Source: a bacterium HR35 (GTDB lineage Bacteria; Patescibacteriota; Minisyncoccia; UBA6257; HR35). Taken from it: a stretch of 64,000 nucleotides of DNA. The stretch spans positions 2,264-66,263 of the forward strand of contig BEIL01000003.1 of NCBI GenBank assembly GCA_002898235.1, given 5' to 3'. Of this stretch, positions 1 through 64,000 are shown piece by piece. The notes under the pieces are model-generated. The model saw only the letters and a list, made by a program, of their open reading frames with translations. It made no database searches and was not told where the DNA came from. The stretch's first letter is position 1. Each line of letters starts with the position of its first letter. The position numbers and the translations under genes were made by a program.

Positions 1-327
1 ACTGCCTTCGAGGGAGTAATGAACGAGCAACTGGAAAGCCTCATCCTGATCGCCAAGGGGTTAGCAAAAACCGAATCAGAACGCAATGACGTTGACGCTG
101 TTATCCAAGCACATCTCAGCGGCGAAAAGGTAATGGGGCAGTTTAAACAACTTCTGACCCGCATCGTTCAGAACTTCCTCGAGGAGTTTCAAGAAAAGCG
201 AGCGGAGGTTCTGCGGGATCCTTCTTATATCTCGGCTATTCTTGAAAGGGGTGCCGAGATAGCTAAGGATAACGCAGAAGAAACGCTTAGCGCCGCCATG
301 GATGCTTTGCAACTAAAAAGGGGCTAA
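1..327 (+). CDS. trpS: Tryptophanyl-tRNA synthetase, C-terminal fragment; the gene starts upstream of the window (frame 1 is open from nt 1).
   Basis: The translation ...GQFKQLLTRIVQNFLEEFQEKRAEVLRDPSYISAILERGAEIAKDNAEETL matches the conserved C-terminal anticodon-binding helices of bacterial TrpRS, e.g. B. subtilis ...VLDEGAEKANRVASEMV. This stretch is about 50-55% GC, unlike the rest of the window. Confidence 0.6.
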   Translation, partial: TAFEGVMNEQLESLILIAKGLAKTESERNDVDAVIQAHLSGEKVMGQFKQLLTRIVQNFLEEFQEKRAEVLRDPSYISAILERGAEIAKDNAEETLSAAMDALQLKRG

Positions 328-354
328 GAGGTACAAAACTCTTAGCCCCTTTTT
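320..354 (+). terminator. Rho-independent terminator (perfect 11-bp stem ggggctaagag/ctcttagcccc, 8-nt loop, then TTTTT).
   Basis: Hairpin seen directly in the sequence; the trpS stop codon TAA lies inside the 5' arm of the stem. Confidence 0.8.
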
Positions 355-360
355 AAAATT

Positions 361-1551
361 ATGAAAAATTTGCGGTACATAATTAATAATAGAAAAACCA
401 AATTTTATGAAATATTAAAAGAAATAGCACTAGAAGAAAATAGATCCTTTAAAGATATTATAAAAGAGTATAACCAATTACTAAAAGAAAGCAAATTTTC
501 AAATAAAAATTTAAACAAAATAATTAAAAAATTCGGATATACTAAAATTTCCAGAAAATTCAGTTTATATGGGTATAAACTAAATTATAAGTTTTCTCAT
601 TATTATAATTTAGAGATATTTAAAAAAATTCCTCCACAAGAAGTAGCTATCGTAACAGGTTTCGGTCCTACAAATCCACCAACAGCTGGAACTCTAGCAT
701 CTATTTTTAGAGCAATCGAATTGCAAAAAAATACAGGGGTTTATACCCATATAACAATATCGGAATTTGGCGCACTAAATTCTAGACAAAGGCCATTGGA
801 AGAATTAATTCAAAACTCATATAAGTTTATTTCTTTTATTAAAGAATTAGGATTTAATCAGAAAAATGGAGAAATTAGAACCCATAACGACCATGATCAT
901 GCAAGAATATTTTCTCTTGTTGCAAGTGTTTTAACCACTAAAGATCTTTTAAAAAATCTTGAAGTTACTTATAATACCTACAAAAGATTGAATTTATTAG
1001 GTAATGATTTCTCGAGAATGGTTAGCAGAGCTTATGTAATATCAGATATCTTATTACCAATAATCCGGGATAAAAAACGCGGCGTAATAGTACCATTAGG
1101 ATTAGAAGAACATCATCATCCATATCTAGCAAGAATAGTTCTCGAAAGATTGAAATTAAAATATAAAAATTTGATTCGTCAAGATGCAGATGTAGGAGCA
1201 TTATATAATAGAATTATTCCAGGGCTTTTCCCGTATTTTAAAATGTCAAAAAGTATTCCGCAGTCCTCTATTAATTTAGGAGATAATGTTGAAGAATTAC
1301 AAAAAAAAATTATTAATTGTAAAAAAATAGACGAAGAAATTATTTTAAAAATGATGTCTCTGGTTTCTGATTGGGATGAAAATAAATTAAAAAAAGCTGA
1401 AAGGGCATTTAATAATCTAAAAAAAGATTACAGAAGCTGGGTAAAGTTTAAATTTGATTATTTAAATTTTTTCATCAAAATAAAAAATATTTGGGAAAAT
1501 ACGAAGTATCCTAAAAATTTTAATTTACATAAAGAAATTTTTAAAAAATAA
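361..1551 (+). CDS. Class Ic aminoacyl-tRNA-synthetase-fold paralogue (TrpRS-like) with a degenerate HIGH motif, an intact KMSKS motif and an N-terminal extension of about 75 aa.
   Basis: Manual alignment to E. coli TrpRS: IVTGFGPTNPPTAGTLASIF aligns with [21 protein letters not shown], so HIGH/TIGN is replaced by TAGT. VPLGLEEHHHPYLARIV aligns with VPVGEDQKQHLELSRDI, the Trp-recognition region, and is altered. FKMSKS is intact. Confidence 0.6.
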   Translation: MKNLRYIINNRKTKFYEILKEIALEENRSFKDIIKEYNQLLKESKFSNKNLNKIIKKFGYTKISRKFSLYGYKLNYKFSHYYNLEIFKKIPPQEVAIVTGFGPTNPPTAGTLASIFRAIELQKNTGVYTHITISEFGALNSRQRPLEELIQNSYKFISFIKELGFNQKNGEIRTHNDHDHARIFSLVASVLTTKDLLKNLEVTYNTYKRLNLLGNDFSRMVSRAYVISDILLPIIRDKKRGVIVPLGLEEHHHPYLARIVLERLKLKYKNLIRQDADVGALYNRIIPGLFPYFKMSKSIPQSSINLGDNVEELQKKIINCKKIDEEIILKMMSLVSDWDENKLKKAERAFNNLKKDYRSWVKFKFDYLNFFIKIKNIWENTKYPKNFNLHKEIFKK

Positions 1552-1607
1552 AAAAACCTGTCTTTAAATTAATCTCTTAAAAATATACAGCTTAATATTG
1601 TTTTTGC

Positions 1608-2783
1608 TTATTCTAAATTTATAGCGTTCAAGAGGAAATTGAAATTCTTTTTATAATCTAACCCTGATATTACTGAGTAGCATTTTACATTTCTAAATAA
1701 TCTATTTAACTCTCTTTTCATGTTTGCTTCTTCTTTGAATTTATTAAATTTGATTAACTTTCTAAAAAGTTCAGTTGTAGGAGCAAAGCTTATTTCTAAA
1801 AATCTATTTACAATTTTTACTGGGTTTATTTTTTTTATAGCCATTTCTGTTGCGTTTTTTTTAAGGCTGACATCAAGAACGTGGGTTATTGTTTTTCTTA
1901 TTACATTATTTCTTTCTTTACATAAATTTTCGAAGTAGATTGATATTTGTTTTTTCTTACCGAGTTGAAATAATTGTTTTTTAGATTTAATTAAACTGTC
2001 TAAAAAACTATTCTTAATTATAATGCCACATCTATTCAAAAAATCCTTAAACTCAAAATATGTTCCAATCCTTATATTAAAATAATTTCTTACATTATAA
2101 TCAAGGATTTTACCAAATTTAGTTATATAAGTAGTTTCCTCAGTTACAATTTGCCAATTATTCTCTAAGAATAACAAAGAAAAAGTGGTTTTCCCGCTTA
2201 GAGAGGGACCGGTTATTAAAATATTATACTTGCCATTACTTACCAATCCTCCATGAATTGCGTATAAATCCCCACAAGCCAAATATGGTATCAATAACAA
2301 AATATTAATCATTGTTATAGCTTTTTTTTCGTTAGATGTTACAATTAAAGAATAATTTGATTCTGTATTATAAATACAGTAAAGATATTCATAACATTTG
2401 ATAATATAAAATTTTTCATCGTTTGTACATTTAGCTTTTGAAGTTTTATAAGTTGCTTTATTAAATTTTTCAACTTCATAATTTGTTAACCAAGCCGAGT
2501 TTTGAAATAAATATTTTACTTCCCTAAAAATATCTTTGTTATTGGTAATAAATATCTTAATAACTTCATTAAAATTATCTGATTTATTATTTGATTTTTT
2601 AAACAAATTATTAAATACCGAGCATAATTTCTTCAAACTATCAAAATATAGGCTATGATTACAGACAATATCAGTTTTTAAATCACTGCCTTTTAATGCA
2701 AAAGATGAGCAGTTATAATCATGTTTTATTGTTTTAATGCTTTCGTTAAAAATTTTATCAATTTTTATGGTTAAATCCATCAT
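1608..2783 (-). CDS. HPr-kinase/phosphorylase-like P-loop serine kinase (HprK C-terminal-domain family, no HprK N-domain).
   Basis: HGGLVSNGKYNILITGPSLSGKTTFSLLFLENNWQIVTEETTYI matches the HprK pattern H-G-x-L-V...G-V-L-I-T-G-x-S-G-x-G-K-S...L-V-x-D-D. Confidence 0.55.
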   Translation of the reverse strand: MMDLTIKIDKIFNESIKTIKHDYNCSSFALKGSDLKTDIVCNHSLYFDSLKKLCSVFNNLFKKSNNKSDNFNEVIKIFITNNKDIFREVKYLFQNSAWLTNYEVEKFNKATYKTSKAKCTNDEKFYIIKCYEYLYCIYNTESNYSLIVTSNEKKAITMINILLLIPYLACGDLYAIHGGLVSNGKYNILITGPSLSGKTTFSLLFLENNWQIVTEETTYITKFGKILDYNVRNYFNIRIGTYFEFKDFLNRCGIIIKNSFLDSLIKSKKQLFQLGKKKQISIYFENLCKERNNVIRKTITHVLDVSLKKNATEMAIKKINPVKIVNRFLEISFAPTTELFRKLIKFNKFKEEANMKRELNRLFRNVKCYSVISGLDYKKNFNFLLNAINLE

Positions 2784-2801
2784 TTCTCTATTTTTATCAT
2801 T

Positions 2802-3917
2802 TTATATAAGTTTAAATTTTTTTATGATATCATAAGAAAATACTCTTTCAATTAAATCACCATGATGTTTCATTTTAATCTCAGGATTATACTGATCGAA
2901 AATCACGTTAATAAAATCGTCATTGTTTATATAATTTCTGAATTTAAAAACTAGATTTTTAACATTATCTATCTCTAAAATATCTGGAAATATTTCAGAA
3001 ATATAATTTAAAGCAAAAAACACATATTTATCAAAACCGTACTTACAAGAGACTTCCAATATTATATCTAGGTTAATCTTGTTAAAATAAGATTGAATAA
3101 AAGTATATATATCAACGAATTTATATAAGTCTAAAACCTTCCTTTTCTTAATCACGTCTATTAAAGCTGATTCCTTATAGAAGTGAATGCATAATTGAAT
3201 AAATAAATATTCTTTTTTTAAAGTATAAATAAAAAAATTGTTATCAATAGGAATAAGAGTTTTTTCTTTTAAAAAACATTCTACTATTTCGCCATTAGAT
3301 TTATTAGATTCCCAATCTAAAGAAAAATTAACGTCCACATTAATTGTTTTAAGAGTATTTTCATCAACAGTTTTAACAAAAGGAGCTGTCTCGCCTTTAG
3401 TATTCATATATTGTGTAACAACCTCTTGTGGAAATTTTTCAATTGTGTTTTTTTTATAATTATATTTACCCTGAATAAAACCTAATTTATACAAAATATC
3501 TTTTACTTGCAGAATAGAGTTTCTAGATATTAAAATATCAATATCATTAAAAGCTCTAGCTCCAAGAGGATAAATAGTAAAAGAAAAAACGCTTCCCTTT
3601 AAAAATACGTGTTCTATATTTGCTTTTTGTAATTCAGAAGAAATGATTTTAATATATTCTTTTTGTAACATAGCTCGTATATATTGTGCTTGATTAATCA
3701 TATATAAAGTAAAAAAAACAGGAAAATCTAATTTTTCTAAGCATCCTATTGTTTTTAGAGTTTCGTACGCAAGGCCAGCAACGCGATGATAACATAAATA
3801 TCCTAGAATCTCGATCCAATTTAAGTTGTTATCTTCGATTATTTTTAGCAATTCATCTCTATTTCTTTTATTTCCTAATCTTACTAGCTTTAACACTGCT
3901 TCGTATTCTTTTTTCAT
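2802..3917 (-). CDS. Uncharacterised nucleotidyltransferase family protein (PF14907-like).
   Basis: VFLKGSVFSFTIYPLGARAFNDIDILISRNS is the KG..hs..lYP....R...DIDlLV signature of the nucleotidyltransferases that co-occur with HprK-like kinases in RiPP clusters. Confidence 0.5.
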   Translation of the reverse strand: MKKEYEAVLKLVRLGNKRNRDELLKIIEDNNLNWIEILGYLCYHRVAGLAYETLKTIGCLEKLDFPVFFTLYMINQAQYIRAMLQKEYIKIISSELQKANIEHVFLKGSVFSFTIYPLGARAFNDIDILISRNSILQVKDILYKLGFIQGKYNYKKNTIEKFPQEVVTQYMNTKGETAPFVKTVDENTLKTINVDVNFSLDWESNKSNGEIVECFLKEKTLIPIDNNFFIYTLKKEYLFIQLCIHFYKESALIDVIKKRKVLDLYKFVDIYTFIQSYFNKINLDIILEVSCKYGFDKYVFFALNYISEIFPDILEIDNVKNLVFKFRNYINNDDFINVIFDQYNPEIKMKHHGDLIERVFSYDIIKKFKLI

Positions 3918-3938
3918 TAATAATATTATCCATGATTA

Positions 3939-4823
3939 TTAGGTTACTTCAAAGTAATTATTTGCCGTGCAACCGACCTCTAATTGTACAGGGAATTCTT
4001 CGTCTAATCTTTTCCAATCTTCATAAAGAATTTCAAAGTTTTCCGTATCTAAAATTTCATCTATATGATCCTTATTTGAGCTTTTGAATACAATTTCCAC
4101 ACAATCTTGTTGCAAAAGCCATTTAACAGCAATTTGGACATTCGTTTTATTGTACTTTTTAGCAACTTCATCTAACAATTTATAAGTACCTTCAGGATAA
4201 AATGGGTCTGGACATCCTGGATACAGTAAACGAATAGGCCTCCACGCAATAAATCTAATTCTATTTTTTCTACAATAATCAATAATCTTTTTTCTTTGAG
4301 ATTCACGGCATACTAAATTATATTGATTTTGAACTGCGTATACTGGTTTTTTTAATAATTGAGAGTATTTTTTTATAGTATCGATTCCAACATTACTTAA
4401 TCCAATATTCTTTATAAGACCCATATCTAGAAGTTTATTCAGAGCTGCGATTGTTTCATTTATAGGAATTTCTGGATTCTGTTTGTGAATGTAATACACA
4501 TCTATATACGATGTTTGGAGTCTTTCGAGAGATTTCTTACAAGATTCAATAACAGCATCATAAAAAAGATTGTATTCACGAACTTTAGTGGCTATAACAA
4601 GCCTATTTCTAGAAAAGCATTTGATTGCTTCTCCTATCAACATTTCTGTCTTTCCACCCGCATAACTTTCTGAAGTATCTATTTGAAATATACCTTTTTT
4701 AATTGCATATCTAATAGCTTCAACATCCCTCTCGTCATCGTTATTTGGATCAGATGTTACATACCCTCCCATACCAAATGTTCCTAGCCAAATTTTTTGT
4801 TTGTAATAACTTCTTTTAATCAT
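3939..4823 (-). CDS. Aldo/keto reductase family oxidoreductase.
   Basis: Contains DTSESYAGGKTEMLIGEA and NIGLSN; length about 290 aa. Confidence 0.65.
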   Translation of the reverse strand: MIKRSYYKQKIWLGTFGMGGYVTSDPNNDDERDVEAIRYAIKKGIFQIDTSESYAGGKTEMLIGEAIKCFSRNRLVIATKVREYNLFYDAVIESCKKSLERLQTSYIDVYYIHKQNPEIPINETIAALNKLLDMGLIKNIGLSNVGIDTIKKYSQLLKKPVYAVQNQYNLVCRESQRKKIIDYCRKNRIRFIAWRPIRLLYPGCPDPFYPEGTYKLLDEVAKKYNKTNVQIAVKWLLQQDCVEIVFKSSNKDHIDEILDTENFEILYEDWKRLDEEFPVQLEVGCTANNYFEVT

Positions 4824-4894
4824 AATTATATATATTATAATTTTAATTGTTTTGTTTAAATAATTTAAAATTGCAATTTAATCAAATTATTAAA

Positions 4895-6256
4895 CTATTC
4901 ACAAAGCAAAAGCTTGGTTAATCTATTAAATTTTTCAACATCTCCACCAGAATAATAAATCAAATCTTCTATAACCCTAATACCTTCCCCCGAGTTTATG
5001 ACTTCTACTGCTAAATTTGCACCATATTTCAAATCATTAACTATTTCTAAACCTAAAAGATTTAAAGCTACTTCCATAGCTACAACCTGTTTAATACTTT
5101 CATTACTTTTACCAGCCAAAAGTTTAATAAATTCACTTAAATTTTCTATTGTATTTTGTCTACTTTCGATATACTTAATTGGCTTAAAACAAAAACCAAA
5201 ATCTTTCGGAGTAACTGTTTTAATAACTATTTGTCCTTTTATACTTTGAGCAATTTCAGTATTACCATTTATTGATACTTGATCAATAACTGGTTTACCA
5301 TTATAATTTTTACCTTGAATCACAAGTATATTTTTTTTAGGATATAATTTACTCAAGATAGCTAAGCATAATTGTGTTGAACCCCTTGTTAACCCATAAT
5401 TTATTAAATCAGCGTCAATTGGATTAACTATAGCTGCTCCACCAACCAGACCAGCGAAAACTTGCACATCATATAAACGACCATTATAAACTTGATTTAG
5501 CTTTGGTACAATTCTATTAATATCAAATATTCCAACTCCTGTTTTAAGCATAATTTCTATCATTTTTTCTATTGGCAAATTTAAATTTATACCCGCGCTT
5601 TCAAAAATATCGGTAGAACCAGTTACACTTGAAGTAGATCTAGAAGCTGTTTTTGTTATTAAAATATTTTTTCCTAGAACTTTACCTACTGCTGCGGTAA
5701 TAATAGCATTCATAGAACTAATGTTTAGTAATTTAGTTTCTTTTTTACCACTACCAGCTAAATTTATAACTTTGACTTCGCTAGTCAATTTTATCTTTCT
5801 ATCAATATCAAAATTATCTAAACTAAAAGCTGATTTTATTATTGCTAATCCATAATTAACTGCTATTTCTAGATTTTTAGAATTATTCATAAATGACCAT
5901 AAAGCGCCGTAAAAATAACCCATTAAAATATCCCTTTTTTGTGGGTCATTAGGATATGTAAGAATATCTAAAAATAAATTACCTATTTCAAGTGGAGACA
6001 AGATACCTCCATTAAGCAAAAAAACACATTTTTCGAGAATTTCGTTATTAGCAAATTTTCCATAATCTTTATTTGGAAATTCTTTGAATTTCGAAAAGTA
6101 ATACAAAAGGATAATACCTTCATAAACTTTAAAATTGCGATTAGAATTATTAATAAGTTTTAATATTAAATAAGCTTCTGCTTTATTGAAATCTTTACCA
6201 GAAGTTAATTTTTGAGTAAATTTAACGATTTTTTTTATAATATTTTCGTCCATCAT
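4895..6256 (-). CDS. Glycosyl-transferase family 3 fold protein (TrpD / thymidine-phosphorylase-like) with a divergent active site.
   Basis: NLAGSGKKETKLLNISSMNAIITAAVGKVLGK...SVTGSTDIFESAGINLNL aligns with TrpD D-t-c-GTGGDG-NTFNIST-AA-V-AA-G...KHGNR...SGSADVLEALG. The GTGGDG glycine loop is GSGKKE and KHGNR is TKTASR. Confidence 0.45.
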   Translation of the reverse strand: MMDENIIKKIVKFTQKLTSGKDFNKAEAYLILKLINNSNRNFKVYEGIILLYYFSKFKEFPNKDYGKFANNEILEKCVFLLNGGILSPLEIGNLFLDILTYPNDPQKRDILMGYFYGALWSFMNNSKNLEIAVNYGLAIIKSAFSLDNFDIDRKIKLTSEVKVINLAGSGKKETKLLNISSMNAIITAAVGKVLGKNILITKTASRSTSSVTGSTDIFESAGINLNLPIEKMIEIMLKTGVGIFDINRIVPKLNQVYNGRLYDVQVFAGLVGGAAIVNPIDADLINYGLTRGSTQLCLAILSKLYPKKNILVIQGKNYNGKPVIDQVSINGNTEIAQSIKGQIVIKTVTPKDFGFCFKPIKYIESRQNTIENLSEFIKLLAGKSNESIKQVVAMEVALNLLGLEIVNDLKYGANLAVEVINSGEGIRVIEDLIYYSGGDVEKFNRLTKLLLCE

Positions 6257-6263
6257 TAAAATT

Positions 6264-7700
6264 TCAACCTTTAATTACTCCAATTGGAACTAATTTGACT
6301 ATTTTTTTAGCAATGCCAATATTATGAACAACATCAACAACTTCTGACACATCTTTATAAGCTTCTGGTGCTTCTTCAGCAAGACCAGACATACTTCCAG
6401 CAGCAACTGAAATCCCTCTTGCTTCTAATTCTTTTTTTAATTCACTTCCTCTTATTTTTCTTTTTGCTTCTGCTCTGGACATCATTCTTCCTGCGCCATG
6501 TGGAGCTGAACCAAAAGAAATCTTTTTAGCTAATTCTTGGCCAATTAAAACATAACTACTTGTTCCCATTGATCCTGGAATTAGTGTTGGCTGACCAATT
6601 TGACGATATTTTTCAGGAAGCTCAGGGTGCCCTTGCCAAAAAGCCCTAGTTGCTCCTTTTCGATGAACTAATAATTTTTTATTATCGTATTCTTCAATCT
6701 TAACTATATTGTGAGCAATATCATAAACTTGTTTTAATTCAATTTCTTTACCAAAAACTTTTTTAAATGCTTTTCTAACTTCATAAGTAATAAGTTGCCT
6801 GTTAGTAAAAGCAAAATTAGCTGCAGCTTTCATTGCTGCTAAATAATCTTGACCAAGTTCATGACTATAAGGAAAATAAGCTAATTCTCTATCAACTAAA
6901 TCAATTCCTTGTTTATCTAAATATCTTAAAGCTTCTCGAATATAATCAGTGGCAACTTGATGACCTAAACCTCTTGAGCCACAATGAATTAAAACACAAA
7001 CTTTATTTTTTTCTAAACCCAATTTTTTACCAATTTCTTCATCAAAAATTTCAGCTACTCTTTGAATTTCAACAAAATGATTGCCAGCACCAATTGTTCC
7101 TAATTGATCCCTACCCCTATCTTTAGCTGTTTTCGAAACTTTATCAGCTTCAGCTCCTTCAATTTTCCCATAACTTTCAGTTGCTTCTAAATCTTCTTTT
7201 TCAGCATAACCAATTTCATAAAGCCATTTTGCTCCTTCTTCTAAAACTTTTTTCATTTCATCATTATTTAACTTCCAAAAACCTCCTCGACCAACACCAG
7301 AAGGAACCTCTTTAAAAATTTGCTCTGTTAACTTTGGTATTTTATCTTTAATTTCCTCATAATAAAAAGGAGAAACCAAAAGACGAACGCCACAATTGAT
7401 GTCATACCCACAAATCCCAGGAGAAATAATTCCCTCATTTGTATCAAAAGCAGCAACACCTCCCACTGGCGAGCCATAGCCTTCATGGATATCAGGCATT
7501 GCTAAGGAATATTTAAAAATACCAGGTAAAGTGGTTAAATTAACTAATTGCCATAAACTTTTATCTTCTAAAATATCAGCCAACATTTTTTCCGAAGCAA
7601 AAAGACGAGCTGGCACTTTCATATCTTCACGAAAACTTTGAGGAATTTCCCAAATATAATCTGAAATTTTAATTAAATCTTTTTTCTCAGGTTTCTTCAT
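6264..7700 (-). CDS. rtcB: RNA-splicing ligase RtcB.
   Basis: Signatures MPDIHEGYGSPVGGV and GTIGAGNHFVEIQ; 478 aa. Confidence 0.85.
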   Translation of the reverse strand: MKKPEKKDLIKISDYIWEIPQSFREDMKVPARLFASEKMLADILEDKSLWQLVNLTTLPGIFKYSLAMPDIHEGYGSPVGGVAAFDTNEGIISPGICGYDINCGVRLLVSPFYYEEIKDKIPKLTEQIFKEVPSGVGRGGFWKLNNDEMKKVLEEGAKWLYEIGYAEKEDLEATESYGKIEGAEADKVSKTAKDRGRDQLGTIGAGNHFVEIQRVAEIFDEEIGKKLGLEKNKVCVLIHCGSRGLGHQVATDYIREALRYLDKQGIDLVDRELAYFPYSHELGQDYLAAMKAAANFAFTNRQLITYEVRKAFKKVFGKEIELKQVYDIAHNIVKIEEYDNKKLLVHRKGATRAFWQGHPELPEKYRQIGQPTLIPGSMGTSSYVLIGQELAKKISFGSAPHGAGRMMSRAEAKRKIRGSELKKELEARGISVAAGSMSGLAEEAPEAYKDVSEVVDVVHNIGIAKKIVKLVPIGVIKG

Positions 7701-8344
7701 TTTTGATTAGCTAACTCTTTTTCTATTTCTTTTTCTAGAGAATCATAACTAGTTAAAGTTACCAACTTTCTATTAACAAAAAAACTTGGCGTTCCTTGAA
7801 GTCCAAACTTTAAAGCTTCACTCCTTTCATTTAGAATTTTTTCTTTTATTTCTTGGTTTTCAAAATCTTTTTTGAATTTATCTAAATCCAAATTCAGGGT
7901 TTTAGCATAGGAAAGAAAAAGTTCTTTTGGATTCGGAGAATTCTTCCATTCTGCTTGTTTTTCAAAAAGAAGGTTATGCATTTCCCAAAACTTTCCTTGT
8001 TTGCTAGCTGCTTCAGCTGCTTGAGCTGCCATTAATGCCTTAGGATGAATTTCGATTAAAGGTAAATGACGATAAATAAAAACAACTTCATCTTTATACT
8101 TTTCTTTTAGAGATTTCACTCTAGGATAAAAAGACTGGCAAGCTGGACATTCAAAATCTGAATATTCAATTACGACAATTTTTGCCTTATTTAAATCACC
8201 TAAAATGTGATCTGTTTCTCTAGGAAAAACATCATATTCTTTTTTAGCCAAGCGAAAACTGCTAACAAATCCCATAAAAACTAAAGAAAAAATAACTAAA
8301 CCAACAAAAATTGTAAAAAAAATGTTGTTTCTATTTTTATCCAT
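7697..8344 (-). CDS. DsbA-family thiol:disulfide oxidoreductase, membrane anchored.
   Basis: N-terminal TM helix, a thioredoxin-fold CPAC active-site motif (FECPACQSF) and the FIYRHLPL region. Confidence 0.65.
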   Translation of the reverse strand: MDKNRNNIFFTIFVGLVIFSLVFMGFVSSFRLAKKEYDVFPRETDHILGDLNKAKIVVIEYSDFECPACQSFYPRVKSLKEKYKDEVVFIYRHLPLIEIHPKALMAAQAAEAASKQGKFWEMHNLLFEKQAEWKNSPNPKELFLSYAKTLNLDLDKFKKDFENQEIKEKILNERSEALKFGLQGTPSFFVNRKLVTLTSYDSLEKEIEKELANQK

Positions 8345-8407
8345 TTTAAGAATAATTATAACAAAATTGCTTTCTTAAATCATCGGTTTTATAATAAAAC
8401 AAAAAGT

Positions 8408-9664
8408 ATGGATAAAAAGCTTTGGCAAATAATTGAAAAGGAAATAAAAAGACAAGAAGAAACATTAGAGCTTATACCTTCAGAAAATTTTGTTGATTTA
8501 GAAACTTTATTTATTGTTGGCTCACCTTTGATGAATAAATATGCTGAAGGCTATCCAGGTAAAAGATATTATCCGGGCAATAAATTTATTGATGAAATTG
8601 AAAATTTAGCTAAAGAAAGAGCTTTGAAAGCTTTTAAATTAAATCCGAGTGAATGGTCAGTAAATGTTCAGCCTTATTCAGGCTCGCCAGCAAATTTGGC
8701 TGTTTATTTAGCTTTAGCTGAACCAGGAGAAACAATAATGGGATTAAATTTATTTCATGGCGGTCATTTAACTCATGGTCATAAGGTAAGTTATACAGGA
8801 AAATTGTTTAAGGCAGTTCAGTATGGAGTTAATCCTCAAACTGAAACAATTGATTATGAAGAATTGCAAAAATTAGCTTTAGAATACAAACCAAAAATTA
8901 TTATTTCAGGAACAACCGCTTATCCAAGAGTAATTGATTTCAAAAGAATTGGAGAAATTGCTAAAAAAGTTGGAGCTTATCATGTAGCTGATATTGCTCA
9001 TATTGCTGGACTTGTTATTGCTGGCCTTCATCCCTCACCTTTTCCTTTTGCTGATGTAGTTACCATGACAACTCATAAAACTTTAAAAGGACCAAGAGGA
9101 GCAGTTATTTTTATGAGAAAGGAATTAGAAGAAAAAATTAATAAGTCTGTTTTTCCTGGACTTCAAGGAGGACCTCATATGCATACAATTAGTGGAATTG
9201 CTTATGCCTTTGGCAAAGCTTTAAAAAAAGATTTTCATAATTATCAAAAACAAATTGTTAAAAATGCAAAAGTTTTAGCTGAAGAACTTAAAAAAAGAGG
9301 TTTTAAATTATATACTGGTGGAACTGATAATCATCTAATGATGATCGATTTAAAACCCTTAAATTGGGACGGAAAAACAGCTGAAGAATTGCTTGAAAGA
9401 GCAAATATTGTTGCTAATCGCAATTCTTTGCCTTCAGATACTTCTCCTTTTAATCCAACAGGAATAAGATTAGGAACACCAGCGATCACTAGCAGAGGAA
9501 TGAAAGAAAAGGAAATGAAAATTATTGCTGAATTTTTTGAAAGAATCTTAATTAAAAAAGAAAAACCAGAAAAAATTAAAAAAGAAGTTATCAAATTAAC
9601 AAAAAAGTTTCCTTTGCCTTATTTGAGGTGGTTAAAGATGGCTAAAAAATTTATTCAGGAATAA
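8408..9664 (+). CDS. glyA: Serine hydroxymethyltransferase.
   Basis: LELIPSENF, the [15 protein letters not shown]-lysine region, 418 aa. Confidence 0.9.
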
Positions 9665-9929
9665 TATGGACAATTTTTTTCCAAACTTTTTTACCACTAA
9701 AAGTTGTTTTTCTTAAAGTTTTAAATTTTACTTTACCAGCGATCAAAGCATAAAGAGTATCATCTCTTCCTTGAGCAACATTTTTTCCAGGTAAAAATTT
9801 TGTTCCTCTTTGCCTAACAATTACCATTCCAGGAAAAACAAGTTCGCCATCATGAACCTTTACACCTAAATACTTTGGGTTCGAATCTCTTCCTGTTTTA
9901 ACTGAACCACCTGCTTTTTTCTGAGCCAT
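9651..9929 (-). CDS. rpmA: 50S ribosomal protein L27.
   Basis: [24 protein letters not shown]...[14 protein letters not shown] is the L27 consensus. Confidence 0.9.
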
Positions 9930-9958
9930 TTTTGTTTAATAATTGAATTTTAATTTAA

Positions 9959-12900
9959 TTATATCAAATTTTCTTCTTCTAAATATCTTTTTCTAAATTC
10001 TTCGCCAATCAATGGTTTTTTGCCGATAATAACATTTTCGTTTATACCTATTAATCTATCTTCTCTACATTCTAAGGCAGCTCTTACTAAAGCCCGCGAT
10101 GTTTCTTGAAAAGAAGCAGCTGAAAGAAAACTATAAGGAGTAGAAGCTACTTTTTTAATGCCCATAAGAAGCAAAACAGCTTTAGCTGGTTTAAGTCCGT
10201 TTTTTATAATTTCTCTATTCTTTTCAATGAATAAATCTTTTTCAATAATCTCGCCAATGACAAACTCGCTATCACCTGGATCAATCACTTTTACTCGAGA
10301 AAACATTTTTCTAATAACTAATTCAATATACTTCTCGTGAATATCAGCTCCTTGATTACTATAAACACTTCTAACTTCGTTTAAGATATACTTGAAAGTT
10401 TCCATTTTTCCCTTAGTTAAGTAGATTGCCTTTGGATCAATTATTCCTTCATTTAAGATATCGCCTTTATTAACTATCTGTCCTTTTTTGACGAAAAGCC
10501 TAAATTTTGATGGAATCTTAATGCTAACTTCTTTATTTTTTCTTGTTCTAATTTTAATAAGCCAATAACGAGGAAATTCTCTGATTTCTGAAATTTTTCC
10601 CTTAACCGGCGAAAGAACTGCTTCATTTTTAGGAGTAGAGACTTCAAAAAGCTGTTTCACTCGAGGCAAATCTTGGGTAATATCTTTAGCCGAAATAACT
10701 CCTCCAGCATGAAAAGACCTCAAAACAAATTGAGTTAATCTTTCACCAATAGAATGAGTAGCAATTAAACCAACGGCTTCTCCTAGTTTTACTGGTTGAT
10801 GGGTGCTTAAATCTAAGCCATAACACTTTTGACAAACACCATAAAGGGTTTTACAAGTAAAAACAGATCTAACTTTGGCTTCTTTAATAGAACTATCTTT
10901 ATCAATCAATCTTGAAAGTTTATAGGTAATAAATTCACCAGCTCTAACTAAAATTTGTCCTTGACTATTTTTAATATCCTCTAAGGCAACTCGAGAAAAA
11001 AGAGCATCGCCAAAACTTACTCCTCGTCTTTGAGCTTCTTCTCTAGTAATTACGATTCCTTCTTTGGTTCCACAATCAATTTCTCTTACTATCACATCGT
11101 GAAGGGCTGAAGCTAAAATTCTAGTCAAATAACCAGAATGAGGAGTTTTTAAAGCTTTATCAGCAACTCCCTTTCGGGCTCCATGGGTTGAACTGAAATA
11201 TTCAAGCGGTGATAAGCCCTTAAGATATGGACTAGCAATAGGTAAATGAACTGGCTCATTAGTTGGTGTTCTAACAACACCCTTAAAAGCTACCATTTGA
11301 ATAAGCTGATCATAACTACCTCGAGCGCCAGCATCAATTAAAAGTCGAGCATTATTAGTTAAAGGAACATTTTTCTTAATATATTCTTCGGCTTTAACCT
11401 TAGCTTTAACCCAAACTTCTTGAAGTTTTAAATTTTTTTCCTCTTTATTTAAAAGACCGTTGTTATAAGCTTCTAAGATTTTTTTATGTTCTTCAAGAGC
11501 TTCGTTTAAAATTTCTTCGATTTGAGAAGGTACAGTTAAATCGCTAATACTTAAAGTGATACCTCCATGAGTAGCATATTTAAATCCTAAAGTTTTAAGT
11601 TCATCTAAAATTATAGCTAATCTTTCAATTCCGTATTTATCTAAAATTTCCAAAAGAAGAGGAATAATTGATTTTCTATTAATGACTTCATTAATAAAAG
11701 GAAAGTCACTGGGTAAGACGCGGTTAAAAATTATTCTTCCTACTGTTGTCTCTATTTTTTCTTCATTTTTAACTTTCTTAACTTTGATTTTAGCCTGAAG
11801 GTCAATTAAATTATTTTCATAAGCTAAAATGGCGTCATTTTCATCAGCAAAATATTTTCCTTCACCTTTGAGTCCATCAACCATCAAAGTTAAGTAATAA
11901 ATTCCAGCAATCATATCTTTATCTGGTCGAGCTTCAATCATTCCTGTTCCTGGTCTTAAAACATTATAAAGAGCATTCATTAATTCTCGAGCTTCTCTTT
12001 GAGCTTCTGAAGATAAAGGTAAGAAGCAACCCATTTGATCACCATCAAAATCGGCATTAAAACCAGAACAAACAAGAGGTGGAATTCTAATAGCTAAACC
12101 TTCAACTAAAATAGGCTGAAAAGCTAAAAAGCTTAATTTATGAAGGGTTGGTGGTCGATTTAAAAGGATATATCTATTTTTAATAACTACTTCCAGAGCT
12201 GAGAGAGCTTCTGGATCCATTCTTTCGATTAGATAGTTAGCTTTTTTAGTTGTTTGGACAACTCCTCTTTTTAAAAGTTCATGAATAATAAAGGGTTTAA
12301 AAATTTCTAAAGCCATCTTTTTGGGTAAACCACATTCATTAACTCTTAAAGTTGGATCAACTACAATCACCGATCTGCCAGAATAATCAACTCTTTTACC
12401 TAAAAGGTTTTGTCTAAATCTTCCTTCCTTACCCTTAAGAAAATCGCCTAAAGATTTTAAAACTTTTCTTTGACCAATAACTATCTTTTCTTTCTTAAGA
12501 GAAATGTCAATCAAAGCATCAACAGCCTCCTGAAGCATTCTTTTTTCATTCTTTAAAATAATTTCGGGAGATTTCATTTCTAAAAGCCTCTTAAGGCGAT
12601 TATTTCGATTGATGATTCGGCGGTAAAGATCGTTTAAATCCGAAGAAGCAATTTTTCCTCCTTGAAGTTGAACAACTGGACGAATATCTGGAGGCACAAC
12701 TGGTAAAATTGTCAAAATCATCCATTCTGGTCGACGATTATATTTAATAAAAGCATTGATAAATTTAAGCTTTAAGGAAAGAATTTTCTTTTCTTGAGGG
12801 TCTGCTTTAGCTAACTTTTTAATTGTTTCCTCCCTTAGTTTTTCTAAATCTATTTCTTCTAAAAATCGGCGAATAGGTTCAGCTCCCATATCAACCTCAA

Positions 12901-13531
12901 AAACTCCAGGATATTTTTTAGAAAAATAAAAATATTCAGAATCAGAAAGAACCTTTTTAACCTGAAGAGAATTTAATTCTTCTTTAATTTGCTTATAAAT
13001 CTCGGTTTTTTGCCTCTTTTCTTCTCTACTTTCAGCTTTGGCTAAAAATTCTTTATATTCTTTTTCAATTTCTTCTAAGATTTCCTTCTTTTTAGTTTCA
13101 TTTACTTGAGTAATAATATAAGCAGAATAATAAATAACTCTTTCTAAATCTCTCAAAGGAATGTCCAAAAACAACTTTAAAGGATAAGGATAAACTTTTA
13201 GATACCAGATATGTGCTACTGGACTCATTAAAGTAATATGACCCATTCTTTCTTTTCTTACTGAAGATGAGGTTACTTCGACATCACATCTTTCACAAAC
13301 AATTCCTTTAACTTGAGGCTTTTTATACTTTCCACAAGCACATTCATAATCTTTAATTGGACCGAAAATAACTTCAGAAAAAAGACCATAACGATCAGGC
13401 TTGCCAGTTCGATAATTAATTGTTTCTGGCTTTAAAACCTCTCCGTGACTCCAGCTTAAAATCTCTTCAGGAGAGGCAATCTTTAAAACTAATTTTTCTA
13501 TTTCTGAAGTTGGTTTTTTAATAAGACTCAT
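9959..13531 (-). CDS. rpoC: DNA-directed RNA polymerase subunit beta'.
   Basis: Zn-binding CxxC clusters, the NADFDGDQM catalytic motif, 1190 aa; ATGA overlap with rpoB. Confidence 0.95.
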   Translation of the reverse strand: MSLIKKPTSEIEKLVLKIASPEEILSWSHGEVLKPETINYRTGKPDRYGLFSEVIFGPIKDYECACGKYKKPQVKGIVCERCDVEVTSSSVRKERMGHITLMSPVAHIWYLKVYPYPLKLFLDIPLRDLERVIYYSAYIITQVNETKKKEILEEIEKEYKEFLAKAESREEKRQKTEIYKQIKEELNSLQVKKVLSDSEYFYFSKKYPGVFEVDMGAEPIRRFLEEIDLEKLREETIKKLAKADPQEKKILSLKLKFINAFIKYNRRPEWMILTILPVVPPDIRPVVQLQGGKIASSDLNDLYRRIINRNNRLKRLLEMKSPEIILKNEKRMLQEAVDALIDISLKKEKIVIGQRKVLKSLGDFLKGKEGRFRQNLLGKRVDYSGRSVIVVDPTLRVNECGLPKKMALEIFKPFIIHELLKRGVVQTTKKANYLIERMDPEALSALEVVIKNRYILLNRPPTLHKLSFLAFQPILVEGLAIRIPPLVCSGFNADFDGDQMGCFLPLSSEAQREARELMNALYNVLRPGTGMIEARPDKDMIAGIYYLTLMVDGLKGEGKYFADENDAILAYENNLIDLQAKIKVKKVKNEEKIETTVGRIIFNRVLPSDFPFINEVINRKSIIPLLLEILDKYGIERLAIILDELKTLGFKYATHGGITLSISDLTVPSQIEEILNEALEEHKKILEAYNNGLLNKEEKNLKLQEVWVKAKVKAEEYIKKNVPLTNNARLLIDAGARGSYDQLIQMVAFKGVVRTPTNEPVHLPIASPYLKGLSPLEYFSSTHGARKGVADKALKTPHSGYLTRILASALHDVIVREIDCGTKEGIVITREEAQRRGVSFGDALFSRVALEDIKNSQGQILVRAGEFITYKLSRLIDKDSSIKEAKVRSVFTCKTLYGVCQKCYGLDLSTHQPVKLGEAVGLIATHSIGERLTQFVLRSFHAGGVISAKDITQDLPRVKQLFEVSTPKNEAVLSPVKGKISEIREFPRYWLIKIRTRKNKEVSIKIPSKFRLFVKKGQIVNKGDILNEGIIDPKAIYLTKGKMETFKYILNEVRSVYSNQGADIHEKYIELVIRKMFSRVKVIDPGDSEFVIGEIIEKDLFIEKNREIIKNGLKPAKAVLLLMGIKKVASTPYSFLSAASFQETSRALVRAALECREDRLIGINENVIIGKKPLIGEEFRKRYLEEENLI

Positions 13532-16500
13532 GATTGTTTAACTTCTCCGCCTTGGGGTTCTGTTTTTTTGACCTCCAATTGAGAAGGAACTGGTTGAATT
13601 TTTTCTGGTTTTTCTCGGTAATGAATTTCAATATTAAGGCCAAGACCTCTAAGCTCGTTAATCAACACAAGGAAAATATTAGGAAAAGAAGAGTAATTAA
13701 TATCCTCTCCCTTAATAATACTTTCATAAGCTACCATTCTTCCCTTAACATCATCTGATTTAATAGTTAAAATTTCGTGTAAATTTTCAGTTGCTCCATG
13801 AGCTTCAATTGCCCACATCTCCATTTCTCCAATTCGTTGCCCACCAAATCGAGCCTTACCTCCTAATGGTTGTTGAGTAATTAAAGAATAAGGACCAACT
13901 GAGCGAGCATGAATTTTATCTTCAACCATATGGACTAACTTCATCACTGTCATATAACCAACTAAAACTTTTTGAGGGAATTTTTCACCAGTTAAACCAT
14001 CATAAACATTGACTTTACCATCATCTGGTAAACCAGCTTTTTTAAGTTCTTGAGCTATTTCTTCTAGGGTTAAATTAGCAAAAGGGGAAACAATAGCGTA
14101 ATAACCATTAGCTTTAGCAGCTGCTCCTAAAAGGGTTTCTAAGATTTGACCTAAGTTCATTCGGGAAATTACTCCTACAGGATTAAAAATTATGTCTAAT
14201 CGTCTACCATCAGCTAAAAAGGGCATATCTTCTTCTTTAGCAATTAAAGAAATTACTCCTTTATTTCCATGTCGATTAGCTAGCTTATCTCCTATTTGAA
14301 TTTTTCGAAGTTTAGCTATTTTTACAAAAACCCTTTTAATTACTCCTGGTTCAGAAATCTCACCCTTAGCTCTCTCTAAAATCCTTATGCCAATCACTCT
14401 TCCTTCTTTACCTGGTTCAAGATAAAGAGAGGTATCTTTAACATCGCTTACCTTTTCACCAAAAATGCTCCTTAAAAGTTTTTCTTCAGGTGTTAAAGTT
14501 TCTGTTTTCTTAGGAGTAATTTTACCAACTAAAATATCACCAGCTTTGACATAGGTTCCAATTCTTACTATTCCATCAACATCAAGATTAGCTAATTTTT
14601 CTGGAGGAACACCTGGGATATCATTAGTAGTAATTTCTCTTCCCAATTTAGTATCAACAACATCAACAAAAAATTCTTCAATATAAATAGAAGAGAAAAA
14701 GTCTTCTTTTAAAAGCCTTTCGGAAATAATAATAGCATCTTCAAAGTTATAACCATACCAAGGCAAAAAGCCAACAAGTAAATTTTGACCAAGAGCTAAA
14801 TAACCGTCTTTAATTCCCGGACCATCAGTTAAAATATCTCCTTTTTTAACTTTTTCTCCTAATTTAACCCTTGGTTTTTGATTGTAACAAGTATATTTTG
14901 AAGTCATTTCGAATTTCTTTAATTGATAAACAACTTTTTTGCCTTTATCAGTTTCAATAGTAATATGGTCGGCATCAACTTCAATTACTTTTCCATCTAC
15001 TTCGGAAACTAAAACTCTTCCTGATTCTTCAGCTGCTTTTGCTTCTAAACCAGTCATTACCAAAGGAATTTCTGGTTTAATTAAAGGCACAGCTTGTTTT
15101 TGCATATTTGTTCCCATTTGAAGTCTATTAGCATCATCATGATTACCAAAGGGTATTAAAGAAGTAGAAAGAGAAAAGGCTTGAAATGGACTAACATCAA
15201 TTAAAGTAACTTCCTCTTTTCTGACTAAAACAGCTTCTCCATTAAATCGTGCTTCAACTATTTCGTCTAAGATATTTCCTCGAGAATCAATTCTTACATT
15301 TCTTGAAGCGATAATTTCATCTTTTTCCTGATCATAAGTTAGCCAGACAAGTTCATCGGTTACTTTTCCGTTTTTTACTCTCAAATAAGGAGTTTCCAAA
15401 AACCCAAATTCATTTCGGCGAGCATACAAAGCTTTGCTTAATTTTATTCCTACAGATTGACCTTCATGAGGAGTATGGATAGGACAAATTCTTCCATAAT
15501 GAGAAGGATGGACATCTCTTACTTCTAAACTAGCTCTTTCTTTACTTACTCCACCAGGACCAGCTGCGGTAATTACTCTTTTATTTTCTATCTCTGAAAG
15601 CGGTGAAGTTTGGTCTAAAATTTGCGAGAGTCTTGAAGTGTTAAAAAATTCTAAAATGGTATTTGAAAATCTTCGAGGATGAATTATTTGGGAAAGAGCT
15701 ATTTCTTCGGTTTTGCTTACTGAACTCATTTTATCTTGAATGTCTCGGCGCAATCGAGAAAGAGCAATTCGAACTTGATTTTCTAAAAGCTCTCCCAAGT
15801 CTCTTATTCTTCGATTGTAAAGAGCGTCAACATCGTCTTTGGTAGCTAAGGGGTCATGTTGAAGTCTTAAAATTTCTTTAACTATTTCTAAAATATCTTC
15901 TTTTTCTAAAACTAAGGAGTTGGAGTTTCGTTTGAGTCTTCTATTTAGATGGAATCTACCAACTCGAGAAAGATTATATCTTTGAGGATTTAAAAAGGTT
16001 GATTCAAAATAAAAAACAGCATTATCATAGGTGTTTGGTTCAATTGGCTTCATTTTTCGATGAATTTCTAAAAGAGCCTCTTCTCTATTTTCAGTTTTAT
16101 CTCTCTTTAAAGTTAAAGTAACAATTGGAAATTCTTCGCTTTCAGAATTTTTTAAAGCTTCAAAAATTTCTTCATTAGTTTCAAAACCAAAAGCTTTTAA
16201 AATAACTGAAAAGGGAAATTTTTTTCTTCTATCAACTCTTACTTGTAAGATGTTAGTTGCTTCTACTTGAAACTCAAGCCAGGCACCTTGATGAGGAATA
16301 ACTTTAGCTCCAAAATTTCTTCTTTCTCCATACAAAACAAAATCAAAATATACTCCGGGGGATCTTAAAAGTTGATTAACAATTACCCTTTCATGTCCGT
16401 TAATAATAAATGAACCTCGAGAAGTAATTATTGGTAAATCGCCAAAATATATTTTCTGAATTTTTTCTTCTTTAGTTACTAAGTTTGTAAGTTTTAAAGT

Positions 16501-16752
16501 CACTCTCAAGGGAGCATCATAGTTAACTCCATAATAAACAGCTTCTTCTTCAGTCATTTTTGGCTCTCCTATTTCTAAATCAACAAAATCTAGTTTCAAT
16601 TCCTTTCCAGAATAATCATAAATAGGAAAAAATTCGCTAAAGGCTCTTTTTAAATCAGTTTCTAAAAATCTCTCGAAAGACTTAATCAAATCTTCTAAAA
16701 GTGATGGCGGTTCTAAAAAAGTGAATTTTGAAAAATTTTTGAAACTAATCAT
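13528..16752 (-). CDS. rpoB: DNA-directed RNA polymerase subunit beta.
   Basis: Conserved beta-subunit blocks (GEMEVWALEAHGA-like GEMEMWAIEAHGA, NRHGNKGV), 1074 aa. Confidence 0.95.
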   Translation of the reverse strand: MISFKNFSKFTFLEPPSLLEDLIKSFERFLETDLKRAFSEFFPIYDYSGKELKLDFVDLEIGEPKMTEEEAVYYGVNYDAPLRVTLKLTNLVTKEEKIQKIYFGDLPIITSRGSFIINGHERVIVNQLLRSPGVYFDFVLYGERRNFGAKVIPHQGAWLEFQVEATNILQVRVDRRKKFPFSVILKAFGFETNEEIFEALKNSESEEFPIVTLTLKRDKTENREEALLEIHRKMKPIEPNTYDNAVFYFESTFLNPQRYNLSRVGRFHLNRRLKRNSNSLVLEKEDILEIVKEILRLQHDPLATKDDVDALYNRRIRDLGELLENQVRIALSRLRRDIQDKMSSVSKTEEIALSQIIHPRRFSNTILEFFNTSRLSQILDQTSPLSEIENKRVITAAGPGGVSKERASLEVRDVHPSHYGRICPIHTPHEGQSVGIKLSKALYARRNEFGFLETPYLRVKNGKVTDELVWLTYDQEKDEIIASRNVRIDSRGNILDEIVEARFNGEAVLVRKEEVTLIDVSPFQAFSLSTSLIPFGNHDDANRLQMGTNMQKQAVPLIKPEIPLVMTGLEAKAAEESGRVLVSEVDGKVIEVDADHITIETDKGKKVVYQLKKFEMTSKYTCYNQKPRVKLGEKVKKGDILTDGPGIKDGYLALGQNLLVGFLPWYGYNFEDAIIISERLLKEDFFSSIYIEEFFVDVVDTKLGREITTNDIPGVPPEKLANLDVDGIVRIGTYVKAGDILVGKITPKKTETLTPEEKLLRSIFGEKVSDVKDTSLYLEPGKEGRVIGIRILERAKGEISEPGVIKRVFVKIAKLRKIQIGDKLANRHGNKGVISLIAKEEDMPFLADGRRLDIIFNPVGVISRMNLGQILETLLGAAAKANGYYAIVSPFANLTLEEIAQELKKAGLPDDGKVNVYDGLTGEKFPQKVLVGYMTVMKLVHMVEDKIHARSVGPYSLITQQPLGGKARFGGQRIGEMEMWAIEAHGATENLHEILTIKSDDVKGRMVAYESIIKGEDINYSSFPNIFLVLINELRGLGLNIEIHYREKPEKIQPVPSQLEVKKTEPQGGEVKQS

Positions 16753-16884
16753 AAAAAGGAGGTTGGGTACTCCTCTAAAAATTTATTAAAAGTTTTATTT
16801 CATCGCTTGTTAAAACTTTTAAATATTTTATCATAAAAAATTTAGCTCTGTCAAGAAGAAATTTTAATAAAAAATTCAATATTG

Positions 16885-16969
16885 CGGAGGGGGTGGGACT
16901 CGAACCCACAAGGCCACAAGGGCCACCGGTTTTCAAGACCGGCGCATTAGCCAATTCTGCCACCCCTCC
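16885..16969 (-). tRNA. tRNA-Ser (anticodon TGA), type II with a long variable arm.
   Basis: Manual cloverleaf: acceptor ggagggg/cccctcc, anticodon stem ccggt/accgg with loop cttgaaa, long variable arm. Confidence 0.75.
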
Positions 16970-16970
16970 A

Positions 16971-17042
16971 TGCCCCCAACCGGATTCGAACCGGTATTTC
17001 CAGCTTGAGAAGCTGGTGTCCTAACCATTAGACGATGGGGGC
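16971..17042 (-). tRNA. tRNA-Glu (anticodon CTC).
   Basis: Manual cloverleaf: acceptor gccccca/tgggggc, anticodon loop ttctcaa, T-loop ttcgaat. Confidence 0.7.
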
Positions 17043-17043
17043 T

Positions 17044-17126
17044 TGGGCAGGGAGGGATTCGAACCCTCACGGCTAAAAGCCACAAGGTCCTAAACCTTGC
17101 GCGTCTGCCAATTCCGCCACCTGCCC
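17044..17126 (-). tRNA. tRNA-Leu (anticodon TAG), type II.
   Basis: Manual cloverleaf: acceptor gggcagg/cctgccc, anticodon loop tttagga, long variable arm, T-loop ttcgaat. Confidence 0.75.
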
Positions 17127-17142
17127 TTAATTTAATTATAAC

Positions 17143-17379
17143 TCACTTAAAAATCCCAGAAATTATACTTGGTATTGTTAAAGCTAAAAAAATTATTACA
17201 ATTCCTATAATTAAAGGCAAAATTTTGGAATGAACTTCTTGAGCACCTTTTTGACCACCTGTCATATAACGAAAGCCATAATAAATCAAAACAATAACCA
17301 ATAAAAATAAAATAAAATTAAAAAGAATTCTAAAAAAATTCCAAAAAATTTTCAAAATTTCTGGCGAAATTAAATCCAT
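17143..17379 (-). CDS. Small two-helix membrane protein, one TM1-loop-TM2 unit of a pilin-like family (TrbC/VirB2-like architecture), no signal peptide.
   Basis: YMTGGQKGAQEVHSKILPLIIGIVII shares the loop/TM2 pattern with the five genes upstream. Confidence 0.45.
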   Translation of the reverse strand: MDLISPEILKIFWNFFRILFNFILFLLVIVLIYYGFRYMTGGQKGAQEVHSKILPLIIGIVIIFLALTIPSIISGIFK

Positions 17380-17380
17380 T

Positions 17381-18043
17381 TTATTCTAAACTAAAAAAGA
17401 ATCTTTCAATAAGTTTAACAATTGTAAAAGAAGCAAAGGAAATTATTATGCCAATAAAAATGTAAAGAAAATTTTTATGAACTTCTTGTGATTTTTCTGG
17501 TCTAGCAATATAGTTAAAACCAGTCCAAACAAGCAAAACAACTGAGGCTACAAAAACTGCTTTATATAAAAGACTAATAGCTAAATAAATTAAATAAATA
17601 AAACAAAGAGACCAACTTCCCAAGGGCAAGGTTGAGGTTTGAAAAACAGAAGGAATCTCTATTCCCCCGCAACTAATACTTTCTGGAGGTTCGTATTCTG
17701 GGAGCTGCTCAGCAAAAACAAAATTAATAAAACCGGCTCCTAAAATTGCAGCTATTAATTTAACAATAGCAAAAGCAAGTAAAGCGACTACTAAGCCAAT
17801 TATTGCCCATAAAATTCTTTGATTCACTTTCTGAACATTTTCAGATTTATCTCCTTGACTCATATAAAGAAAACCAGCCCAAGCAAGCATCAAAGCTGAA
17901 AAACCTACAGCAATTACGCTAACATAAACTAAAAGAGTTTCGAAAATAGAAAAAAAACAGTCAAGAAAACTTTTATCAGCACATAAAATTGGAGGCAAGC
18001 TAGGAAAAGTAGAGGTAGAAATTTGAGCTACCAATTCAAACAT
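17381..18043 (-). CDS. Membrane protein made of two tandem pilin-like TM1-loop-TM2 units (internal duplication).
   Basis: Unit a is AWAGFLYMSQGDKSENVQKVNQRILWAIIGLVVA; unit b is VWTGFNYIARPEKSQEVHKNFLYIFIGIIIS. Confidence 0.45.
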   Translation of the reverse strand: MFELVAQISTSTFPSLPPILCADKSFLDCFFSIFETLLVYVSVIAVGFSALMLAWAGFLYMSQGDKSENVQKVNQRILWAIIGLVVALLAFAIVKLIAAILGAGFINFVFAEQLPEYEPPESISCGGIEIPSVFQTSTLPLGSWSLCFIYLIYLAISLLYKAVFVASVVLLVWTGFNYIARPEKSQEVHKNFLYIFIGIIISFASFTIVKLIERFFFSLE

Positions 18044-18426
18044 TAAATTTGAAGATTAAAAATTCTAGCAATTAAAACTGAAACTGCCCAAGAAAGAATA
18101 GCTACTACTAAACCAATAAGAGCATACATCAATTTACCTCTAGCAGCTTTAACTTTCTCTTCACTTTCTCCGCTGCTCATAAATGTCCAAGCTGCCTGAA
18201 AAATACTAATTCCTGCAAAAACTACTGCCACAATAGCTAGAATAACAAAAACGCCCCTGGCTATACATAGAATTCTTCCAACCGGATCTTGAACTTGATC
18301 AATACATTCAGAAATTATAGGTATCCTTTCAACTGGTCCCTGGTCTTGAGCTAAAGTTAAATTAGAAGAAAATAATAAATTAAAAACTAGAAGAGAAATT
18401 AAAAGGATTGTAGATAATTTTTTCAT
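18043..18426 (-). CDS. Secreted/membrane pilin-like protein (signal peptide, Cys-pair ectodomain, TM1-loop-TM2); TrbC/VirB2-like.
   Basis: Signal peptide MKKLSTILLISLLVFNLLFSSNLTLA, CIDQVQDPVGRILC, then FAGISIFQAAWTFMSSGESEEKVKAARGKLMYALIGLVVAILS. Confidence 0.5.
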   Translation of the reverse strand: MKKLSTILLISLLVFNLLFSSNLTLAQDQGPVERIPIISECIDQVQDPVGRILCIARGVFVILAIVAVVFAGISIFQAAWTFMSSGESEEKVKAARGKLMYALIGLVVAILSWAVSVLIARIFNLQI

Positions 18427-18504
18427 TTAATTTTTTCAATAAATTTTTCGACCTTTGCTTTAAAAAGATTTTAATTAAAAAAATGTTAAAAATCAAAAAA
18501 AATG

Positions 18505-18903
18505 TTAAAATCCAGGACCACCTAAAATAAACCTAATAAGGGTAAAAACACCAGAAATTATAAGCAAAACAAAATAACCGACGACTGCTTCTTTAATATA
18601 TCTCCAACCTATATCCCTAGCATCTGGTTTAAAAGTTATTAAAAGAAACCAAAAACCACCAACTATTATTTCTAAAGTTAAAACAAAAGGTGCAATATAA
18701 AGAATAAAATTCCAAATTCTTTGAATAATCTCTAAAATACTAAAAAATTCACAAGCCTCTCTACCAAAAATTCCAGGCGGACAGACACTAATTGTTGCTT
18801 CTGTCCAAGTAACTACTACCTTACCGGGTTCTTTAATTTCAAGTTGGGCAAAAACTAAACTAAAACTTAAAAATAAAATTAAAAATAAAAAAAATTTTTT
18901 CAT
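18505..18903 (-). CDS. Secreted/membrane pilin-like paralogue.
   Basis: Signal peptide, CPPGIFGREAC, then VGGFWFLLITFKPDARDIGWRYIKEAVVGYFVLLIISGV. Confidence 0.45.
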   Translation of the reverse strand: MKKFFLFLILFLSFSLVFAQLEIKEPGKVVVTWTEATISVCPPGIFGREACEFFSILEIIQRIWNFILYIAPFVLTLEIIVGGFWFLLITFKPDARDIGWRYIKEAVVGYFVLLIISGVFTLIRFILGGPGF

Positions 18904-19331
18904 GGTCCAAAAATTATTCTTTCTATTTGGTCTTTAATTAAGTCGCCTAATAAAACTATAACAATTCCAACCGGAGTCCAAATAAGAATTCTCCAAGCAA
19001 TAGCAACATTTTTAAGACCAAAAAACGGAGTTGAAATTAAATAAATAGCTGCTCCAAAAAAGGCTATGACCATTAAAATCAAAGCTAAACTTTTAAGGAG
19101 TTCCAAAATATCAAAAGCACATCTTATTAACTTTTGTAGCGCAGAATTAGCTCCTTCTCCACATTTAAGAGTTGAGGCAAAGGGTTCTCTAAAAAAATTC
19201 AAAATAGAATAAAATGGATCTTCTGAACCTCCATTAGTTCCACCGCCTCCACCTGTTCCTGGTTCAAGAGCTCCAAGAGTATAATTAACCAAAAGAAAAA
19301 AAATAAATAAAAAAATAAAAAACTTCTTCAT
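18900..19331 (-). CDS. Secreted/membrane pilin-like paralogue with a Gly-rich N-terminal region.
   Basis: Signal peptide, GTGGGGGTNGG, CGEGANSALQKLIRC, then AFFGAAIYLISTPFFGLKNVAIAWRILIWTPVGIVIVLL. ATGA overlap with the neighbouring gene. Confidence 0.45.
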   Translation of the reverse strand: MKKFFIFLFIFFLLVNYTLGALEPGTGGGGGTNGGSEDPFYSILNFFREPFASTLKCGEGANSALQKLIRCAFDILELLKSLALILMVIAFFGAAIYLISTPFFGLKNVAIAWRILIWTPVGIVIVLLGDLIKDQIERIIFGP

Positions 19332-19336
19332 TAATC

Positions 19337-19693
19337 TTAATAGTATTTTAATTTCGGACCGAAAAATTCTAAAACTAAATCAAAAATAACACCAATAGAA
19401 AGAAGAAGGATATAACCGATAATAGCTGTTTTAATCATATCTTTTCCTCGGTTGGCTAAATTAGGATAAGGACCACCTAACATCCATAAAAAAGAACCAA
19501 TAACAGAAATGATAACAGCAAACCAAAAGGCAAACCAAATAACAAAAGTTAATAATCTTCTTATATTACTAAATAATTCTGGAAGCTGACAAGGATCGTG
19601 TTCGCATTTAACTAAACCTCCAGAAAAATCTTCTTGAGCTAAAACAAAATTTAAAAGAAAAAAAATAGTGAAAAAAATTATTATTTTATTCAT
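19337..19693 (-). CDS. Secreted/membrane pilin-like paralogue.
   Basis: Signal peptide, CEHDPC, then VIGSFLWMLGGPYPNLANRGKDMIKTAIIGYILLLSIG. Confidence 0.45.
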   Translation of the reverse strand: MNKIIIFFTIFFLLNFVLAQEDFSGGLVKCEHDPCQLPELFSNIRRLLTFVIWFAFWFAVIISVIGSFLWMLGGPYPNLANRGKDMIKTAIIGYILLLSIGVIFDLVLEFFGPKLKYY

Positions 19694-19694
19694 T

Positions 19695-20873
19695 TTAAAA
19701 TCTTAAATTTAATAATTCCAAAGCTCTTCTACCTTCATTAGGATTATTTTCCCAAACCTCTAAAACTTTTTCAAATTGAGAGTAATCATCTAAGGAAATA
19801 AAATCTAAATATGAAGAACCATACTCAGCGTTTTTTTGAAATATATCTTTAGGAGGTTCAATTGAGGAAACTTTAAAAATAGGAATTAAATCCATTTCTT
19901 CTATAAATTTCTCGTAGTTTTTTTCTTCTAAGAGCCATTTTAAAAATAAGATTGTTTTCTCATAATTAGAAGAATTTTTAGGAATAGCAAAATAGAATGC
20001 TTTAACAAAATTTTTACCAGTTGGAGGAAATGTTTCTAATGGATTTTGAGAAACCCTATAGCTTATTCGCGGATTTAATCTTAAAACGCTTTTTAAGTCT
20101 TCGTAAAAACCTATGAAAGCTCCTACTTTTTCATTAGCAAAAAGACTAATATCTTGACTGCCCAATCCTCTTTTTAAAGCAAAATTTGGTGACTTTTCGT
20201 CACTGTAATTATAGTAATCATTAATGGTTTGATCTAGGCTTTTTTTCTCTAAAGTTTTTAAAACTAAAATAATTTCTTTTTTATTTTTAACCTCATTAGT
20301 TCCTAAGGCAATTAAATAAAAATCTTTTATATTTTTGTTTTTAAAATCTGCTAAGAGATTATTAAGTTCAGAAATTGTTGTCGGAGGCTGGTAATTAAAA
20401 AAATCAAAAATTCTTTTATTATAGATAAAAGTTAAAGAATCGATATTGACTGGAACCCCTAAGTTTTCAATTTCGGTTTCTAAAAATAACGGCTTAGGTA
20501 AATTAAGATTTATTTCTTGTAAGTATTTTTTATTTCGATAGATAATATAATTAGGAGCATAAATCAAATCAGGAGCTTCTCCGCCAGCTAAAGCATAAAT
20601 AAAATCCTTTTCTAAATTATCAAAGTCTTTTTTGTAATAATCGAAATAAAGACAGTATTTTGAAGAAAAAGGAGAAATAAAGCTCAAAAATTTATCTTTA
20701 TCAAAATTTGCCCAAACTTTAAGATGAAGATTATAACAAGGAGTTTGTCTTTTAGGCTTATTTGGTTTAAATAAAATATAAGCAAAAACTAAAAGAACTA
20801 TAATTAAAATTATGATTTGATATTTAACATCAGTTAATATTTTGTTTTTAATTTCTTCTAAATTAAGGTTCAT
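19695..20873 (-). CDS. Hypothetical membrane-anchored extracytoplasmic protein (single N-terminal TM); may be co-transcribed with the pilin-like array.
   Basis: N-terminal hydrophobic helix IIILIIVLLVFAYILF and no recognisable catalytic motif; 2-nt gap to the array, ATGA overlap with the downstream methyltransferase. Confidence 0.3.
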   Translation of the reverse strand: MNLNLEEIKNKILTDVKYQIIILIIVLLVFAYILFKPNKPKRQTPCYNLHLKVWANFDKDKFLSFISPFSSKYCLYFDYYKKDFDNLEKDFIYALAGGEAPDLIYAPNYIIYRNKKYLQEINLNLPKPLFLETEIENLGVPVNIDSLTFIYNKRIFDFFNYQPPTTISELNNLLADFKNKNIKDFYLIALGTNEVKNKKEIILVLKTLEKKSLDQTINDYYNYSDEKSPNFALKRGLGSQDISLFANEKVGAFIGFYEDLKSVLRLNPRISYRVSQNPLETFPPTGKNFVKAFYFAIPKNSSNYEKTILFLKWLLEEKNYEKFIEEMDLIPIFKVSSIEPPKDIFQKNAEYGSSYLDFISLDDYSQFEKVLEVWENNPNEGRRALELLNLRF

Positions 20874-21391
20874 TTTTGGAAAATCAAAAGAAAATAACCA
20901 GGATAATTTTTATGGTCAATTAACTTAAAGCCCAATTGAGAGCAAATTTCTTCTATTTTTTCTTGAGGATAAACTTCTTGGTTTTGAAAAAGAAAATTAT
21001 TTTTTTGAGGTTCAAAAATTATTAAAAAGCCATTAGTTTTTAAAACTTGATAAGCGTTTTTTAAAATTTTTTCTGGTTCTTTAGATTGATACAAAACTTG
21101 AGAAATAAAAACAAAATCAAGAGGACTGATAGCTAATCCAGTAGTTGTTTCTAAATTTTGTTTTAAAAACCTAATATTTTTTATTCCTAAATTATTAGCA
21201 AATTCTGAAGCTTCTTTTAAAACCTCATCTTGAATATCGATAGCATAAATAGTTCCTGATGGTAAAACTGTTTGCGCTAAAAGAACGGAAAAATAGCCTG
21301 ATCCACAACCAAAATCAGCTCCATTCATATTTTGAGTTAAGTATTTTTTTTCCTTTAAAAAACTAATTATTTCTCCAGGACGAGCAAACAT
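20870..21391 (-). CDS. Class I SAM-dependent methyltransferase.
   Basis: Motif I DFGCGSGYFS, motif II/III context; 173 aa. Confidence 0.6.
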   Translation of the reverse strand: MFARPGEIISFLKEKKYLTQNMNGADFGCGSGYFSVLLAQTVLPSGTIYAIDIQDEVLKEASEFANNLGIKNIRFLKQNLETTTGLAISPLDFVFISQVLYQSKEPEKILKNAYQVLKTNGFLIIFEPQKNNFLFQNQEVYPQEKIEEICSQLGFKLIDHKNYPGYFLLIFQK

Positions 21392-21415
21392 TAAATAAAA
21401 TTTTAATTAAAATTG

Positions 21416-23737
21416 CTAAAAAATAAAAACATTTTTAATTTCATCTAAACCTGAGATTTTCTTGGGTGCATTTACTCTTTTAACCAAAGGTATCTCTTTT
21501 ATTTTTATTGCCTTCATTTCGCCATCTGAAAGAAGAATTTCTTTTTCTTCTTGAAGAGTCTTAGCTAAGATTAGATTACCATATTTTTCTTTTTCAAAAA
21601 TAAAAACCCCTTTACCTCCACGGTTTTGAGTTTTAATTTCTTCTAAAGAAAAAAGCTTAACAAAACCTTTGCTAAAAACTAAAATCATTTTATTTGAATT
21701 TTTTAATCCTCCATTAATAATTCTTTCTTTAGCTGCTTTTACTCCTTTAGCCGATCTTCCTTGGGGAGAAAGATTATCTTTAAAAATTAAAATGTTGCCT
21801 ATTTCTAAAACTAAAAAAATCTCTTCACCACCTCGATGACTAAAAGCAGAAACAACTTCGTCCTGATTAGATAATTTAATTACTGAAATACCAGCTTTCC
21901 GAGTAGTAATTACTTCATTTTTTTCTAATTTTTTAATTAAACCATTTTTGGTAATTAAACTAAGATATTTTTCTTTCAAATTAATAATTTCAATAATTTC
22001 ATCTCCACTTTCAAGTTTAATAAACGATTCTAAATATTTTTGATTTTTATTATAAAGCTCGTAAGCTTCTAGATTATAAACTTTACCATTTTTAGTAACG
22101 ATAATTAAAGTATCTTTTGAATTAAGATAAATTAGTTTTTTAGGAAAGATTTTATTTTTAACTAGTTTTTCTAAATCAGTTTTGTTTTCTTCAAAAGTAA
22201 AAATTTGATTTTTACTAGAAATTAAAAGAATAAAATTTTTATCCGGAATTTCTTTTTCTTTAATTTCAGGCTCCTCATAAACAACTTTAGTTAACCTTGG
22301 AGAGCTGTATTTTTCAATTATTTCATCAATCTCTTTAACAATTACTTCATCAATCTTTTTAGGACTTCTTAAAATCATTTCTAATTCTTGAATTAAACTT
22401 TTTCTTTCTTTAAGCTCTTCTAAAATCTTATGTCTTTCCATTTGGGTTAAAGTTCGAAGCGGCATTTCTAAAATTGCATCAGCTTGTTTTTCTGAAAGCT
22501 TAAATTTCTTCATTAAATTTTCTAAAGCCTCTTTTTTATCTTTAGATTTCTTAATAGTTTCAATAACTCGATCCAAATTTTCTAAAGCTTTATCAAAGCC
22601 TTCTAATAAATGTACTCTCTCCTTATTTTTTTCCAAATCAAACCTTGTTCTTCGCTTAACGACTTCTCGACGATGATTAAGCCAAATAACTAAAAGTTCC
22701 TTTAAATTAAAATTCTTAGGCTGAAGACCATTTTCTAAAGCAATAAAATTAAAATAATAAGTTTTCTGAAGAGAAGTTAAGCGGTAAAGATCATCAATTA
22801 TTTTTTGATAATCAGCCTCTGGTTTTAATTCAATTACCACCCTCATTCCCTCTTTATTAGATTCATCTCTAACATCTTTTATTCCTTCTATAACTTTATC
22901 CAAGGCTAAAGTAGCTATTTCTTTAACTAACTCTGCTTTATTTACTTGCCAAGGAATACTTTTAATTACTAAATATTCTTTACCTCTTTTGGTTTCTTCA
23001 ATTTCTATTTCTCCTCTAACAACAATTCCTCCTCGACCTTCTTCATAAGCTTTTTCTAATTTAGAACCAGCATAAACTATTCCACCAGTTGGAAAATCTG
23101 GACCTTTAATTATTTTCAAGAGTTCTTTAGTAGTAATTTTTTCATTTTTAATAATTTCCTTAACAGCTGTCATTACTTCAGTTAAATTATGGGGTGGGAT
23201 TGAGGTTGCCATACCAACAGCAATTCCCATTGAACCATTAATTAATAAATTTGGTACTTTAGCTGGCAAAACTACTGGTTCTTCTCGAGTATTATCATAA
23301 TTTGGACGAAAATCAACAGTTTCTTTCTCAATATCAGCTAACATCTCTTCAGCCATTTTTGAAAGTTTTGCCTCGGTGTAGCGATAGGCAGCCGGTGGAT
23401 CTCCGTCAATTGAACCAAAATTTCCTTGACCTTGAACCAGTGGGTATCTCATTGAAAAATCTTGGGCTAATCTAACTAAAGCATCATAAACAGCTTGATC
23501 ACCATGAGGATGATAGCGAGCAATTGTATTTCCAACAATATTAGCACATTTAGTAAATTTTTCATTAGACCATAAACCAAGTTCTTTCATTACATAAATA
23601 ATTCTTCTTTGAACAGGCTTCAAGCCATCGCGAGCATCAGGCAAAGCTCGAGAAATAATAACCGATAAAGCATAATCAAGATAAGCCCTCTTTAGCTCAG
23701 CTGTAATTTCTTGGACTATAATTTTAAGTTTCTTCAT
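21416..23737 (-). CDS. gyrA: DNA gyrase subunit A.
   Basis: N-terminal [15 protein letters not shown] with active-site tyrosine region AAYRYTEAK; a C-terminal GyrA-box-like QNRGGKG; 773 aa. Confidence 0.8.
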
Positions 23738-23940
23738 TATCTACCTAAAAAATTAGCTATACCATTTAAAATCAAAGCTGTGCCTGCTTGGAAGTTTTTA
23801 AAAATAAAAGCAGTTGCTTGAACTGCTGGTGGAGTTCTTTTTAAACCATAAACTAAAGAGCCGCCACTAAACCACCAAAGAAATAAAAGAAGGGAGAAAA
23901 CAGCTAGAGTATAAATTAAGGGGCGATATTTTTTAAGCAT
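23737..23940 (-). CDS. Small hypothetical membrane protein.
   Basis: 67-aa ORF with one hydrophobic helix sitting between gyrA and the upstream gene; no homology recognised. Confidence 0.2.
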
Positions 23941-24429
23941 TTACTCTAAAATGTAAATTTGGTTTTCCGACCTTTTTAAATTTATTTTAAAACTTTTTCC
24001 CTTATTTTTTTGAAAGTTGGAATAATTTAAATTGTGGTCGGTGATTATATTTTTTATTTCAAATTTTTTAATCAATTCTTCTGGCAAATTTTTGTCTAAA
24101 AAAATTAAAGCTTCGATTTTGGAAGTGATTTCTTTAATTTTTTTAAAGCTTTCAGCTTCTGGTGAAACATTAGAAAAGATCAAAAAGCCTTCATCGCTTT
24201 CAAAAAGATGAGTTAATTGATTATTTTTATTTAAAAAAGAATAAATAAAAACTTCACCAACATTATATTCTCCTGGCGAAGCAAAGATTTGGTCGTAATT
24301 TATTTTTTCATTATATTGAGAAAAAATTAAGGTATAATTTTCTTTAGTTCTTACCTGAGAAGGATTTAAAAGGAAATTCCGATCGGCTAGTTGTAAGACT
24401 AATCCTAAGTTGTCTTTTTTTATTTGCAT
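23941..24429 (-). CDS. Hypothetical protein.
   Basis: ORF in an operon-like position; no motif recognised. Confidence 0.3.
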   Translation of the reverse strand: MQIKKDNLGLVLQLADRNFLLNPSQVRTKENYTLIFSQYNEKINYDQIFASPGEYNVGEVFIYSFLNKNNQLTHLFESDEGFLIFSNVSPEAESFKKIKEITSKIEALIFLDKNLPEELIKKFEIKNIITDHNLNYSNFQKNKGKSFKINLKRSENQIYILE

Positions 24430-24471
24430 TTCTTATTAATTTTATCATAAAAATAAGGTAAAATATTAATC

Positions 24472-25536
24472 ATGAGTCAAACAATGGTTACTGAACAAAA
24501 TCAAGGATTAAAAGTGAAAGTTAAGAATATAACAATAGGTAGTATTTTGGAGGGAGTTGTTATCAGTAAGAAAAAGGGTGAGCTTTTTGTTGATTTGAGT
24601 CCTTTTGGAACAGGAAGGCTTTATGGGATTTTTTTCAAAGAGTGTGAGGATTTAGCAAAAAAAGTAAATGTTGGTGATAAAGTTGGAGTAAAGGTTGTTG
24701 GTTTAAATGATGGTTATGGAAATTTAGAAATTGTTCTTCAAGATACTTTTCAAATTAATCGCTGGCAAAAGATTTTGGAATATCAAAGAAATAAAACAGT
24801 TTTGGAATTGGAAATTAAAGAAGCTAATCGAGGTGGTTGGATTATTGAGCTTGAAGGCATTCAGGGTTTCATTCCTGTTTCTCAACTTTCGCCTGAATAT
24901 TATCCTCGAGTAAGTAATAATGATAAAGAGGCTATTTTAGAACATCTTAAAAAATTTGTTGGTCAAAAAATTAAATGCGTTGTTTGGTTAGCTGATCCTC
25001 AAAAAAACAAGTTAGTTCTTTCAGAAAAATTAACAAAAGCTGAAATTTATCAAAAGGTTTTAGAAAGTCTTCAGGTTGGTCAAATTTTAGATGTTAAAGT
25101 TGTTGGTATCAGTTCCTTTGGTGTTTTTGTTAGGTTTCATACTAACCCTGATATGGATGGTTTAATTCATATTATGGAAATTCCTCCAGAGTTAGCAAAT
25201 GACCTTCAAAAAAATTTTCCTTTAGGCAAAATCTTAAAAGCAAAAATTATTCAAATAAAACAAGATAGAGTTAATTTTTCTCTTAAAGATTTGAGGCCTG
25301 ATCCTTGGTTAATGGTTAAAGAATTTTATCGTGAAGGCTCTCAAGTCCAGGGGCTGGTTAAGGAAAAAAATAATATCTTTGGTGTAGCTGAAATTTCAGT
25401 AGGAGAGTATGGAAGTATTCAGGGTTATGTTTTTGAAGGAGTAGAAAAATTGGAGGTTAATAAGAGCTATAATTTTTTAATCGAAACTTTAAATCCCAAA
25501 GAAAAACATCTTGTTTTAAAACCGATTGATGCTTAG
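24472..25536 (+). CDS. rpsA: S1 RNA-binding-domain protein (short ribosomal protein S1 homologue, about 4 S1 repeats).
   Basis: Repeated G-x-V-x-G-x-V-(x)n-G-V/A-F-V S1 motifs (GSILEGVVISKKKGELFVDL, GQILDVKVVGISSFGVFVRF, and others). Confidence 0.6.
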   Translation: MSQTMVTEQNQGLKVKVKNITIGSILEGVVISKKKGELFVDLSPFGTGRLYGIFFKECEDLAKKVNVGDKVGVKVVGLNDGYGNLEIVLQDTFQINRWQKILEYQRNKTVLELEIKEANRGGWIIELEGIQGFIPVSQLSPEYYPRVSNNDKEAILEHLKKFVGQKIKCVVWLADPQKNKLVLSEKLTKAEIYQKVLESLQVGQILDVKVVGISSFGVFVRFHTNPDMDGLIHIMEIPPELANDLQKNFPLGKILKAKIIQIKQDRVNFSLKDLRPDPWLMVKEFYREGSQVQGLVKEKNNIFGVAEISVGEYGSIQGYVFEGVEKLEVNKSYNFLIETLNPKEKHLVLKPIDA

Positions 25537-28500
25537 AAATAATTATCTTAAATACTTTATTTTAGTTTTCTCTTTAATTCTTTTTTTCTCAATTTTATTT
25601 GTTGGTGAGAAAAAAATCAAAGAAGAGCAAAGCGTTTCTTTTCCTGTATTTTTAGAAAAGGTAAAAAATGGCGAAGTTAAAGAAATTAACTTAGAAAACG
25701 AAACTAATTTTACTTTTATTACTCAAGACAATAAAGTTTTTAATTCGAATAAGGATCCTAATGTTAGCTTTTGGGAAGTCTTCGAAAAAGAAAAAATACC
25801 TAAAGAAGTTTATCTGAAGATTAAAATTACTAAAAAAACAGAAGCTTCTTGGCTTCAACTTTTTCTTTCTTTTCTAATTAATGTTATTCCAATAATAATT
25901 ATTACTTGGTTTATTTGGCAGATTTTCAGACAGACGCAAAGAGGTACAAGTCAAATTTTTTCTTTTGGCAAATCAGGAATTAAAGTTTATAATCCCAATG
26001 ATCCAAATCGAATAACTTTTAAAGATGTAGCTGGCCTTGAAGAAGCTAAACAAGAACTTATGGAAGTTGTTGAATTTTTAAAAAATCCTGAAAAGTTTTT
26101 CAAAATTGGAGCTCGAATTCCTAAAGGAGTATTACTAGTGGGGCCGCCTGGAACCGGGAAAACAATGTTGGCTCAAGCAACAGCCTCGGAGGCTGGTGTT
26201 CCTTTCTTTTATATTTCTGGTTCTGAGTTTGTTGAAATGTTTGTCGGTGTTGGTGCTTCAGTAACTGGAGACACACCGATATTAATAAAAAGAGGAAACA
26301 AAATTAAGTTAACAACTATCGGTAAGTTTGTTGATAAATTTTATCAAGAAAATGAAAGTGGTTTTGTTAAATTTATAGACGGTTATGAAACTTTAGGTTA
26401 TGAACCACAAAGAAAAGTTTATTTTGGCAAGCCAATCTGGACAAATATTCGTGGCGTTTTTAGACATAAAGTCAATGAGATTTATGAAATTTATTTTAGA
26501 GGGGGGAAAATAAAAACAACTGGAGATCATAGCGTTTTTGTCAGAGAAAAAAATAGAATTATTCCTAAAAAAGTAAGTGAATTAAAAGTTGGTGATTGTT
26601 TAGTAAATTTACCATTTAAACGAAGAAGTGTTTTTGTTAAAGGAATAGGCACAACTCATAAGATTTCAACTTTTGATCTTGAAGAAAAAGAGATTTATTT
26701 AGATTTATATGAGAAAGAGTATAATAAAGCTTTGTTTAGTTACCAGTTTGCTTTAGAAAATAGAAATATTTTGAGTCAAGCGAAAATAGGAAAAATTTTA
26801 GGATTAGCGCAGACTACAATTAAAGATTGGCAATTAGGAAGGAGAAGGCCGAAAATATTTTCGAGCTTTAATATCTTTAGATTTAAAATCCCGCCTAAAA
26901 TAAAAGTGGATTTAGATTTGATGAAACTTCTTGGCTATTATGTTGCTGAAGGGAGAACAACAGATTATTTCACTCAATTTGTTTTTGGGATTCATGAAAG
27001 AGATTTGATTAAAGATTGTTCAAATTTAATTGAAAAGATTTTTAACATAACACCCCATATCAAAGATTGTCCTGAAACTAACTCCTGTCGAATTACTATT
27101 TACTCATCAATTATTAGCAAATTTTTTAAAAAGCACTGTGGTACTGGGGCCAAGAAAAAGCATATTCCTCCTTTCTTGTGGCAAATTCCCTTTCCTTATT
27201 TCAAATCATTTTTAGAAGGTCTTTACAGGGGTGATGGTTACATTACAAAAGAAGGAAAGTTAATTATTACCACAACTTCAAGAAGGTTAGCTTTAGAGCT
27301 TATTTGGCTTTCGGCTCTCCATGGAATTCAAGTTGGACTAAGAAAAACAAAATCGCCTGAAAGAAAAATAAGAGAGAAAATTCTTAAGCCATCTAAATAT
27401 TACCTAGTAATTTTTGGAAAGACATCTAATCCTTTTCTTAAAAATAAAAAGACTTCTCAACCTAAAAAACCAATAATAACAAAAATAATTAAAAAACCCT
27501 ATGATGGTTATGTTTATGACCTTTGTGGTTGTGATAATGAAGCATTTTTTGGAGGAGAAAAACCTATTTTACTTCATAACAGTCGCGTCCGTGATGCATT
27601 TTCTGTTGCTAAAAGAAATCAACCTTGTTTAACAGGTGATACAATTATTACTTTAAGCAATGGAGAAGAAATTACTATTAAAGAGATTTATGAGAAAAAA
27701 TTGATTGGCAAAGAGGTTTTAGCTTTTGATGAAAATCTTAATCTTAAAACCGCAAAAATAATTGGTGTTAGCAAAACACCCGATCAAGAAATATTAAAAA
27801 TATCTACAATCATCGACACCATAAAATTAACTCCCGATCATCTTTTACCTACTTTGAAAGATGGCAGGTTAGAATGGGTAGAAGCCAAAGAACTAAAAGA
27901 GGGAGATTTCATAGCTTATCCAAAGAAAATTCCTGAAGAATTTAGGATTCAATCAATAAGAACTCTAACTTTGATTCCTGAAGAAACAAGAATTTACTTC
28001 AAAAACAATTGTCTGCCTAAAATATATGGAAATAAAAAGTATTATCATTCAGTTAAATTAAAAGAAATATATTTAGATAAAATTGACGAAGAAAACATTG
28101 CTTGGATTGCTTTAGGCAAAGGTGGTTTTACTGATTCTTATCTCTACAGAATACCAAAATATTTGAATGAAGATATTCTTTATCTTAAAGGCTTAATAGA
28201 TGGTGATGGTTCTTATCATAAAAACAAATTCAATATTACTTTTGTTAATACTGAGTTGTATCTTCACCAAGAAGTTAAAAAGATTGTTTTAGATAATTTT
28301 GGAATTTCTGCGAAGACTTATAAAAACAAAAAATATTATCGCAATCTTCCTCAAGGGAAACCACCTCAAAATCTTAAAGATTGTTATACCACTCATATTA
28401 ATAACAAGTTAGTTAAAATCATCCTGAAAAACATTGATGAGATTCTTCTTTCTTTACCAAACAATCTTATAGCTGCTTGGATAAGGGGCATTTTTGATAG

Positions 28501-30151
28501 TGATGGTTATGTAGCCAGTATCAAAAATCATCCCAAGATTGTAATTACTTCTACTGACGAAACGTTGAACAAAAAAATTAGATCTGCTTTATTAAGATTA
28601 GGAATAATTGGCTATTGCACTGCTTCTAATAATTTTGGTAATATTGAAATTACAGGAAAGGAAAATATTAAACGTTTTAGAGAAATAGTTGGCTCTAATC
28701 ATCCTAAGAAATTGCAGAGATTAAAAAATTTAAATTTAGAAGGAGTAAGATTTTGGCGCTTAAATCAGATTCCATTAGGTTTGTTGCTTAAAGAAGCTAG
28801 GATTTCTTTAGGGATAGGGCAAAGGAGTTTTAAAAATGGGCATATGATTTCTTGTTGGGAAAGAAATATTCATTTACCATCTTTAGAGAATTTGGAAATA
28901 AAAGTTAAAGAAATGGAGAAAATAATTAGTGAAAAAAATTTATCTCCAACTCAAAGCTTTGAAAAATTAAAATCATTTGTCTACGGTGATGTAAGTTGGG
29001 TAAAAATTAAAAAAATTGAAAAAGTAAATCAAAAAGAAGACGTTTATGATCTTATTTTAGATAAATATCATAATTTCATTGCTAATAATCATTTTGTTCA
29101 TAATTGCATTTTGTTCATTGATGAGCTTGACGCTATTGGAAAAATAAGAGGAGCGGGAATTACTGGCGCTCATGAAGAAAGAGAGCAAACATTAAATCAA
29201 ATTTTAGTTGAAATGGATGGTTTTGAAAAAGGAACAAAAGTCGTTGTTTTAGCGGCGACAAATAGACCTGATGTTCTTGATCCAGCTCTTCTTCGTCCAG
29301 GAAGATTTGACCGCAAAATTGTTTTGGATTTGCCTGATATTAAAGCTAGAGAGGAAATTTTAAAAATTCATTTAAGAGATAAAAGAGTTGGTAAAGTTAA
29401 TTTAAGGCAAGTAGCTGAAAGAACTCCTGGTTTTTCTGGAGCTGATTTAGCTAATTTATGTAATGAAGCTGCAATTTTAGCAGCCAGAAGAAACAAAGAA
29501 TTTATCACTCAACAAGAACTTTTAGATTCAATTGAAAAAGTTTTATTAGGTCCAGAAAGAAAAACAAAAGCCTATTCAAAAAAAGAAAAAGAAATTGCTG
29601 CTTATCATGAAGCTGGCCATGCCATTGTTGCTCATTATTTGCCTTATACTAATCCAGTTCAAAAAATTTCAATTATTTCTCGCGGTCGAGCAGGTGGTTA
29701 TACTTTAAAAACACCCCTTGAAGACAGAAGCTTTTATTTTAAGAAAGAATTTTTAGATGAATTGGCTTCAATGCTTGGTGGTTATGCTGCTGAAAAATTA
29801 ATTTTTAACGATATTACTACTGGAGCCAGTAATGATTTAGAAATTGCTACTGATTTAACTAGACAATTAGTAACTAAATTTGGAATGTCAGAAAAACTTG
29901 GTCCAATTTCAATCTCCCAAAAACCAAAAGAATTTGTTTTAGAAAAAGAGTACTCTGAAAAAACAGCTGAACTTATCGATGAAGAAGTAAAAAATATTAT
30001 TCACCAAGCATTAGAAAGAGCAACAAAGGTTTTAGAAATTAAAAAAGATAAATTAGAAAAAGTTGCTCAAGTTTTAATCAAAAAAGAAGTGATTGAGAAA
30101 AAACAATTTGAGAGATTAGTTGGCGAGAAAAAAGGAAGTTTAAATATTTAA
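25526..30151 (+). CDS. ftsH: ATP-dependent zinc metalloprotease FtsH, interrupted by two in-frame inteins; the mature extein is about 607 aa.
   Basis: Walker A GPPGTGKT, the FVEMFVGVGA | SRVRD | CILFIDELDA extein blocks, the HEAGHA zinc site and an N-terminal TM anchor; a 1541-aa ORF. Confidence 0.9.
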   Translation: MMLRNNYLKYFILVFSLILFFSILFVGEKKIKEEQSVSFPVFLEKVKNGEVKEINLENETNFTFITQDNKVFNSNKDPNVSFWEVFEKEKIPKEVYLKIKITKKTEASWLQLFLSFLINVIPIIIITWFIWQIFRQTQRGTSQIFSFGKSGIKVYNPNDPNRITFKDVAGLEEAKQELMEVVEFLKNPEKFFKIGARIPKGVLLVGPPGTGKTMLAQATASEAGVPFFYISGSEFVEMFVGVGASVTGDTPILIKRGNKIKLTTIGKFVDKFYQENESGFVKFIDGYETLGYEPQRKVYFGKPIWTNIRGVFRHKVNEIYEIYFRGGKIKTTGDHSVFVREKNRIIPKKVSELKVGDCLVNLPFKRRSVFVKGIGTTHKISTFDLEEKEIYLDLYEKEYNKALFSYQFALENRNILSQAKIGKILGLAQTTIKDWQLGRRRPKIFSSFNIFRFKIPPKIKVDLDLMKLLGYYVAEGRTTDYFTQFVFGIHERDLIKDCSNLIEKIFNITPHIKDCPETNSCRITIYSSIISKFFKKHCGTGAKKKHIPPFLWQIPFPYFKSFLEGLYRGDGYITKEGKLIITTTSRRLALELIWLSALHGIQVGLRKTKSPERKIREKILKPSKYYLVIFGKTSNPFLKNKKTSQPKKPIITKIIKKPYDGYVYDLCGCDNEAFFGGEKPILLHNSRVRDAFSVAKRNQPCLTGDTIITLSNGEEITIKEIYEKKLIGKEVLAFDENLNLKTAKIIGVSKTPDQEILKISTIIDTIKLTPDHLLPTLKDGRLEWVEAKELKEGDFIAYPKKIPEEFRIQSIRTLTLIPEETRIYFKNNCLPKIYGNKKYYHSVKLKEIYLDKIDEENIAWIALGKGGFTDSYLYRIPKYLNEDILYLKGLIDGDGSYHKNKFNITFVNTELYLHQEVKKIVLDNFGISAKTYKNKKYYRNLPQGKPPQNLKDCYTTHINNKLVKIILKNIDEILLSLPNNLIAAWIRGIFDSDGYVASIKNHPKIVITSTDETLNKKIRSALLRLGIIGYCTASNNFGNIEITGKENIKRFREIVGSNHPKKLQRLKNLNLEGVRFWRLNQIPLGLLLKEARISLGIGQRSFKNGHMISCWERNIHLPSLENLEIKVKEMEKIISEKNLSPTQSFEKLKSFVYGDVSWVKIKKIEKVNQKEDVYDLILDKYHNFIANNHFVHNCILFIDELDAIGKIRGAGITGAHEEREQTLNQILVEMDGFEKGTKVVVLAATNRPDVLDPALLRPGRFDRKIVLDLPDIKAREEILKIHLRDKRVGKVNLRQVAERTPGFSGADLANLCNEAAILAARRNKEFITQQELLDSIEKVLLGPERKTKAYSKKEKEIAAYHEAGHAIVAHYLPYTNPVQKISIISRGRAGGYTLKTPLEDRSFYFKKEFLDELASMLGGYAAEKLIFNDITTGASNDLEIATDLTRQLVTKFGMSEKLGPISISQKPKEFVLEKEYSEKTAELIDEEVKNIIHQALERATKVLEIKKDKLEKVAQVLIKKEVIEKKQFERLVGEKKGSLNI
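26258..27580 (+). mobile_element. Intein 1 in FtsH (441 aa; Ser1 ... His-Asn, +1 Ser) with a LAGLIDADG-type homing-endonuclease domain.
   Basis: Starts with SVTGDTPIL (block A with Ser as the nucleophile) and ends ILLHN|SRVRD. LAGLIDADG-like motifs are LLGYYVAEGRT and LEGLYRGDGYI. It is inserted between FtsH GVGA and SRVRD. Confidence 0.75.
27626..29104 (+). mobile_element. Intein 2 in FtsH (493 aa; Cys1 ... His-Asn, +1 Cys) with a LAGLIDADG homing-endonuclease domain.
   Basis: Starts with CLTGDTIITL (classic block A) and ends FVHN|CILFIDELDA. LAGLIDADG motifs are LKGLIDGDGSY and WIRGIFDSDGYV. It is inserted immediately before the Walker B region. Confidence 0.8.
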
Positions 30152-30155
30152 AAAA

Positions 30156-31256
30156 TTAAGGACCAAGATTTAGACAAACATATCTAATTGGGCCAGTAGT
30201 TGAACAAGTGCTACCAAAAGAACATTTTTCCGTACCGCTTACTCCTCCAGGATCATAAGCTTTAACACAAATCTCTTTTGCTCCTGTTGTATAATTTCCA
30301 TTTATTACCCTACTATTTAAATCAATTGAAGCTATTTTTCCGCTTACATACATATCTCCATTAACATATAGTCTAAATGGATCTGGATTTGTTATTCCGA
30401 TGCCTATGTTACCATTATTTCCTTTAACTGTAAAAACTTCGCTGCCACGGTCATTAGTTACTCTAAATCTTGAATCTTGACCGGTATCTATTCTAATGGT
30501 GGTAATTGCATTCCAATCCCCTACTTCTTCATTGCCAATTATAAATTCATTTGTATCTACATAAATGTATTTATTAAAAGCATCTAAGAAATTTATCTTT
30601 TTTCCGGAATTACCAGAAAAACACAACATATACGGATCATAATTACAATAATAAATATCATCGCCTATTCCTATAGTTCCTATTACTTGTAATTTCTTCT
30701 GAGGGTTCATTGTTCCAATGCCAATATTTCCATTATTTAAAATTGTCATTAAATGCTTTACATCATCGCCTCCAGGTGGATCTGGATCATTAACAAATGA
30801 TGTTTTTCCATAAGAAGGAGCAGTATTTGTAATCCAAAATAATCCATCATATCCACCATCAAACCACATATCTCTTGAAAAATCACCAAATCCTATTTTC
30901 CCAACTGCTTCATTATCGCTAACAATTTCAAATTTTGTTCGCGGATAAAGAGTTCCTACTCCAACATTGCCTCCGTAAGGATTAAGAGATAAATTATATG
31001 GTTTGCCGGTTTCATCTTTGCTCTGAATAATACCATAGTCAGCGTAATTTGATAATAATTTATTATCCTCAGAAATTGGTTCGTTAGGAGTAAGATAGAT
31101 ATTTTGATTTAATTTAAGATTATCATCTGACGATATTTTTGTTCTTTTGCCTATAAAGTAATTTTTAAAGGAATCAAAAGAAGGTCTATTAAAATAATAA
31201 AAATAAACGAAAATAAAAATAAGCCCTCCTAAAAAAATCAAATATTCTTTTTTCAT
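30156..31256 (-). CDS. Secreted repeat protein (tail-fibre-like G-N-V/I-G-I-G-T-x-x-P repeats), putative adhesin.
   Basis: N-terminal anchor MKKEYLIFLGGLIFIFVYFYYF; repeats GNVGVGTLYPRTKFEI, GNIGIGTMNPQKKLQV, GNIGIGITNPDPFRLYV; a Cys-rich C-terminus. Confidence 0.5.
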   Translation of the reverse strand: MKKEYLIFLGGLIFIFVYFYYFNRPSFDSFKNYFIGKRTKISSDDNLKLNQNIYLTPNEPISEDNKLLSNYADYGIIQSKDETGKPYNLSLNPYGGNVGVGTLYPRTKFEIVSDNEAVGKIGFGDFSRDMWFDGGYDGLFWITNTAPSYGKTSFVNDPDPPGGDDVKHLMTILNNGNIGIGTMNPQKKLQVIGTIGIGDDIYYCNYDPYMLCFSGNSGKKINFLDAFNKYIYVDTNEFIIGNEEVGDWNAITTIRIDTGQDSRFRVTNDRGSEVFTVKGNNGNIGIGITNPDPFRLYVNGDMYVSGKIASIDLNSRVINGNYTTGAKEICVKAYDPGGVSGTEKCSFGSTCSTTGPIRYVCLNLGP

Positions 31257-31291
31257 CTTAAAAGTATTATAATTATAACTCTATGTTACTT

Positions 31292-32614
31292 CTAGTACAA
31301 ATCTGGCCAGCAAATCCCTAAATTTGTTGAAGGAATAACTTGTCTAGAAATTCCGGGTCCGCTCCATTCAAGAAGCAATCTCTCACCACCTGCATTCTCA
31401 TAATGGTCTATTCTTAATGGATACCAACCGGGAGAAGAAAAGGTATAATTAGCAGAATACGTGGTAGCGCCTTGATCTCTCCATTGATCCACTAAGATTT
31501 GCCAGTTAACCCACAACCTAACACCATCATCGCTAGTTACATAAAAAGTATAGGTTCCTGCAACTGGTATATAAACACAACCATAAACTCTAAGCGACCA
31601 ACCATCAGCTTTTCCAAGGGGATTAAGATCAGTAAAATCTATAGTTGGTTTTACTATTCTCATAATTTTATCTTTAAACGAAAGATATGGATTTGGATCA
31701 TAGCTCCCAAAACCTTCAACAATAATTCCTCCTTTTTGCACTATTCTTCTCGGAGGCCATCCTGGAGAATCTAAAAAAACAGCATCAACTAAATTTCCTT
31801 CATAAATTGTTAATTTAGTAGTCGGTGTCGTCGTCCCGATGCCGATATTATTATTAACATCGATTACTATTGCAGGATTATTAAAATTTCTCGTAAAATC
31901 ACGTGCTATTTTGAATTTGTCTCCATCGGCGTTATCTATTCCCATTATCCAATCTCTTACTCCTGGAATAGCAAAATGAAGCATAGGATTAGCGGTTGCT
32001 CCGCCCCAAGCAGTAGAAATAGCTATTCTAACATCAGCCGAAGGTCCAGTATTATCGTTCCTTATTAAAAGTTGCAATTCTGAGTTAGAATTTGAAGCTA
32101 TATGAACTTTTTGTTCTGGTGTCGTCGTCCCGATGCCGACGTTGCCAGGAAAACTATAATTTCCTCCACCTGTGTTTGCTCCAAATTGGCCTGAAGAAAC
32201 ATTAGCTGCATTGATTGTTCCTAAAAAAGTATCAGCTTTAACATTACCAGCAACATGTAAAGTTGTTGTAGGTGTTGTTGTTCCAATTCCTAATCTTTTG
32301 TTTGTATTGTCCCAAAAGAGATTGTTGTCACCAGAAATAGTTGATGCTCCTGTCCAAAATGCTACTTGACCAGCTGAACCCGAGCCGCCTATTCCTAAGC
32401 TACCAGTATATCTTACTAAAACATTTTGGGTTGAGGAGGTCATTACTAAATAACCAGCTCCAGGCCAAGTTGTTTCTCCCCAATTAAGATAAGGTAATGG
32501 CTGGCAGTAAGCACCTTGTCCTAAAGATTCTTTGGGTAAAAAAAAGTAAAAAATAATGTTGGTTAAAGCAAATAAAAGCGAAAGAGCAAGAGATATTATT
32601 AACCCCTTTTTCAT
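31292..32614 (-). CDS. Secreted repeat protein with three IGIGTTTP repeats and a C-terminal PA14 domain; putative carbohydrate-binding adhesin.
   Basis: Repeat 1 is LGIGTTTPTTTLHVAG, repeat 2 is NVGIGTTTPEQKVHIA and repeat 3 is NIGIGTTTPTTKLTIYEG. A C-terminal YTFYVTSDDGVRLWVNWQ...YPLRIDHYENAGGERLLLEW is PA14-like. Confidence 0.55.
   Translation of the reverse strand: MKKGLIISLALSLLFALTNIIFYFFLPKESLGQGAYCQPLPYLNWGETTWPGAGYLVMTSSTQNVLVRYTGSLGIGGSGSAGQVAFWTGASTISGDNNLFWDNTNKRLGIGTTTPTTTLHVAGNVKADTFLGTINAANVSSGQFGANTGGGNYSFPGNVGIGTTTPEQKVHIASNSNSELQLLIRNDNTGPSADVRIAISTAWGGATANPMLHFAIPGVRDWIMGIDNADGDKFKIARDFTRNFNNPAIVIDVNNNIGIGTTTPTTKLTIYEGNLVDAVFLDSPGWPPRRIVQKGGIIVEGFGSYDPNPYLSFKDKIMRIVKPTIDFTDLNPLGKADGWSLRVYGCVYIPVAGTYTFYVTSDDGVRLWVNWQILVDQWRDQGATTYSANYTFSSPGWYPLRIDHYENAGGERLLLEWSGPGISRQVIPSTNLGICWPDLY
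31824..31845. repeat. 22-nt direct repeat ggtgtcgtcgtcccgatgccga (copy 1); copy 2 at 32118..32139 in the same frame encodes G-I-G-T-T-T-P.
   Basis: Exact 22/22 nt identity 294 bp (98 codons) apart inside CDS 31292..32614. Confidence 0.8.
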
Positions 32615-33078
32615 TTTGTTATTATTATATAACCTAACAATTTATTTTTGCAATTGTTACAAATAATTTTAAAGCTACCTTCTTCTAAAGCTTGAAATTG
32701 AATTGTTTTTGTTTCTTCCTTTTTTATTTTGCTAGAAAGATTATAATTTTCTATAAAAATTTCGTAATTTTTATCTTTAGCTGTTAAATTTAAAGTAAGT
32801 ACATCATTTAAAGAAGCTTTTATCGTGTTTTTTTCTCCTAGACTTTCGTTTTCTAAATCTAAATTAAAATTTTGATAATTTGTTTCATTTATTTTAACGC
32901 TGCTTGATGGTTGAACGATTTTAGTTTCTTCTACTTTGATTGTTTCTTTAGAAGAAGTTTTAACTTTTTGAGGTAATTTAAAAGAAATTATAGAAAAAAT
33001 ATCAAAGTAAAAAACAAGTACAAAAATTAAAACAACAATTATGATTCCAACTAAAAAAATTAAATATTCTCTTTTCAT
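32611..33078 (-). CDS. Hypothetical signal-anchored protein.
   Basis: The N-terminus MKREYLIFLVGIIIVVLIFVLVFYF is closely related to that of the 30156..31256 protein (MKKEYLIFLGGLIF...). Confidence 0.35.
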   Translation of the reverse strand: MKREYLIFLVGIIIVVLIFVLVFYFDIFSIISFKLPQKVKTSSKETIKVEETKIVQPSSSVKINETNYQNFNLDLENESLGEKNTIKASLNDVLTLNLTAKDKNYEIFIENYNLSSKIKKEETKTIQFQALEEGSFKIICNNCKNKLLGYIIITK

Positions 33079-33677
33079 TAAAAATAATTATAAAGAAGCT
33101 TAAAAATAAAGTCTATAATTTTGTTAATAAGAGCAAAGAAATAAGAGCCAAAGAAAATAATAAAAAGAGCAACAAAAACAAATCCATAAGTCTCTAAAAT
33201 GGCATATTCTTCAAAACTCATAAAAAGAAGTAAAAGCTTTGACCCATCGAGTGGAGGCAAAGGTAAAAGATTAAAAAGGGCTAAAAGGAGGTTAATTCGG
33301 AAAAGAGAAAGAAAAATTAAGCCTAATGATTGATTTAAAAATTGCTTATAAAGAAAAAAGAAAAAAAGTGCCAAAAAAATATTAACTAGAGGGCCAGCTA
33401 AAGCAATTAAAATTGGGTCTCGATTTTTGTCTTTTAAGTAATAAGGATTATAAGGAACGGGTTTTGCATAGCCCAGAATTAGGCCATTGAAAAAAACAAA
33501 AGTTAAAAAAGGTAAAAGAAGAGTTCCATAAGGATCAATATGAACCAAGGGATTTAATGATAGCCTACCTTCGTATTTTGCTGTGGGATCGCCCAGTTTA
33601 TAAGCAACAAAACCGTGAGCAATTTCATGAAGAACTATCGAATAAAAAACCAAAATAAGCAAAATTATAAATTCCAT
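33078..33677 (-). CDS. Site-2 protease family (peptidase M50) intramembrane zinc metalloprotease.
   Basis: HEIAHG zinc-binding motif in TM1 plus LSLNPLVHID and NLLPLPPLDG motifs; a polytopic membrane protein. Confidence 0.7.
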   Translation of the reverse strand: MEFIILLILVFYSIVLHEIAHGFVAYKLGDPTAKYEGRLSLNPLVHIDPYGTLLLPFLTFVFFNGLILGYAKPVPYNPYYLKDKNRDPILIALAGPLVNIFLALFFFFLYKQFLNQSLGLIFLSLFRINLLLALFNLLPLPPLDGSKLLLLFMSFEEYAILETYGFVFVALFIIFFGSYFFALINKIIDFIFKLLYNYF

Positions 33678-33682
33678 TCAAA

Positions 33683-33874
33683 TTAAACTGTTATTTTTCC
33701 TTTCAAGATAAGTTTTCGGCAATCCTTACAAACTTCTATTTTTTTATTACCTAAATTTAAAATTTGAATATTCGGCTTTTGAAAATAAGCTTTAACAGGA
33801 TTGTATTGACCCCTCAATTTCTTTCTTTTGATTGCTTTCTTTCTTCCTTTACCGCAAATTTGGCAAACTTTCAT
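33683..33874 (-). CDS. rpmB: 50S ribosomal protein L28.
   Basis: MKVCQICGKG...RGQYNPVKAY...IEVCKDCRK has the L28 C-x-x-C...C-x-x-C pattern and matches the bacterial L28 consensus. Confidence 0.75.
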   Translation of the reverse strand: MKVCQICGKGRKKAIKRKKLRGQYNPVKAYFQKPNIQILNLGNKKIEVCKDCRKLILKGKITV

Positions 33875-33896
33875 AATAATTTTATTTTACCACAAA

Positions 33897-35168
33897 TTAA
33901 TAATTGACAATTACTCTATAATAATCTTTATCTTCTTCTTGCCTGTAATTTAAATTCAACAACTCTTTTCGAAAATCTTCTAATTTTTCTTTGGGAACTT
34001 TAAAAATTGCCTCCCGTCTATCAAAATCATAACTTTCTAAAGAATATTTTTCGGAGAGAAACAAAACTTTTAAATAATTTTCATTTTTTTTATTTTCAAT
34101 TTTTTGAACAATTTCCAAAAGATAATCTAAACTATTTTGGATTTCCCTTAAATTACCTCTTAAAGGATGTTTAGCTAAATTTTCTTTTATTTCTTTTTCT
34201 GATCGGGAAAGTTTTGAATAATAAAAGCCAAAAACTAAAATAGCAATCAGAGAAACGACTATCAAAAAAATAGAAGCTACCAAAATAGGCCTTCTTATTT
34301 TAGTGAAAAAATAGACATTTTTAGGTTTGAGATTAAGAAAATCAAGGAAGGGTTGATCTTGAAAAATTTTCCTTAAAAGAACAACTCCGCCTTTAGCTAT
34401 AAATTCATAAGGATTAATTAAAATTGTTTGAAGATTGGAGAGGGCTGTTTCTTTAAAAGAAAAAATTAGGATTTCAAATTTTTTGTTTAAACTTTGAAAA
34501 TAGCCGATATATCTTTGAAAAAAAATTTCAAAATTAGTATTTTCGCTAATTTCTTCTAGAAATAAACTTTCTAACTTTAAATTTTCTAAATACAGGATAT
34601 GAGTAAGTTTTTCGTCAATAAAAAAAACTAAATAATTTTCGCTAAAAGTAATTTTTGCTTCATAAATTAAATTACTTAAAATGGCTTCAACAGAAGGAGC
34701 AATAAAATAAATTGTTAAATTTTCTTTAAAAAGAACCTCTAAAATAGCTTCTTCAATTTCTCTAGGGAAGAAAAAAATATCAAAATTAGCTAAATTACCG
34801 CTAAGTTTGTAAATATCTTCTTTAAAAATAAATTTATATCTTTCCAAAGGCAGAGGAAGATTGACCTGGAGATAATTTTTGATAGCTGAAGCTGGATCTG
34901 TTGTTCGGGGTATAGTAATTCTTTGAAAAAAAATATTAGGTAAATGAAGAATAATTCCTAATTCGTTTAATTTATATTTAGTTAGAAGCTCTTTTAATGC
35001 TTTTTCAAAGTTTTCTTTAAAAAAAACACCATTACTATAAATTTCTCCTTTCAAAATTTCCAATCTTTTAAGTTTAATTTCATTGTCTTTTTCTTCAAGA
35101 TCATAGTAAATTAACCTATCTGAAGAAATAAGAAGAATATCTATAATTTCTTCTTTGAATATTTTCAT
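33897..35168 (-). CDS. Hypothetical bitopic membrane protein (cytoplasmic domain of about 285 aa, one TM, extracytoplasmic tail of about 120 aa).
   Basis: TM helix ILVASIFLIVVSLIAILVFGFYY; no catalytic motif recognised; ATGA overlap with the downstream solute-binding gene. Confidence 0.3.
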   Translation of the reverse strand: MKIFKEEIIDILLISSDRLIYYDLEEKDNEIKLKRLEILKGEIYSNGVFFKENFEKALKELLTKYKLNELGIILHLPNIFFQRITIPRTTDPASAIKNYLQVNLPLPLERYKFIFKEDIYKLSGNLANFDIFFFPREIEEAILEVLFKENLTIYFIAPSVEAILSNLIYEAKITFSENYLVFFIDEKLTHILYLENLKLESLFLEEISENTNFEIFFQRYIGYFQSLNKKFEILIFSFKETALSNLQTILINPYEFIAKGGVVLLRKIFQDQPFLDFLNLKPKNVYFFTKIRRPILVASIFLIVVSLIAILVFGFYYSKLSRSEKEIKENLAKHPLRGNLREIQNSLDYLLEIVQKIENKKNENYLKVLFLSEKYSLESYDFDRREAIFKVPKEKLEDFRKELLNLNYRQEEDKDYYRVIVNY

Positions 35169-36712
35169 TTTGAGTATATATTTTGAATTTTAACAAATCT
35201 CTCAGAAAAGTCATTAACAAAAAAGATATCAAAACCTTCAAATTTTTTATCTACTAAATAGAGATAATAGGGATTAACTAAAAATATATTACTTTTTTGG
35301 TCCAAAATAATTTTTTCAATTTCTTGTTGAGAAGAGAAGATATCTTTAGCTGGATTAATTTTTGTTTCTAAAATTTCTTTTTCCAAAATTTTACTTTCGC
35401 TATTATTTAAATTAATGCCGGTTTGAGAGAAAAAATAAGCAAGATTAGGTGGATAACCATAATTAATTCCATAAAGAAGAGCTTGGTAATCTTTATTTTT
35501 TATTATTTCATTTAGATCGATCCTGGAGACAATTACAAAATCTATTTTAAATTTTGACTTAAGATATCTAGCTAAATCTGGGTAATAAAATGAATTAGGT
35601 AAAATAAGAGTAAAATCAAATTGAGGTTTAGCTGTTTTTTGCGGACTTAAAACTTCAACTCCTTTCAAATTTAAAATTTTTCTTACTGATGGCGAAAAAA
35701 TTCCTTCACTCTTTTCAGCATAGTTATTAAAAACATTCTTCACTATTTCTTGCCTATCGAGATTAGCATTAAGAAAATCAACAATTTCATTTGCTTTTAT
35801 TTTCTGTTGATTAAAAAAGATGCCAATAACCCTTGGTAAGACGATTTTATAAATTCTAATTCTTTTTTTAAAGCCTGAAGGTAAATTAAAATAATTAATA
35901 CCTGCTAAAGCATCAATCTCTTTTGTAAAAAAAGCAGTTAGGGCTTCTTTTTGGTCTTTAAAAATATGAAATTCAATCCTCTTTAGATAAACCTTTTCTG
36001 GAAAATACTTATTTCTTTCTAAAACGATAATTTTTTTCTTATTATTTCTAACTTCTTTCAAAACAAAAGGACCAAAACCATTTTGAGCTAAATCTAAGGC
36101 ATAAAAATCAGGAGAATAATGAGAAAAAACCTTTACCGGCAGGGGTTTGAGATAGACTAGATTATAAATTAAATAATTATCCGGGAATTTAGAAATAAAA
36201 ACGCCTTGGCTTTCGTTTATTATTTTAAATTCTAATTGAGAAAAAAACCGAGAAATTTCAGAAGGAGCGAATTTTTTAGCAAACTCTAAACCAAAGCGAA
36301 TATCTTCGGTTGTTAATTTTTCTCCATTGGCCCAATAAAGCTTATCTTTAAGAGTTATTTGAATTTCAGTTTTTTCTTTATTAACTAAATAACTTTTGAG
36401 AAATTTAGAAATAATTTTGCCGTTATAGTTTTCAAAAAGAGACGGGAAAATAATATTAGCAATTGTTTTTTCAGTATCATTAGTAGTAAGATAAGGAGTT
36501 AAAGTTTTAACATCTTCATAAACCCCTTCTCGATAAATTCCATTAGTTTTTTTACTAGTGAAAATTAGATAATCTGGAAAAATAAAAACTAATCCTAAGG
36601 CTAAAAAGGAAATAAAAAAGAAAACATAAATAGGAAAAAAATCTAATTGGCCATTTTTAATAAGCTTTCTTGTTTTTAAATAAAAATCACGAATTTCTTT
36701 ATTTATTTTCAT
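35165..36712 (-). CDS. ABC-transporter substrate-binding protein, family 5 (peptide/nickel, OppA-like), N-terminally membrane anchored.
   Basis: Size (515 aa), N-terminal anchor, and a family-5 SBP-like region KLTTEDIRFGLEF...; the assignment is by overall resemblance only. Confidence 0.4.
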   Translation of the reverse strand: MKINKEIRDFYLKTRKLIKNGQLDFFPIYVFFFISFLALGLVFIFPDYLIFTSKKTNGIYREGVYEDVKTLTPYLTTNDTEKTIANIIFPSLFENYNGKIISKFLKSYLVNKEKTEIQITLKDKLYWANGEKLTTEDIRFGLEFAKKFAPSEISRFFSQLEFKIINESQGVFISKFPDNYLIYNLVYLKPLPVKVFSHYSPDFYALDLAQNGFGPFVLKEVRNNKKKIIVLERNKYFPEKVYLKRIEFHIFKDQKEALTAFFTKEIDALAGINYFNLPSGFKKRIRIYKIVLPRVIGIFFNQQKIKANEIVDFLNANLDRQEIVKNVFNNYAEKSEGIFSPSVRKILNLKGVEVLSPQKTAKPQFDFTLILPNSFYYPDLARYLKSKFKIDFVIVSRIDLNEIIKNKDYQALLYGINYGYPPNLAYFFSQTGINLNNSESKILEKEILETKINPAKDIFSSQQEIEKIILDQKSNIFLVNPYYLYLVDKKFEGFDIFFVNDFSERFVKIQNIYSK

Positions 36713-36717
36713 TAAAA

Positions 36718-36933
36718 TTAAACCTTAATTCTAATTAGAGAAAGCAAAAGAAAAACAAAAATCATAAACCAAGTAAAGTAATAAATTAGTTTTTCCATGC
36801 CTCTTTTTTTAAAAAAGAATTCTGTTTGAAAACCAAAAAAGGCACCACCACTAACTCCTCTTTGTTGAAGCAAAATTAAAACAACAATTAAACCACCTGA
36901 TAAAATTTGTAAAAATTCAATTAAGCCTTTCAT
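36718..36933 (-). CDS. secG: Preprotein translocase subunit SecG.
   Basis: The LILLQQRGVSGGAFFG motif (SecG consensus LLQ-x-GKG-x-G...FG) and two TM helices; 71 aa. Confidence 0.7.
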   Translation of the reverse strand: MKGLIEFLQILSGGLIVVLILLQQRGVSGGAFFGFQTEFFFKKRGMEKLIYYFTWFMIFVFLLLSLIRIKV

Positions 36934-38185
36934 TTTCTCTTAATTTACGATGATATTTTACCACAAATTGATGAGCTTTTAAGTCAAGCAATTTTAGAAA
37001 TTCAGCTGTTTCTCGAGAGAAGTTTTTAAGAGAAAGCGGCGGTTTTTTTTCATCATAATAAATTTCTTCTTTGGGCTTAGCAAAGGAAATGATTTTAATT
37101 TTTTCGTCAAGTTCGGCTTCTTTAAGAGCTTGAAAAGCAAATTTCCATTGAATTTTACCTCCGTCAATTAAAATTAAATTAGGATATCCCCATTCAGGAT
37201 GATTAAATCTTCTTTTTAAAACTTCATAAATCATTCTTGGGTCATCTGGTTTTAAAACTGTTTTTATTTTAAATCTTCTAATTTTTGAAGGATTTAAAAA
37301 GCCTTCATAGAAGGAAACAAGAATTCCAACTTTAAAACTGCCTGTAAAGTGAGAGATGTCATAAACTTCAATAATTCGGGGGATATCTGGTAAATTAAAT
37401 TTTTCTTTTAATTCCAAAAGAGTTTTTCTTCTTTTATTTTCTAAAAAGAAGGGATCTTGTCCTAGGATTTGAACTTCTTCTTCTATTTTTTTAATAGCTA
37501 AGTATGTGTCTTGAAGTTTTTTAGCCAAAATTAAGTTATCTTCTGTTAATAATTTTTTCATCTCCTCTAATAATTCTTTTTTAAGATTTTTAAAATCTCC
37601 TTTAAGAATTTTTTCAACGATTTTCAAGTTTTCATAATATTTCTTTCTATCAGCTAAAGTTGGTCGAACTTCTTTAAGACAACAAAAACCAAAACACAAA
37701 CCCAAAGAGGCATTTAGACATTCTCTTAAATGGTTTTCTCGACAAGTACAAAAGGGAATTTTTTTTCTAATTATTTGAAGAAGTTGACGCAAAGCTTTTC
37801 CTTCAGAAAATGGACCGAAAATTTTAAAAAATTTAAATTTAGTCGGTTGATGAGTTAAATAAATTCGCGGAAATTTTTCTTGAGTAAAAATAATATAAAA
37901 ATAATTAGTATCGTCTCGAAGAAGTTGATTATAAACAGGATTTAGTTTTTTAATAAGGTCGCTTTCTTTAAAAATAGCTTCAGCTTCTGTCGGGGTTACT
38001 AAAATTTCTAAATCCTTAGCTTCTGTTAAAAGTTGTTTAACTTTCAGGCTAGGGTTTTTAAAATAGGAAGCGATTCTTTTTTTCAAATCTTTTGCTTTGC
38101 CTATATAAAGAACCTTACCAGATTCATCTTTAAAAAGATAAACTCCAGGTTTTTGAGGAATAGTTTTTAAATCAATTTTTATCAT
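36917..38185 (-). CDS. uvrC: Excinuclease ABC subunit C-like protein (GIY-YIG nuclease plus the UvrC RNase-H-like domain; the C-terminal (HhH)2 domain is absent).
   Basis: GIY-YIG region GVYLFKDESGKVLYIGKAKDLKKRIASYF; UvrC-like ILIDGGKIQ...ISFAKPKEE (IDGGKGQ...LAK); only 422 aa. Confidence 0.6.
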   Translation of the reverse strand: MIKIDLKTIPQKPGVYLFKDESGKVLYIGKAKDLKKRIASYFKNPSLKVKQLLTEAKDLEILVTPTEAEAIFKESDLIKKLNPVYNQLLRDDTNYFYIIFTQEKFPRIYLTHQPTKFKFFKIFGPFSEGKALRQLLQIIRKKIPFCTCRENHLRECLNASLGLCFGFCCLKEVRPTLADRKKYYENLKIVEKILKGDFKNLKKELLEEMKKLLTEDNLILAKKLQDTYLAIKKIEEEVQILGQDPFFLENKRRKTLLELKEKFNLPDIPRIIEVYDISHFTGSFKVGILVSFYEGFLNPSKIRRFKIKTVLKPDDPRMIYEVLKRRFNHPEWGYPNLILIDGGKIQWKFAFQALKEAELDEKIKIISFAKPKEEIYYDEKKPPLSLKNFSRETAEFLKLLDLKAHQFVVKYHRKLRENERLN

Positions 38186-38186
38186 T

Positions 38187-39734
38187 TTAGATCAACCAAG
38201 GTAAAAGAGATTTTCCTTGAAAAAAGTTTTGGTATTTATCTAAAACGCCATAAAGGTCTAAAATTGTTGGTAAGACAAAAGTTAGATCTCCTAAAATTTC
38301 TTCTCTCCGAGGAATTTCTTTTTCCCATTCTTTAGAAATTAAATAGAAAGGAACTGGACTAAAATTGTGAGAAGTGTCTTTTGTTCCTTTTGAAAGATCA
38401 ATCATTTTTTCAATATTTCCGTGATCGGAGGTAATTATTAAAAGCCAATTCTCTTTCTTAATTAATTCAATAAATTCACTAAGCTTTTCACTTAAGTAAT
38501 CAATTGCCTTAACTGCTTTATTAAAATCGCCTAAATGACCAAAAAAATCAAACAAAGAGAGATTAGCTAAAATAAAATGAAAACTTTTGTCCCTAATAAT
38601 TAATTTTAAATAATTAAAGATTTCATCGGTTATCGTAAAAGCATTTTCTTCTGAATCTATAGCTGGTAAGATTTTTATTATTTCATTGAGGTGTTCTTCA
38701 TCGATTAAACCATTCAAATAATAGGTAATATGTTTTTTTCTAGTCTCATCAGTAATCTTAAACTGCCTTAAACCAATTTCAGAGATAATTCGAGAAAGAT
38801 TGGAACGAATTTTTTCTTGAGGAAAAATAGCTAATTGAGGTAAATCTTCAAAATAATCAACTAAAGTTAAAATTAAAAGATTTTCTTTAGAAGGACGAGG
38901 GAATTCTTGAAAATTGGGATCGAGAAAAGCTCGAGCTAATTGTTTGATTTTTTGATTTTCAAAATTAAAAAAAATAACAATATCATTATCTCTAATAATT
39001 CCTTTTTCTTCTAAAATAACTGGCTCGAGCATATCTTCTTTGAAATTTGGGTCTTTTGTTTTTTCTTGGAGAAATTCTTCTAAATTATTTATCTTTGTAC
39101 CTATTCCTTGAACTAAAGCCAAAAAGGCTCTTTGGGTTCTTAAATAATAGTTTTGAGAAGCATCCAAGGCATAAAAACGACCAATTAGAGTAGCGATTTT
39201 TCCTGGCAACTTTCTTTCTTTTAATTCTTTTAAGAAGTTAGGAATTAAATTTAAACTTGATTTTGGAGGTGAATAAGTACTATCCAAAAAGAAGTGAAAG
39301 AAAATTTCTTTTAATTGATAAGCTTTAAAATCCTCCAAAAAAGCAAAAAGATGATTAAGATCAGCCTCAACTGGTGATTGGTTTAAAGTTAAAAGAAAAT
39401 GAATACGAGAATTGTAATTAAAATAAAATTCAATAATTTTCTTAATTATTTGGTTATTTTTAATTTCTCCTTTTTCAATAGCTAAATCGATTCTAACTTT
39501 GGGGGTAAAATTGATAATTCCGGTTCCTAAGGTTAAATGACCTTGTTCGCAATTTCCTGGTTCAGTCACTGGCAAGCCAACAGAAAAACCACTTGCTTGA
39601 AGATAACAAAAGGGGTATTTTTTCTTAAGTTCTTCAAAAATATTTTTCTTAGCCAATCTAAAAGGATTGGAGATATTATTCTCTCCTTTTCCTAAGCCAT
39701 CAATTATTAAAAGACAAAGATAAGGTTTTTTCAT
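38187..39734 (-). CDS. gpmI: 2,3-bisphosphoglycerate-independent phosphoglycerate mutase.
   Basis: LLIIDGLG, GNCEQGHLTLGTG and ITSDHGN motifs; 515 aa. Confidence 0.85.
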   Translation of the reverse strand: MKKPYLCLLIIDGLGKGENNISNPFRLAKKNIFEELKKKYPFCYLQASGFSVGLPVTEPGNCEQGHLTLGTGIINFTPKVRIDLAIEKGEIKNNQIIKKIIEFYFNYNSRIHFLLTLNQSPVEADLNHLFAFLEDFKAYQLKEIFFHFFLDSTYSPPKSSLNLIPNFLKELKERKLPGKIATLIGRFYALDASQNYYLRTQRAFLALVQGIGTKINNLEEFLQEKTKDPNFKEDMLEPVILEEKGIIRDNDIVIFFNFENQKIKQLARAFLDPNFQEFPRPSKENLLILTLVDYFEDLPQLAIFPQEKIRSNLSRIISEIGLRQFKITDETRKKHITYYLNGLIDEEHLNEIIKILPAIDSEENAFTITDEIFNYLKLIIRDKSFHFILANLSLFDFFGHLGDFNKAVKAIDYLSEKLSEFIELIKKENWLLIITSDHGNIEKMIDLSKGTKDTSHNFSPVPFYLISKEWEKEIPRREEILGDLTFVLPTILDLYGVLDKYQNFFQGKSLLPWLI

Positions 39735-39810
39735 TAAATTAGTTTAAAATTTAAAAAGATTTTAATTTTATTTTACCATCTAGAAGGTCGAAATCTTTAG
39801 TTTTTAAAAA

Positions 39811-41328
39811 ATGAATTTAGAACAAATTGCTGCTGGTATTTTAATAGGTATTATTTTAGGTTTTTTGTTAAGACAATTTTTATCGATTAGACTAAAACTT
39901 AAAGCAGAAAAGGAGATTGAAGCTGAAATAGCTAATCTTCAGAAAAAGAAAGAAGAAATTTTGGAAGAAGCCAAAAAAGCTTCACTCGAAATTATTGAAG
40001 GAGCAAAAAAGGAAAGAGAAAGATTATTGAGTGATTTGCAACAAAAAGAAGATCGGCTTTTTCAAAAGGAGAAAATTCTTGATGAAAAAGAGGCTAATTT
40101 AATTGAAAAGGAAAGAATTTTCCAAGAGGGTTTAAAAAAGATTGAAGAAAAAGAAAGAATTTTGAATGAAAAAGAAAAGGAATTAATAGCCGAACTTGAA
40201 AAAATAAGCGGTCTTAAAAAAGAAGAGGCTTTAGAACTTCTTTTCAAAAAAATAGAAAAAGATTATGAAGAGGATATTTTTCGAGCTTTAAGCAAACTAA
40301 GAAAAAACTTAAAGGAAGCAGTTGAAGAAGAAGCAAAAAAAATTATTGTCGAAACCATTCCTCGCTACGCTAAAAGCGTAGTTAGCGAAATTACAACTAC
40401 AATTATTAGATTACCAACCGAAGAAATGAAAGGTAGAATTATTGGTAAAGAAGGAAGAAATATTAAGCATTTTGAAAATTTAACAGGAGTTGAGCTTATT
40501 ATTGACGAAACTCCAGATATTATTACTCTTTCTTCTTTTGATCCAGTTAGAAGAGAGATAGCGAGAATTGCTTTAGAAAAATTAATTAAAGATGGCCGAA
40601 TTAATCCGGCAACAATTGAAGAAAAAATAGCCGAAGCAAAAAAAGAGATTGAAAAAGAAATTGAAGAAGCAGGAAAACTAGCTAGTTATGAAGTTGGAAT
40701 TTTCGATTTGCCTCAAGAAATTCTTCTTTTAATGGGAAGATTAAAATTTAGATATAGTTATGGACAAAATGTTCTTAATCATTCAATTGAAGTTGCTACT
40801 TTTGCTCGAATGATAGCTGAGGAATTAAATTTAGATGCTACTGTAGCTAAAAAAGCTGGCTTTTTGCATGATATTGGTAAAGCAGTTACTCATGAAATTG
40901 GCGGAAATCATTTAGAAATAGGAATAAGAATTTTAGAAAAATATAATATTGATGAAAAAGTAATCTTAGCTATGAGGTCTCATCATGAAACTTATCCTTT
41001 TGCTATTCCAGAAGCTTATATTGTTTTGGCAGCTGACATAATTTCTGGCGCTAGGCCAGGAGCTCGAAGAGAAACAATTGAAATTTATCTTCAAAGACTT
41101 CAAGAATTGGAAAAAATTGCTTACTCTTTTGAGGGTGTAGAAAAGGCTTTTGCTATTCATGGAGGCCGGGAGTTAAGGGTCTTTGTAGTAGCCGATAAAG
41201 TTTCTGATCTGGAAATGTTTAATTTAGCTAAAGAAATTGCCTCTAAAATTGAGAGAGAATTGACTTATCCTGGTGAAATTAAAGTGGTAGTAATTAGAGA
41301 AAATAGGGCTATTGAGTATGCTAGGTAA
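39811..41328 (+). CDS. rny: Ribonuclease Y.
   Basis: N-terminal TM, a coiled-coil, a KH domain (GRIIGKEGRNIKHFENLTGVELIID) and an HD domain (HSIEVA...GFLHDIGKA); 505 aa. Confidence 0.9.
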   Translation: MNLEQIAAGILIGIILGFLLRQFLSIRLKLKAEKEIEAEIANLQKKKEEILEEAKKASLEIIEGAKKERERLLSDLQQKEDRLFQKEKILDEKEANLIEKERIFQEGLKKIEEKERILNEKEKELIAELEKISGLKKEEALELLFKKIEKDYEEDIFRALSKLRKNLKEAVEEEAKKIIVETIPRYAKSVVSEITTTIIRLPTEEMKGRIIGKEGRNIKHFENLTGVELIIDETPDIITLSSFDPVRREIARIALEKLIKDGRINPATIEEKIAEAKKEIEKEIEEAGKLASYEVGIFDLPQEILLLMGRLKFRYSYGQNVLNHSIEVATFARMIAEELNLDATVAKKAGFLHDIGKAVTHEIGGNHLEIGIRILEKYNIDEKVILAMRSHHETYPFAIPEAYIVLAADIISGARPGARRETIEIYLQRLQELEKIAYSFEGVEKAFAIHGGRELRVFVVADKVSDLEMFNLAKEIASKIERELTYPGEIKVVVIRENRAIEYAR

Positions 41329-41398
41329 ATTTTGGTTTTTTTATTTTTTAGGATAAAATTTTATTAATCAGGGTCGGATTAAAGAATTAATTTTAAAA

Positions 41399-41692
41399 AT
41401 GGCAAGAAATTCAAATATCCTTAAATTGAATGACTTAGCTAAAAAAATGGCCGAAAAATTTAATATGACTAAAAAAGATGCAACTGATGTTTTAAATTTT
41501 CTTGTTTCTGAAATAACTGGGGCTCTGAAATCTGGCCAACAAGTTAAGTTAGCAGGCTTAGGAACATTCAAAGTTAGAGAAAGAAAAGCTCGCGTAGCCA
41601 TCAATCCTAAAACAGGCGAAAAAGTAAATGTTCCAGCTACCCGCGTGCCTAAATTCACCCCTGCTAAAGACCTTAAAGAAGCAGTTAAATAA
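41399..41692 (+). CDS. HU-family DNA-binding protein.
   Basis: The LAGLGTFKVRERKARVAINPKTGEKVNVPATRVPKFTPAK arm region is HU/IHF-type. Confidence 0.8.
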   Translation: MARNSNILKLNDLAKKMAEKFNMTKKDATDVLNFLVSEITGALKSGQQVKLAGLGTFKVRERKARVAINPKTGEKVNVPATRVPKFTPAKDLKEAVK

Positions 41693-41706
41693 AATAAGTT
41701 TTTTAA

Positions 41707-42687
41707 TTGAAAAAGAGATTTTTCATGAAAAAAGTTTTTCTTATCTTAGGCAATGATTTAATTTTGATTGAAGAAAAAATAAAAGAAAAAAGTCAAAGTT
41801 ACAAAATTTATTCTTTTAAAGAAAATAAAAAAAGGGAGGAAAATAAAAATCTCGAAATCTTAAATAGCCTTCTTCAAGAACTTAATTATCGACTTTTTAC
41901 TAGTAAAGAAGATATTGTTCTTAAAAATTTAAATTACTTAACTCCTCAAGAAAAAGAAAAATTAATTTATCTTCTAAAAATAAATAAACAAATAAATTTT
42001 TTTCTTATTTTTAATGATGAAAAAATATTTGAAGAGTTTAAAATTTTGCTTAGAAAAGAAAAAATTGATTTTGAGGATTTAAATTTAAATTTTAAATGGC
42101 AATTTCAATTTAAAAAAATTATTGAAGAAGAACTTAAAAAACTTAAAATTAAATTACCTCCAGAAGTTATTAATTTTCTTTTAGATAATTATAAAAACGA
42201 TTTTTCTTTATTTTTTCAAGATCTTAAAAAAATTAAATATTACCAGCTAGAGGGGGAAATTTCTCTTGAAGAATTCAAAAATCTTCTTCAATCAACTACT
42301 AACGAATTTCAAATTCAAGAAAGTTTTTTATCTTTAAACTTTCCGGTTTTCCTTAAAAGATTTAAAAAATATATTTATTCTCTTCAAACAGAGGGTTATG
42401 AAAAGAAGAAAGAAAAGGTAGAAAGTTTAATTTATAATCTATTATTCGGCGCTTTGCTTAAAATTTATTTTTTAAAACAAAATAACCAAAAATTTAAAAT
42501 CGAAGGCAACCCTTATTATCTTCAAAAACTCAAAGAATATTCACAAAAATTAGATTTTAAAACTATAAAATTTTTAATTAAGGTTTTAGCTTTAACCGAC
42601 AAAAAAATTAAAAAGTTTTATCTCCAACCAAAAGATATTCCCGAAGAAATTGTTTTTAATTTTTATTTTCACCAAAAGTTTGATTAA
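41707..42687 (+). CDS. Possible DNA polymerase III delta subunit (HolA-like); otherwise hypothetical.
   Basis: The N-terminus VFLILGNDLILIEEKIKE resembles HolA AYLLLGNDPLLLQE; the size (326 aa) is compatible; the rest is too divergent to confirm by eye. Confidence 0.35.
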   Translation: MKKRFFMKKVFLILGNDLILIEEKIKEKSQSYKIYSFKENKKREENKNLEILNSLLQELNYRLFTSKEDIVLKNLNYLTPQEKEKLIYLLKINKQINFFLIFNDEKIFEEFKILLRKEKIDFEDLNLNFKWQFQFKKIIEEELKKLKIKLPPEVINFLLDNYKNDFSLFFQDLKKIKYYQLEGEISLEEFKNLLQSTTNEFQIQESFLSLNFPVFLKRFKKYIYSLQTEGYEKKKEKVESLIYNLLFGALLKIYFLKQNNQKFKIEGNPYYLQKLKEYSQKLDFKTIKFLIKVLALTDKKIKKFYLQPKDIPEEIVFNFYFHQKFD

Positions 42688-42931
42688 AAATTTTAGCGTA
42701 TTTAGCTTTAAGCCTAGCAGCCTTATTTTTATGAATAAATCTTTTAGCTCCTTTGTCTATTGATTTATAAACCAAAGCCAGATATTTTTTTGCTTCTTCT
42801 TTTTTCTTTTCTTTAACTGCTTTTAAAAAATTTTTAACAGCTATTTTTATTTCCCTTCTTCTTCTTTCATTAAAATACCAATTTCTTAAAGCTTTTTTAA
42901 GAGCTCTTTTAGCTGATTTGGTTACTGGCAT
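42656..42931 (-). CDS. rpsT: 30S ribosomal protein S20.
   Basis: MPVTKSAKRALKKALRNWYFNERRRREIK matches the S20 N-terminus; a basic 91-aa protein. Confidence 0.8.
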   Translation of the reverse strand: MPVTKSAKRALKKALRNWYFNERRRREIKIAVKNFLKAVKEKKKEEAKKYLALVYKSIDKGAKRFIHKNKAARLKAKYAKIFNQTFGENKN

Positions 42932-42933
42932 AG

Positions 42934-43983
42934 TTAGTTATTTTTAAGATCGTCCCTAATTTTTTTAATTAAATCTTTATGTTCTTTTTTAAGCCTAGGA
43001 AAATGATAATTAATTTTAAGATAAAGATCGCCACCAAATAGTCCTAACCCTTTGATTCTAATTGGTTCATTTTCTTCTACAGGTAAGGAGACTTTTATTT
43101 TAGCATCAAAAAAATTAATTTCCAAATAATTATTTAAAAAGACATCTAAAACATTTAAACGGTAATTTAAAAGTAAATCCCGGTCATTGATTATTTCAAT
43201 TTGAGGCAGATTGCTTTTAACTTTGAGCTTAATAACCAAGTCACCCTTAACTCCTTTTCCTTCATGTCCTAAATTTTTAAAAATCAATTTACTCGAATTG
43301 GCTTTAGATGGTATTTTAACATTATAATCTACTTTTTCATAAACAAAGCCGTTTCCTTGACATAACTTACAAGGTTTTTCTGGCAAATAACCTTCACCTC
43401 GACAAACTGGACAAGTTTTTAATTCTTCAAATAAAAAAGAACCCAAAAATGAAGAGGAATGAGTTACTTTTCCTCGGCCTTGACAATTACTACAAATTAT
43501 TTTCTTTTTAGTCTCCGAACCAGTTCCTTCACACAAAGAACAAATTTTTTCTTTTTTGTAAAAAACTCTTTTTTGAGTTCCCTGAAAATATTCTTCTAAA
43601 TTAAGCTCCAAATCTAAGTAAATATTATAATCTCGTTTTTTCTTTTCTTCAAAGAATTTGCCAAAGATTTCACTAAATTCATCCTCAAAGAAAAATTTTT
43701 TTAAATAATCCTCAAGATCAGTAAATAAATTAAAAGTAAAGTCAAAACCAGGACTAGTGAAATCAAAGCCGGTTTTTGTTTGCCATTTTCTTTGAGCATC
43801 ATATTCTTTTCTTAACTTAGGATCAGACAAAACTCTATAAGCTTCTAAAATTTCTTTGAATTTTTCTTGGTCACCACCAGGAGCATCTGGGTGATATTTT
43901 TTTGCTAATTCTCGAAAAGCTTTTTTTATTTCTTCTGGAGAAGCATTTTCGGGTACCCCTAAAATTCCATAGTAATCTTTCAT
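42934..43983 (-). CDS. dnaJ: Chaperone DnaJ.
   Basis: J-domain DYYGILGV...HPD and a CxxCxGxG zinc-finger region. Confidence 0.9.
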
Positions 43984-45800
43984 TATGAACTTTGAGCTTG
44001 ACCGTAAAAGCTTCGACCAATTTCTGAAAGAAGCTCATTTAATTCTTTTATTTTAGCTTCGATTTCTTCTGCTGAGCTAGCTTTATCAATAAGTTCATTA
44101 AGCTCATTTATTTTATTTCTTATTTTTTCTTGAAGATCGGGTGCTATTTTATCTTTGTACTCATTTAAAATTTTTTCTGCTTGGTAAACTAAATTATTTG
44201 CTTGAACTTTAACTTCGGCTAATTTTCTCTTCATCATATCCTGGGCAGCATATTCTTCGGCTTCTTTCTTGAGCTTTTCAATTTCTTCTTTAGAAAGATT
44301 AACAGAATTAGTAATTTTAACTGATTGGGAGCGACCAGTAGCTTTATCAACAGCAGTCACTGTTAAAATTCCATTAATATCAACATCAAAAGTAACCTCT
44401 ATTTGAGGAACGCCTCGTGGTGCTGGAGGAATACCATCGAGAACAAATCGAGCTAAAGTTTTGTTATCTTGAGCCATCGGCCTTTCTCCTTGAACTACAT
44501 GAATTTCTACTTGGGTTTGATTATCAGTAGCGGTAGTAAAAATTTCTTTTTTGGAGGTTGGAATAGGAGTATTTTTAGGAATCATTGGATGAGCTAAACC
44601 GCCTAAAACTTCAATAGCCAAGGTTAAAGGCACCACATCAATAAGTAAAATTTCTCTAATTTCTCCTTGTAAAATACCAGCTTGAATAGCTGCACCAATA
44701 GCTACTACTTCGTCAGGATTAATATCTTTTTTAGGGTCTTTGCCAAAAAATTCTTTAACTTTCTGTTGAATTAAAGGCATTCTAGTTTGACCACCAACCA
44801 AAATAATTTCATCAATTTCTTCCTTTTTAAATCCAGCCTGATCTAAAGTTTCTTTAACTAGTTCAATTGAACGTTCAACTAAATCTCGAGTTAGGTCTTC
44901 GAGTTGTTTTCTTGTTAGTTTATAGTAAAGATGTTTAGGACCCGAGGGAGTAGAAGTAATGAAGGGTAAATTAATTTCAGTTTCATAAAGAGAAGATAAT
45001 TCTTGTTTGGCTTTTTCAGCTGCTTCTTTTAATCTTTGAAGAGCTAAAACATCTTCTCTTAAATCAACCCCTTCTTCTTTTTTAAACCATTCAATCAAAA
45101 AATTAATAATCCGGTTATCAAAATCATCACCACCCAAAAAGGTATCGCCACCAATAGCTTTAGTTTCAATAATATTATCGCCAACTTCGAGAATGGATAT
45201 ATCAAAAGTTCCTCCACCAAAATCATAAACCAAAATCTTAGCATTTAATTTTTTATCCAAGCCATAAGCCAAAGCAGCTGCAGTTGGTTCAGGCAAAAGT
45301 CTTCTAACATTAAAACCAGCTATTTCACCAGCTGCTTTAGTAGCCGCTCTTTGAGAATCGTTAAAATAAGCAGGACAAGTAATAACTGCCTCTTCGATTT
45401 TTTCTCCTAATTTTTCTTCAACATCTAGTTTAATCTTTTGAAGAACCATAGCGGAAATTTCTTCTGGTTTATACCAGCGGTCTCCCATTTTAACCTCAAC
45501 TCCACCATTTTCAGCTTCTCGAATTTCATAAGGAAGAATTTTTTTAGCTTTTTGAACTTCCTCTTCGTTATATCTTCTTCCAATTAATCTTTTAACAGAA
45601 AAAATAGTATTTTTAGGATTAGTAATTGCTTGCCTTTTAGCTAAAATCCCTACTAATCTTTCACCGCTTTTAGAAATAGCCACCACCGATGGGGTCAAGC
45701 GGGAACCTTCTCTATTTTCTAGTACTCGAGGAACACCAGCTTCAACAACAGCTACTACTGAATTAGTTGTTCCTAAATCAATACCAATAATTCTTCCCAT
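43983..45800 (-). CDS. dnaK: Chaperone DnaK (Hsp70).
   Basis: [18 protein letters not shown] and the remaining Hsp70 blocks; 605 aa. Confidence 0.95.
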
Positions 45801-45801
45801 T

Positions 45802-46311
45802 TTAGTGAGAAATAGTTTTAACTCTTGCCGGCCTTAAAAGACGACCTTTTAAAAAATAACCCTTACTATAAACCTCAACAATTAAACCTTCATCAGAGCC
45901 ATCACAATTTTCTTTAGAACAACTTTCGCTTGTAACTGTTTCATGATAATTAGGATCGAATTTCATACCCAGAGGATTGATTTCTTCTAAGCCATATTTT
46001 TCTAAAATATCCTTTAGCTGAGAATAAATTAAGAAAAAGCCTTTATCAATTTCTTTGTCACTATATTTAGCAAAAGCTAATTCAAAAGAATCCAAAACAT
46101 TAAGTAAAGAATAAATAAGATTGGCATTAGCTATTTCTTCAAACTGCTTCATTTTCTCCTCATATTCAGTTTTAATTCTCAAGACATCATTTTTAGCCCT
46201 TAAAAGATTTTCTAAATATTGCTTTTTTTCTTTTTCCAAATCTTCAATTTTAGCCATCAATTCTTTGACTGTTTCTTCTAAAGCTGGTAATTTTTGTTCT
46301 TCTTCAGCCAT
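45802..46311 (-). CDS. grpE: Nucleotide exchange factor GrpE.
   Basis: Coiled-coil N-terminus, GrpE C-terminal beta domain, and its position between hrcA and dnaK. Confidence 0.8.
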   Translation of the reverse strand: MAEEEQKLPALEETVKELMAKIEDLEKEKKQYLENLLRAKNDVLRIKTEYEEKMKQFEEIANANLIYSLLNVLDSFELAFAKYSDKEIDKGFFLIYSQLKDILEKYGLEEINPLGMKFDPNYHETVTSESCSKENCDGSDEGLIVEVYSKGYFLKGRLLRPARVKTISH

Positions 46312-46312
46312 T

Positions 46313-46945
46313 TTAAATTCTCTTTTTTATTTCATTTAAAAGCGACCAGAGGGTATGATAGTAATTTCTTTTTGGGCCTAAAAATAAATAGCTTCTTTTA
46401 GGTTGATTAACAAAACCTAAAGCTAATTCTCCTGTCTTAGAAATCTTTATTTCTTTTCCTATTTTAATCCCTATATCTTCTGAAATTAAATCAAAAGTAG
46501 ACAACAAATATTCAATCAAATCTAGGGCATCAACTAAGCTTTCTTTTTTCTGAGCTAAGCCATCAGCTAAATAATTTAATCCTTTCAAGAAGCTTTTTCT
46601 ATTCTCCTCGATAACTATTAAAGCGCTTCTTGAAAAATAAAGGTATTTTTTAATGCTTTCTTCCAAATTTTGGTAATTTAATTTTATTTCTGGATTTAAG
46701 TTAAAACCAAAAAGATAATACTTCCAACCTTTATCAGAGGGCAATCTACCCTTGAAATCATATGAATTAAGAATTAAACCTTTTTTAGCCAATCTTCGAA
46801 AATATAGCCTTAAGAGCGGAGGGGAAAATTTAAAATTTAATGTCTTGGCTAAATATTTAGAGCCAATAGGTCTATTTTTTTTAAGATAACATCTAACAAA
46901 ATGATAAAAGATAAATCTTTCTTTAGGTTGAAGCATTTTAATCAA
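46313..46945 (-). CDS. hrcA: Heat-inducible transcription repressor HrcA, short form (210 aa versus about 340).
   Basis: N-terminal winged helix SPPLLRLYFRRLAKKGLILNSYDFKGRLPSDKGWKYY aligns with HrcA SSATIRNEMADLEELGLL..PHTSAGRVPTDKGYRYYV; it is the first gene of the grpE-dnaK-dnaJ operon. Confidence 0.65.
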   Translation of the reverse strand: MIKMLQPKERFIFYHFVRCYLKKNRPIGSKYLAKTLNFKFSPPLLRLYFRRLAKKGLILNSYDFKGRLPSDKGWKYYLFGFNLNPEIKLNYQNLEESIKKYLYFSRSALIVIEENRKSFLKGLNYLADGLAQKKESLVDALDLIEYLLSTFDLISEDIGIKIGKEIKISKTGELALGFVNQPKRSYLFLGPKRNYYHTLWSLLNEIKKRI

Positions 46946-47360
46946 TTTTAATTTCTTTTCCTTTTTGAGTTTCTTCTTTCTTTAATTTAGGCAAAACAAT
47001 TTCTAAAACTCCATCCTTAAGCCTAGCCTTAGCTTTTTCATAATCTACTTCGGCTAAAAGAGGGATAATTCTTCTAAAAGAGGCCTGCCTTCTTTCTTTT
47101 CGCCAATAATTTTTTTCTTCTTTTTCCTCGGTTTCAGTCTTTTTTCCTTCAACTACAAGATAACCATCTTCAAAATTTATTTTTAAATCTTCTTTTGTAA
47201 AACCAGGAACTTCCATATTAACAACGACCTCCTTTTCGGTTTCATAAACATCAACGGGATAAGAAGAAAAACGAAAGACTGGAAGGGGTAAAAATTCTTC
47301 TTCGGAAAAGAATTTTTCTAAAAATTCTTTAAAAGGATCCCATCTTTTAAGAAGAGCCAT
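46938..47360 (-). CDS. Hsp20 / alpha-crystallin family small heat-shock protein.
   Basis: The alpha-crystallin domain PVDVYETEKEVVVNMEVPGFTKEDLKINFEDGYLVVEGKK; 8-nt overlap with hrcA. Confidence 0.8.
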   Translation of the reverse strand: MALLKRWDPFKEFLEKFFSEEEFLPLPVFRFSSYPVDVYETEKEVVVNMEVPGFTKEDLKINFEDGYLVVEGKKTETEEKEEKNYWRKERRQASFRRIIPLLAEVDYEKAKARLKDGVLEIVLPKLKKEETQKGKEIKID

Positions 47361-47430
47361 TTCTTTTTTAATTTTTAATTCGACCTTTAATAAGAGTTAT
47401 TTTTGGTTATTTCTATATATATTATACTTC

Positions 47431-47461
47431 ATTTATCACCTAGAGTTCAAGGGTGATAAAT
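47431..47461. promoter_or_regulatory. CIRCE-like inverted repeat (ATTTATCACC-N11-GGTGATAAAT), a candidate HrcA operator/promoter region for the hsp20-hrcA-grpE-dnaK-dnaJ operon.
   Basis: Perfect 10-bp inverted repeat about 70 bp upstream of the hsp20 start codon, in a 175-bp AT-rich intergenic region. It differs from canonical CIRCE (TTAGCACTC-N9-GAGTGCTAA). Confidence 0.5.
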
Positions 47462-47535
47462 AACAATTTTTGAGAATTTTTGATTATAATTTAAAATATT
47501 AAAGAGGTCGTTAATTAAGAATATTTTTTAAGAGG

Positions 47536-47739
47536 ATGCAATTTCAAAATAAAAAAGTTATGTTAGCAGTTGTTGTTGCTGTTTTAGTTGTTTTAGCTGG
47601 TGTAACTTATTGGTTTTTCGGCCGAAAATCAGCTTCGGTCCCATCACCAAATTTACCTCCAGCTCCAGAGGTAGTTCCTCAAGAACCAACAGCAACAGAA
47701 ACCCCTTCTTCGCCAGCAACTCCTACTCCTCAGGAGTAA
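47536..47739 (+). CDS. Small membrane-anchored protein with a Pro/Thr-rich extracellular tail.
   Basis: TM helix MLAVVVAVLVVLAGVTYWFF, then PSPNLPPAPEVVPQEPTATETPSSPATPTPQE; a strong terminator follows. Confidence 0.35.
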   Translation: MQFQNKKVMLAVVVAVLVVLAGVTYWFFGRKSASVPSPNLPPAPEVVPQEPTATETPSSPATPTPQE

Positions 47740-47768
47740 TAAAAATTTAAAAAATTAAAAAAAGAAAA

Positions 47769-47799
47769 GGGCGGAGCAATTAACTCCGCCCTTTTCTTT
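47769..47799 (+). terminator. Rho-independent terminator (gggcggag / ctccgccc stem, 7-nt loop, T-rich tail).
   Basis: A GC-rich hairpin in an otherwise AT-rich intergenic region, seen directly. Confidence 0.8.
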
Positions 47800-47853
47800 A
47801 AGAAAATTTTGTTATAAAATTTAAAAGATTGAATATTCAGCTAAATTTAAAAG

Positions 47854-48927
47854 ATGAAAAGTTTAATCGAAGATTTGCTTAGAAATAACTTAAAAGAAAG
47901 AGAGGTTTTGATTATTAAAAAAAGATTTGGTTTAGAAGAGGATGAAGAACCTTATTCTTTGGAAGCCATTGGGAAAAATTTAGGCATTACCCGAGAAAGA
48001 GTCAGACAAATTCAAAACAATGCTCTCCAAAAAATCAAAAAAGCGATAAATGATAATCCGAAAATAAAGGATTTTATTAAAGAAGTAAAAAGCTTGCTTG
48101 AACCCCTAGGAGTTAGAGAAGAAAGAAATTTTTATAAATTGCTAATAGAAAAAAAAATAGTCCGAGAGAGAGAAATTAATTATTTAAAATTTATTTTTAT
48201 TAATCATCAAGAAATTCATTATCATCCTGAAGATAAAGATTTAAACAGCTTCTATGCTAAATCTGAAGATTGGGCATTTTTCTTTCGCCATCTCTTAAAA
48301 AAAATAACGATTTATTTTTTAGAAAATAATAAAGAGATTTTTGAAGAAAATAAAATTTTCGAAATAATTGCTAAAGAGTTAAAAGCTCACTTGGCTGATT
48401 TAGAGCTTCAAGATTATTATGAGATTTTGAGAATTCTCAAGCCAGTTTATAAAAACCCTTTTGGAAAATGGGGATTTATTACCAATCATTTTGTTGTACC
48501 TTCGTCTTTAAAAGAAAAAATTTTAACGATTCTTAAAATTGAGGGCAAACCTCTTCATTTTACTGAAATTTATAATAAAATCTCTCAAGTTAGTGAAATT
48601 AGCGATGAATTTGTTCATCCAGCTTGGAAGAAAAAATATTCACTTGATTCAATTAAAAATGAGCTTATCAGACATCCAGAATTTGTTTTAGTGGGAAGAG
48701 GAATTTATGGTTTGAAAGAATGGGGATTTAAAGAGGGAACAGCTTTTGAACTTCTTAAAGAATTTTTAGCTTCTAAAAAAGAAGTTGATTTTGAAGAATT
48801 GATTGAATTTTTTAAAAATCAGCGTTTTATTAAATTAACAACCTTGAATATTTATCTCTATAGGCTTTTAAAAAGTAGATTTATTAAATTTGAAAAAGGA
48901 AAAATTAAAGTAGTCAAAAATGCTTAA
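47854..48927 (+). CDS. Protein with an N-terminal sigma-70 region 4.2-like HTH fused to a domain of about 290 aa of unknown function.
   Basis: [52 protein letters not shown] versus this genome's own RpoD region 4, [50 protein letters not shown]; the 10-mer [10 protein letters not shown] is identical. Confidence 0.55.
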   Translation: MKSLIEDLLRNNLKEREVLIIKKRFGLEEDEEPYSLEAIGKNLGITRERVRQIQNNALQKIKKAINDNPKIKDFIKEVKSLLEPLGVREERNFYKLLIEKKIVREREINYLKFIFINHQEIHYHPEDKDLNSFYAKSEDWAFFFRHLLKKITIYFLENNKEIFEENKIFEIIAKELKAHLADLELQDYYEILRILKPVYKNPFGKWGFITNHFVVPSSLKEKILTILKIEGKPLHFTEIYNKISQVSEISDEFVHPAWKKKYSLDSIKNELIRHPEFVLVGRGIYGLKEWGFKEGTAFELLKEFLASKKEVDFEELIEFFKNQRFIKLTTLNIYLYRLLKSRFIKFEKGKIKVVKNA

Positions 48928-50257
48928 TTTTATAAACTATTTTTTATCTGATTTTATTAATCTTTTTTTAAATTTTTGGTGGTTAGTTTTACCAGTAATC
49001 TCAACCTACCTTTTTATTGAAAAATACCATCAAGATAAAATAAAAACGTTTGTTAAAGAGAAACTTAAATACAAATTTCTAGAAATTACTTTTCCGGAAG
49101 AGTCAATTAAAAATCCAAGATTAATGGATGAAGTTTTAGCTTCTCTTCATTCAACAGCTACTAAGTTTTCTTCTTTAAAACAATTTTTTACCGGTTCTTT
49201 TCCCTTAGCTTATATTTTTCTTTTAGAATTTCATGATAAAAAAATCAGATTTTTTATTGGTGCTTCTGAATCTCTCTTTCAATTTATTAAAACTTCTTTT
49301 TACAGCAAATACCCAGAAATAAAATTTAAAGAAAGTGAAACGCCACTTAAAAAATTTGATTTTAATCTACCCAATCCTCTTTTTGATGGTCTAATGTTTG
49401 ATGTTTTACCAGAAAACCCTGATTTTGTAATTTTAAAAACTTATAAAAATTTAGAAAAATTACCGCCAGAAGAAAGAATTGATCCAGCTTCTGTTTTTTG
49501 GGAATTAAAAGAAGCTATTTCTAACAAAGAATGGCTTTATTTTATCATTTTTGCCTTACCAGTTTTAGCTGATGATCCTATTTTAGGAAAAAATTGGGTT
49601 GGAGTTTATAAATCTATAATAGATGCAATCATTGGAAAACCAAAACCACCAGCTCCTAAATCATTTGATTATTATCTTCATGAGTTTTTTAAAAATCTTT
49701 TGGCTGAATTTTATAATATTTTTCTTGGTAGTTTTTTTAAAGCAGAACAGCCAATTGAATGGACACCAATTAAACCTCAACCAGCTCCACCTTTTGAATT
49801 TAATATTGGAAAATTAACGCCTGAACAAAAAGAAATTATCGATTTGATTTTAGAAAAAATTAAAAAACCAGGCTACTTAGTTAAAATTGAAGTTCTTTAC
49901 TTAACTCAAAAAATCAATTTTGAAAAAACTAAAAGTTATATTCCTTCTTTAATCCTTTCTGCTTTTAAAAATTTTACTTTTGAAAATTTAGGCAAAATTA
50001 AATTAGAACCCTTTTTTAAAATTTCTTCAACTGAACCACTTTACCAATTTAAAAACTTTCTTTTAACCTTAGCAAGTTTTGATAGTTTAAAAAAACACAA
50101 GGCTCTCATAATTAAAGCTGTTAAATTGACTAAAGATATAGCAGCTCCTAAGATGAAGTTTATTTTAAATACAGAAGAATTAGCGACTATTTTTCATCAC
50201 CCTTTAAAAATCGAAAGTAAAAGAAAAGAGGAATTAGAACCATCTTTCTTAAGCTAA
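48920..50257 (+). CDS. Hypothetical membrane protein (N-terminal TM), translationally coupled to the flanking genes.
   Basis: N-terminal TM helix FWWLVLPVISTYLFI; 8-nt overlap with the upstream gene; no motif recognised. Confidence 0.3.
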   Translation: MLNFINYFLSDFINLFLNFWWLVLPVISTYLFIEKYHQDKIKTFVKEKLKYKFLEITFPEESIKNPRLMDEVLASLHSTATKFSSLKQFFTGSFPLAYIFLLEFHDKKIRFFIGASESLFQFIKTSFYSKYPEIKFKESETPLKKFDFNLPNPLFDGLMFDVLPENPDFVILKTYKNLEKLPPEERIDPASVFWELKEAISNKEWLYFIIFALPVLADDPILGKNWVGVYKSIIDAIIGKPKPPAPKSFDYYLHEFFKNLLAEFYNIFLGSFFKAEQPIEWTPIKPQPAPPFEFNIGKLTPEQKEIIDLILEKIKKPGYLVKIEVLYLTQKINFEKTKSYIPSLILSAFKNFTFENLGKIKLEPFFKISSTEPLYQFKNFLLTLASFDSLKKHKALIIKAVKLTKDIAAPKMKFILNTEELATIFHHPLKIESKRKEELEPSFLS

Positions 50258-50269
50258 AATTATTTAACT

Positions 50270-51766
50270 ATGGAAGAAAGAATTATTTTAGGTAAAATAG
50301 TTTATCGAGAAAGAGAAGAATATTTTTCCTTAACTAAAGAAGATCGACGAAAACATTTTTATGTTATCGGAAAAACTGGAACAGGAAAAACAACTTTGCT
50401 TTTAAATATGTTAATTCAGGACATTAGGAATGGTGAAGGTGTTGGTTTTTTTGATCCCCATGGCGATGCTTTGCTTAAGCTTTTAAAATATATTCCTCAA
50501 GAAAGAATTGAAGATGTTGTTTTTCTTAATCCGGCCGATTTAGATCATCCTTTTGCTTTTAATCCCTTAGAAGATGTTGATTATTATAAAAGAACTTTAG
50601 TTACTTCAATGATTTTGTCTGTTTTTAAAAAAATCTGGCAAGATGCTTGGTCGGCTAGAATGGAATACATTCTTCAAAACTCAATTTTAACTCTTTTAGA
50701 ATATCCTGGCTCTACTCTTTTAGATATTAATCGACTTTTAGCTGATGATTCTTTTAGAAAGAGAGTAGTAAGTCAACTGAAAGATCCAGTAGTTAAAGCT
50801 TTTTGGGAAAATGAATTTGATAAATATCACCTTCAATTTAGAACAGAAGCGATTGCGCCAATTCAAAATAAAGTAGGTCAATTTATTGCTAATCCTCTTT
50901 TAAGAAATATTATTGGTCAAAGAAAAAGTACTGTTGATTTAAGTGAAATTCTTAATGAAGGGAAAATCTTTTTAGTTAACTTAGCTATTGGTCAAATAGG
51001 AGAAATTAGCGCCCAGCTTTTAGGAGGACTATTAATCAATGCTCTTTATTTAAAAGCAATGGAAAGGGTTAATATTCCTGAAGAAGAAAGAAGGGATTTT
51101 TATCTTTATATTGATGAGTTTCAAAATTTTGCTACCGAATCTTTTGTTAATATTCTTTCGGAAGCAAGAAAGTATAGATTCAATCTTATTTTAGCCCATC
51201 AATTTTTAGACCAACTTGATGAATCTTTAAAAAAAGCTATTTTAGGTAATGTTGGTTCAATGATGGTCTTTCGGGTAGGAACAATTGACGCTCAAATTTT
51301 CTTTGAAGAATTCGAAAGATTGGTTTCTTTAGAAAGTTTTCTTAACCTTCCTAGTTATTATGCTTATGTTAAAATTCTTTATCAAAATAAACCTCAAAGG
51401 CCATTTTTGGCTCAAACACTTCCTTTAGAGACAGAACCTGAAGTTAGTTATCTTGATGAAATTCTAAGTTATAATCATCTTAAATATTCAGCTCCTAGAG
51501 AAATAGTTGAAGCTCGAATTAGAAGAATTTATTTATCTTCAAAAAAAGAAGATTTTCTAATTTGTCGTCTTTGTGGAATTCAATTCCCCAATGATGAAGA
51601 TATTGAAATTTGCCCTAATTGTCGTCAAAGAGCTTTTGTTAAAGGAATTAGTTTAAAAGAATTAGCCAAAAAAAATTTTAGCGTTAAAATAAAAAAAGAG
51701 GAAAAAAATAAAAAGGTCGATCTTGATTCAATTTTAAAGAAATTAGAAGGAAATGAAAGTCAGTGA
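50270..51766 (+). CDS. TraD/TraG/VirD4-family (type IV coupling-protein-like) P-loop ATPase, soluble form with a C-terminal zinc ribbon.
   Basis: Walker A VIGKTGTGKTT; a Walker B / TraG-D_C-like block YLYIDEFQNFATESFVNILSEARKYRFNLILAHQFLDQL; a C-terminal CRLCG...CPNCR ribbon; no N-terminal TM helices. Confidence 0.45.
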   Translation: MEERIILGKIVYREREEYFSLTKEDRRKHFYVIGKTGTGKTTLLLNMLIQDIRNGEGVGFFDPHGDALLKLLKYIPQERIEDVVFLNPADLDHPFAFNPLEDVDYYKRTLVTSMILSVFKKIWQDAWSARMEYILQNSILTLLEYPGSTLLDINRLLADDSFRKRVVSQLKDPVVKAFWENEFDKYHLQFRTEAIAPIQNKVGQFIANPLLRNIIGQRKSTVDLSEILNEGKIFLVNLAIGQIGEISAQLLGGLLINALYLKAMERVNIPEEERRDFYLYIDEFQNFATESFVNILSEARKYRFNLILAHQFLDQLDESLKKAILGNVGSMMVFRVGTIDAQIFFEEFERLVSLESFLNLPSYYAYVKILYQNKPQRPFLAQTLPLETEPEVSYLDEILSYNHLKYSAPREIVEARIRRIYLSSKKEDFLICRLCGIQFPNDEDIEICPNCRQRAFVKGISLKELAKKNFSVKIKKEEKNKKVDLDSILKKLEGNESQ

Positions 51767-52310
51767 TTTAGCCAAAGGAGATCATTTGAAATTAGAAGGA
51801 AAAATTTTTGAAGTTGTCGAAATTAAACATTCTCATTTGGGCAGAGGCTCAGCTAATTTAACTTTAGTTTTAAGAAATGTTCAAACTAATCAACGGATTG
51901 AAAAAACCTTTAAACCCGATGAACAAATTGATTATTTGGAAGTTGAAAAAGAAAAATTGGTTTATAGTCATCGAGACAGTCAAAATTTTTATTTTAAAAG
52001 AGATAGCCAGCTTATTTCTTTGCCAACTAAACTCTTTGAAAATTTAAGTAAATTCTTAAAACCGAACTTAGAAGTTTTAGGTTATTTTAGCGAAGATGAA
52101 GAACTTCTTTGGGTAGAGTTGCCTAAAATCGTTGAATACTTAGTTGTTGAAACTGGACCTGACTTTAAAGGAAGTACAGTTCAAAGCAGTTATAAGCCAG
52201 CTAAAATTGAAACTGGCTTAGAAATTAAGGTTCCTTTTTTTATTAAAAATGGCGATTTGATAAAAGTCAATACTGAAACTGGAGAATACGTCGAAAGGGT
52301 ACAAAAATGA
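51753..52310 (+). CDS. efp: Elongation factor P (Arg-type loop).
   Basis: 185 aa, three-domain EF-P layout. The loop HSHLGRGSANLT aligns with E. coli FVKPGKGQAFAR, so the modified Lys34 position is Arg. Confidence 0.75.
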   Translation: MKVSDLAKGDHLKLEGKIFEVVEIKHSHLGRGSANLTLVLRNVQTNQRIEKTFKPDEQIDYLEVEKEKLVYSHRDSQNFYFKRDSQLISLPTKLFENLSKFLKPNLEVLGYFSEDEELLWVELPKIVEYLVVETGPDFKGSTVQSSYKPAKIETGLEIKVPFFIKNGDLIKVNTETGEYVERVQK

Positions 52311-53938
52311 AACTCGATGAACTTCAAAATAAAATTGACATTCTTGAGGTGGTTCAAAAATATGTCAAGCTCAAACGAGTAGGCAAATATTATGCTGGTC
52401 TTTGTCCTTTTCATTCAGAAACTAAACCTTCTTTCTATGTTTCTCCTGAAAGGCAGATTTTTAAATGCTTTGGCTGCGGCGAAGGAGGAAATGTAATCTA
52501 TTTTTTGATGAAAATTGAAAATTTAAGTTTTCGGGAGGTTTTAGAAAAACTTAAGGAAGAATATGGTTTAGAAATAGATAAAATTTCCCAGTCAAAAATT
52601 TCTTCTAAAATTTTAGAAATAAACTATGCGGCCTTAAAATTTTTTCGCCAACAACTTAACACTAACTATCTTGAAGCTAAAAATTATTTAATTGAAAGAG
52701 GATTAACTCAAAAAACAATCGAAGACTTTGAATTAGGTTATTCACCTGGGGGGACAAGTCTAAGAGACTATCTTTACGCCCAAGGTTATTCTTTAGAAGA
52801 ATTAAAACAAGCTGGGCTTTTAGATGAGAACAATTTTGACCGGTTTCAACAAAGAATTATTTTTCCTTTAAGAAATGAGAAAGGTGATTTAGTTGGTTTT
52901 ACTGGTAGGATTTTTCCTGAAAAAGAAAAAGCTCCTAAATATCTCAACACTCCAGAAACTGATGTTTTTAAGAAATCAGAATTTCTCTATGGACTTTTTT
53001 ACTCTAAAGATTATATTTATTCCCAAAAAGAAGCAATTATTGTTGAGGGTCAGATTGATTTTCTTTTAAGTTTTCAAAATGGCTTAAAAAATATTGTTGC
53101 TGTTTCTGGTTCAGCCTTAACTGAAACTCATTTAAGAAAAATTAAAAAATATACTTCCAACTTAGTTTTAGCTTTTGATAATGATGAAGCGGGTTTTAGG
53201 GCTTCATTGCGAGCTAATCTTTTAGCTCAGAAATTAGATTTTCAAGTTTATCAATTGATCTATGACGAGAAAGATTTGGGTGAATTTTTTAAAAACAAAA
53301 GAGATTTAGCTGAAATCAAAAAAATCTACTTTCTTGATTATCTTTTAGAAACCTTAGACAAAAAATTTGGCCAGGGAAATAAAAAAACTTATCTTGAAAT
53401 TTTTTTACCTCAAATCCAAAACCTAAACCTTTCTGAAAAAGATAAATATTTAGATATTTTGTCCCAAAAATTAAATATTCCTAAAGATTTTCTTTTTGAA
53501 GAATTAAAGAAAATGCCGGCTTCTTTAACTTTTTCAGAAGAAGAAAAAATAGTTCCTGTATTGGATTTTGAAAAAAACCTATCTTTAAAAGCTGTTAGTC
53601 TTATTTATGCTTTCAATCTTAATGTTTTTGAAGAGGAATTTATTCCTTTTTTGAGTGAAGAAGCTAAAATTATTTATCTTAAATTTAAGGAAAATAATTT
53701 GACCTTTGAAGAAATAGATGAATTAGAAATGAGAAAGAGATTTTTTGAAGAAACTAGAATTAATCCTCAAAAAGAATGGGAAAAAACTCTAAAAGAGTTA
53801 AAAAGGATCTATTATAAAAAAACCATAGAAAAATTAAAAGAAGAACTGCGGTTTAGCTCCTCAGAGAATTATGATAAAATTATTCAAGAAATCAATTATT
53901 ATCTTCAAGAATTAAGAAAAATTGAAAAAAATGGCTAA
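52307..53938 (+). CDS. dnaG: DNA primase.
   Basis: Zinc-binding [13 protein letters not shown]...CFGCGEGGN, a TOPRIM region (EGQIDFL...DNDEAG); ATGA overlap with efp. Confidence 0.85.
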
Positions 53939-55016
53939 AAAATCTTTAAAAATAGATAAAAAGATTAATGCTAAAATCAATTATCTTATTAAGAAAGGGA
54001 AAGAAAAGGGTTTTATTTTAGAAGATGAAATTTTAGATTTATTTCCTACAATTGATGAAAAACTTGAGCTTTTAGAATATATTTATGAAAGATTAGAAAC
54101 TGCTGGAATTGAAATCCAAAGCTCGAATAATCGCTGGGAATTAACTAAAGAAGAAATTGAAAAATATCTAGGTCATGATGATGAACTGATTGATGCTACT
54201 CAAAAATATTTAATGGAAATCTCCCGCTATCCCCTTTTAACTCCAGAAGAAGAAAGAGAATTGGCTAAAAAAGCATCTCAAGGAGATGATGAAGCTCGAG
54301 AAAGATTAATAAAATCAAATTTAAGATTAGTTGTTAGTATTGCTAAGAAATATTTAGGCAAAAGTCGGGGACTTACTTTTTTAGATTTGATTCAGGAAGG
54401 TAATATTGGTTTAGCTAAAGCCGTTGATAAATTTGACTGGCGTCGAGGTTTAAAATTTTCTACCTATGCCACTTATTGGATTCGGCAAGCAATTACTCGA
54501 GCTTTATCTGATCAAGCTCGAACTATTAGATTACCTGTTCATATTATTGAAACTTTTTATAAATTAAATAAAGTTAAAAAAAGATTAAGTAGTATTCTTA
54601 ATCGAGAACCAACTCCTGAAGAATTAGCTTCAGAAATAGGCTTACCTACAAATAAAGTTCAAAAACTCCTTAAATATCTTCATGATACTATTTCTTTGGA
54701 AACACCTATTGGTGATGAAGGTGATGCTTTACTTAAAGAGTTAATTCCTGATTTAAATACCGAAACTCCAGACAAAGTAGCAGCTATAAGCGTTTTAAAA
54801 GAACAACTAAAAAAAGCTATTTTAGATTTAAGTCCCAAAGAAAGAAAGATTATTAGCTTGCGTTATGGTTTAGAAGATGGAACCGAACATACCTTAGAAG
54901 AGATTGGAAGGATTTTTGGAATTACTCGCGAAAGAGTAAGACAAATTGAAATTAGAGCTTTAGAAAAACTTAGAAATCATCCATTAATTCTTAAAATTAA
55001 AGAACAAGAGTTTTAA
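53922..55016 (+). CDS. rpoD: RNA polymerase sigma factor RpoD (primary sigma-70).
   Basis: Region 2 [16 protein letters not shown]...[16 protein letters not shown], region 3 and region 4.2; the classic dnaG-rpoD arrangement. Confidence 0.9.
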
Positions 55017-56107
55017 TGTTTTATCGGAAATATCGACCAAAAAATTTCAGTGAGGTAGTTGGCCAAGAAATTGTTATTAGAATTTTAAAAAATATGATAA
55101 AAAGAGGTGAGATTTTACATGGCTATCTTTTTGCTGGTGAACGAGGAACAGGCAAAACCACTGTAGCCCGAATTTTTGCCAAAACAGTTAATTGTCTTAA
55201 TCCTCAGGAAGGAGAAGCTTGTGAAAAATGTCAAATTTGTAAATTATGGAACGAGGGTAAGTTTTTAGATATTGTCGAAATTGATGCTGCTTCTCATAGA
55301 AAAATCGATGATGTCAGAAGTCTTCAAGAACATATTGGCTTTAAACCTCTTCAAGGTAAATACAAGGTTTTTATTATTGATGAAGCTCATATGTTAACCG
55401 AAGAAGCTTTTAACGCTCTTTTAAAAACTTTAGAAGAACCACCAAAGCATGTAATTTTTATTTTAGCTACCACTGAACCAAGTAAAATTCCCCCAACTAT
55501 TCTTTCTCGGCTTCAAAGATTGGATTTTAAAAGAATTTCTCTGCCTCAAATTGTTGAAAAACTAAAAAAAATTTTAGAAAACGAAAAAATCGATTATGAA
55601 GAAGAGGCTTTATATTTAATTGCTGAAGAGGCTGAGGGTTCTTTAAGAGATGCTGAAACTTTATTAGAAAAAGTAGTTATTAGTTTAAATCCTGAACCAA
55701 AAATTACTCAAGATTATGTTGCTGAATTTTTGGGTCAAATTAGTACTAACAAGGTTTTGAATTTTTTAGATAATCTTTTAGACAAAAAAACAGATTTAGC
55801 TTTAGAATTTTTACATGATATTTACAAAAACGGCTATGAAATATCCAGTTTTTTAAAATCATTAATTAAAATTTTAAAAGAGATTATTTTTATCAAAGTT
55901 AATAAAAATTTTGCTAAACATCTCTCCAGCGAAAGATCTTCTGAAATAACTGATAAAATGATTGAAATTGCTTCTAAAGCTGATTTGGAAACTTTTAAAA
56001 AACTTTTAAGACTCTTTTTTGAAGCTGACTCTCTTTTGAGAAAAGAACCACCTCATCCTCTCCTTCCTTTGGAAATAGCTGTTATTGAGTTCGTTAGTTT
56101 AAGGTGA
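55016..56107 (+). CDS. dnaX: DNA polymerase III subunit gamma/tau, short form (363 aa).
   Basis: FYRKYRPKNFSEVVGQE, Walker A GERGTGKTT, a zinc module CxxC...CxxC, and SRLQRLDF. Confidence 0.8.
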   Translation: MFYRKYRPKNFSEVVGQEIVIRILKNMIKRGEILHGYLFAGERGTGKTTVARIFAKTVNCLNPQEGEACEKCQICKLWNEGKFLDIVEIDAASHRKIDDVRSLQEHIGFKPLQGKYKVFIIDEAHMLTEEAFNALLKTLEEPPKHVIFILATTEPSKIPPTILSRLQRLDFKRISLPQIVEKLKKILENEKIDYEEEALYLIAEEAEGSLRDAETLLEKVVISLNPEPKITQDYVAEFLGQISTNKVLNFLDNLLDKKTDLALEFLHDIYKNGYEISSFLKSLIKILKEIIFIKVNKNFAKHLSSERSSEITDKMIEIASKADLETFKKLLRLFFEADSLLRKEPPHPLLPLEIAVIEFVSLR

Positions 56108-56152
56108 TTTTTATGCTATAATTTTAAAGGTAATTTTAATTATCTTTAATTT

Positions 56153-56226
56153 TGGGGGGTGGTGTAATGGTAGCACAAGGGACTTTGGATCCCTTGGTCC
56201 TGGTTCGAATCCAGGCCCCCCAGCCA
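56153..56226 (+). tRNA. tRNA-Gln (anticodon TTG), with CCA encoded.
   Basis: Manual cloverleaf: acceptor tgggggg/cccccca (U1-A72 as in E. coli tRNA-Gln), anticodon loop ctttgga, T-loop ttcgaat, then gCCA. Confidence 0.75.
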
Positions 56227-56233
56227 GATAAGT

Positions 56234-56659
56234 TCAAAAAAGACCGTTTTTCTGGAATAAAACACTTTTTACTAATTTATCAGCTCTTTGGTTTTCTTCT
56301 CGAGGAATAATCTTTATTTCAATTTCTCCAAAATCTATTTTTAGGTTCCAAAATTGAATAAAATATCTTTGAAGATTTTCTTCTAAAATTTTATACTCGC
56401 CTCTAAGTTGCTTCCCTACTAGCTCGCTATCTAAATGAAGAATAATTTTATAATTTTTTATTTTTTCTTTACCTAAAAATTTTTTTATTTTTTCTAAAGC
56501 AAAAATAACCGCTTCATATTCTGCTTCATTATTAGTTTTAATCCCTATTTCTTTAGCGTATTCTTTTATTTTATCTTCAAATTTAATAATAACACCAATA
56601 GCTGATTTTCCTGGATTATTAAGACTACCGCCATCAGTATAAACAAAAATTTCTTTCAT
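56234..56659 (-). CDS. rnhA: Ribonuclease H (RNase HI-type, short).
   Basis: YTDGGSLNNPG...NNEAEYEA...REENQRADKL catalytic DEDD-type motifs; 141 aa. Confidence 0.7.
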   Translation of the reverse strand: MKEIFVYTDGGSLNNPGKSAIGVIIKFEDKIKEYAKEIGIKTNNEAEYEAVIFALEKIKKFLGKEKIKNYKIILHLDSELVGKQLRGEYKILEENLQRYFIQFWNLKIDFGEIEIKIIPREENQRADKLVKSVLFQKNGLF

Positions 56660-57774
56660 TTTTCGAAAATCGGTAGTTTCTCAGTAGCTAAATATTCTAA
56701 CATCGCTCCACCACCAGTCGAAATAAATTTAAATTTTTTGAGAAGTTTTTTTCTTTCTAAAAAACCTAAAGTATCTCCTCCACCAACTAAAATAAAATTG
56801 TTTTTAAGAGAAGCTAAAAATTTAGCTAAATTTAAAGTTCCTTTTTCGCTTTCTTTTTTTTCAATTATTCCAAGTGGTCCATTCCAGATGATTATTTTTG
56901 CTTTTCTTAATTCCTTAAAAATATTTTCTAAATTAAAAACATCAATAATTTCATCCTCTTTATCAATTTCTCCTAAGTTTTTTATTTCAAGCTTGCCATT
57001 TCTATCTTTAACCTTAAAACTAAAAGGAACTAATACTTTTCCGCTTCTAATTTTTTTAATTTCTTCTATCATTTCTTCTTCGACTAAACTTTTGCCAACC
57101 TCAAAGCCTAAAGCTTTAAGATAAGTATTAGCTAAACCTCCTGCTAAAAAAATTAAATTAGCTTTCTTTAAAAATTTCTTTATTAAAGGCAATTTAGTTG
57201 AAATTTTAGCTCCTCCCAAAATAAATGCTGAGTTTTTTGATTTTAAAACTTTATTTAAAAGTGTTATTTCTTTTTCAAAATTAAAACCAAAATAGGTTGG
57301 TAAAAGTTTAGGTAAAAGATAAACAGAAGTATGTTTTCGATGACTAACAGAAAAAGCGTCATTAACAAAAACTTCTCCTAAGCTGCTTAATTTCTGTGCA
57401 AAGTCTAAATCATTCTTCTTTTCTTCCGGCCAAAACCTTATGTTCTCTAATAAACTAAACTTTTCTTGGGAAATTTGATTTAAATCTTCTAAAAACCCAA
57501 TTTTAATCTTTAATACTTTTTGAATTAAAGGCAAAATCCTTTTAAGAGAATATTTTCCTTCTTTTCTTTCTGGATCATTGAAGTGGCTAATTAAGATAAC
57601 TTTTTTTGCTTCTTTTAAAAAATTAATTGTTTCTTTTATTGCTTCAATTCTGTATTTTCCATAAAAATTTCCGTTTATTTCTTCTAAATTAAAATCAACT
57701 CTTAAAATTACTTTTTTATCTTTGATTTTATCTTTATTAAGTCTTAAAAGCTGTGTGTTTTTAAGTTTTATCAT
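56656..57774 (-). CDS. pgk: Phosphoglycerate kinase (short, 372 aa).
   Basis: N-terminal ILRVDFN...RI and a C-terminal ISTGGGAMLEYL, as in PGK. Confidence 0.7.
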   Translation of the reverse strand: MIKLKNTQLLRLNKDKIKDKKVILRVDFNLEEINGNFYGKYRIEAIKETINFLKEAKKVILISHFNDPERKEGKYSLKRILPLIQKVLKIKIGFLEDLNQISQEKFSLLENIRFWPEEKKNDLDFAQKLSSLGEVFVNDAFSVSHRKHTSVYLLPKLLPTYFGFNFEKEITLLNKVLKSKNSAFILGGAKISTKLPLIKKFLKKANLIFLAGGLANTYLKALGFEVGKSLVEEEMIEEIKKIRSGKVLVPFSFKVKDRNGKLEIKNLGEIDKEDEIIDVFNLENIFKELRKAKIIIWNGPLGIIEKKESEKGTLNLAKFLASLKNNFILVGGGDTLGFLERKKLLKKFKFISTGGGAMLEYLATEKLPIFEK

Positions 57775-57800
57775 CTCTTGCGGGCCTTTTTTATTTTTGT

Positions 57801-59303
57801 TTAATCTTCTCTTACGCGGTATTGGACTGCTTCAGAAATTGATTCTAAATCTACATTTTCTTTTTCTTCAAAATCAGCAATTGTTCTAGCTAATTTCAAA
57901 ATTTTGTGAACAGCTCTTAAGGAAAGATGATATCTGTCTATTATTGTTCTTAAAAAGTTTTCTTCTTTAGCTGATAGTTTAATATAATCATTAAGCTTAT
58001 AATAAGGAATTTCGCTATTATATCTAAAATTTTCGTTTTGGTATCTTTTTTCAATTTTTTCTTTTATTTCCAAAATTTTCTCTTTAATTTTTTTAAGTTC
58101 AATTTTTCTTTCTTTAAAAACTTCTTCGCTTTCTAATCGAGGAACATTTAAATGAATATCTATTCTATCTAAAAGTGGTCCGGAAATTTTTTTTTGGTAT
58201 CTTTTGATTTCAGCTAAAGAACATTTACACTCAATCTTTTCATCACCATAAAAACCACAAGGGCAAGGATTGTAAGCACCAACAAAAAGAAATTTAGCTG
58301 GATATTTGACTGTTTTTCTTGAACGAGCAACAATAATTTCTCCATTTTCCAATGGTTCTCTTATTCCTTCTAAAACATCTCTTCTAAACTCTGGCAGTTC
58401 ATCAAAAAATAAAACACCTCGATGAGCTAAAGTAACTTCTCCTGGTTTAGCTTCTTTGCCGCCACCTAAAACTGAAATAGCTGAACTAGTATGATGAGGT
58501 GCTCTAAAAGGAGGATAAATAATTAAAGAATCGGTTAAAAGCCCTAAAGAACTATAGATACTTGAGATTTCTAAACTTTCTTCATAAGTTAATCTTGGCA
58601 GAAAATAAACCAAAGATTTAGCAATTAAGGTCTTTCCTGTACCTGGCGGTCCATAAAGCAAAAGATTGTGTCTACCTAAAGCAGCTAAAATCATTCCTCT
58701 TAAAAGATAGTCGCTTAAAATTGGTAAATTAATTTCTTCGGGTTCGGAAAAAGTAAATTCTTCTGGAGTCAAAGGAAGGTATTTTTCTTTGTTTTCAATA
58801 AAATCAATTACTTCTTGAAGGTCTTTTAATGGATAAACTTCAATTCCCTTAATAAAACCAACTTCATTTTGATTTTCATAAGGCAGAACAATTTTTTTAA
58901 ACCCTCTTTTTAAACTTTCTAAAACAATTGGTAAAGCACCTTTTATTTTTCTTAAACTACCATCAAGCGCTAATTCGCCAACAAAAACAGTATCTAATGG
59001 AATCGCTTTTAATTGCTGAGTAATATAAAGAAAAACTAAAGCAATGGGTAAATCAAGGTGGGTGCCTTCTTTTTTAATATCAGCCGGAGCTAGATTAACT
59101 ACTATTCTTTTTAAAATTTTATTAGGAGGTTTTGCTCCAATTCTTTTAAGAGCGATTGTTATTCTTTCTTTTGATTCATTTATAGCCTCATCAGGTAAAC
59201 CAACTATTTGAAAACTTGAAAGTCCGCTCGATAAACCAATTTCAATATCAATTATTTCAGGAAAAATTCCTGAAAGGGTTGCTCCCTTTATTTTTCCTAT
59301 CAT
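57801..59303 (-). CDS. YifB/ComM-family Mg-chelatase-like AAA+ ATPase.
   Basis: Lon-like N-domain, Walker A LLYGPPGTGKT and the family-typical Cys cluster NPCPCGFYGDEKIECKC. Confidence 0.8.
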   Translation of the reverse strand: MIGKIKGATLSGIFPEIIDIEIGLSSGLSSFQIVGLPDEAINESKERITIALKRIGAKPPNKILKRIVVNLAPADIKKEGTHLDLPIALVFLYITQQLKAIPLDTVFVGELALDGSLRKIKGALPIVLESLKRGFKKIVLPYENQNEVGFIKGIEVYPLKDLQEVIDFIENKEKYLPLTPEEFTFSEPEEINLPILSDYLLRGMILAALGRHNLLLYGPPGTGKTLIAKSLVYFLPRLTYEESLEISSIYSSLGLLTDSLIIYPPFRAPHHTSSAISVLGGGKEAKPGEVTLAHRGVLFFDELPEFRRDVLEGIREPLENGEIIVARSRKTVKYPAKFLFVGAYNPCPCGFYGDEKIECKCSLAEIKRYQKKISGPLLDRIDIHLNVPRLESEEVFKERKIELKKIKEKILEIKEKIEKRYQNENFRYNSEIPYYKLNDYIKLSAKEENFLRTIIDRYHLSLRAVHKILKLARTIADFEEKENVDLESISEAVQYRVRED

Positions 59304-60299
59304 TTAAGTCTCTTTTACTTTTTCTAAAATTTGTTTAAATATCCTTTGTTTTAATTCTTTATTTTCTTTTAGATTTTCTCTGGCTGCTTGGTAACTTGAA
59401 CCTAACTTTGTTTCCTCAAAATAAAAAGAATTGCCTTCTTTTTTAATTACACCGTATTTTAAACCTAAATTAAGAAGATCAGCTTCATAAGAAATTCCTT
59501 CATTATAGTAAATTTCAATTTCAGCAGTCTTAAAAGGTGGAGCAACCTTATTTTTAACAATTCGAGCTTTAACTTTTACTCCGATTACTTCATCACCTCT
59601 TTCAATTTGACCAACTTTTTTAAGCTCAATTCTTACTGAGGCATAAAATTTTAAAGCTTTACCACCAGTTGTTGTTTCTTGACCAGGAACTAAACCGCCT
59701 ATCATTGCTCTTGTTTGATTAATAAAAATCAAAACTGTTCTCGTTTTCGAAATAAGACCTGTCAGTTTTCTTAAAGCTTGAGACATAAGTCTTGCTTGAA
59801 GACCAATATATTGATCACCAATTTCTCCTTCAAGTTCAGCTCGGGGAACTAAAGCAGCAACCGAATCAACGATAATCACATCAAAAATTCCAGCTTTAGT
59901 TAATTTTTCAACAATATTTAAAGCATCTTCGCCGCTATCTGGCTGAGATAAAACTAATTTATCGACATTAACTCCCAATCTCTTAGCGTAATCAGGGTCT
60001 AAAGCATGTTCAGTATCGATAAAAGCAACATTGCCGCCTTCTTTTTGAGCTTGAGCAGCTACTGAAAGGGCAATAGTTGTTTTACCTGAAGATTCTGGAC
60101 CATAAATTTCAATTATTCTACCTCTAGGTAATCCGCCTATTCCTAAAGCTAAATCAAGTGAAGGAGAACCAGTAGAAATAACTTCAACATCTACTTTAGG
60201 TGCCTCTTCTAAGGTCATAATACTCCCTTCACCAAATTCTTTTTTTATTTCTTCCAATAATTTTTTAATTTCACTTTTTTCTTCTTTTTGTTTTTTCAT
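59304..60299 (-). CDS. recA: Recombinase RecA.
   Basis: GPESSGKTT, FIDTEHALD and the remaining RecA core blocks; 331 aa. Confidence 0.95.
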   Translation of the reverse strand: MKKQKEEKSEIKKLLEEIKKEFGEGSIMTLEEAPKVDVEVISTGSPSLDLALGIGGLPRGRIIEIYGPESSGKTTIALSVAAQAQKEGGNVAFIDTEHALDPDYAKRLGVNVDKLVLSQPDSGEDALNIVEKLTKAGIFDVIIVDSVAALVPRAELEGEIGDQYIGLQARLMSQALRKLTGLISKTRTVLIFINQTRAMIGGLVPGQETTTGGKALKFYASVRIELKKVGQIERGDEVIGVKVKARIVKNKVAPPFKTAEIEIYYNEGISYEADLLNLGLKYGVIKKEGNSFYFEETKLGSSYQAARENLKENKELKQRIFKQILEKVKET

Positions 60300-60622
60300 T
60301 TTTCTTTGCTTCTTAACAATATTACTTTAATTTCCTTTTTGTTTTCCTGACCCCAAAATTTTACTCCTCTAATTATAAATCTATTAATTCCTTCTTTCAA
60401 ATATAATTCTTTTTCAAAATAACCTTTTTCTTTTTGAGGAATTAAAATATCATTAATATAAATATCAGCTCTTTTATCAATTTTTCCTTTGAGTTTAATT
60501 ACTTCCGAAGAGGTTGCGTAATTCTCTGGCGGAAAAATTATTTCAATTTTAGGTGGTAAAAGAAGGTCTAAATAAAGATAAGCATTATAGATTAAAAGCA
60601 AAATAAGAAGCAGATTTTTCAT
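60296..60622 (-). CDS. Hypothetical secreted/periplasmic protein (signal peptide), ATGA-coupled upstream of recA.
   Basis: N-terminal hydrophobic leader MKNLLLILLLIYNAYLYL; no homology recognised. Confidence 0.3.
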   Translation of the reverse strand: MKNLLLILLLIYNAYLYLDLLLPPKIEIIFPPENYATSSEVIKLKGKIDKRADIYINDILIPQKEKGYFEKELYLKEGINRFIIRGVKFWGQENKKEIKVILLRSKEK

Positions 60623-60659
60623 TTATCTAATTTTATTGTAAAATTTTAATAAGTTTAAG

Positions 60660-60731
60660 GCGGCGGTAGTTCAGCGGCAGAACGCCGGCTTGCCATGCCG
60701 GAGGTCGCGGGTTCAAATCCCGTCCGCCGCT
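60660..60731 (+). tRNA. tRNA-Gly (anticodon GCC).
   Basis: Manual cloverleaf: acceptor gcggcgg/ccgccgc, anticodon stem ccggc/gccgg with loop ttgccat. Confidence 0.75.
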
Positions 60732-60747
60732 CAAACTTTTAAATAAA

Positions 60748-60819
60748 GGGCGGGTAGCTCAGTGGTAGAGCGTCTCGCTTACAACGAGAAGGTCAGAGGT
60801 TCGATTCCTCTCCCGCCCA
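60748..60819 (+). tRNA. tRNA-Val (anticodon TAC).
   Basis: Manual cloverleaf: acceptor gggcggg/cccgccc, anticodon loop cttacaa, T-loop ttcgatt. Confidence 0.75.
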
Positions 60820-60825
60820 ATTTTC

Positions 60826-60898
60826 CGGGGTGTGGCGCAATGGCTAGCGCGCTGGCATGGGGTGCCAGAGGTTGCGGGTTCGAGTCCCGCCACCCCGA
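60826..60898 (+). tRNA. tRNA-Pro (anticodon GGG).
   Basis: Manual cloverleaf: acceptor cggggtg/caccccg, anticodon stem ctggc/gccag with loop atggggt, T-loop ttcgagt. Confidence 0.7.
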
Positions 60899-60906
60899 AA
60901 AAAATA

Positions 60907-62700
60907 ATGGAAAAGTTTAAGCTTGAAGGAGAAAGAAGAGAAGGAGGGTGGACTAGAAGAAAATTTTTGGCTGCTATGGGTGCTTTCTTAGCGGCTTGCA
61001 GTTTAAAGCTAACCGAGGAATCCCCAATGCCTGAACCGCAATCTGGTATCGAAGAACCAAGGATAAATATGGGTAATCCTGAACTGCCATCTAGCATTGA
61101 GAAACCAAGGATAAATATAGATGATTTAATAAATAGTGGACTATTGAGAAGTGAGGAGAAAAGATTTTTTTCTAATCCTTTTGTTATGGAAGAAAAGTCG
61201 GGGCGGGTAATATGGACTGGAATGCAGCAAACTTTATTAACTATATACGACATTCAGAGATTGGAAACTGAAATTCAGCAAGGAAATTTAGTTTTAGTAG
61301 AATTCACTGAAACAACAGCTGCTCTTTTTAATTTTCCTCCAGCTCAAAGAAGAATTTTAGCTATTAGAACACCATCGGGAAATATTATTCCCGCATACTG
61401 GCTTAATCCCCAAAAATTAGCCCCTAAATTTGAAGAATTATCAAACCTCAAAGTTGTCCAGATAGATGAAGAAACAGTTTTAAAAAATGTTGCTCAAATA
61501 GTTAAAGAGAAAAAATTAGGAGTTGAAATCAAACCGGGAGATCTTATTAGAATTGGTAAAGAGATTAGGCTTCCTAAAAATTGGGCCAATGGGCGGGTTC
61601 TTGGTTTAAGATATGGTGTTGGGGGAAATAATAGAGAATGGATTATTTTTCTATACACGCAAAATGGAGAATATTCGGGCTTTATTACAGTACCACCCAA
61701 CGTTTTTGTAGAAGAAATCTCTAATAAATTGAAAGATTCTTCGTCTCATTATAATCTTAGACACAGTCTGGATGATGTAATTCTTGGAGAATCTTTCTCT
61801 AACAGGCAAATTTCTGGAATAGTTTTTAATAACATACAAAACATATTTAAAAATCTTTCAAACCCAAATCTCCAAGAATTCGAAATAGAAAGATTTCAGT
61901 TTAGAGTGTTAAATAGAATAACCTTAGGAAACTCTAGGACAATGTATGTAGTAGAGATAAGCGAAGAAGGAAGGAGCATTATCGCTACTTTTCATCAAGC
62001 TGGCAATTTTTATCATTTTTACTTGAATAATGCTATATCAAGTAGATTTAGTGGAACCAGAGCTTTATTGAGTGCTCAAGAATATCTATCACAACCATAC
62101 TTTGTTCCTTCAATTTTGGGAATAATTAGAAACCTAACGGCTAAATATAGCAAAATATTAACTGGCCTAACTTTAATTCCTTCTATTTTTTTTGAATTTC
62201 AACATTATTCTGAAATAATGAAAAAGGAAGTAGATTTTTGGGCAAATTTAGACAAAGAAGAAAGAGAAAAATTGTTAGCCTTAGGTACAAAAATTACTAG
62301 CAAAGATGAATCACTTAAGTTTAATTATACTCTTCCAATAACTGGTTTAATACTTATAGATGAAGCAGAATTAGCAAATGCGAAAAATAATACTCGTTTT
62401 GAGTTCCCTGTTTATTTGGTTGAAGGTTTTTTTCCCGATAGAAATCAATTAAAAATCTTTGAACCAGAATCTGAAAGTTTTAACAGCTCTTATTACGGTG
62501 TTGTTGTTTTAAAAGTAGATGAAAAATATTACCTTATAGTTGAAAACGAGAGAGGTTGTTTTTCAATCGATTTGTCTAAAAAAGAGCAAATTTCTGAAGA
62601 GGAATATAAAACTTATCAAAAAGCTGGAATAGAAATCATACATTTAAAAAACGGCAAAATTTTAGTTGTTTTCAACTTAAAACCGGAAGAAAAAAAATAA
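60907..62700 (+). CDS. Hypothetical lipoprotein with an RR-containing signal peptide and a lipobox (start trimmed to the ATG at 60907; the tracked ORF start lies inside tRNA-Pro).
   Basis: MEKFKLEGERREGGWTRRKFLAAMGAFLAAC|S is a twin-Arg-like n-region, an h-region and an LAAC lipobox; an internal tandem repeat EEPRINMGNPELPSS / EKPRINIDDLINSG follows. Confidence 0.4.
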   Translation: MEKFKLEGERREGGWTRRKFLAAMGAFLAACSLKLTEESPMPEPQSGIEEPRINMGNPELPSSIEKPRINIDDLINSGLLRSEEKRFFSNPFVMEEKSGRVIWTGMQQTLLTIYDIQRLETEIQQGNLVLVEFTETTAALFNFPPAQRRILAIRTPSGNIIPAYWLNPQKLAPKFEELSNLKVVQIDEETVLKNVAQIVKEKKLGVEIKPGDLIRIGKEIRLPKNWANGRVLGLRYGVGGNNREWIIFLYTQNGEYSGFITVPPNVFVEEISNKLKDSSSHYNLRHSLDDVILGESFSNRQISGIVFNNIQNIFKNLSNPNLQEFEIERFQFRVLNRITLGNSRTMYVVEISEEGRSIIATFHQAGNFYHFYLNNAISSRFSGTRALLSAQEYLSQPYFVPSILGIIRNLTAKYSKILTGLTLIPSIFFEFQHYSEIMKKEVDFWANLDKEEREKLLALGTKITSKDESLKFNYTLPITGLILIDEAELANAKNNTRFEFPVYLVEGFFPDRNQLKIFEPESESFNSSYYGVVVLKVDEKYYLIVENERGCFSIDLSKKEQISEEEYKTYQKAGIEIIHLKNGKILVVFNLKPEEKK

Positions 62701-62705
62701 TTTTA

Positions 62706-63206
62706 TTGTTAAAATTTTATAAAATGATTGAATTCGGTTTTTCATTCGAGGGTGGTCATAATGTTGAAAATCTACAAACATTAATACGATTATATCGAAG
62801 ACATTTAAATATTTTAGATTTGTTAATCAGGCAGAATTCTTTTAAAAATATGATTATTGAATATCTTTCGCAAATTAAATCGGATTTAAACGGGGCAAAC
62901 TGGGCAATATTTTTCAATTTAGCTAGCTGGGTGATTTTTATTTTAAATAAACTCCCAGAAAATTCAACCGAAGAAAAAATTAATGAAGTAATTAATAGAG
63001 CAATTGATCCAGAAAAATATTCAAATGAGGAGTTTGAAAAAGAAATTAATAATAACATTGAAAAAATAGATGATTTTTGTTTATTTCTGTCAAAGATTGT
63101 TTCTGCAGAATCGATGGATACTTCTACTGACAATGAATTGAGATCCTTTATAGAAAGAATAAAAAAATTTATAAACGACATACAACAACATCAACAATCT
63201 CGATGA
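62706..63206 (+). CDS. Hypothetical protein.
   Basis: 166-aa ORF, ATGA-coupled to the downstream PHP-domain gene; no motif recognised. Confidence 0.3.
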   Translation: MLKFYKMIEFGFSFEGGHNVENLQTLIRLYRRHLNILDLLIRQNSFKNMIIEYLSQIKSDLNGANWAIFFNLASWVIFILNKLPENSTEEKINEVINRAIDPEKYSNEEFEKEINNNIEKIDDFCLFLSKIVSAESMDTSTDNELRSFIERIKKFINDIQQHQQSR

Positions 63207-64000
63207 AAGTTTTTGCTGATTTACATTTACATTCAAAATACTCTCGGGGTTGTTCGAAAAATTTGGATTTAGAAAATTTAGTAAAATTTGCCAAATTAAA
63301 GGGATTAAAACTTTTAATTACTGGGGATTTTACTCATCCTTCTTGGTTTAAAGAAATAAGAGAAAAATTAGAGGAAAGAGATGGGATTTATAAGTTAAAA
63401 AACTCAACTGAAGATATTTATTTTTTGATTGGTGGCGAACTTAGTTCAATTTTTTCTAGGAAAAACAAAGTTTATCGGATTCACTATCTTCTTATATTTC
63501 CTAATTTTTCAACAGCAGAAAGATTTAATAAAAAATTAGCTCTTTATTCTAATTTAGCTAGTGATGGCAGACCTACTTTAGGCCTTGATGTAATTGAAGT
63601 TTTAAAAATAGCTCTTGATATCTATGATAAAACAATTTTTATTCCTGCTCATATCTGGACTCCTTGGTATTCTTTATATGGTTCTAATTCCGGTTTTGAT
63701 TCAATTTATGAAGCCTTTAATGATTTTGTTAATTATGTTTCAGCTATTGAAACTGGACTTTCAAGTGATCCCAATCTTAACTGGCGATTACCTGAGCTTG
63801 ATAATATTTCGATTGTTTCTTTTTCTGACGCTCATTCTCCTTATACTTATCGCATTGGCCGAGAGGCAACCTTATTTGAGCTTGAAAAAATTTCTTTTAA
63901 AAACATTTATCAAGCTTTAAAAAATCCTGATGAAAAAAATAAAATCTTAATGACTATAGAATTTTTTCCCGAAGAAGGAAAATATCATTATGATGGTCAC
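63203..64000 (+). CDS. PHP-domain nuclease, endonuclease Q-like (N-terminal part; continues beyond the window).
   Basis: MKVFADLHLHSKYSRGCS (PHP HxH metal site), a later SIVSFSDAHSP, and open frame 2 from 63203 to the window end. The ORF track missed it because there is no stop in the window. Confidence 0.45.
   Translation, partial: MKVFADLHLHSKYSRGCSKNLDLENLVKFAKLKGLKLLITGDFTHPSWFKEIREKLEERDGIYKLKNSTEDIYFLIGGELSSIFSRKNKVYRIHYLLIFPNFSTAERFNKKLALYSNLASDGRPTLGLDVIEVLKIALDIYDKTIFIPAHIWTPWYSLYGSNSGFDSIYEAFNDFVNYVSAIETGLSSDPNLNWRLPELDNISIVSFSDAHSPYTYRIGREATLFELEKISFKNIYQALKNPDEKNKILMTIEFFPEEGKYHYDGH

Follow-up and report, generated by a model that had tools for sequence, protein, structure and literature searches.

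Two genes, A and B, on the minus strand of the analysed window, a 64,000-nucleotide stretch of DNA from bacterium HR35, probably encode short tail-fibre-like modular fibres with exchangeable tips, which recombine at short motif patches and form a fast-evolving adhesin locus (estimated probability about 0.72). Both proteins would be exported or anchored through a single N-terminal hydrophobic segment and would be built of modules that are bounded by a capping-loop motif (GN[VI]GIGTxxPxxKL) and carry an exchangeable tip at the end. The most likely target of the tip of A, a lectin-type PA14 domain, is a glycan carried by a partner cell or by a surface, and the small Cys-rich domain of B would represent a separate tip type. 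The DNA of the boundary motif, a repeat of 22-30 nt, is proposed to supply the patch of homology for recombination events in which cassettes and tips are gained, lost or exchanged, and such recombination would make the chromosomal A/B locus a fast-evolving adhesin locus. This interpretation builds on the demonstrated domain content, homology to solved fibres and polymorphism of cassettes and tips with breakpoints in the motif.

Architecture of the two fibre proteins

Table 1. Features of the A/B locus; positions are counted from the first nucleotide of the window, residues (aa) from the start of each protein.
Feature	Coordinates	Strand	Description	Remark
Gene A	31292..32614	-	440-aa modular fibre protein with PA14 tip	ORF call
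A aa 1-31	32522..32614	-	Putative N-terminal hydrophobic signal/membrane anchor MKKGLIISLALSLLFALTNIIFYFFLPKESLG, then conserved GQGAYCQPLPYL	
A aa 33-72	32399..32518	-	Constant region specific to a small CPR subfamily	
A aa 73-156	32147..32398	-	Generic fibre repeat units (..VAFWTG..NNLFWDNTNKRLGIGTTTP..INAANVSSGQFG..)	
A boundary motif 1, aa 157-166	32117..32146	-	GNVGIGTTTP, GC-rich spelling GGCAACGTCGGCATCGGGACGACGACACCA	holds exact repeat 32118-32139
A cassette d, aa 167-254	31853..32116	-	Interchangeable fibre module	
A boundary motif 2, aa 255-264	31823..31852	-	NNIGIGTTTP	holds exact repeat 31824-31845
A neck, aa 265-303	31706..31822	-	Last motif to PA14 domain	kept in PA14-tipped orthologues
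A PA14 tip, Pfam envelope aa 304-430	31295..31705	-	Lectin-type tip, on to the C-terminus	
Cupredoxin-like gene	32611..33078	-	Membrane protein, upstream of A	stop overlaps A start by 4 nt
Gene B	30156..31256	-	366-aa second fibre protein with own putative anchor, three motifs and Cys-rich tip	
B aa 1-23	31188..31256	-	Putative N-terminal hydrophobic anchor	helix and hydropathy
B motif 1, aa 96-105	30942..30971	-	GNVGVGTLYP, mostly AT-spelled	
B motif 2, aa 176-185	30702..30731	-	GNIGIGTMNP	
B motif 3, aa 282-291	30384..30413	-	GNIGIGITNP	second crossover partner in the A-B fusion of L123
B tip, aa 292-366	30159..30383	-	Small domain with Cys 330, 345, 351 and 361	

In both proteins the N-terminus (Table 1) holds the sole hydrophobic segment, with a Kyte-Doolittle maximum of 2.31 at aa 4-22 and a modelled helix at aa 3-25 in A, and with a value of 1.77 at aa 4-22 and a modelled helix at aa 3-22 in B. 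The h-region of this single helix is long (about 21 aa), and both proteins are probably displayed at the cell surface. The SLG/QG junction of A, a candidate cleavage site, is kept in orthologues and paralogues, and the constant region that follows (aa 33-72) is common to paralogues with different tips. When all representatives were searched, only members of this subfamily matched from query residue 1, at their protein residues 29-33. The adjoining units (aa 73-156) enclose, at 32270-32299, a copy of the motif in AT spelling, are weakly matched by tail-fibre families of PHROG (aa 81-138) and belong to a type of which up to 49 copies occur in giant proteins and which was found in 10,275 cluster representatives at E<=1e-3. 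An assignment of aa 33-156 as a 'base domain', like the conserved, beta-rich one of about 130 aa that follows the signal peptide in the Bdellovibrio 'mosaic adhesive trimer' (MAT) fibres, was dropped, as aa 73-156 are generic repeat units; in this comparison B has no such region, and A has its own constant region (aa 33-72) followed by generic repeats.

A and B contain three GN[VI]GIGTxxP motifs apiece, which in A comprise a copy at aa 106 (KRLGIGTTTP) and the two boundary motifs at aa 157 and aa 255, and no further copy was found in any frame of the window. The boundary motifs of A contain an exact 22-nt direct repeat, its two copies lying 294 nt apart, of which a 16-nt core occurs at these two sites only, even if 3 mismatches are allowed (chance expectation: 0.01 matches). 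The two ORFs, their N-terminal anchors or signals, the motif copies and the 22-nt repeat, all of which had been described in a sequence-only reading of the window, are thus present, the ORFs and the repeat at the positions given there. That reading had also called A and B paralogous, which proved too strong: they do have the motif architecture in common, but BLASTP aligns only motifs of 16-24 residues (best E 0.003), and N-termini, cassettes and tips are unrelated. What links the two genes is this common architecture together with natural chimeras (P0007, P0039).

The PA14 domain that had been proposed for the C-terminus of A is borne out by sequence as well as by fold. Pfam reports PF07691 with E 2.7e-16 and 60.1 bits (cut-off: 24), covering profile positions 8-146 of 147, and the best phmmer match in the PDB for this part is the PA14 domain of RsgI3 (6qe7, E 1e-26). 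In the AlphaFold model of A the pLDDT exceeds 90 from aa 340 to aa 430, and Foldseek superimposes the modelled domain on 6qe7_B with an rmsd of 1.9 A over 143 columns, with further hits to MpPA14, Flo, Epa and anthrax PA; the neck (aa 265-303) is modelled with low confidence. An Asp-Asp(-Gly) loop serves in Ca2+ and carbohydrate binding in lectin-type PA14 domains, and by presence of the residues S361-D362-D363-G364 of A (SDDG loop) aligns with the DDG of the RsgI3, RemA and Lap PA14 domains. Gene B yielded zero matches to Pfam families, and a search of NCBIfam with A, B and two paralogues returned nothing.

The fibre parts are related to tail-fibre-like proteins of known structure. The crystal chain 8ond of Bdellovibrio Bd2133 aligns with aa 220-270 of A (E 5.7e-4 with the single sequence), and a profile of the A family matches 8ond of Bd2133 with E 1.1e-7, 8ojn with 3.7e-4 and 8oml with 0.012. 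The motif copies GNLGLGTAAP, GLVGINTAAP and GNVGIGATAP of Bd2133 line up with the motif of A and B, and in the MAT fibres such copies are the capping loops at the edges of beta-helix domains (Caulton et al. 2024, PMC10769870). The A/B motif is the one that forms capping loops in the family of Bdellovibrio MAT fibres and phage S74 tail fibres, and cassette d (GC3 0.19) is a predicted beta-helix domain by homology. AlphaFold monomer models of the fibre parts of both proteins are poor (pLDDT 40-70) and usable solely for the PA14 domain and the N-terminal helices, so neither a beta-helix nor a trimer is directly visible in them. By analogy with the solved fibres A and B may form trimers; S74 trimerisation chaperones are present in sister paralogues of A. 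The earlier description of the proteins as tail-fibre-like and beta-helical is thus supported by homology to solved fibres, by weak PHROG matches and by paralogues ending in S74.

Exchange of cassettes and tips in related genomes

In relatives the short repeated motif DNA is the site where modules are gained, lost and swapped. The comparison sequences are all metagenome assemblies, and among them orthologues at one syntenic locus contain 0, 1, 2 or 3 cassettes and differ from one another at breakpoints inside the motif repeat. Two of these loci, L001 and L002, are 100% identical in 8,000 + 8,000 nt of flanking DNA, and their fibre genes encode 582 and 341 aa, respectively, which places them three cassettes apart; the corresponding genes of L003 and L531 encode 478 and 445 aa. 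The cassette sets of L001, L002, L003 and L531 are {a,b,c}, {}, {a,c} and {b}, and all junctions fall within the exact repeat GGCAACGTCGGCATCGGGACGACGAATCC. Between the L001 and L002 alleles every breakpoint falls inside an exact motif repeat of 29-30 nt, and 7/7 mismatches between the two loci are located within the fibre gene, for which the chance under an even spread is about 3e-9. Allele differences consist of whole-cassette indels and tip swaps, not of point changes, whereas a target protein of a diversity-generating retroelement (DGR) would show adenine-specific point variation in a variable repeat at its C-terminus, next to a template repeat and a reverse transcriptase. Cassette b of L001 has a GC content of 0.53 and a GC3 of 0.58 in a genome of 27% GC, which marks it as an import. 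A homologue search with this cassette returned nothing, and a local tblastn search of all cassettes against 489 loci revealed none that is shared with other phyla.

Tips are exchanged in the same manner. The locus L123 is colinear with the window from 33626 to 31828 and then jumps to 30404 and continues to 30099, which constitutes an A-B fusion inside the motif, with boundary motif 2 of A as crossover point and with the PA14 part missing. Cassette d is found joined to another tip in P0007/L123, and the tip of B is a mobile module that occurs on A-type fibres too (P0007, P0039); a copy of B itself with 98% identity is P0121/L530. At L125 the synteny is the same and a DUF2341 tip occupies the same chromosomal locus. 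Paralogues with the N-terminus of A end in Peptidase_S74, DUF2341, Kelch, H_lectin, Gly_rich or delta-60 tips, and one N-terminal part is found combined with PA14, Cys-rich, DUF2341, S74, Kelch, H_lectin and Gly-rich tips, which makes the tip an exchangeable element. The similarity between A and its paralogues ends at aa 172 in at least five loci (L250, L252, L253, L259, L260), or in eight if L254, L261 and L262 are added, two of which share their gene product with a locus already counted.

That the 22-nt repeat is a substrate for recombinational variation in repeat number, as had been suspected from the sequence, is supported by the 0-3 cassettes at the syntenic locus, by the breakpoints in the motif and by the A-B fusion inside it: the number of repeats varies across related genomes and is not identical everywhere. 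The deletion of 31824..32139 itself was not seen among the few close relatives of HR35. The surroundings of the locus are conserved, as the neighbours (SBP_bac_5, M50, cupredoxin-like, fibre, FtsH) represent housekeeping genes whose synteny is kept in at least five lineages, and the pair of cupredoxin-like gene and A is kept at every orthologous locus examined.

Alternative explanations and the GC-rich spelling of the motif

The protein identical to A in NCBI/nr (100% match, P0001) is named 'Anti-sigma-I factor RsgI3 [bacterium HR35]', and together with the RsgI3 structure being the best PDB match this could point to an anti-sigma-I factor of the RsgI type, with the PA14 domain as sensor of extracellular polysaccharide and a sigma factor as recipient of the signal. 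Such a role has next to no probability, as the 6qe7 match spans the PA14 domain only, Pfam finds neither RsgI_N (PF12791) nor another cytoplasmic domain in A even at E<=1, and residues 73-270 consist of fibre repeats with homology to Bd2133. As the hydrophobic segment starts at residue 3, no cytoplasmic part is left for binding a sigma factor, and the database name looks like a mis-transfer. It is also very unlikely that A and B belong, as tail-fibre genes, to a prophage or to what is left of one, with a variability reflecting host-range evolution of a phage and not a bacterial function. Weak PHROG tail-fibre matches, the abundance of the motif and its GC-rich DNA spelling in viral contigs and the resemblance of the S74 paralogues of A to the long tail fibre of phage S16 would fit this idea, yet tail fibres lack the N-terminal signal or anchor segments of A and B, and A resides in a conserved housekeeping setting with its 4-nt overlap with the cupredoxin-like gene in every lineage examined. 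Genes for phage structural proteins, integrase or lysis are absent from the flanks of the locus, which therefore does not lie in a phage module. An equally slim chance is given to the cassette-number differences being assembly artefacts caused by short exact repeats and not real alleles. The relatives are all short-read metagenome assemblies, and contig L530 ends exactly within the motif, from which it follows that the repeat does disturb assembly. However, the final k-mers exceed the repeats (22-30 nt) in length (the 'k141_...' names of L002 and L003 are read as k=141), and L002 is not a collapsed L001, as substitutions of its own are present both at the junction (AGTCCAGCG vs AATCCCACG) and in the PA14 part. 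Moreover, the 341-aa form is present on three contigs and in three sources, the 478-aa architecture in two independent assemblies, and the segments of L531 diverge from L001 by 0.8%, 4% and 8.6% in a mosaic pattern. A less remote, though still rather unlikely, alternative accepts A and B as surface fibres and assigns them a role other than host-cell attachment, with PA14 tethering the cell to a polysaccharide or biofilm matrix or capturing substrate and with B being structural. Indeed, PA14 domains are found in biofilm adhesins (MpIBP, Lap), glycosidases and sensors besides cell-cell adhesins. Against it speaks, as an indirect argument, the rapid turnover of cassettes and tips between otherwise identical strains, a pattern of an arms race with a living partner. 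From the domain content and by analogy with the Bdellovibrio MAT fibres, A and B may rather mediate attachment to a host cell.

The boundary motifs of A agree with the spelling GGCAACGTCGGCATCGGGACGACG at 24/24 and 19/24 positions, in a gene whose remainder has a GC3 of about 0.2, and under the codon usage of the window (29% GC genome) this spelling has a probability of P = 1.1e-9. The motif peptide at aa 106, in the constant part of A, is AT-spelled in all lineages. Stretches with the exact GC-rich spelling number at least 119 in genomes and at least 120 in viruses, and every occurrence is in frame. In AT-rich genomes it reappears at the borders of cassettes, and the foreign GC-rich cassette b of L001 is flanked by it. 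A 30-mer search of cultured-phage records gave only partial matches, in genes annotated as 'chaperone of endosialidase' and 'tail fiber'. Scans for promoters and terminators stayed at or below shuffle expectation, the sole 'terminator' being the motif on the antisense strand.

The GC-rich spelling of the boundary motifs may be maintained because of recombination. It is further conceivable, if doubtful, that this spelling of 24-30 nt (GGCAACGTCGGCATCGGGACGACG...) is a portable recombination adaptor, preserved as DNA even where the genome has 26-30% GC. It would then be common to CPR bacteria, DPANN archaea, many other phyla and their viruses, and very distant lineages could swap fibre cassettes and binding tips from a common pool. 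The at least 119 exact genomic matches had been taken as proof of conservation across phyla at the DNA level, which was downgraded after control spellings and lineage comparisons: the raw count of the spelling follows from the huge abundance of the motif peptide itself, AT-rich spellings of which are as abundant in viral contigs, so the argument from raw counts for an adaptor is weakened. A spelling unrelated to selection for recombination, arising from GC-biased gene conversion at a hot spot of recombination, slow decay of a GC-rich import or a folding pause at rare codons, is a realistic possibility, although held at below even odds. In favour of it, the boundary motifs of several sister lineages are partly or fully AT-spelled and show all stages from the full GC-rich to the AT spelling, GGG, ACG and GTC are rare codons in the source genome, AT spellings of the motif are common elsewhere, and the motifs exhibit no excess of synonymous conservation, as synonymous change between the window and L123 affects 3/13 codons in the motifs and 70/220 in the rest of the gene and is thus not lower in the motifs. 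On the other hand, the flanking cassettes are fully AT-adapted (GC3 0.19-0.22) and the motif still has 71% GC, an identical 24-mer occurs in four separate lineages of 26-30% GC, and in high-GC genomes the GC-rich spelling would give no translational pause. Within loci, furthermore, the GC-rich spelling is re-used in 24-39%, compared with 13-16% for AT controls and 2% for an a priori likelier GC spelling.

Significance and comparison with known systems

How ultra-small host-dependent bacteria recognise and hold their partners is largely obscure, and work so far, judging by abstracts, has mostly dealt with type IV pili. The A/B locus adds a second candidate for attachment in CPR, a minimal tail-fibre-like adhesin that is small enough to be expressed and crystallised. 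As A offers a recognisable lectin tip and the locus offers natural alleles that differ by defined cassettes in otherwise identical genomes, host-range determinants of CPR become directly testable. In addition, a misleading database name is corrected, the breakpoints in the motif constitute a nucleotide-resolution record of how fibres are rebuilt, and the odd GC-rich spelling poses a tractable question about DNA-level constraint on recombination junctions. A literature search for the peptide motif, tail-fibre-like adhesins of CPR, PA14 in CPR and His-box recombination yielded nothing relevant.

The closest parallel in overall design is the MAT family of Bdellovibrio bacteriovorus (Bd2133, Bd1334, Bd3182; 8ond, 8ojn, 8oml), and the idea of a mosaic adhesive trimer would thereby reach a very different lineage. 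Like A and B, whose export is predicted from the hydrophobic segment, MAT fibres begin with an export signal, consist of modules bordered by the capping-loop motif and end in an exchangeable C-terminal tip, which is a Peptidase_S74 chaperone or a non-S74 binding domain (Caulton et al. 2024, PMC10769870). MAT paralogues, like the relatives of A, have the N-terminal part in common and differ in the tip ('tip swapping'), and the producer is small and lives on other bacteria in both cases. Yet A and B are much shorter (about 400 aa with 1-3 modules, compared with about 1,000 aa), and their producer is an ultra-small CPR-like bacterium of Gram-positive type, whereas MAT fibres are made by a predator of deltaproteobacterial type. 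PA14, a PA14 tip and CPR are absent from the text and supplements of that study, in which tip exchange was inferred by comparing paralogues (PMC10769870); in the A family, exchange was caught between near-identical strains with its DNA breakpoints.

With the S74 fibres and spikes of phages (K1F endosialidase, T5 pb1, S16 gp37) A and B have the repeat motif and the fibre modules in common, and sister paralogues of A that end in S74 match the long tail fibre of phage S16 (6f45). Unlike these phage proteins, A and B contain no S74 domain, carry a predicted signal or anchor and are encoded in a chromosomal housekeeping context outside any virion module. The PA14 domain of A has the same beta-barrel and DDG loop as adhesins and sensors such as Marinomonas MpIBP, Pseudomonas/Lap-type RTX proteins, yeast Flo/Epa, Flavobacterium RemA and Clostridium RsgI3, the closest sequence and structure matches being 6qe7, 6qdi, 6m8m, 6x7j and 8gl6, with ligand-contact residues compared at the DD pair alone. 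In these proteins the domain is placed on RTX repeats, on a yeast wall protein or on an anti-sigma factor, whereas in A it forms the tip of a tail-fibre-like stalk. Tail-fibre adhesins of T-even phages recombine at conserved motifs ('His boxes'), and bacteria have cassette-based surface variation, as in pilin and Mycoplasma. There, as proposed for A and B, short conserved patches between variable adhesin segments act as crossover points that reshuffle specificity. Unlike in the His-box, pilin and Mycoplasma systems, the A/B locus shows no silent store of cassettes, no invertase and no dedicated recombinase, and the patch of A and B would itself be a structural capping-loop motif, which has an unusual GC-rich spelling in an AT-rich genome.

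Two fibre genes at the end of a chromosomal gene row

Genes A and B, which encode two tail-fibre-like proteins, form the end of a tightly packed, co-directional gene row (63-aa ORF, M50 peptidase, cupredoxin-like membrane protein, A, a 35-nt gap, B), in which the stop of the cupredoxin-like gene and the start of A overlap by 4 nt. As the stop of the convergent ftsH gene lies just 4 nt from that of B, there is no room for terminators between them. The window has a GC content of ~29%. For protein A, NCBI has a 100% identical entry, assigned to 'bacterium HR35', which is unclassified there; close homologues carry the label Minisyncoccia, and the syntenic relatives have low-GC genomes of the CPR/Patescibacteria type. 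A paper on Cas12e orthologues (PMC11685505) names 'bacterium HR35' once in its full text.

Features of the fibre locus and of its surroundings, in window coordinates
Feature	Position	Strand	Description
Gene A	31292..32614	minus	440-aa ORF
Gene B	30156..31256	minus	366-aa ORF
ftsH	25526-30151	plus	1,541 aa
Convergent stops of ftsH and B	30151-30156		
Exact 22-nt repeat, two copies	31824-31845; 32118-32139		
Self-complementary motif DNA	31821-31846	plus	CGTCG...CGACG
First 28 nt of B	31229-31256	minus	
Match in cupredoxin-like gene	33051-33078	minus	
ORF adjoining the SBP_bac_5 gene	33897-35168	minus	423 aa
tRNA cluster	16885-17126		three genes, Rfam scan
tRNA gene	56153-56223		single, Rfam scan
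tRNA cluster	60660-60898		three genes, Rfam scan

All features that the sequence-only reading had described in the two proteins were found, with one overstatement. Both have a single hydrophobic N-terminal helix, and no second one, in line with the suggested anchor or signal. Copies of the capping-loop motif GN[VI]GIGTxxP lie at aa 106, 157 and 255 of A and at aa 96, 176 and 282 of B, and the motif is found in no other frame of the window. The PA14 domain claimed for the C-terminus of A reached 60.1 bits in Pfam (cut-off 24) and matched the PA14 domain of RsgI3 in a PDB sequence search (E 1e-26); its model had a pLDDT >90 and superposed on 6qe7_B at 1.9 Å, and the domain has the DDG loop characteristic of PA14. 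The likeness to tail fibres was also supported, as the fibre part of A, used as a single sequence, matched the crystal chain 8ond (Bd2133) of Bdellovibrio with an E of 5.7e-4, which improved to 1.1e-7 with a profile of A's relatives that also matched 8ojn and 8oml. The idea of a paralogous pair, however, goes too far, the alignment of A with B being confined to the short motifs.

Bd2133 belongs to the mosaic adhesive trimer (MAT) fibres, which consist of a signal peptide, a conserved base domain, a trimeric stalk and a variable tip, the latter being a Peptidase_S74 chaperone or a binding domain; the stalk is an intertwined trimeric beta-helix with a conserved capping-loop motif at the domain edges (Caulton et al., 2024; PMC10769870). 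In the Bd2133 chain, the motifs GNLGLGTAAP, GLVGINTAAP and GNVGIGATAP, which align with the motif of A and B, are spaced by 70-115 residues. Given this spacing, each inter-motif stretch (98 aa in A; 70 and 96 aa in B) is best read as a putative single stalk module. Only aa 33-72 of A are specific to a small CPR subfamily. The repeat unit at aa 73-156, in contrast, occurs in up to 49 copies in proteins of 3,000-7,000 aa and is present in 10,275 cluster representatives, so that A represents a minimal form within a very large family. Relatives sharing the N-terminus of A carry PA14, Peptidase_S74, DUF2341, Kelch, H_lectin, Gly-rich or delta-60 tips, and the S74 paralogue P0010 matches the long tail fibre of phage S16. 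B has an anchor unlike that of A, lacks an A-type constant region and ends in a 75-aa Cys-rich tip known only from three close lineages.

The surroundings of the fibre genes gave several further observations. The ftsH gene owes its length to two inteins that contain LAGLIDADG homing-endonuclease domains (Pfam: Intein_splicing twice, LAGLIDADG_3, Hom_end); FtsH is intein-free (606 aa) at the relatives' loci L001-L003, and the intein-bearing form recurs at the related locus L125. There, small ORFs (L125 12331-15292), ParE-toxin and PIN-domain genes among them, lie between the fibre gene and ftsH, in the place of gene B; the spot 3' of the fibre gene varies as well. Over their first 28 nt, B and the cupredoxin-like gene agree at 26 of 28 positions (MKKEYLIFL versus MKREYLIFL), which may reflect duplication of a start and anchor segment or an AT-rich coincidence. 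The 423-aa ORF is kept beside the SBP_bac_5 gene in all relatives examined; no Pfam family was found for it here, and none is recorded for its syntenic counterparts (~426-430 aa).

Cassette and tip exchange among relatives

Orthologous loci with conserved gene order were recovered from other metagenome assemblies. At two of them, L001 and L002, the sequences are 100% identical across 8,000 nt on either side of the fibre gene. The gene product has 582 aa at L001 (with the modules termed cassettes a, b and c), 341 aa at L002 (no cassette), 478 aa at L003 (a and c) and 445 aa at L531 (b). All allele junctions lie in an exact 29-30-nt repeat, GGCAACGTCGGCATCGGGACGACGAATCC, coding for GNVGIGTTNP. 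Judged from these alignments, the alleles differ by entire modules and their breakpoints fall in the motif repeat; this variation is the strongest result of the analysis.

A collapsed assembly of the long allele is an unlikely source of the short one. L002 carries substitutions of its own, both at the junction and in its PA14 part, and all seven mismatches between L001 and L002 fall within the 1-kb gene, with none in the 16 kb of flanks (chance ~3e-9 for evenly spread mismatches). L531 departs from L001 by 0.8%, 4% or 8.6% depending on the segment, a mosaic pattern. Furthermore, cassette b (L001 8715-8993) has a GC content of 0.53 and a GC3 of 0.58 in a genome of 27% GC; this contrast suggests that it is a recent import from a much GC-richer donor.

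For HR35 itself, variation in repeat number had been predicted at an exact 22-nt repeat in gene A. The repeat is present, and its 16-nt core has no further site in the window with 3 mismatches permitted (0.01 matches expected). Cassette differences among the relatives' alleles agree with the prediction, whereas the proposed deletion of cassette d (aa 167-254 of A, between the boundary motifs at aa 157 and 255) was not seen in the two close HR35 relatives searched for it, L123 and L530. The contig of the 97.6%-identical strain, L530, begins at window position 32121, within the first of the GC-rich boundary motifs, which points to a break by assemblers at the boundary repeat, perhaps owing to the coexistence of several variants in the sample.

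Tips are exchanged as well. L123, which is more closely related to the window (83% DNA identity), follows it colinearly from 33626 to 31828 and resumes from 30404 to 30099. The N-terminus of A and cassette d are thereby fused to the tip of B, with the crossover within the motif and 1.42 kb missing (PA14 and the first 281 residues of B). At the same position, L125 has a fibre with a DUF2341 tip. In a metagenome scan, similarity to A ended at residue 172, six residues beyond the first boundary motif, at at least five loci (L250, L252, L253, L259, L260), or eight with L254, L261 and L262, L254 sharing its gene product with L253 and L260 with L259.

DNA spelling of the junctions

At the two boundary motifs of A, 24 of 24 and 19 of 24 positions agree with the spelling GGC AAC GTC GGC ATC GGG ACG ACG. 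This stretch has 71% GC, compared with a GC3 of 0.23 for gene A and 0.19-0.22 for the flanking cassettes, and the probability of the spelling under the codon usage of the window is 1.1e-9. The 24-mer also occurs at cassette boundaries in L001-L003 and L124 (genomes of 26-30% GC), while the copy at aa 106, in the constant region, is AT-spelled in every lineage compared. Its exact 20-base core pattern was found in at least 119 genomic stretches, from CPR, DPANN archaea, Omnitrophica, Elusimicrobia, Planctomycetes, Acidobacteria, Proteobacteria and Bdellovibrionales, as well as in at least 120 viral contigs, and is in frame throughout. GGC AAC are the two codons 5' of it in 118 of 146 cases, and in 11 of 11 at loci below 40% GC. 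Within loci, the GC-rich spelling is re-used in 24-39%, AT controls in 13-16% and the a priori likelier GC spelling in 2%. The motif DNA is self-complementary, and a terminator scan registered it, on the strand antisense to gene A, as a 10-pair hairpin with a T-rich run behind it.

Control comparisons weaken the claim of a special spelling. In viral contigs, two AT-rich control spellings matched the GC-rich one in abundance, with 114 stretches and at least 120, and the a priori likelier GC spelling gave only 16; sister CPR lineages show all stages between the GC-rich and the AT spelling; and synonymous-site conservation of the motifs between the window and L123 was not above that of the rest of the gene. 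Our reading is that the motif DNA may be homogenised within genes, and that one GC-rich spelling would persist at recombination junctions or be re-seeded there again and again, with selection, biased gene conversion or import as possible causes.

Proposed working and relation to known fibres

The domain content of A and B, their homology to solved trimeric fibres and their chromosomal, non-phage context are established. The annotation of A as an anti-sigma factor fails, as the N-terminal domain that would define one was absent in a Pfam search, and an origin of A and B from a prophage is contradicted by their signal or anchor sequences and by the conserved housekeeping synteny. As adhesive fibres, A and B would be exported and either held in the membrane or freed by cleavage at a conserved SLG/QG site, and would trimerise into short stalks. 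A would display three PA14 lectin domains, which probably bind a glycan on a partner cell; the ligand could also be a non-host one. Homologous recombination over patches of 22-30 nt, approximately the minimal length for RecA-type exchange, would alter stalk length and tip specificity.

MAT and tail-fibre-like adhesins as well as PA14 lectins are already known kinds of proteins. New are the minimal PA14-tipped form at a conserved locus of CPR-type bacteria, the unusual spelling of the junctions, and the exchange of cassettes and tips caught directly between otherwise identical genomes, with breakpoints at the nucleotide level.

Follow-up and report, generated by a model that had tools for sequence, protein, structure and literature searches.

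What does a protein that carries region 4 of a sigma factor, and none of the other sigma regions, do in a member of the Patescibacteria (CPR)? The question is raised by a gene at 47854..48927 of the window, by which we mean the whole 64,000-nucleotide stretch of DNA analyzed. A preliminary description, made from the sequence of the window, read its product as a stand-alone -35-binding region 4.2 fused to an unknown domain of 290 aa, and noted that the gene stands ahead of a membrane protein and a TraD/VirD4-like ATPase. Our tentative answer is that CPR bacteria have in this protein (here, the sigma4 protein) an essential factor specific to them, which would bind -35 elements and possibly RNA polymerase too, and which would in addition be coupled to the membrane ATPase. 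The features on which the argument is built are collected in Table 1.

Table 1. Positions, within the window, of the sigma4 gene, its protein domains, and the adjoining features.
Feature	Position	Strand	Description and basis
G+C-rich hairpin, likely bidirectional intrinsic terminator	47761..47799	.	17-bp stem, 8 G-C pairs, A and T runs either side; terminator scan
Gene for sigma4 + four winged-helix protein	47854..48927	+	ATG start, 357 aa; Patescibacteria-wide family
Complete sigma-70 region 4, aa 1-67	47854..48054	+	Four helices (2-12, 15-24, 36-43, 47-67); Pfam, NCBIfam, BLASTP, PDB profile, AlphaFold
Winged-helix domain A, aa 68-136	48055..48261	+	H69-82, E87-89, H90-99, H105-117, E122-124, E133-135; no sequence family; AlphaFold
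Winged-helix domain B, aa 137-210	48262..48483	+	Ends in conserved NPFGxWG motif, G207 invariant; weak MarR-type match
Winged-helix domain C (HARE-HTH), aa 211-292	48484..48729	+	Motifs PLHFxEI and FVLVGRGIYxLKEWG; Pfam, NCBIfam, hhalign, AlphaFold
Winged-helix domain D, aa 293-357	48730..48924	+	Most basic domain, 15 K+R vs 9 D+E; AlphaFold
DUF8128 protein, 445 aa	48920..50257	+	Single transmembrane helix near the N terminus (about aa 15-33), then alpha/beta domains; PF26449 carried by homologs
Soluble VirD4/TraD/TrwB-type (type IV coupling protein-like) ATPase, 498 aa	50270..51766	+	Profile matches, motifs

We find that the N-terminal module is a complete region 4 of the primary sigma type. 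Pfam Sigma70_r4 (PF04545) matches aa 12 to 63 (E = 5.5e-14; 51.9 bits, cut-off 24.1), and in NCBIfam the models of RpoD, RpoS, and SigA match best, through their C-terminal ends, over aa 1 to 77. Positions 1 to 78 of the family profile align to crystal structures of sigma region 4 (PDB profile E values of 1e-20 to 1e-15), and the AlphaFold model of the module superposes on region 4 of Thermus sigmaA at 0.8 to 1.7 Å, with 41 to 46% identity. The homology runs on into the tail helix, to about aa 78; region 4 is present in full, with 4.1, 4.2, and the C-terminal tail helix, where the preliminary description had proposed region 4.2 only. The same description was right that sigma regions 1, 2, and 3 are missing: the 357-aa protein gives no Sigma70 match to any of them in Pfam at E ≤ 0.1, whereas the RpoD of the same window (53922..55016) matches them all. 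Its further claim, that the module is nearly identical to the helix-turn-helix of this RpoD, is true of the recognition helix (TRERVRQI), and a 10-mer is the same in both proteins. It does not hold for the whole domain, of which about half is identical (26 of 51 residues, 51%; BLASTP E = 2e-10).

Two simpler classifications of the protein were rejected; nothing speaks in their favor, and between them they retain next to no probability. A generic helix-turn-helix regulator of the LuxR/GerE type is ruled out: the 357-aa protein matches neither GerE (PF00196), LuxR, or a related model nor Sigma70_r4_2 in Pfam at E ≤ 0.1, and the PDB and NCBIfam matches, like the structure search, all point to group 1/2 sigma region 4. 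A region 4 of the ECF type is excluded by the same Pfam search (no such matches at E ≤ 0.1). Nor is the gene a decayed fragment or pseudogene of a second sigma factor, since all 90 complete family members, at 330 to 430 aa, share one architecture of sigma4 plus four winged helices, and the AlphaFold model of the window protein is confident along its whole length (pLDDT 95.7, pTM 0.85), with pLDDT staying high up to about residue 350.

Sigma-70 reportedly contacts the -35 hexamer through a set of residues described in the Campbell et al. 2002 structure (PDB 1KU7), and their equivalents are kept in the window protein: R16, R24, S35, L36, E37, T46, R47, E48, R49, R51, and Q52. All are the same as in Escherichia coli sigma-70 except S35, which stands in place of T572 (T in 96% of the family). 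Across about 90 diverse members, the equivalents of R562, L573, E585, and R588 are conserved in 100%, those of T583, R584, R586, and Q589 in 98%, and that of T572 in 96%; E574 (85%) and R554 (R in 73%, K in 26%) are less strict. Because the -35-reading residues are essentially invariant, we can reasonably infer binding to DNA of the -35 type, as the preliminary description had suggested, with TTGACA as the candidate target. The equivalents of the activator-contacting residues K593, R596, and R599 are free to vary over the same members. Compared with primary (group 1/2) sigma factors (RpoD/SigA, RpoS), the protein has the same region 4 fold, at 41 to 51% identity, and retains the recognition helix and the -35 contacts. 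It differs from them in that the activator contacts are not conserved, in that four winged-helix domains are fused to it, and in that regions 1.1, 1.2, 2, and 3 are absent, so that it cannot bind the core clamp or melt a -10 element.

The C-terminal 290 aa, earlier taken for one unknown domain, consist of four tandem winged-helix domains in the AlphaFold model and by profiles, and the best whole-chain structure matches of the protein are tandem winged-helix proteins. A PDB sequence search with this part alone gives nothing significant (the best match being a MarR protein, E = 0.024), and a BFVD viral fold search returns sigma4 or winged-helix pieces only. At the level of the family, the third domain is a HARE-HTH, which among characterized proteins comes closest to the N-terminal domain of delta, a subunit of RNA polymerase. 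The window protein itself scores 23.9 bits against HARE-HTH (PF05066; E = 5.5e-5), just under the cut-off of 25.9, but 47 of 56 family members match at E ≤ 1e-3 (best, 7.8e-17), and the AlphaFold model has a winged helix at aa 219 to 287. The delta model TIGR04567 matches the window protein at 6e-4 and 19.9 bits, far below its cut-off of 42, and hhalign against the N-terminal domain of Bacillus subtilis delta gives E = 5e-4 with a probability of 30%. An independent ECOD assignment of the Southlakia epibionticum protein discussed below, e7f75L1, is to chain L of 7f75, which is delta. The resemblance to Firmicutes delta (RpoE) lies in this domain, which is here embedded in a five-domain protein; the acidic disordered C-terminal tail of delta is missing, and the C terminus is a folded, basic winged helix.

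This architecture defines a family of about 350 aa that is present in at least 598 GTDB species genomes, almost all of them Patescibacteria/CPR. A search with the C-terminal part alone recovers 556 representatives (at 50% identity) at E ≤ 1e-10. Among 2.9 million viral contigs there is a single match. Thus, the family is core and CPR-wide. It is already cataloged, though not characterized; the automatic names “sigma factor-like HTH DNA-binding protein” (NCBI) and “RpoS” (PROKKA) are annotation shortcuts. Our literature searches found no paper that discusses the family or mentions DUF8128, and none that pairs “sigma factor-like” with Patescibacteria; related searches gave no relevant results, and the family is not discussed in Meheust et al. 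2019.

The gene is the first of a three-gene module. The hairpin upstream, previously described as a strong terminator, is real, and it separates a small upstream ORF from the module. The sigma4 gene overlaps the DUF8128 gene by 8 nt, and the ATPase gene follows after a gap of 12 nt; coordinates, the transmembrane helix, and profile matches all agree with the arrangement first described. The DUF8128 protein has no other Pfam match than DUF8128 in its relatives, a PDB sequence search with it finds nothing, and a fold search gives a weak similarity to TrwK/VirB4 (E = 6e-3, TM 0.3) that is a lead only. The ATPase matches the TrwB_AAD_bind, TraG-D_C, T4SS-DNA_transf, and TraD models as well as TrwB and DotL. 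Its Walker A (aa 34 to 41) and Walker B (YLYIDE, 278 to 283) motifs are intact, and it has a C-terminal CxxC...CxxC.

We show that the three-gene set 47854..51766 is conserved as a unit across the whole superphylum. DUF8128 is the most constant neighbor of the sigma4 family: in 73 of 89 loci, the next gene downstream, in the same orientation, encodes a homolog (gap of -23 to +289 nt), often with overlapping stop and start codons. The ATPase is a separate gene after DUF8128 in 55 of these loci and is fused to DUF8128 in nine. Since such fusions occur in many lineages, the two proteins form one machine. In one group of loci, labeled Peregrinibacteria or Peribacteria, the fused gene lies 4 to 5 kb away, divergent and in another transcription unit. 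A purely transcriptional role of the sigma4 protein leaves this very tight synteny with a membrane ATPase unexplained.

Around the module, the window carries hsp20-grpE-dnaK-dnaJ and efp-dnaG-rpoD-dnaX. Across 88 loci, where annotation covered the neighbors that recur in several of them, the recurrent ones are SecDF, AlaRS, MnmA, TopA, SecA, and DprA, with dprA-topA adjoining in 13 to 15. No relaxase or T4SS channel gene (VirB4, VirB6, or others) is found among the neighbors in the window or the recurrent neighbors of the 88 loci. A mobile or conjugative element is ruled out, as the flanks are housekeeping genes that differ between lineages and viral contigs yield the one match already given. 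An ECF-type sigma factor paired with a membrane anti-sigma factor is likewise rejected: gene order alone resembles such a pair, region 2 is missing, and the downstream protein gives no Pfam match to an anti-sigma domain. Antiphage defense was also considered and dismissed. The PADLOC matches are to the sigma4 part of MzaA (2e-9) and, for the ATPase, to mad8/HerA-type proteins, and the architecture is that of no defense system.

Genetic evidence comes from S. epibionticum, the single species in which essentiality has been tested, where SEML1_0294 is an apparent ortholog of the window protein. The orthology rests on architecture, length, and gene order in published tables: the protein carries PF04545 and PF05066, is encoded by 1050 bp (about 350 aa), has four ECOD domains, and is misannotated as “RpoS” (PMC10633639, Tables S1 and S2). 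As in the window, a gene for DUF8128 and a coupling protein lies downstream, with the difference that the partner there is one fused protein of 921 aa (SEML1_0293) and here is encoded by two genes. In Tn-seq, SEML1_0294 is scored ES/ES/ES, with 24 insertions in the input and one or two after selection, and it is flagged as core, essential, and Patescibacteria-enriched. The adjoining SEML1_0293 is NE/NE/NE, that is, dispensable. SEML1_0294 is essential already at T0, whereas T4SS genes are GD at T0 and essential only later. Both genes are listed in the supplementary tables, without discussion in the paper (PMC10633639). Because SEML1_0293 is dispensable, polarity on the ATPase cannot explain the essentiality of SEML1_0294, and the protein must do something that does not need the ATPase. 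A repressor of, or antidote to, a harmful partner would, however, likewise be expected to be essential beside a dispensable gene. These published data, which the preliminary description did not have, shift the weights of the competing explanations.

How, then, might the module work? One reading, which is possible but leans toward the unlikely, makes the sigma4 protein the DNA-recognition or loading subunit of a membrane-anchored DNA translocase: it would bind a specific motif and hand the DNA to DUF8128 and a VirD4-like hexameric ATPase. Such DNA-recognition partners of FtsK/VirD4-type ATPases include the winged-helix gamma domain that guides FtsK/SpoIIIE (FtsK at KOPS), the TraB/clt system of Streptomyces, and the accessory proteins TraM and TrwA that work with TraD and TrwB. 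What they share with the sigma4 protein is the genetic coupling of a helix-turn-helix or winged-helix DNA-binding module to an FtsK-HerA/VirD4-class ATPase that is anchored in the membrane; the sigma4 protein, however, has no homology to those partners, and its setting includes neither a relaxase nor an oriT. Near-universal adjacency, the DUF8128-ATPase fusions, the intact Walker motifs, and the TrwB and DotL matches all favor a translocase, as do the thousands of “orphan” coupling-protein homologs found far from virB4 in CPR (PMC12102498) and the dprA-topA adjacency. The latter occurs in a minority of loci only, though, and the recurrent neighbors include no relaxase or T4SS channel gene. It is the ATPase that is dispensable in S. 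epibionticum, and the sigma4 protein that is essential. The same two facts weigh on the idea that the coupling protein-like ATPase exports the sigma4 protein, as a mimic, into a host bacterium to hijack the host RNA polymerase, because there the presumed receptor is the dispensable one. Coupling proteins are substrate receptors (PMC12102498), and cultivated CPR bacteria are epibionts with a T4SS, which fits this idea. We nevertheless regard it as highly improbable, since essentiality at T0 sets the sigma4 protein apart from the T4SS genes, and neither a signal sequence nor a disordered C-terminal tail is seen in its sequence or AlphaFold model.

The essential/nonessential pair in the Tn-seq data, a classic regulator or antidote pattern, would fit an autoregulator that occupies the -35 hexamer in the promoter of its own operon, restrains a potentially harmful membrane ATPase, and appears essential only because derepression is toxic. 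The gene comes first in its operon, and TTGAC occurs within the 150 nt ahead of the gene in 80% of the family, compared with 23% of other intergenic upstream regions (CTTGAC, 42% and 3%). Yet, once aligned, these sites have the form of ordinary strong promoters that carry an extended -10, and they need no special explanation; the upstream motif search gave a strong consensus promoter and not a distinct operator, and the motif therefore does not separate the hypotheses. TTGAC is lacking upstream of the window gene itself, and in the Peregrinibacteria/Peribacteria-labeled loci the ATPase gene belongs to a separate transcription unit. Furthermore, an operon-specific repressor would not need the exact reading residues of RpoD together with four domains conserved superphylum-wide, and we consider this account unlikely. 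Slightly less probable still is a pure RNA polymerase subunit or decoy, the second idea of the preliminary description. Sigma4 would then dock on the beta-flap tip helix, the HARE-HTH would take the delta site, and the protein would compete with region 4 of RpoD, or replace it, without binding DNA. In their native contexts both modules bind RNA polymerase, and the homology to RpoD reaches through the C-terminal tail helix, whose counterpart in sigma-70 (the L607 region) contributes to flap binding; essentiality at the first Tn-seq time point also fits. A protein that does not bind DNA would, however, have no need of nearly invariant DNA-contacting side chains, and the acidic tail that delta has is missing.

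We therefore return to the essential, CPR-specific, -35-binding factor as the preferred, if tentative, reading. In the mechanism that we propose, the sigma4 module would recognize TTGACA-type -35 elements as a sequence-specific binder of double-stranded DNA, and the winged-helix array would contact flanking DNA, RNA polymerase, or both. In favor of such recognition, TTGACA together with an extended -10 is indeed in use at promoters of CPR bacteria, as seen upstream of the family genes themselves. The protein would thus be associated with promoters or polymerase in general and essential to CPR bacteria, being no sigma factor and no regulator specific to its operon. It would also be functionally coupled to the membrane-anchored DUF8128 and the VirD4-like ATPase downstream, either tethered or controlled by the ATPase or delivering DNA to it. 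What the analysis establishes is the identity of the domains, the conservation of the contact residues, the synteny, and the distribution of the family; binding to TTGACA and any direct contact with RNA polymerase, DUF8128, or the ATPase are inferences.

Region 4, or its place on the flap, is also a separate polypeptide in two-part sigma systems such as SigO-RsoA of B. subtilis and gp55/gp33 of phage T4, and the BFVD search shows that small phage proteins carrying Sigma70_r4 alone exist. Those proteins are of 90 to 140 aa or are unrelated in sequence, whereas the sigma4 protein has four extra domains and is encoded by a core chromosomal gene. In addition, the three-gene module encodes no region-2-like partner.

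Much of bacterial diversity belongs to the CPR/Patescibacteria, and transcription control among them is almost uncharted. Here, we describe a gene that is universal in this group and nearly absent outside it, whose product is made of two modules that bind RNA polymerase elsewhere, and whose apparent ortholog is listed as essential in S. epibionticum, so far the one CPR organism open to genetics. That it is so constantly paired with DUF8128 and a VirD4-like ATPase bears on the role of coupling proteins distant from any T4SS, of which CPR genomes hold about 5,700 homologs and whose function was stated to be an open question in 2025 (PMC12102498). A more specific and improbable version of our reading is that the sigma4 protein is a hitherto unrecognized, essential accessory RNA polymerase subunit of CPR bacteria, seated on the beta-flap and the delta site, that reads the -35 element and physically links promoters or transcribing polymerase, via DUF8128, to the membrane-anchored VirD4-like motor. 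If true, this would be a transcription-to-membrane coupling device unlike any in the bacteria studied so far, and would account for the thousands of “orphan” coupling proteins of the CPR.

The N-terminal module of the sigma4 protein, encoded in an AT-rich window (29.4% G+C), is an entire sigma region 4 of the primary-sigma type. This assignment draws on a Pfam match to Sigma70_r4 at aa 12-63 (E = 5.5e-14; 51.9 bits against a cut-off of 24.1), on top NCBIfam matches to the final 70-75 positions of the RpoD, RpoS, and SigA models (over aa 1-77), and on BLASTP similarity to the window's RpoD (26/51 identities, E = 2e-10). A 10-residue recognition-helix stretch is identical in the two proteins, so that the near-identity to RpoD claimed in the preliminary description applies to this helix and not to the domain. 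The "stand-alone region 4.2" of that description is sigma region 4, although it aligns in whole and not as 4.2 alone. In the AlphaFold model, four helices (aa 2-67) form region 4; a Foldseek search of the PDB matched them to region 4 of Thermus sigmaA (0.8-1.7 Å, 41-46% identity). Sigma regions 1, 2, and 3 had no match at E ≤ 0.1, as previously stated, while the same Pfam search recovers regions 1.1, 1.2, 2, 3, and 4 in the window's RpoD. GerE/LuxR models also had no match at this threshold; a generic LuxR-like regulator is thus excluded, and the domain is specifically sigma region 4 (Pfam, NCBIfam).

The remaining 290 aa, formerly taken for one unknown domain, instead comprise four winged helices, of which one resembles delta. 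An AlphaFold model from a 56-homolog alignment (mean pLDDT 95.7, pTM 0.85) has four helix-strand units of winged-helix type after region 4. Its best whole-chain structural matches are tandem winged-helix proteins, namely UFL1/DDRGK1, a SelB C-terminal fragment, and Dcc1 (Foldseek, PDB); as a sequence profile, the C-terminal 290 aa had no significant match in the PDB. Domain C is a delta-like HARE-HTH: the Pfam match is borderline in the window protein (aa 218-290; 23.9 bits against a cut-off of 25.9), 47 of 56 family members match PF05066 (best E = 7.8e-17), TIGR04567 (RNA polymerase delta) matches the window protein weakly (NCBIfam), and hhalign pairs domain C with the N-terminal domain of Bacillus subtilis delta (E = 5e-4). 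The delta-like domain sits inside a rigid four-winged-helix array.

Coordinates of features in the window and in the sigma4 protein
Feature	Position	Strand	Description
FtsH with intein sequence	25526..30151	+	1541 aa; FtsH_ext, AAA, Peptidase_M41
210-aa ORF	46313..46945	-	between hsp20 and grpE-dnaK-dnaJ
Small ORF	47536..47739	+	67 aa; hydrophobic N-terminal segment, Pro/Thr-rich tail; just before hairpin
Hairpin	47761..47799		upstream of sigma4 gene; 17-bp stem
Seven-gene array	47854..56107	+	sigma4 gene, DUF8128, ATPase, efp, dnaG, rpoD, dnaX; without real gaps
Sigma4 gene	47854..48927	+	ORF, 357 aa
DUF8128 protein	48920..50257	+	445 aa; one hydrophobic segment near aa 15-33
ATPase	50270..51766	+	498 aa; Walker A aa 34-41, Walker B aa 278-283
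RpoD	53922..55016		
Winged-helix domain A	aa 69-135		AlphaFold model
Winged-helix domain B	aa 138-208		AlphaFold model
Winged-helix domain C (HARE-HTH)	aa 219-287		AlphaFold model
Winged-helix domain D	aa 297-353		AlphaFold model
R16	sigma-70 R554		R 73%, K 26% in family
R24	sigma-70 R562		100% in family
S35	sigma-70 T572		T in 96% of family
L36	sigma-70 L573		100% in family
E37	sigma-70 E574		85% in family
T46	sigma-70 T583		98% in family
R47	sigma-70 R584		98% in family
E48	sigma-70 E585		100% in family
R49	sigma-70 R586		98% in family
R51	sigma-70 R588		100% in family
Q52	sigma-70 Q589		98% in family

We aligned about 90 family members to the C-terminal sequence of Escherichia coli sigma-70, which placed R584 to Q589 as expected. 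The module is under strong selection for its DNA-reading residues. The conserved residues are those reported to contact the −35 element in a crystal structure of sigma4 bound to −35 DNA (Campbell et al. 2002, 1KU7). At K593, R596, and R599, the activator-touching positions, variation is free. Sequences upstream of sigma4 family genes show that TTGACA and an extended −10 are in use in CPR promoters; these genes very often have a textbook promoter of (C)TTGAC(A/T), about 15 nt, and TGnTAtaAT (loci L002-L088). Within the 150-220 nt upstream of family genes at these loci, TTGAC occurs in 67/84 regions (80%) versus 91/403 controls (23%), and CTTGAC in 42% versus 3%; 23/83 regions have two or more TTGAC. 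The upstream region of the window's own sigma4 gene has none. Taken with the CPR promoters, the conserved contacts suggest that the module would read TTGACA-like hexamers on duplex DNA.

We find that the sigma4 gene is genetically coupled to a membrane ATPase across the superphylum. Six homolog contigs for which genes had been called all have a DUF8128 (PF26449) gene as its immediate downstream neighbor, followed by a TrwB/TraD-like ATPase or fused with it in one ~1,100-aa protein. An 89-locus survey (own ORF calling and iterated profiles) bore out the proposed three-gene set: DUF8128 homologs are present in 85 loci and immediately downstream on the same strand in 73 (gap −23 to +289 nt), most other loci being cut by a contig end or belonging to a divergent group. 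A separate ATPase gene comes next in 55 loci, and in 9 of the downstream cases it is fused to DUF8128. No ATPase gene was found in 9 loci (e.g., L002, L008, L029, L040, and L041), where DUF8128 is still adjacent; L034 has the ATPase alone downstream, and L015 has neither within 8 kb. In the divergent group (L016, L027, L033, L043, L075, and L085; several labeled Peregrinibacteria or Peribacteria), a fused DUF8128-ATPase gene (834-902 aa) is found on the opposite strand, 4-5 kb upstream, and 5/6 loci carry two sigma4 plus winged-helix paralogs within 8 kb. Other recurrent neighbors are housekeeping genes: SecDF (29 loci), AlaRS (23), MnmA (22), TopA (15), SecA (13), and DprA (13).

The window's array opens with the 8-nt overlap noted previously, followed by a 12-nt gap and overlaps of 14, 4, 17, and 1 nt. 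From this near-zero spacing of seven co-directional genes, the sigma4 gene may be the first on a transcript extending over the genome's own rpoD. L001, a contig carrying a 60%-identical relative, has this order too; it is absent from Southlakia epibionticum, where dnaG-rpoD lies elsewhere. The upstream hairpin was correctly described; the small ORF before it has no Pfam match, and L001 has a 63-aa gene at the same place (7711..7902).

The DUF8128 model is confident (pLDDT 87.8) and has a long N-terminal helix, then alpha/beta domains; its only structural hint is a weak TrwK/VirB4 resemblance (E = 6e-3, TM 0.3). The ATPase has no membrane segment and matches TrwB and DotL as well as TraD/VirD4 models (Pfam, NCBIfam), as originally proposed. 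With the membrane segment of DUF8128, the pair looks like one membrane-anchored coupling-protein-like motor. The ATPase also matches PADLOC model mad8 (5.4e-18) and, strongly, positions 401-809 of the 824-position profile of phrog_5156 (E = 6.6e-59), an uncharacterized phage protein family whose profile has the length of the fused form. Of the 5,713 VirD4-type homologs counted across 2,918 genomes of Patescibacteria, only 148 are near virB4, and exaptation of these homologs for other functions has been raised as a possibility (2025 survey, PMC12102498).

The sigma4 family is a core, single-architecture CPR family. A full-length search gave thousands of matches; those listed have 330-390 aa and the architecture PF04545 + PF05066, and come from Parcubacteria, Paceibacterota, Minisyncoccia, Moranbacteria, WS5, and others. 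Residues 70-357 alone matched 556 of 1.84 billion cluster representatives (E ≤ 1e-10), nearly all of 330-400 aa. A GTDB scan (one genome per species) confirmed at least 598 relatives. The 80 loci retrieved from these cover Saccharibacteria, Moraniibacteriota, Wildermuth-, Uhr-, Kerfeld-, Pacei-, Peregrini-, Gracili-, Andersen-, Buchanan-, Azam-, Falkow-, and Doudnabacteria, Peribacteria, and Kazan. Both sigma4 and C-terminal profiles are found in 90/93 family ORFs of the retrieved loci, the other 3 being cut by contig ends; this uniformity excludes a decayed or pseudogenized sigma factor, a concern raised earlier. A search of 2.9 million viral contigs recovered only 1 relative. Nine co-assembly MAGs that carry family members, in most cases within the usual CPR module, are labeled Gammaproteobacteria (L015, L030, L061, L066, L070, L076, and L083) or Bdellovibrionales (L073 and L088); these labels are probably wrong.

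Elsewhere in the window, FtsH matches Intein_splicing in two stretches, LAGLIDADG_3 in three, and Hom_end once, and thus probably carries two inteins in its AAA domain. The 210-aa ORF occupies the usual hrcA position and has no Pfam match; in its place, L001 has a 203-aa gene without a Pfam match on record.

SEML1_0294 of S. epibionticum is, by architecture, size, and synteny, the apparent ortholog of the window protein. Wang et al. (2023, Cell; PMC10633639) list it in supplementary tables as a 1050-bp gene that PROKKA names "RpoS"; its domains are PF04545 (aa 27-72), PF05066 (aa 225-283), and, in ECOD, sigma-70-like, winged, winged (e7f75L1), and winged, where 7f75 chain L is delta of B. subtilis. 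The tables flag SEML1_0294 as a core, Patescibacteria-enriched family and as essential at all three time points (24 input-DNA insertions, 1-2 afterward); genes essential at T0 form class I, enriched in information processing. Downstream, SEML1_0293 (2766 bp; TrwB_AAD_bind at aa 402-719) is the fused DUF8128-ATPase form and is non-essential (82 input insertions, 87-120 afterward); SEML1_0296, upstream, is topA. The main text of that paper mentions neither SEML1_0294 nor SEML1_0293. The gene order is that of Saccharibacteria loci L039, L053, L054, L060, and L074. If the orthology holds, these data show an essential role independent of the ATPase.

This dispensability of the ATPase weakens the rather doubtful reading of the sigma4 protein as a DNA-targeting subunit of a translocase. 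An autoregulator whose loss is toxic, which we consider unlikely, would fit both the Tn-seq pattern and the consensus −35 enrichment upstream of family genes; however, those TTGAC sites are ordinary strong promoters, and there is no TTGAC upstream of the window's own gene. A DNA-independent polymerase decoy is hard to square with the conserved DNA contacts, and we consider it quite improbable.

The family has already been catalogued, through automatic database names and two supplementary tables; we found no paper describing or testing it in the literature searched. Its component domains are known, and what is uncharacterized is the combination of architecture, DUF8128/ATPase partnership, and apparent essentiality. 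The conserved sigma4 residues, the delta-like HARE-HTH, the coupling to the ATPase, and the apparent ATPase-independent essentiality lead us to favor, tentatively, a CPR-specific general promoter (−35) and/or polymerase-associated factor, which would also be wired to the DUF8128/ATPase machine.

Follow-up and report, generated by a model that had tools for sequence, protein, structure and literature searches.

A conserved three-gene cassette of Patescibacteria encodes a coupling protein-like ATPase and most likely builds a membrane-tethered nucleic-acid motor

What would an ATPase of the kind that drives conjugation be doing among the housekeeping genes of a patescibacterium? The question is raised by a 64,000-nucleotide stretch of contig BEIL01000003.1 of bacterium HR35 (hereafter the window). 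Two plus-strand open reading frames, 48920..50257 (445 aa) and 50270..51766 (498 aa), are present there as first described; the original prediction took them for a translationally coupled two-protein unit, a membrane protein and a soluble coupling-type ATPase, hinting at a reduced type IV secretion system (T4SS). The pairing holds, but a conserved third gene immediately upstream (47854..48927), encoding a 357-aa protein with two helix-turn-helix (HTH) domains identified with Pfam, had been overlooked. The cassette runs from 47854 to 51766 on the plus strand, as do all its features given below, in the order sigma70_r4/HARE-HTH gene (gene 1), DUF8128 gene (gene 2) and ATPase gene (gene 3). Spacing is close throughout: gene 1 runs 8 nt into gene 2, and a gap of 12 nt separates genes 2 and 3, which are thus close neighbours without overlap.

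The product of gene 3 was assigned to the TrwB/VirD4 clade of P-loop ATPases with Pfam and NCBIfam. It has the predicted Walker A motif GKTGTGKTT (aa 34-42, nt 50369-50395) and, at aa 278-315, the predicted TraG-D_C-like block YLYIDEFQNFATE...RKYRFNLILAHQFLDQL. An all-alpha insertion (aa 105-230, nt 50582-50959) precedes the Walker B motif FYLYIDEFQNF (aa 277-287, nt 51098-51130) and the SEARKY...AHQ block (aa 297-315, nt 51158-51214). The protein ends in a C4 zinc ribbon (C432-C451, nt 51563-51622) and a basic, weakly conserved tail (aa 456-498). Among 26 homologues the catalytic motifs are invariant, and conservation of the ribbon cysteines (C432, C435, C448 and C451) is 90% or higher; in relatives the ribbon corresponds to the zf_Tbcl_2 / CxxC-x17-CxxC domain. 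It was rightly called atypical of VirD4, being an addition relative to canonical type IV coupling proteins (T4CPs).

Three Pfam families of T4CPs match gene 3 above their gathering cutoffs: TrwB_AAD_bind (35.6 bits, cutoff 20.5), TraG-D_C (26.1 bits, cutoff 22) and T4SS-DNA_transf (24.3 bits, cutoff 20.1). The match to FtsK_SpoIIIE is weak (E 0.044), and the curated NCBIfam models of T4CPs are far from reached (TraD, for example, scores 51.5 bits where 366 are required). TrwB is both the best sequence match in the PDB and the best fold match, the AF2 model (pLDDT 84.9) retrieving it in Foldseek with E 4e-12 (target TM-score 0.62-0.65), next to HerA with 5e-12; Cag-beta, DndH-C, DotL and several HerA defence complexes are further fold matches. 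Profile alignment of the ATPase family with hhalign covers 269 columns of TrwB, including the all-alpha domain (96.4%, E 1.3e-9), against 25-75 columns of VirB4. The proposed T4CP-like identity is therefore supported, T4CPs being the closest of the characterised families. HerA and FtsK, named at the outset as the competing best matches, do no better than T4CPs, and T4SS pilins are encoded in the same window. The 498-aa protein has no hydrophobic segment, in agreement with the predicted absence of N-terminal transmembrane (TM) helices, and gene 2 supplies one.

That gene 2 provides a membrane anchor is true as far as it goes: its sole hydrophobic segment is an N-terminal TM helix (aa 15-33, nt 48962-49018). 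More than an anchor, however, the protein carries an alpha/beta domain of about 400 aa after the helix, predicted to be cytoplasmic; its homologues carry DUF8128 (PF26449), which in phage relatives is fused to the ATPase. A near-invariant motif, LNTEELATIFHHP, lies close to the C-terminus (aa 416-428, nt 50165-50203). A single hydrophobic segment was found in 61 of 79 family members, and the mean number of lysines and arginines around the helix in these 79 homologues rises from 0.3 before it to 2.9 after it, which by the positive-inside rule puts most of the protein on the cytoplasmic side. The family comprises 3,778 cluster representatives, the best 150 of which are all standalone proteins. 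In the PDB, the best fold matches of the AF2 model (pLDDT 88.6) are all TrwK (E 0.011, probability 0.91-0.97), and the model also matches gp155 of phage G, a VirB4-type protein. Profile-profile comparison of DUF8128 with the N-terminal domain of VirB4 returned nothing (probability <1%), and no match to PF03135 or AAA_10 was found.

Bacillus phages bear on the relation between the two proteins. Phage G gp156, SPO1 gp27.4 and CP-51 gp91 each combine a DUF8128-like N-terminal half with the ATPase in one protein of 825-911 aa. In gp156, residues 48-294 match the DUF8128 HMM (E 3.5e-24; hhalign 98.6%) and residues 381-790 the ATPase HMM (E 1.5e-62); the corresponding values are E 5.9e-10 and E 3.3e-30 for SPO1 gp27.4, and 75.6% (hhalign) and E 3.6e-40 for CP-51 gp91. 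The model of gene 2 finds gp156 by fold (E 8.6e-13), while gene 3 matches phrog_5156 (E 6.6e-59) within positions 401-809 of 824, its C-terminal half. The invariant motif of the partner, EELAxIFHxP, is retained at the DUF8128/ATPase junction of the fused proteins. This fusion indicates that DUF8128 and the ATPase of the window function together as a unit. Set against the phage proteins, those of Patescibacteria have two specific additions, the TM helix and the zinc ribbon. The gene of SPO1 gp27.4 adjoins genes for a Replic_Relax relaxase and a partition protein, and phage 0105phi7-2 gp32, annotated as a DNA helicase or translocase, adjoins ParA/RepB genes. In 0305phi8-36 the homologue has been described as the coupling ATPase of a "DNA translocation operon" that is dispensable in the laboratory (Pathria et al. 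2012).

Gene 1 contributes a sigma-70 region 4 (Sigma70_r4, aa 12-63, nt 47887-48042, 51.9 bits) and a HARE-HTH domain (aa 218-290, nt 48505-48723), whose score in the window copy, 23.9 bits, lies under the Pfam cutoff of 25.9. Across 43 orthologues the former is present in all and the latter in 42. The family profile matches region 4 of primary sigma factors in the PDB (E 5e-20); the recognition-helix residues R47, E48, R49, R51 and Q52 are invariant, and all DNA-contacting residues of region 4.2 are kept. There is also a weak match to the low-GC delta subunit model TIGR04567 (NCBIfam), and homology to phage relaxases was sought without a match. The protein could be simply a regulator of the operon or a factor that binds RNA polymerase.

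The arrangement is repeated well beyond HR35. In other species, a DUF8128 gene lies directly upstream of the ATPase gene in 50 of 74 informative loci, mostly with gaps below 30 nt, and within 2 kb in 3 further loci; an order repeated this often is not due to chance. Gene 1 stands directly upstream of the pair in 48 of 80 related loci, and wherever it was detected (all 48) it accompanied both the DUF8128 partner and the ATPase; it is directly 5' of the DUF8128 gene in loci L084-L086 as well. The cassette encodes a three-protein module kept across Patescibacteria. About 30% of related ATPase genes have no adjacent DUF8128 gene and come instead after nrdD-nrdG, dnaK, an ATP-cone gene or genes of ribosomal proteins, so the partnership is either facultative or one that operates in trans. 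Matches to the ATPase occur in at least 598 species-level genomes, and its family exceeds 8,000 protein clusters; mean column identity across classes is 56%. This matches the "orphan" T4CP homologues of a 2025 survey, found in 2,918 of 3,035 Patescibacteria genomes (96%).

The description of the surroundings as a housekeeping region was accurate, with hsp20-grpE-dnaK-dnaJ upstream of the cassette and efp-dnaG-rpoD-dnaX downstream (51753..56107, plus strand; from open reading frames, overlaps and the Pfam annotation of the identical contig). A palindromic GC-rich hairpin flanked by T/A runs (47761..47799; 17-bp stem, 8 GC pairs) is probably a bidirectional terminator that closes an upstream 67-aa open reading frame and, judged from its sequence, probably marks the 5' boundary of the transcription unit of the cassette. 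A terminator scan of the plus strand found no such site from 47854 to 56107. As efp overlaps the stop of the ATPase gene by 14 nt, the four downstream genes abut or overlap, and no terminator follows the ATPase gene, co-transcription with the cassette is probable here. These genes are nonetheless context outside the conserved module: efp adjoins the ATPase gene in a minority of related loci only, and the adjacency of rpoD is not conserved.

Taken together, the most likely product of the cassette is a motor, tethered to the membrane, that moves DNA or RNA, and we favour, with some confidence, a split translocase equipped with its own DNA-binding adaptor as the best reading. The motor would be the TrwB/VirD4-clade ATPase, in which the Walker A, Walker B and arginine motifs are all intact and an all-alpha insertion resembles that of TrwB; the analogy of TrwB, FtsK and HerA suggests a ring that pumps nucleic acid at the expense of ATP. 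The DUF8128 protein would represent a detached N-terminal domain of the ATPase, as suggested by the single polypeptide of the Bacillus phage homologues, and in Patescibacteria it appears to have gained one N-terminal TM helix, predicted N-out and C-in, that would anchor the motor to the membrane on its cytoplasmic side. The HTH domains of gene 1, together with the zinc ribbon and basic tail of the ATPase, most likely select or deliver the substrate, much as relaxosome and accessory proteins do for conjugative coupling proteins, or the gamma and wHTH domains for FtsK and TraB. We infer a physical complex of the three proteins and a direction of transport, and take ring formation and the nucleic-acid substrate from the homologues. 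The phenotype may be subtle, given that the phage operon is dispensable and that the T4CP homologue of S. epibionticum was reported to be non-essential.

Does the motor serve a T4SS? The original prediction joined the cassette to a pilin-like array, and the array itself is confirmed: five small membrane proteins are encoded at 17381..19693 on the minus strand, four of which match the VirB2-like family T4SS_pilin PF18895 (47.5, 30.9, 27.4 and 24.1 bits; cutoff 26.6, three above). Such arrays have been described for Patescibacteria (PMC12102498), and this one shows that the genome encodes T4SS parts. The proposed union of array and cassette in one reduced T4SS is not supported, however. The two lie about 30 kb apart, the window contains no VirB4, VirB6 or relaxase, and no T4SS gene, VirB4 or pilin included, occurs within 6 kb of the cassette in any of 80 related loci. 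In the 2025 survey only 148 of 5,713 T4CP homologues lie near virB4.

A looser connection, which we regard as doubtful, is that the ATPase may be a true coupling protein of the patescibacterial T4SS, encoded away from the virB4 cluster, that docks on VirB4/VirB6 and energises transfer through a VirB2-type pilus, whether to export effectors or DNA or to import material from the host. It would account for the kinship with T4CPs and the pilins in the window, and T4CP genes are often far from virB4. The T4SS of Patescibacteria is of the monoderm FATA class, some of whose systems have a coupling protein split over two polypeptides, and in phages the fused ATPase is paired with VirB4-like gp155 (phage G) or VirB6-like orf203 (the 0305phi8-36 operon). 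A mean column identity of 56% is, however, high for a T4SS component, the phylum is almost devoid of relaxases, and T4CP homologues, in 96% of genomes, are commoner than VirB4, in 80%. S. epibionticum requires its T4SS, whereas its T4CP homologue is reported as non-essential. Wang et al. saw no recognisable coupling protein in the T4SS cluster. The motor may feed a T4SS channel encoded elsewhere or work on its own.

The same motor could instead be a housekeeping DNA pump of the FtsK/SpoIIIE/TraB kind, independent of any secretion system, that segregates chromosomes, clears dimers or tethers the chromosome to the membrane, with the HTH protein as sequence-reading gamma domain. The three functions of FtsK or TraB are indeed present, spread over three proteins; the family is strongly conserved and near-universal, its genes lie in core operons beside dnaG, rpoD, dnaX, efp, ribosomal proteins, dnaK or nrdDG, and its phage relatives neighbour partition and replication genes. 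We nevertheless consider this unlikely. The ATPase is T4CP-like rather than FtsK-like, at least one patescibacterium, TM7x, has an annotated ftsK, which leaves no obvious gap for such a pump to fill, and the reported non-essentiality in S. epibionticum is evidence against a core function in the cell cycle.

Less likely again is a transcription-linked remodeller, in which the HTH protein brings RNA polymerase to the membrane-bound ATPase through sigma region 4 (beta-flap) and a delta-subunit-like HARE-HTH. Both domains are known from RNA polymerase subunits, region 4 matches primary sigma factors, TIGR04567 is matched weakly, and the cassette is probably co-transcribed with rpoD in HR35; but that adjacency is not conserved, and the preserved region 4.2 contacts fit plain DNA binding equally well. 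No ATPase of the T4CP clade is known to act on RNA polymerase.

A role in anti-phage defence, with a MADS-, Dnd- or HerA-effector-like module sensing or processing invading DNA, is very improbable. The strongest PADLOC match of the ATPase is mad8 (63.6 bits; HerA and DndH weaker) and HerA and DndH-C recur among the fold matches, but since HHpred alignments to PDB entries underlie the mad profiles, a shared fold explains that hit. Neither this locus nor the related ones have a gene for a methyltransferase, nuclease, SIR2 or other effector next to the cassette, and the near-universal gene lies in housekeeping context outside variable islands with the base composition of its surroundings. Equally hard to credit is a passively carried remnant of a conjugative or phage element, which the fused Bacillus phage homologues and the usual mobile-element setting of T4CP domains might suggest, when the site has no integrase, relaxase, repeats or tRNA-flanked island, its GC content (26-29%) equals that of the flanks, its place within housekeeping operons is conserved across many classes, and every catalytic motif is intact and strongly conserved.

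We return to the split translocase and its known relatives. With the T4CPs TrwB of R388, VirD4 and TraD/TraG, the cassette ATPase shares its clade, an all-alpha domain inserted in the nucleotide-binding domain, aligned Walker A, IDE Walker B and RK...Q block, and a C-terminal extension plausibly used in substrate or adaptor recognition. Unlike them, it has no N-terminal TM domain of its own, is accompanied by a separate 400-aa DUF8128 protein, bears an added C4 zinc ribbon, has no relaxase or T4SS genes adjacent, and is chromosomal, near-universal and highly conserved, below the curated NCBIfam thresholds. A precedent for a split coupling protein exists in pIP501 TraI/TraJ and pGO1 TrsJ/TrsK of the FATA class, the class of the patescibacterial T4SS, where the gene of a soluble T4CP ATPase directly follows that of a small membrane protein, proposed to bring the ATPase to the membrane. 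TraI/TrsJ differ from DUF8128 in size and architecture (about 150 aa, two TM helices, no large cytoplasmic domain), by which they are probably not members of that family, and their genes lie inside a plasmid T4SS operon with the relaxase on the plasmid. VirB4 (TrwK) likewise places an N-terminal domain of about 400 aa before a TrwB-like ATPase domain, although TrwB is the better match for the cassette ATPase and covers more columns of the alignment. FtsK, SpoIIIE and Streptomyces TraB, which share the FtsK-HerA superfamily with the cassette ATPase, would be comparable in combining membrane anchor, ring ATPase and DNA-reading HTH, but belong to another clade, and the cassette distributes these parts over three proteins. 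The phage coupling ATPases (0305phi8-36 orf201, SPO1 gp27.4, CP-51 gp91, phage G gp156; phrog_5156) differ in being single fused polypeptides without TM helix or zinc ribbon, and the DNA-binding protein encoded next to them is a relaxase of the Replic_Relax/MobC type, with no relation to the sigma-r4/HARE-HTH protein. They are by far the closest in sequence, however, and share with the cassette a DUF8128-like domain followed by the ATPase in the same order, a conserved junction motif, an ATPase without TM domain and a gene placed beside that of a DNA-binding protein.

The two genes singled out in the original prediction lie on the forward strand exactly where it placed them, at 48920..50257 (445 aa) and 50270..51766 (498 aa), 12 nt apart. 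Its account of the products also held: of the two proteins only the 445-aa one has a hydrophobic segment (aa 15-33), and the coupling-type motifs and C-terminal Cys ribbon of the 498-aa ATPase are present. The motifs comprise Walker A GKTGTGKTT (aa 34-42), Walker B YLYIDEF (aa 278-284) and an RKY...AHQ block, and the Pfam families of type IV coupling proteins (T4CPs), TrwB_AAD_bind (aa 20-336), TraG-D_C and T4SS-DNA_transf, pass their gathering thresholds by modest margins. Public databases already annotate the ATPase as a 'type IV secretion system DNA-binding domain-containing protein'.

Sequence and structure agree in pointing to T4CPs as the nearest characterised family of the ATPase. TrwB is its best match among PDB sequences, and the phmmer alignment to TrwB (1e9r/1gl6) takes in both Walker motifs, which are invariant in the family. 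The AF2 model (pLDDT 84.9) has a RecA-like core with a helical block at aa 105-230, an all-alpha insertion in the nucleotide-binding domain, and its best matches among solved structures are TrwB, followed by HerA, Cag-beta, DndH-C and DotL. By hhalign, an 81-member family profile aligned with TrwB residues 118-393 at 96.4% probability, continuously across the all-alpha block, and with VirB4 proteins over only 25-75 columns. Scores against the curated NCBIfam equivalog and subfamily T4CP models fall far under the cut-offs (51.5 against 366, 42.9 against 250 and 36.3 against 647 bits), so the ATPase belongs to a distinct clade and is no orthologue of TraD, VirD4 or TrsK. None of the 81 family members has an N-terminal transmembrane (TM) helix by a simple hydropathy window, the same test finding two segments in TrwB. 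Residues C432, C435, C448 and C451 are at least 90% conserved; the zinc ribbon of most relatives is a 25-residue CxxC-x17-CxxC 'zf_Tbcl_2' finger, and that of the window protein is shorter (CxxC-x12-CxxC).

The 445-aa partner gave no match in PDB sequences or in a Pfam copy without PF26449 when all 79 members of its family were scanned at E up to 10. Distant homologues carry PF26449 (DUF8128), and the matches between proteins annotated with this family and the partner begin at E 2e-17 and cover 86-98% of the latter. A profile search with the window protein in the profile returned 3,778 DUF8128 representatives at the 50%-identity cluster level, and the best 150 of these, at 395-547 aa, stand alone without exception. 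A single hydrophobic helix at the N-terminus is usual in the family, with K+R of 0.3 before it and 2.9 after it; because the charges lie mainly after the helix, the positive-inside rule predicts that the ~400-aa alpha/beta body should face the cytoplasm. The AF2 model of the partner (pLDDT 88.6) has weak PDB matches, the top ones all being TrwK/VirB4 (E 0.011). The reading of DUF8128 as a VirB4 N-terminal domain or TrsD homologue was rejected, since partner profiles of 39 and 79 sequences gave hhalign probabilities below 1% against TrwK, TrsE, TrsD and a 60-sequence VirB4 alignment, in comparisons where the positive control (the ATPase against the VirB4 C-terminal domain) reached 72-75%. The models hint at a likeness between DUF8128 and the VirB4 N-terminal domain at the level of the fold only.

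Phage proteins connect the two families. Among predicted viral structures, the partner model matches Bacillus phage G gp156 (825 aa) at E 8.6e-13, as well as relatives in phages JL and Slash, and the ATPase matches the phage family phrog_5156 with 200.8 bits (E 6.6e-59), only at positions 401-809 of the 824-position profile. The phage proteins were tested with HMMs built from the Patescibacteria DUF8128 and ATPase families, and the E-values are per comparison, over a handful of targets, rather than database-wide: phage G gp156 matches DUF8128 at aa 48-294 (E 3.5e-24; hhalign 98.6%, aa 7-320) and the ATPase at aa 381-790 (E 1.5e-62); SPO1 gp27.4 matches DUF8128 in its N-terminal half (E 5.9e-10) and the ATPase in its C-terminal half (E 3.3e-30); and CP-51 gp91 matches DUF8128 in its N-terminal half by hhalign (75.6%) and the ATPase in its C-terminal half (E 3.6e-40). 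The gp156 and gp27.4 matches stay significant under any reasonable correction; that of the CP-51 N-terminal half is modest. The C-terminal motif that is near-invariant in the partner, LNTEELATIFHHP, has counterparts where the two parts of the fused proteins meet (EMSQFIHLP for phage G, LELSKIINVP for SPO1), ~60-80 residues ahead of Walker A. The fused polypeptide is a feature of the gp27.4/gp156 family; in the window and among the best 150 DUF8128 representatives the proteins are separate. The fusions and the motif kept at their junction therefore identify the window pair as halves of one ancestral or alternative polypeptide, split at the linker, and constitute strong comparative evidence that the 445-aa and 498-aa proteins would work as a complex. 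Since the phage versions have neither, the TM helix and the zinc ribbon are additions in the Patescibacteria lineage.

The phage homologues also sit in informative surroundings. Those of SPO1 and CP-51 adjoin a Replic_Relax relaxase and a partition protein, and that of phage 0105phi7-2, annotated as a DNA helicase or translocase, adjoins ParA/RepB genes. Pathria et al. 2012 described the 0305phi8-36 homologue, whose N-terminal domain is TM-less, as the coupling ATPase of a 'DNA translocation operon' that is dispensable in the laboratory. This comparative picture of relatives points to a probable role in nucleic-acid handling. In phage G (retrieved locus L087, 3154-7296), gp155, a 549-aa VirB4-type ATPase (P-loop_TraG, AAA_10), stands beside the 825-aa DUF8128-ATPase fusion gp156; the partner model also matches the fold of gp155 (E 9.5e-6), a hint of kinship between the VirB4 N-terminal domain and the DUF8128 fold that the sequence profiles do not show. 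Outside the Bacillus phages, a 620-aa protein of Microcystis phage Mwe-JY31 (L089, 5527-7389 of a 22-kb record), encoded near a ParA-like gene, matches the ATPase HMM at E 1.5e-42 and has no DUF8128 match in its 150-aa N-terminal region, and is a third architecture of this ATPase clade.

A third gene belongs to the cassette. At 47854..48927, overlapping the start of the partner gene by 8 nt, lies a gene for a 357-aa helix-turn-helix (HTH) protein with Sigma70_r4 at aa 12-63 and HARE-HTH at aa 218-290. Among the 80 related loci, which are those most similar to the query, so that fractions describe this family neighbourhood rather than the whole phylum, 74 are informative for the partner: 50 have the DUF8128 gene directly upstream of the ATPase gene and three others have it within 2 kb. 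HTH orthologues occupy the same position in 48 of 80, always together with DUF8128 and the ATPase. The same order recurs in separately retrieved, distantly related contigs, and its retention across loci makes the triad the conserved unit. All 43 aligned HTH orthologues keep Sigma70_r4 and 42 keep HARE-HTH; a profile of the family hits primary sigma factors in region 4 (E 5e-20), and the recognition-helix residues TRERVRQI, which we take to be the DNA-contacting ones by analogy with sigma-70/-35 complexes, are invariant. No relationship was found between the HTH protein and the phage relaxase-like proteins or other phage neighbours.

A strong hairpin at 47761-47799 closes the small ORF that precedes the triad, and from there through dnaX the + strand is free of terminator-like sites, so the triad is probably co-transcribed with efp-dnaG-rpoD-dnaX, as judged from the sequence. 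The small ORF itself (47536..47739, + strand), situated between the cassette and the divergent heat-shock operon, encodes 67 aa that include one hydrophobic helix and end in a tail rich in Pro, Thr and Ser; no homologue was found in the 80 related loci, and the hairpin 3' of it (47761..47799) is a perfect 17-bp GC-rich one.

The ATPase family is large, with more than 8,000 clusters at 90% identity and members in at least 598 species-representative genomes, and it is essentially confined to Patescibacteria; an apparent archaeal homologue ('Methanomethylia') lies on a contig that is plainly bacterial (S10 operon, EF-P, PilM). GC is ~29% throughout the window, with no compositional break at the cassette, which is flanked upstream by hsp20, an hrcA-like ORF, grpE, dnaK and dnaJ on the minus strand and downstream by efp, dnaG, rpoD and dnaX. 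ATPase copies without an adjacent partner are likewise set among core genes, following nrdD-nrdG, dnaK, rplC-rplD, a HIT gene, or a small ATP-cone gene that has efp after it. The cassette behaves as a core gene set, unlike a secretion island, defence island or mobile element.

Several observations accompany this setting. In several lineages (retrieved loci L004, L011, L012, L014 and L019, and L092/L093 at 6727-6999) an ATPase gene without an adjacent DUF8128 gene follows nrdD-nrdG, encoding anaerobic ribonucleotide reductase and its activase, or a gene for a stand-alone ATP-cone protein of 90 aa; these neighbours are a recurring link to nucleotide metabolism. One subclade has a second, shorter, TrwB_AAD_bind-positive ATPase paralogue (~430-540 aa) within a few kb, between the DUF8128 gene and the main ATPase gene in L044 (4657-5976) and L047 (4651-5958); second copies also occur in L045, L052, L054, L057, L061, L068, L069 and L073, and the paralogue may account for the roughly two T4CP homologues per genome of the literature. 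Between hsp20 and grpE, the usual position of hrcA, a 210-aa ORF (46313..46945, minus strand) with no Pfam family on record for the identical contig may encode a short, divergent HrcA-like repressor. Elsewhere in the window, the FtsH gene (25526..30151, + strand) encodes 1,541 aa, a length explained by intein sequence that interrupts the AAA domain; matches to Intein_splicing (two stretches), LAGLIDADG_3 (three stretches) and Hom_end suggest that two inteins are probably present, along with homing endonucleases. The ORF at 60832..62700 (+ strand; 622 aa, GTG start) has no Pfam match, and since its 5' end as listed overlaps tRNA-Pro (60826..60898), its true start is probably further downstream.

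From the observed families, domain architecture, synteny, fusion and context, we infer a complex, a ring, a substrate and a direction of transport, which together form the most likely mechanism. DUF8128 would bind the ATPase and anchor the ring-shaped motor at the membrane's inner face; the dual-HTH protein, perhaps with the zinc ribbon and basic tail, would bring in DNA or possibly RNA; and ATP hydrolysis would then move this nucleic-acid substrate.

Such a motor could dock on the channel of a type IV secretion system (T4SS), as its clade suggests, or act alone without one, as its distribution suggests, and we regard the two readings as roughly equal. The pilin-like array that the original prediction tentatively joined with the cassette into one apparatus is real, four of its five ORFs at 17381..19693 matching T4SS_pilin, three of them above the cut-off; the link between the two gained no support from the gene neighbourhood. 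Pilin arrays of this kind have been described for Patescibacteria (PMC12102498), and the VirB2-type array in the window means that the genome encodes T4SS parts. Among the scanned ORFs of the 64-kb window, none encodes VirB4, VirB6 or a relaxase; the pilins and the cassette are 30 kb apart, and in all 80 related loci the 6 kb around the cassette are free of VirB4 and pilin genes. Quinonero-Coronel et al. 2025 counted 5,713 VirD4-type homologues in 2,918 of 3,035 Patescibacteria genomes, only 148 of them near virB4, with VirB4 in 2,417 genomes, and wrote of the orphan homologues, to which the window ATPase family corresponds, that exaptation 'cannot be ruled out'. Wang et al. 2023 recognised no coupling protein in the essential T4SS cluster of S. 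epibionticum, and the 't4cp' of this species, which may not be an orthologue of the window clade, is reported as non-essential. The array itself is a tandem of five small divergent membrane proteins on the minus strand, near tRNA-Ser/Glu/Leu (16884..17126) and rpoB/rpoC (9959..16752); its first protein (220 aa) resembles a duplicated pilin, with T4SS_pilin and TrbC matches, and its flanks hold an SBP_bac_8 solute-binding protein, a methyltransferase and gyrA, with no other T4SS gene adjacent.

A more speculative reading, which we consider improbable, makes the triad an inner-membrane engine for the uptake of host nucleic acids, with the motor working in the import direction behind a T4SS pilus, the HTH protein and zinc ribbon as receptor and DUF8128 as adaptor to both membrane and channel. 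Host RNA/DNA acquisition was recently reported for one cultivated member of Patescibacteria; if true, the import reading would supply its missing mechanism and explain near-universal retention in nucleotide auxotrophs, sometimes beside nrdDG or an ATP-cone gene.

Several other readings were tried and set aside. Replacement of FtsK is weakened by the annotated ftsK of TM7x. A defensive role of the MADS/HerA type is suggested by the top HMM score of the ATPase, 63.6 bits to PADLOC mad8; this match is no sign of defence, because the MADS profiles were built by aligning to PDB entries with HHpred, and the other MADS components are missing from the vicinity. No methyltransferase, kinase, nuclease or effector companion stands beside the ATPase, whose neighbours are the HTH protein, DUF8128, efp and dnaG, and PADLOC returned nothing for the partner and only a sigma-like MzaA match for the HTH protein. 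A mobile-element remnant is dismissed, as the housekeeping position is conserved, base composition does not change and no integrase or relaxase is present.

Much of bacterial diversity belongs to Patescibacteria, which are unable to make their own nucleotides. Orphan T4CP homologues in this group have been published, DUF8128 is registered in Pfam and the phage proteins have been discussed once. In the searchable literature we found no description of the triad, of DUF8128 as a detached N-terminal domain of the ATPase, of the lineage-specific TM helix and zinc ribbon, or of the sigma-r4/HARE-HTH partner. These orphan homologues now gain a defined architecture, namely a three-gene cassette with a detached N-terminal domain, a TM helix plus zinc ribbon and a dual-HTH protein; DUF8128 and phrog_5156 receive their first context, and a vague annotation turns into specific hypotheses that can be tested in genetically tractable Patescibacteria.

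Compared with known systems, the triad departs from the usual T4CP arrangement: the TM domain normally resides in the same polypeptide, whereas the window ATPase has none, TraJ and TrsK being the known TM-less exceptions, and relaxase and/or T4SS mating-pair genes are usually associated, whereas none adjoin the window ATPase. VirB4 proteins combine an N-terminal CagE_TrbE_VirB domain (PF03135) with a C-terminal AAA_10/P-loop_TraG domain, and neither is matched by Pfam in the window DUF8128 protein or ATPase. Parallels to the window pair are TraI/TraJ of pIP501 and TrsJ/TrsK of pGO1, each a soluble coupling ATPase with a separate membrane protein: recruitment of the ATPase by the membrane protein has already been proposed for pIP501, and in pGO1, our hydropathy check found no TM helix in TrsK and two in the overlapping upstream TrsJ.
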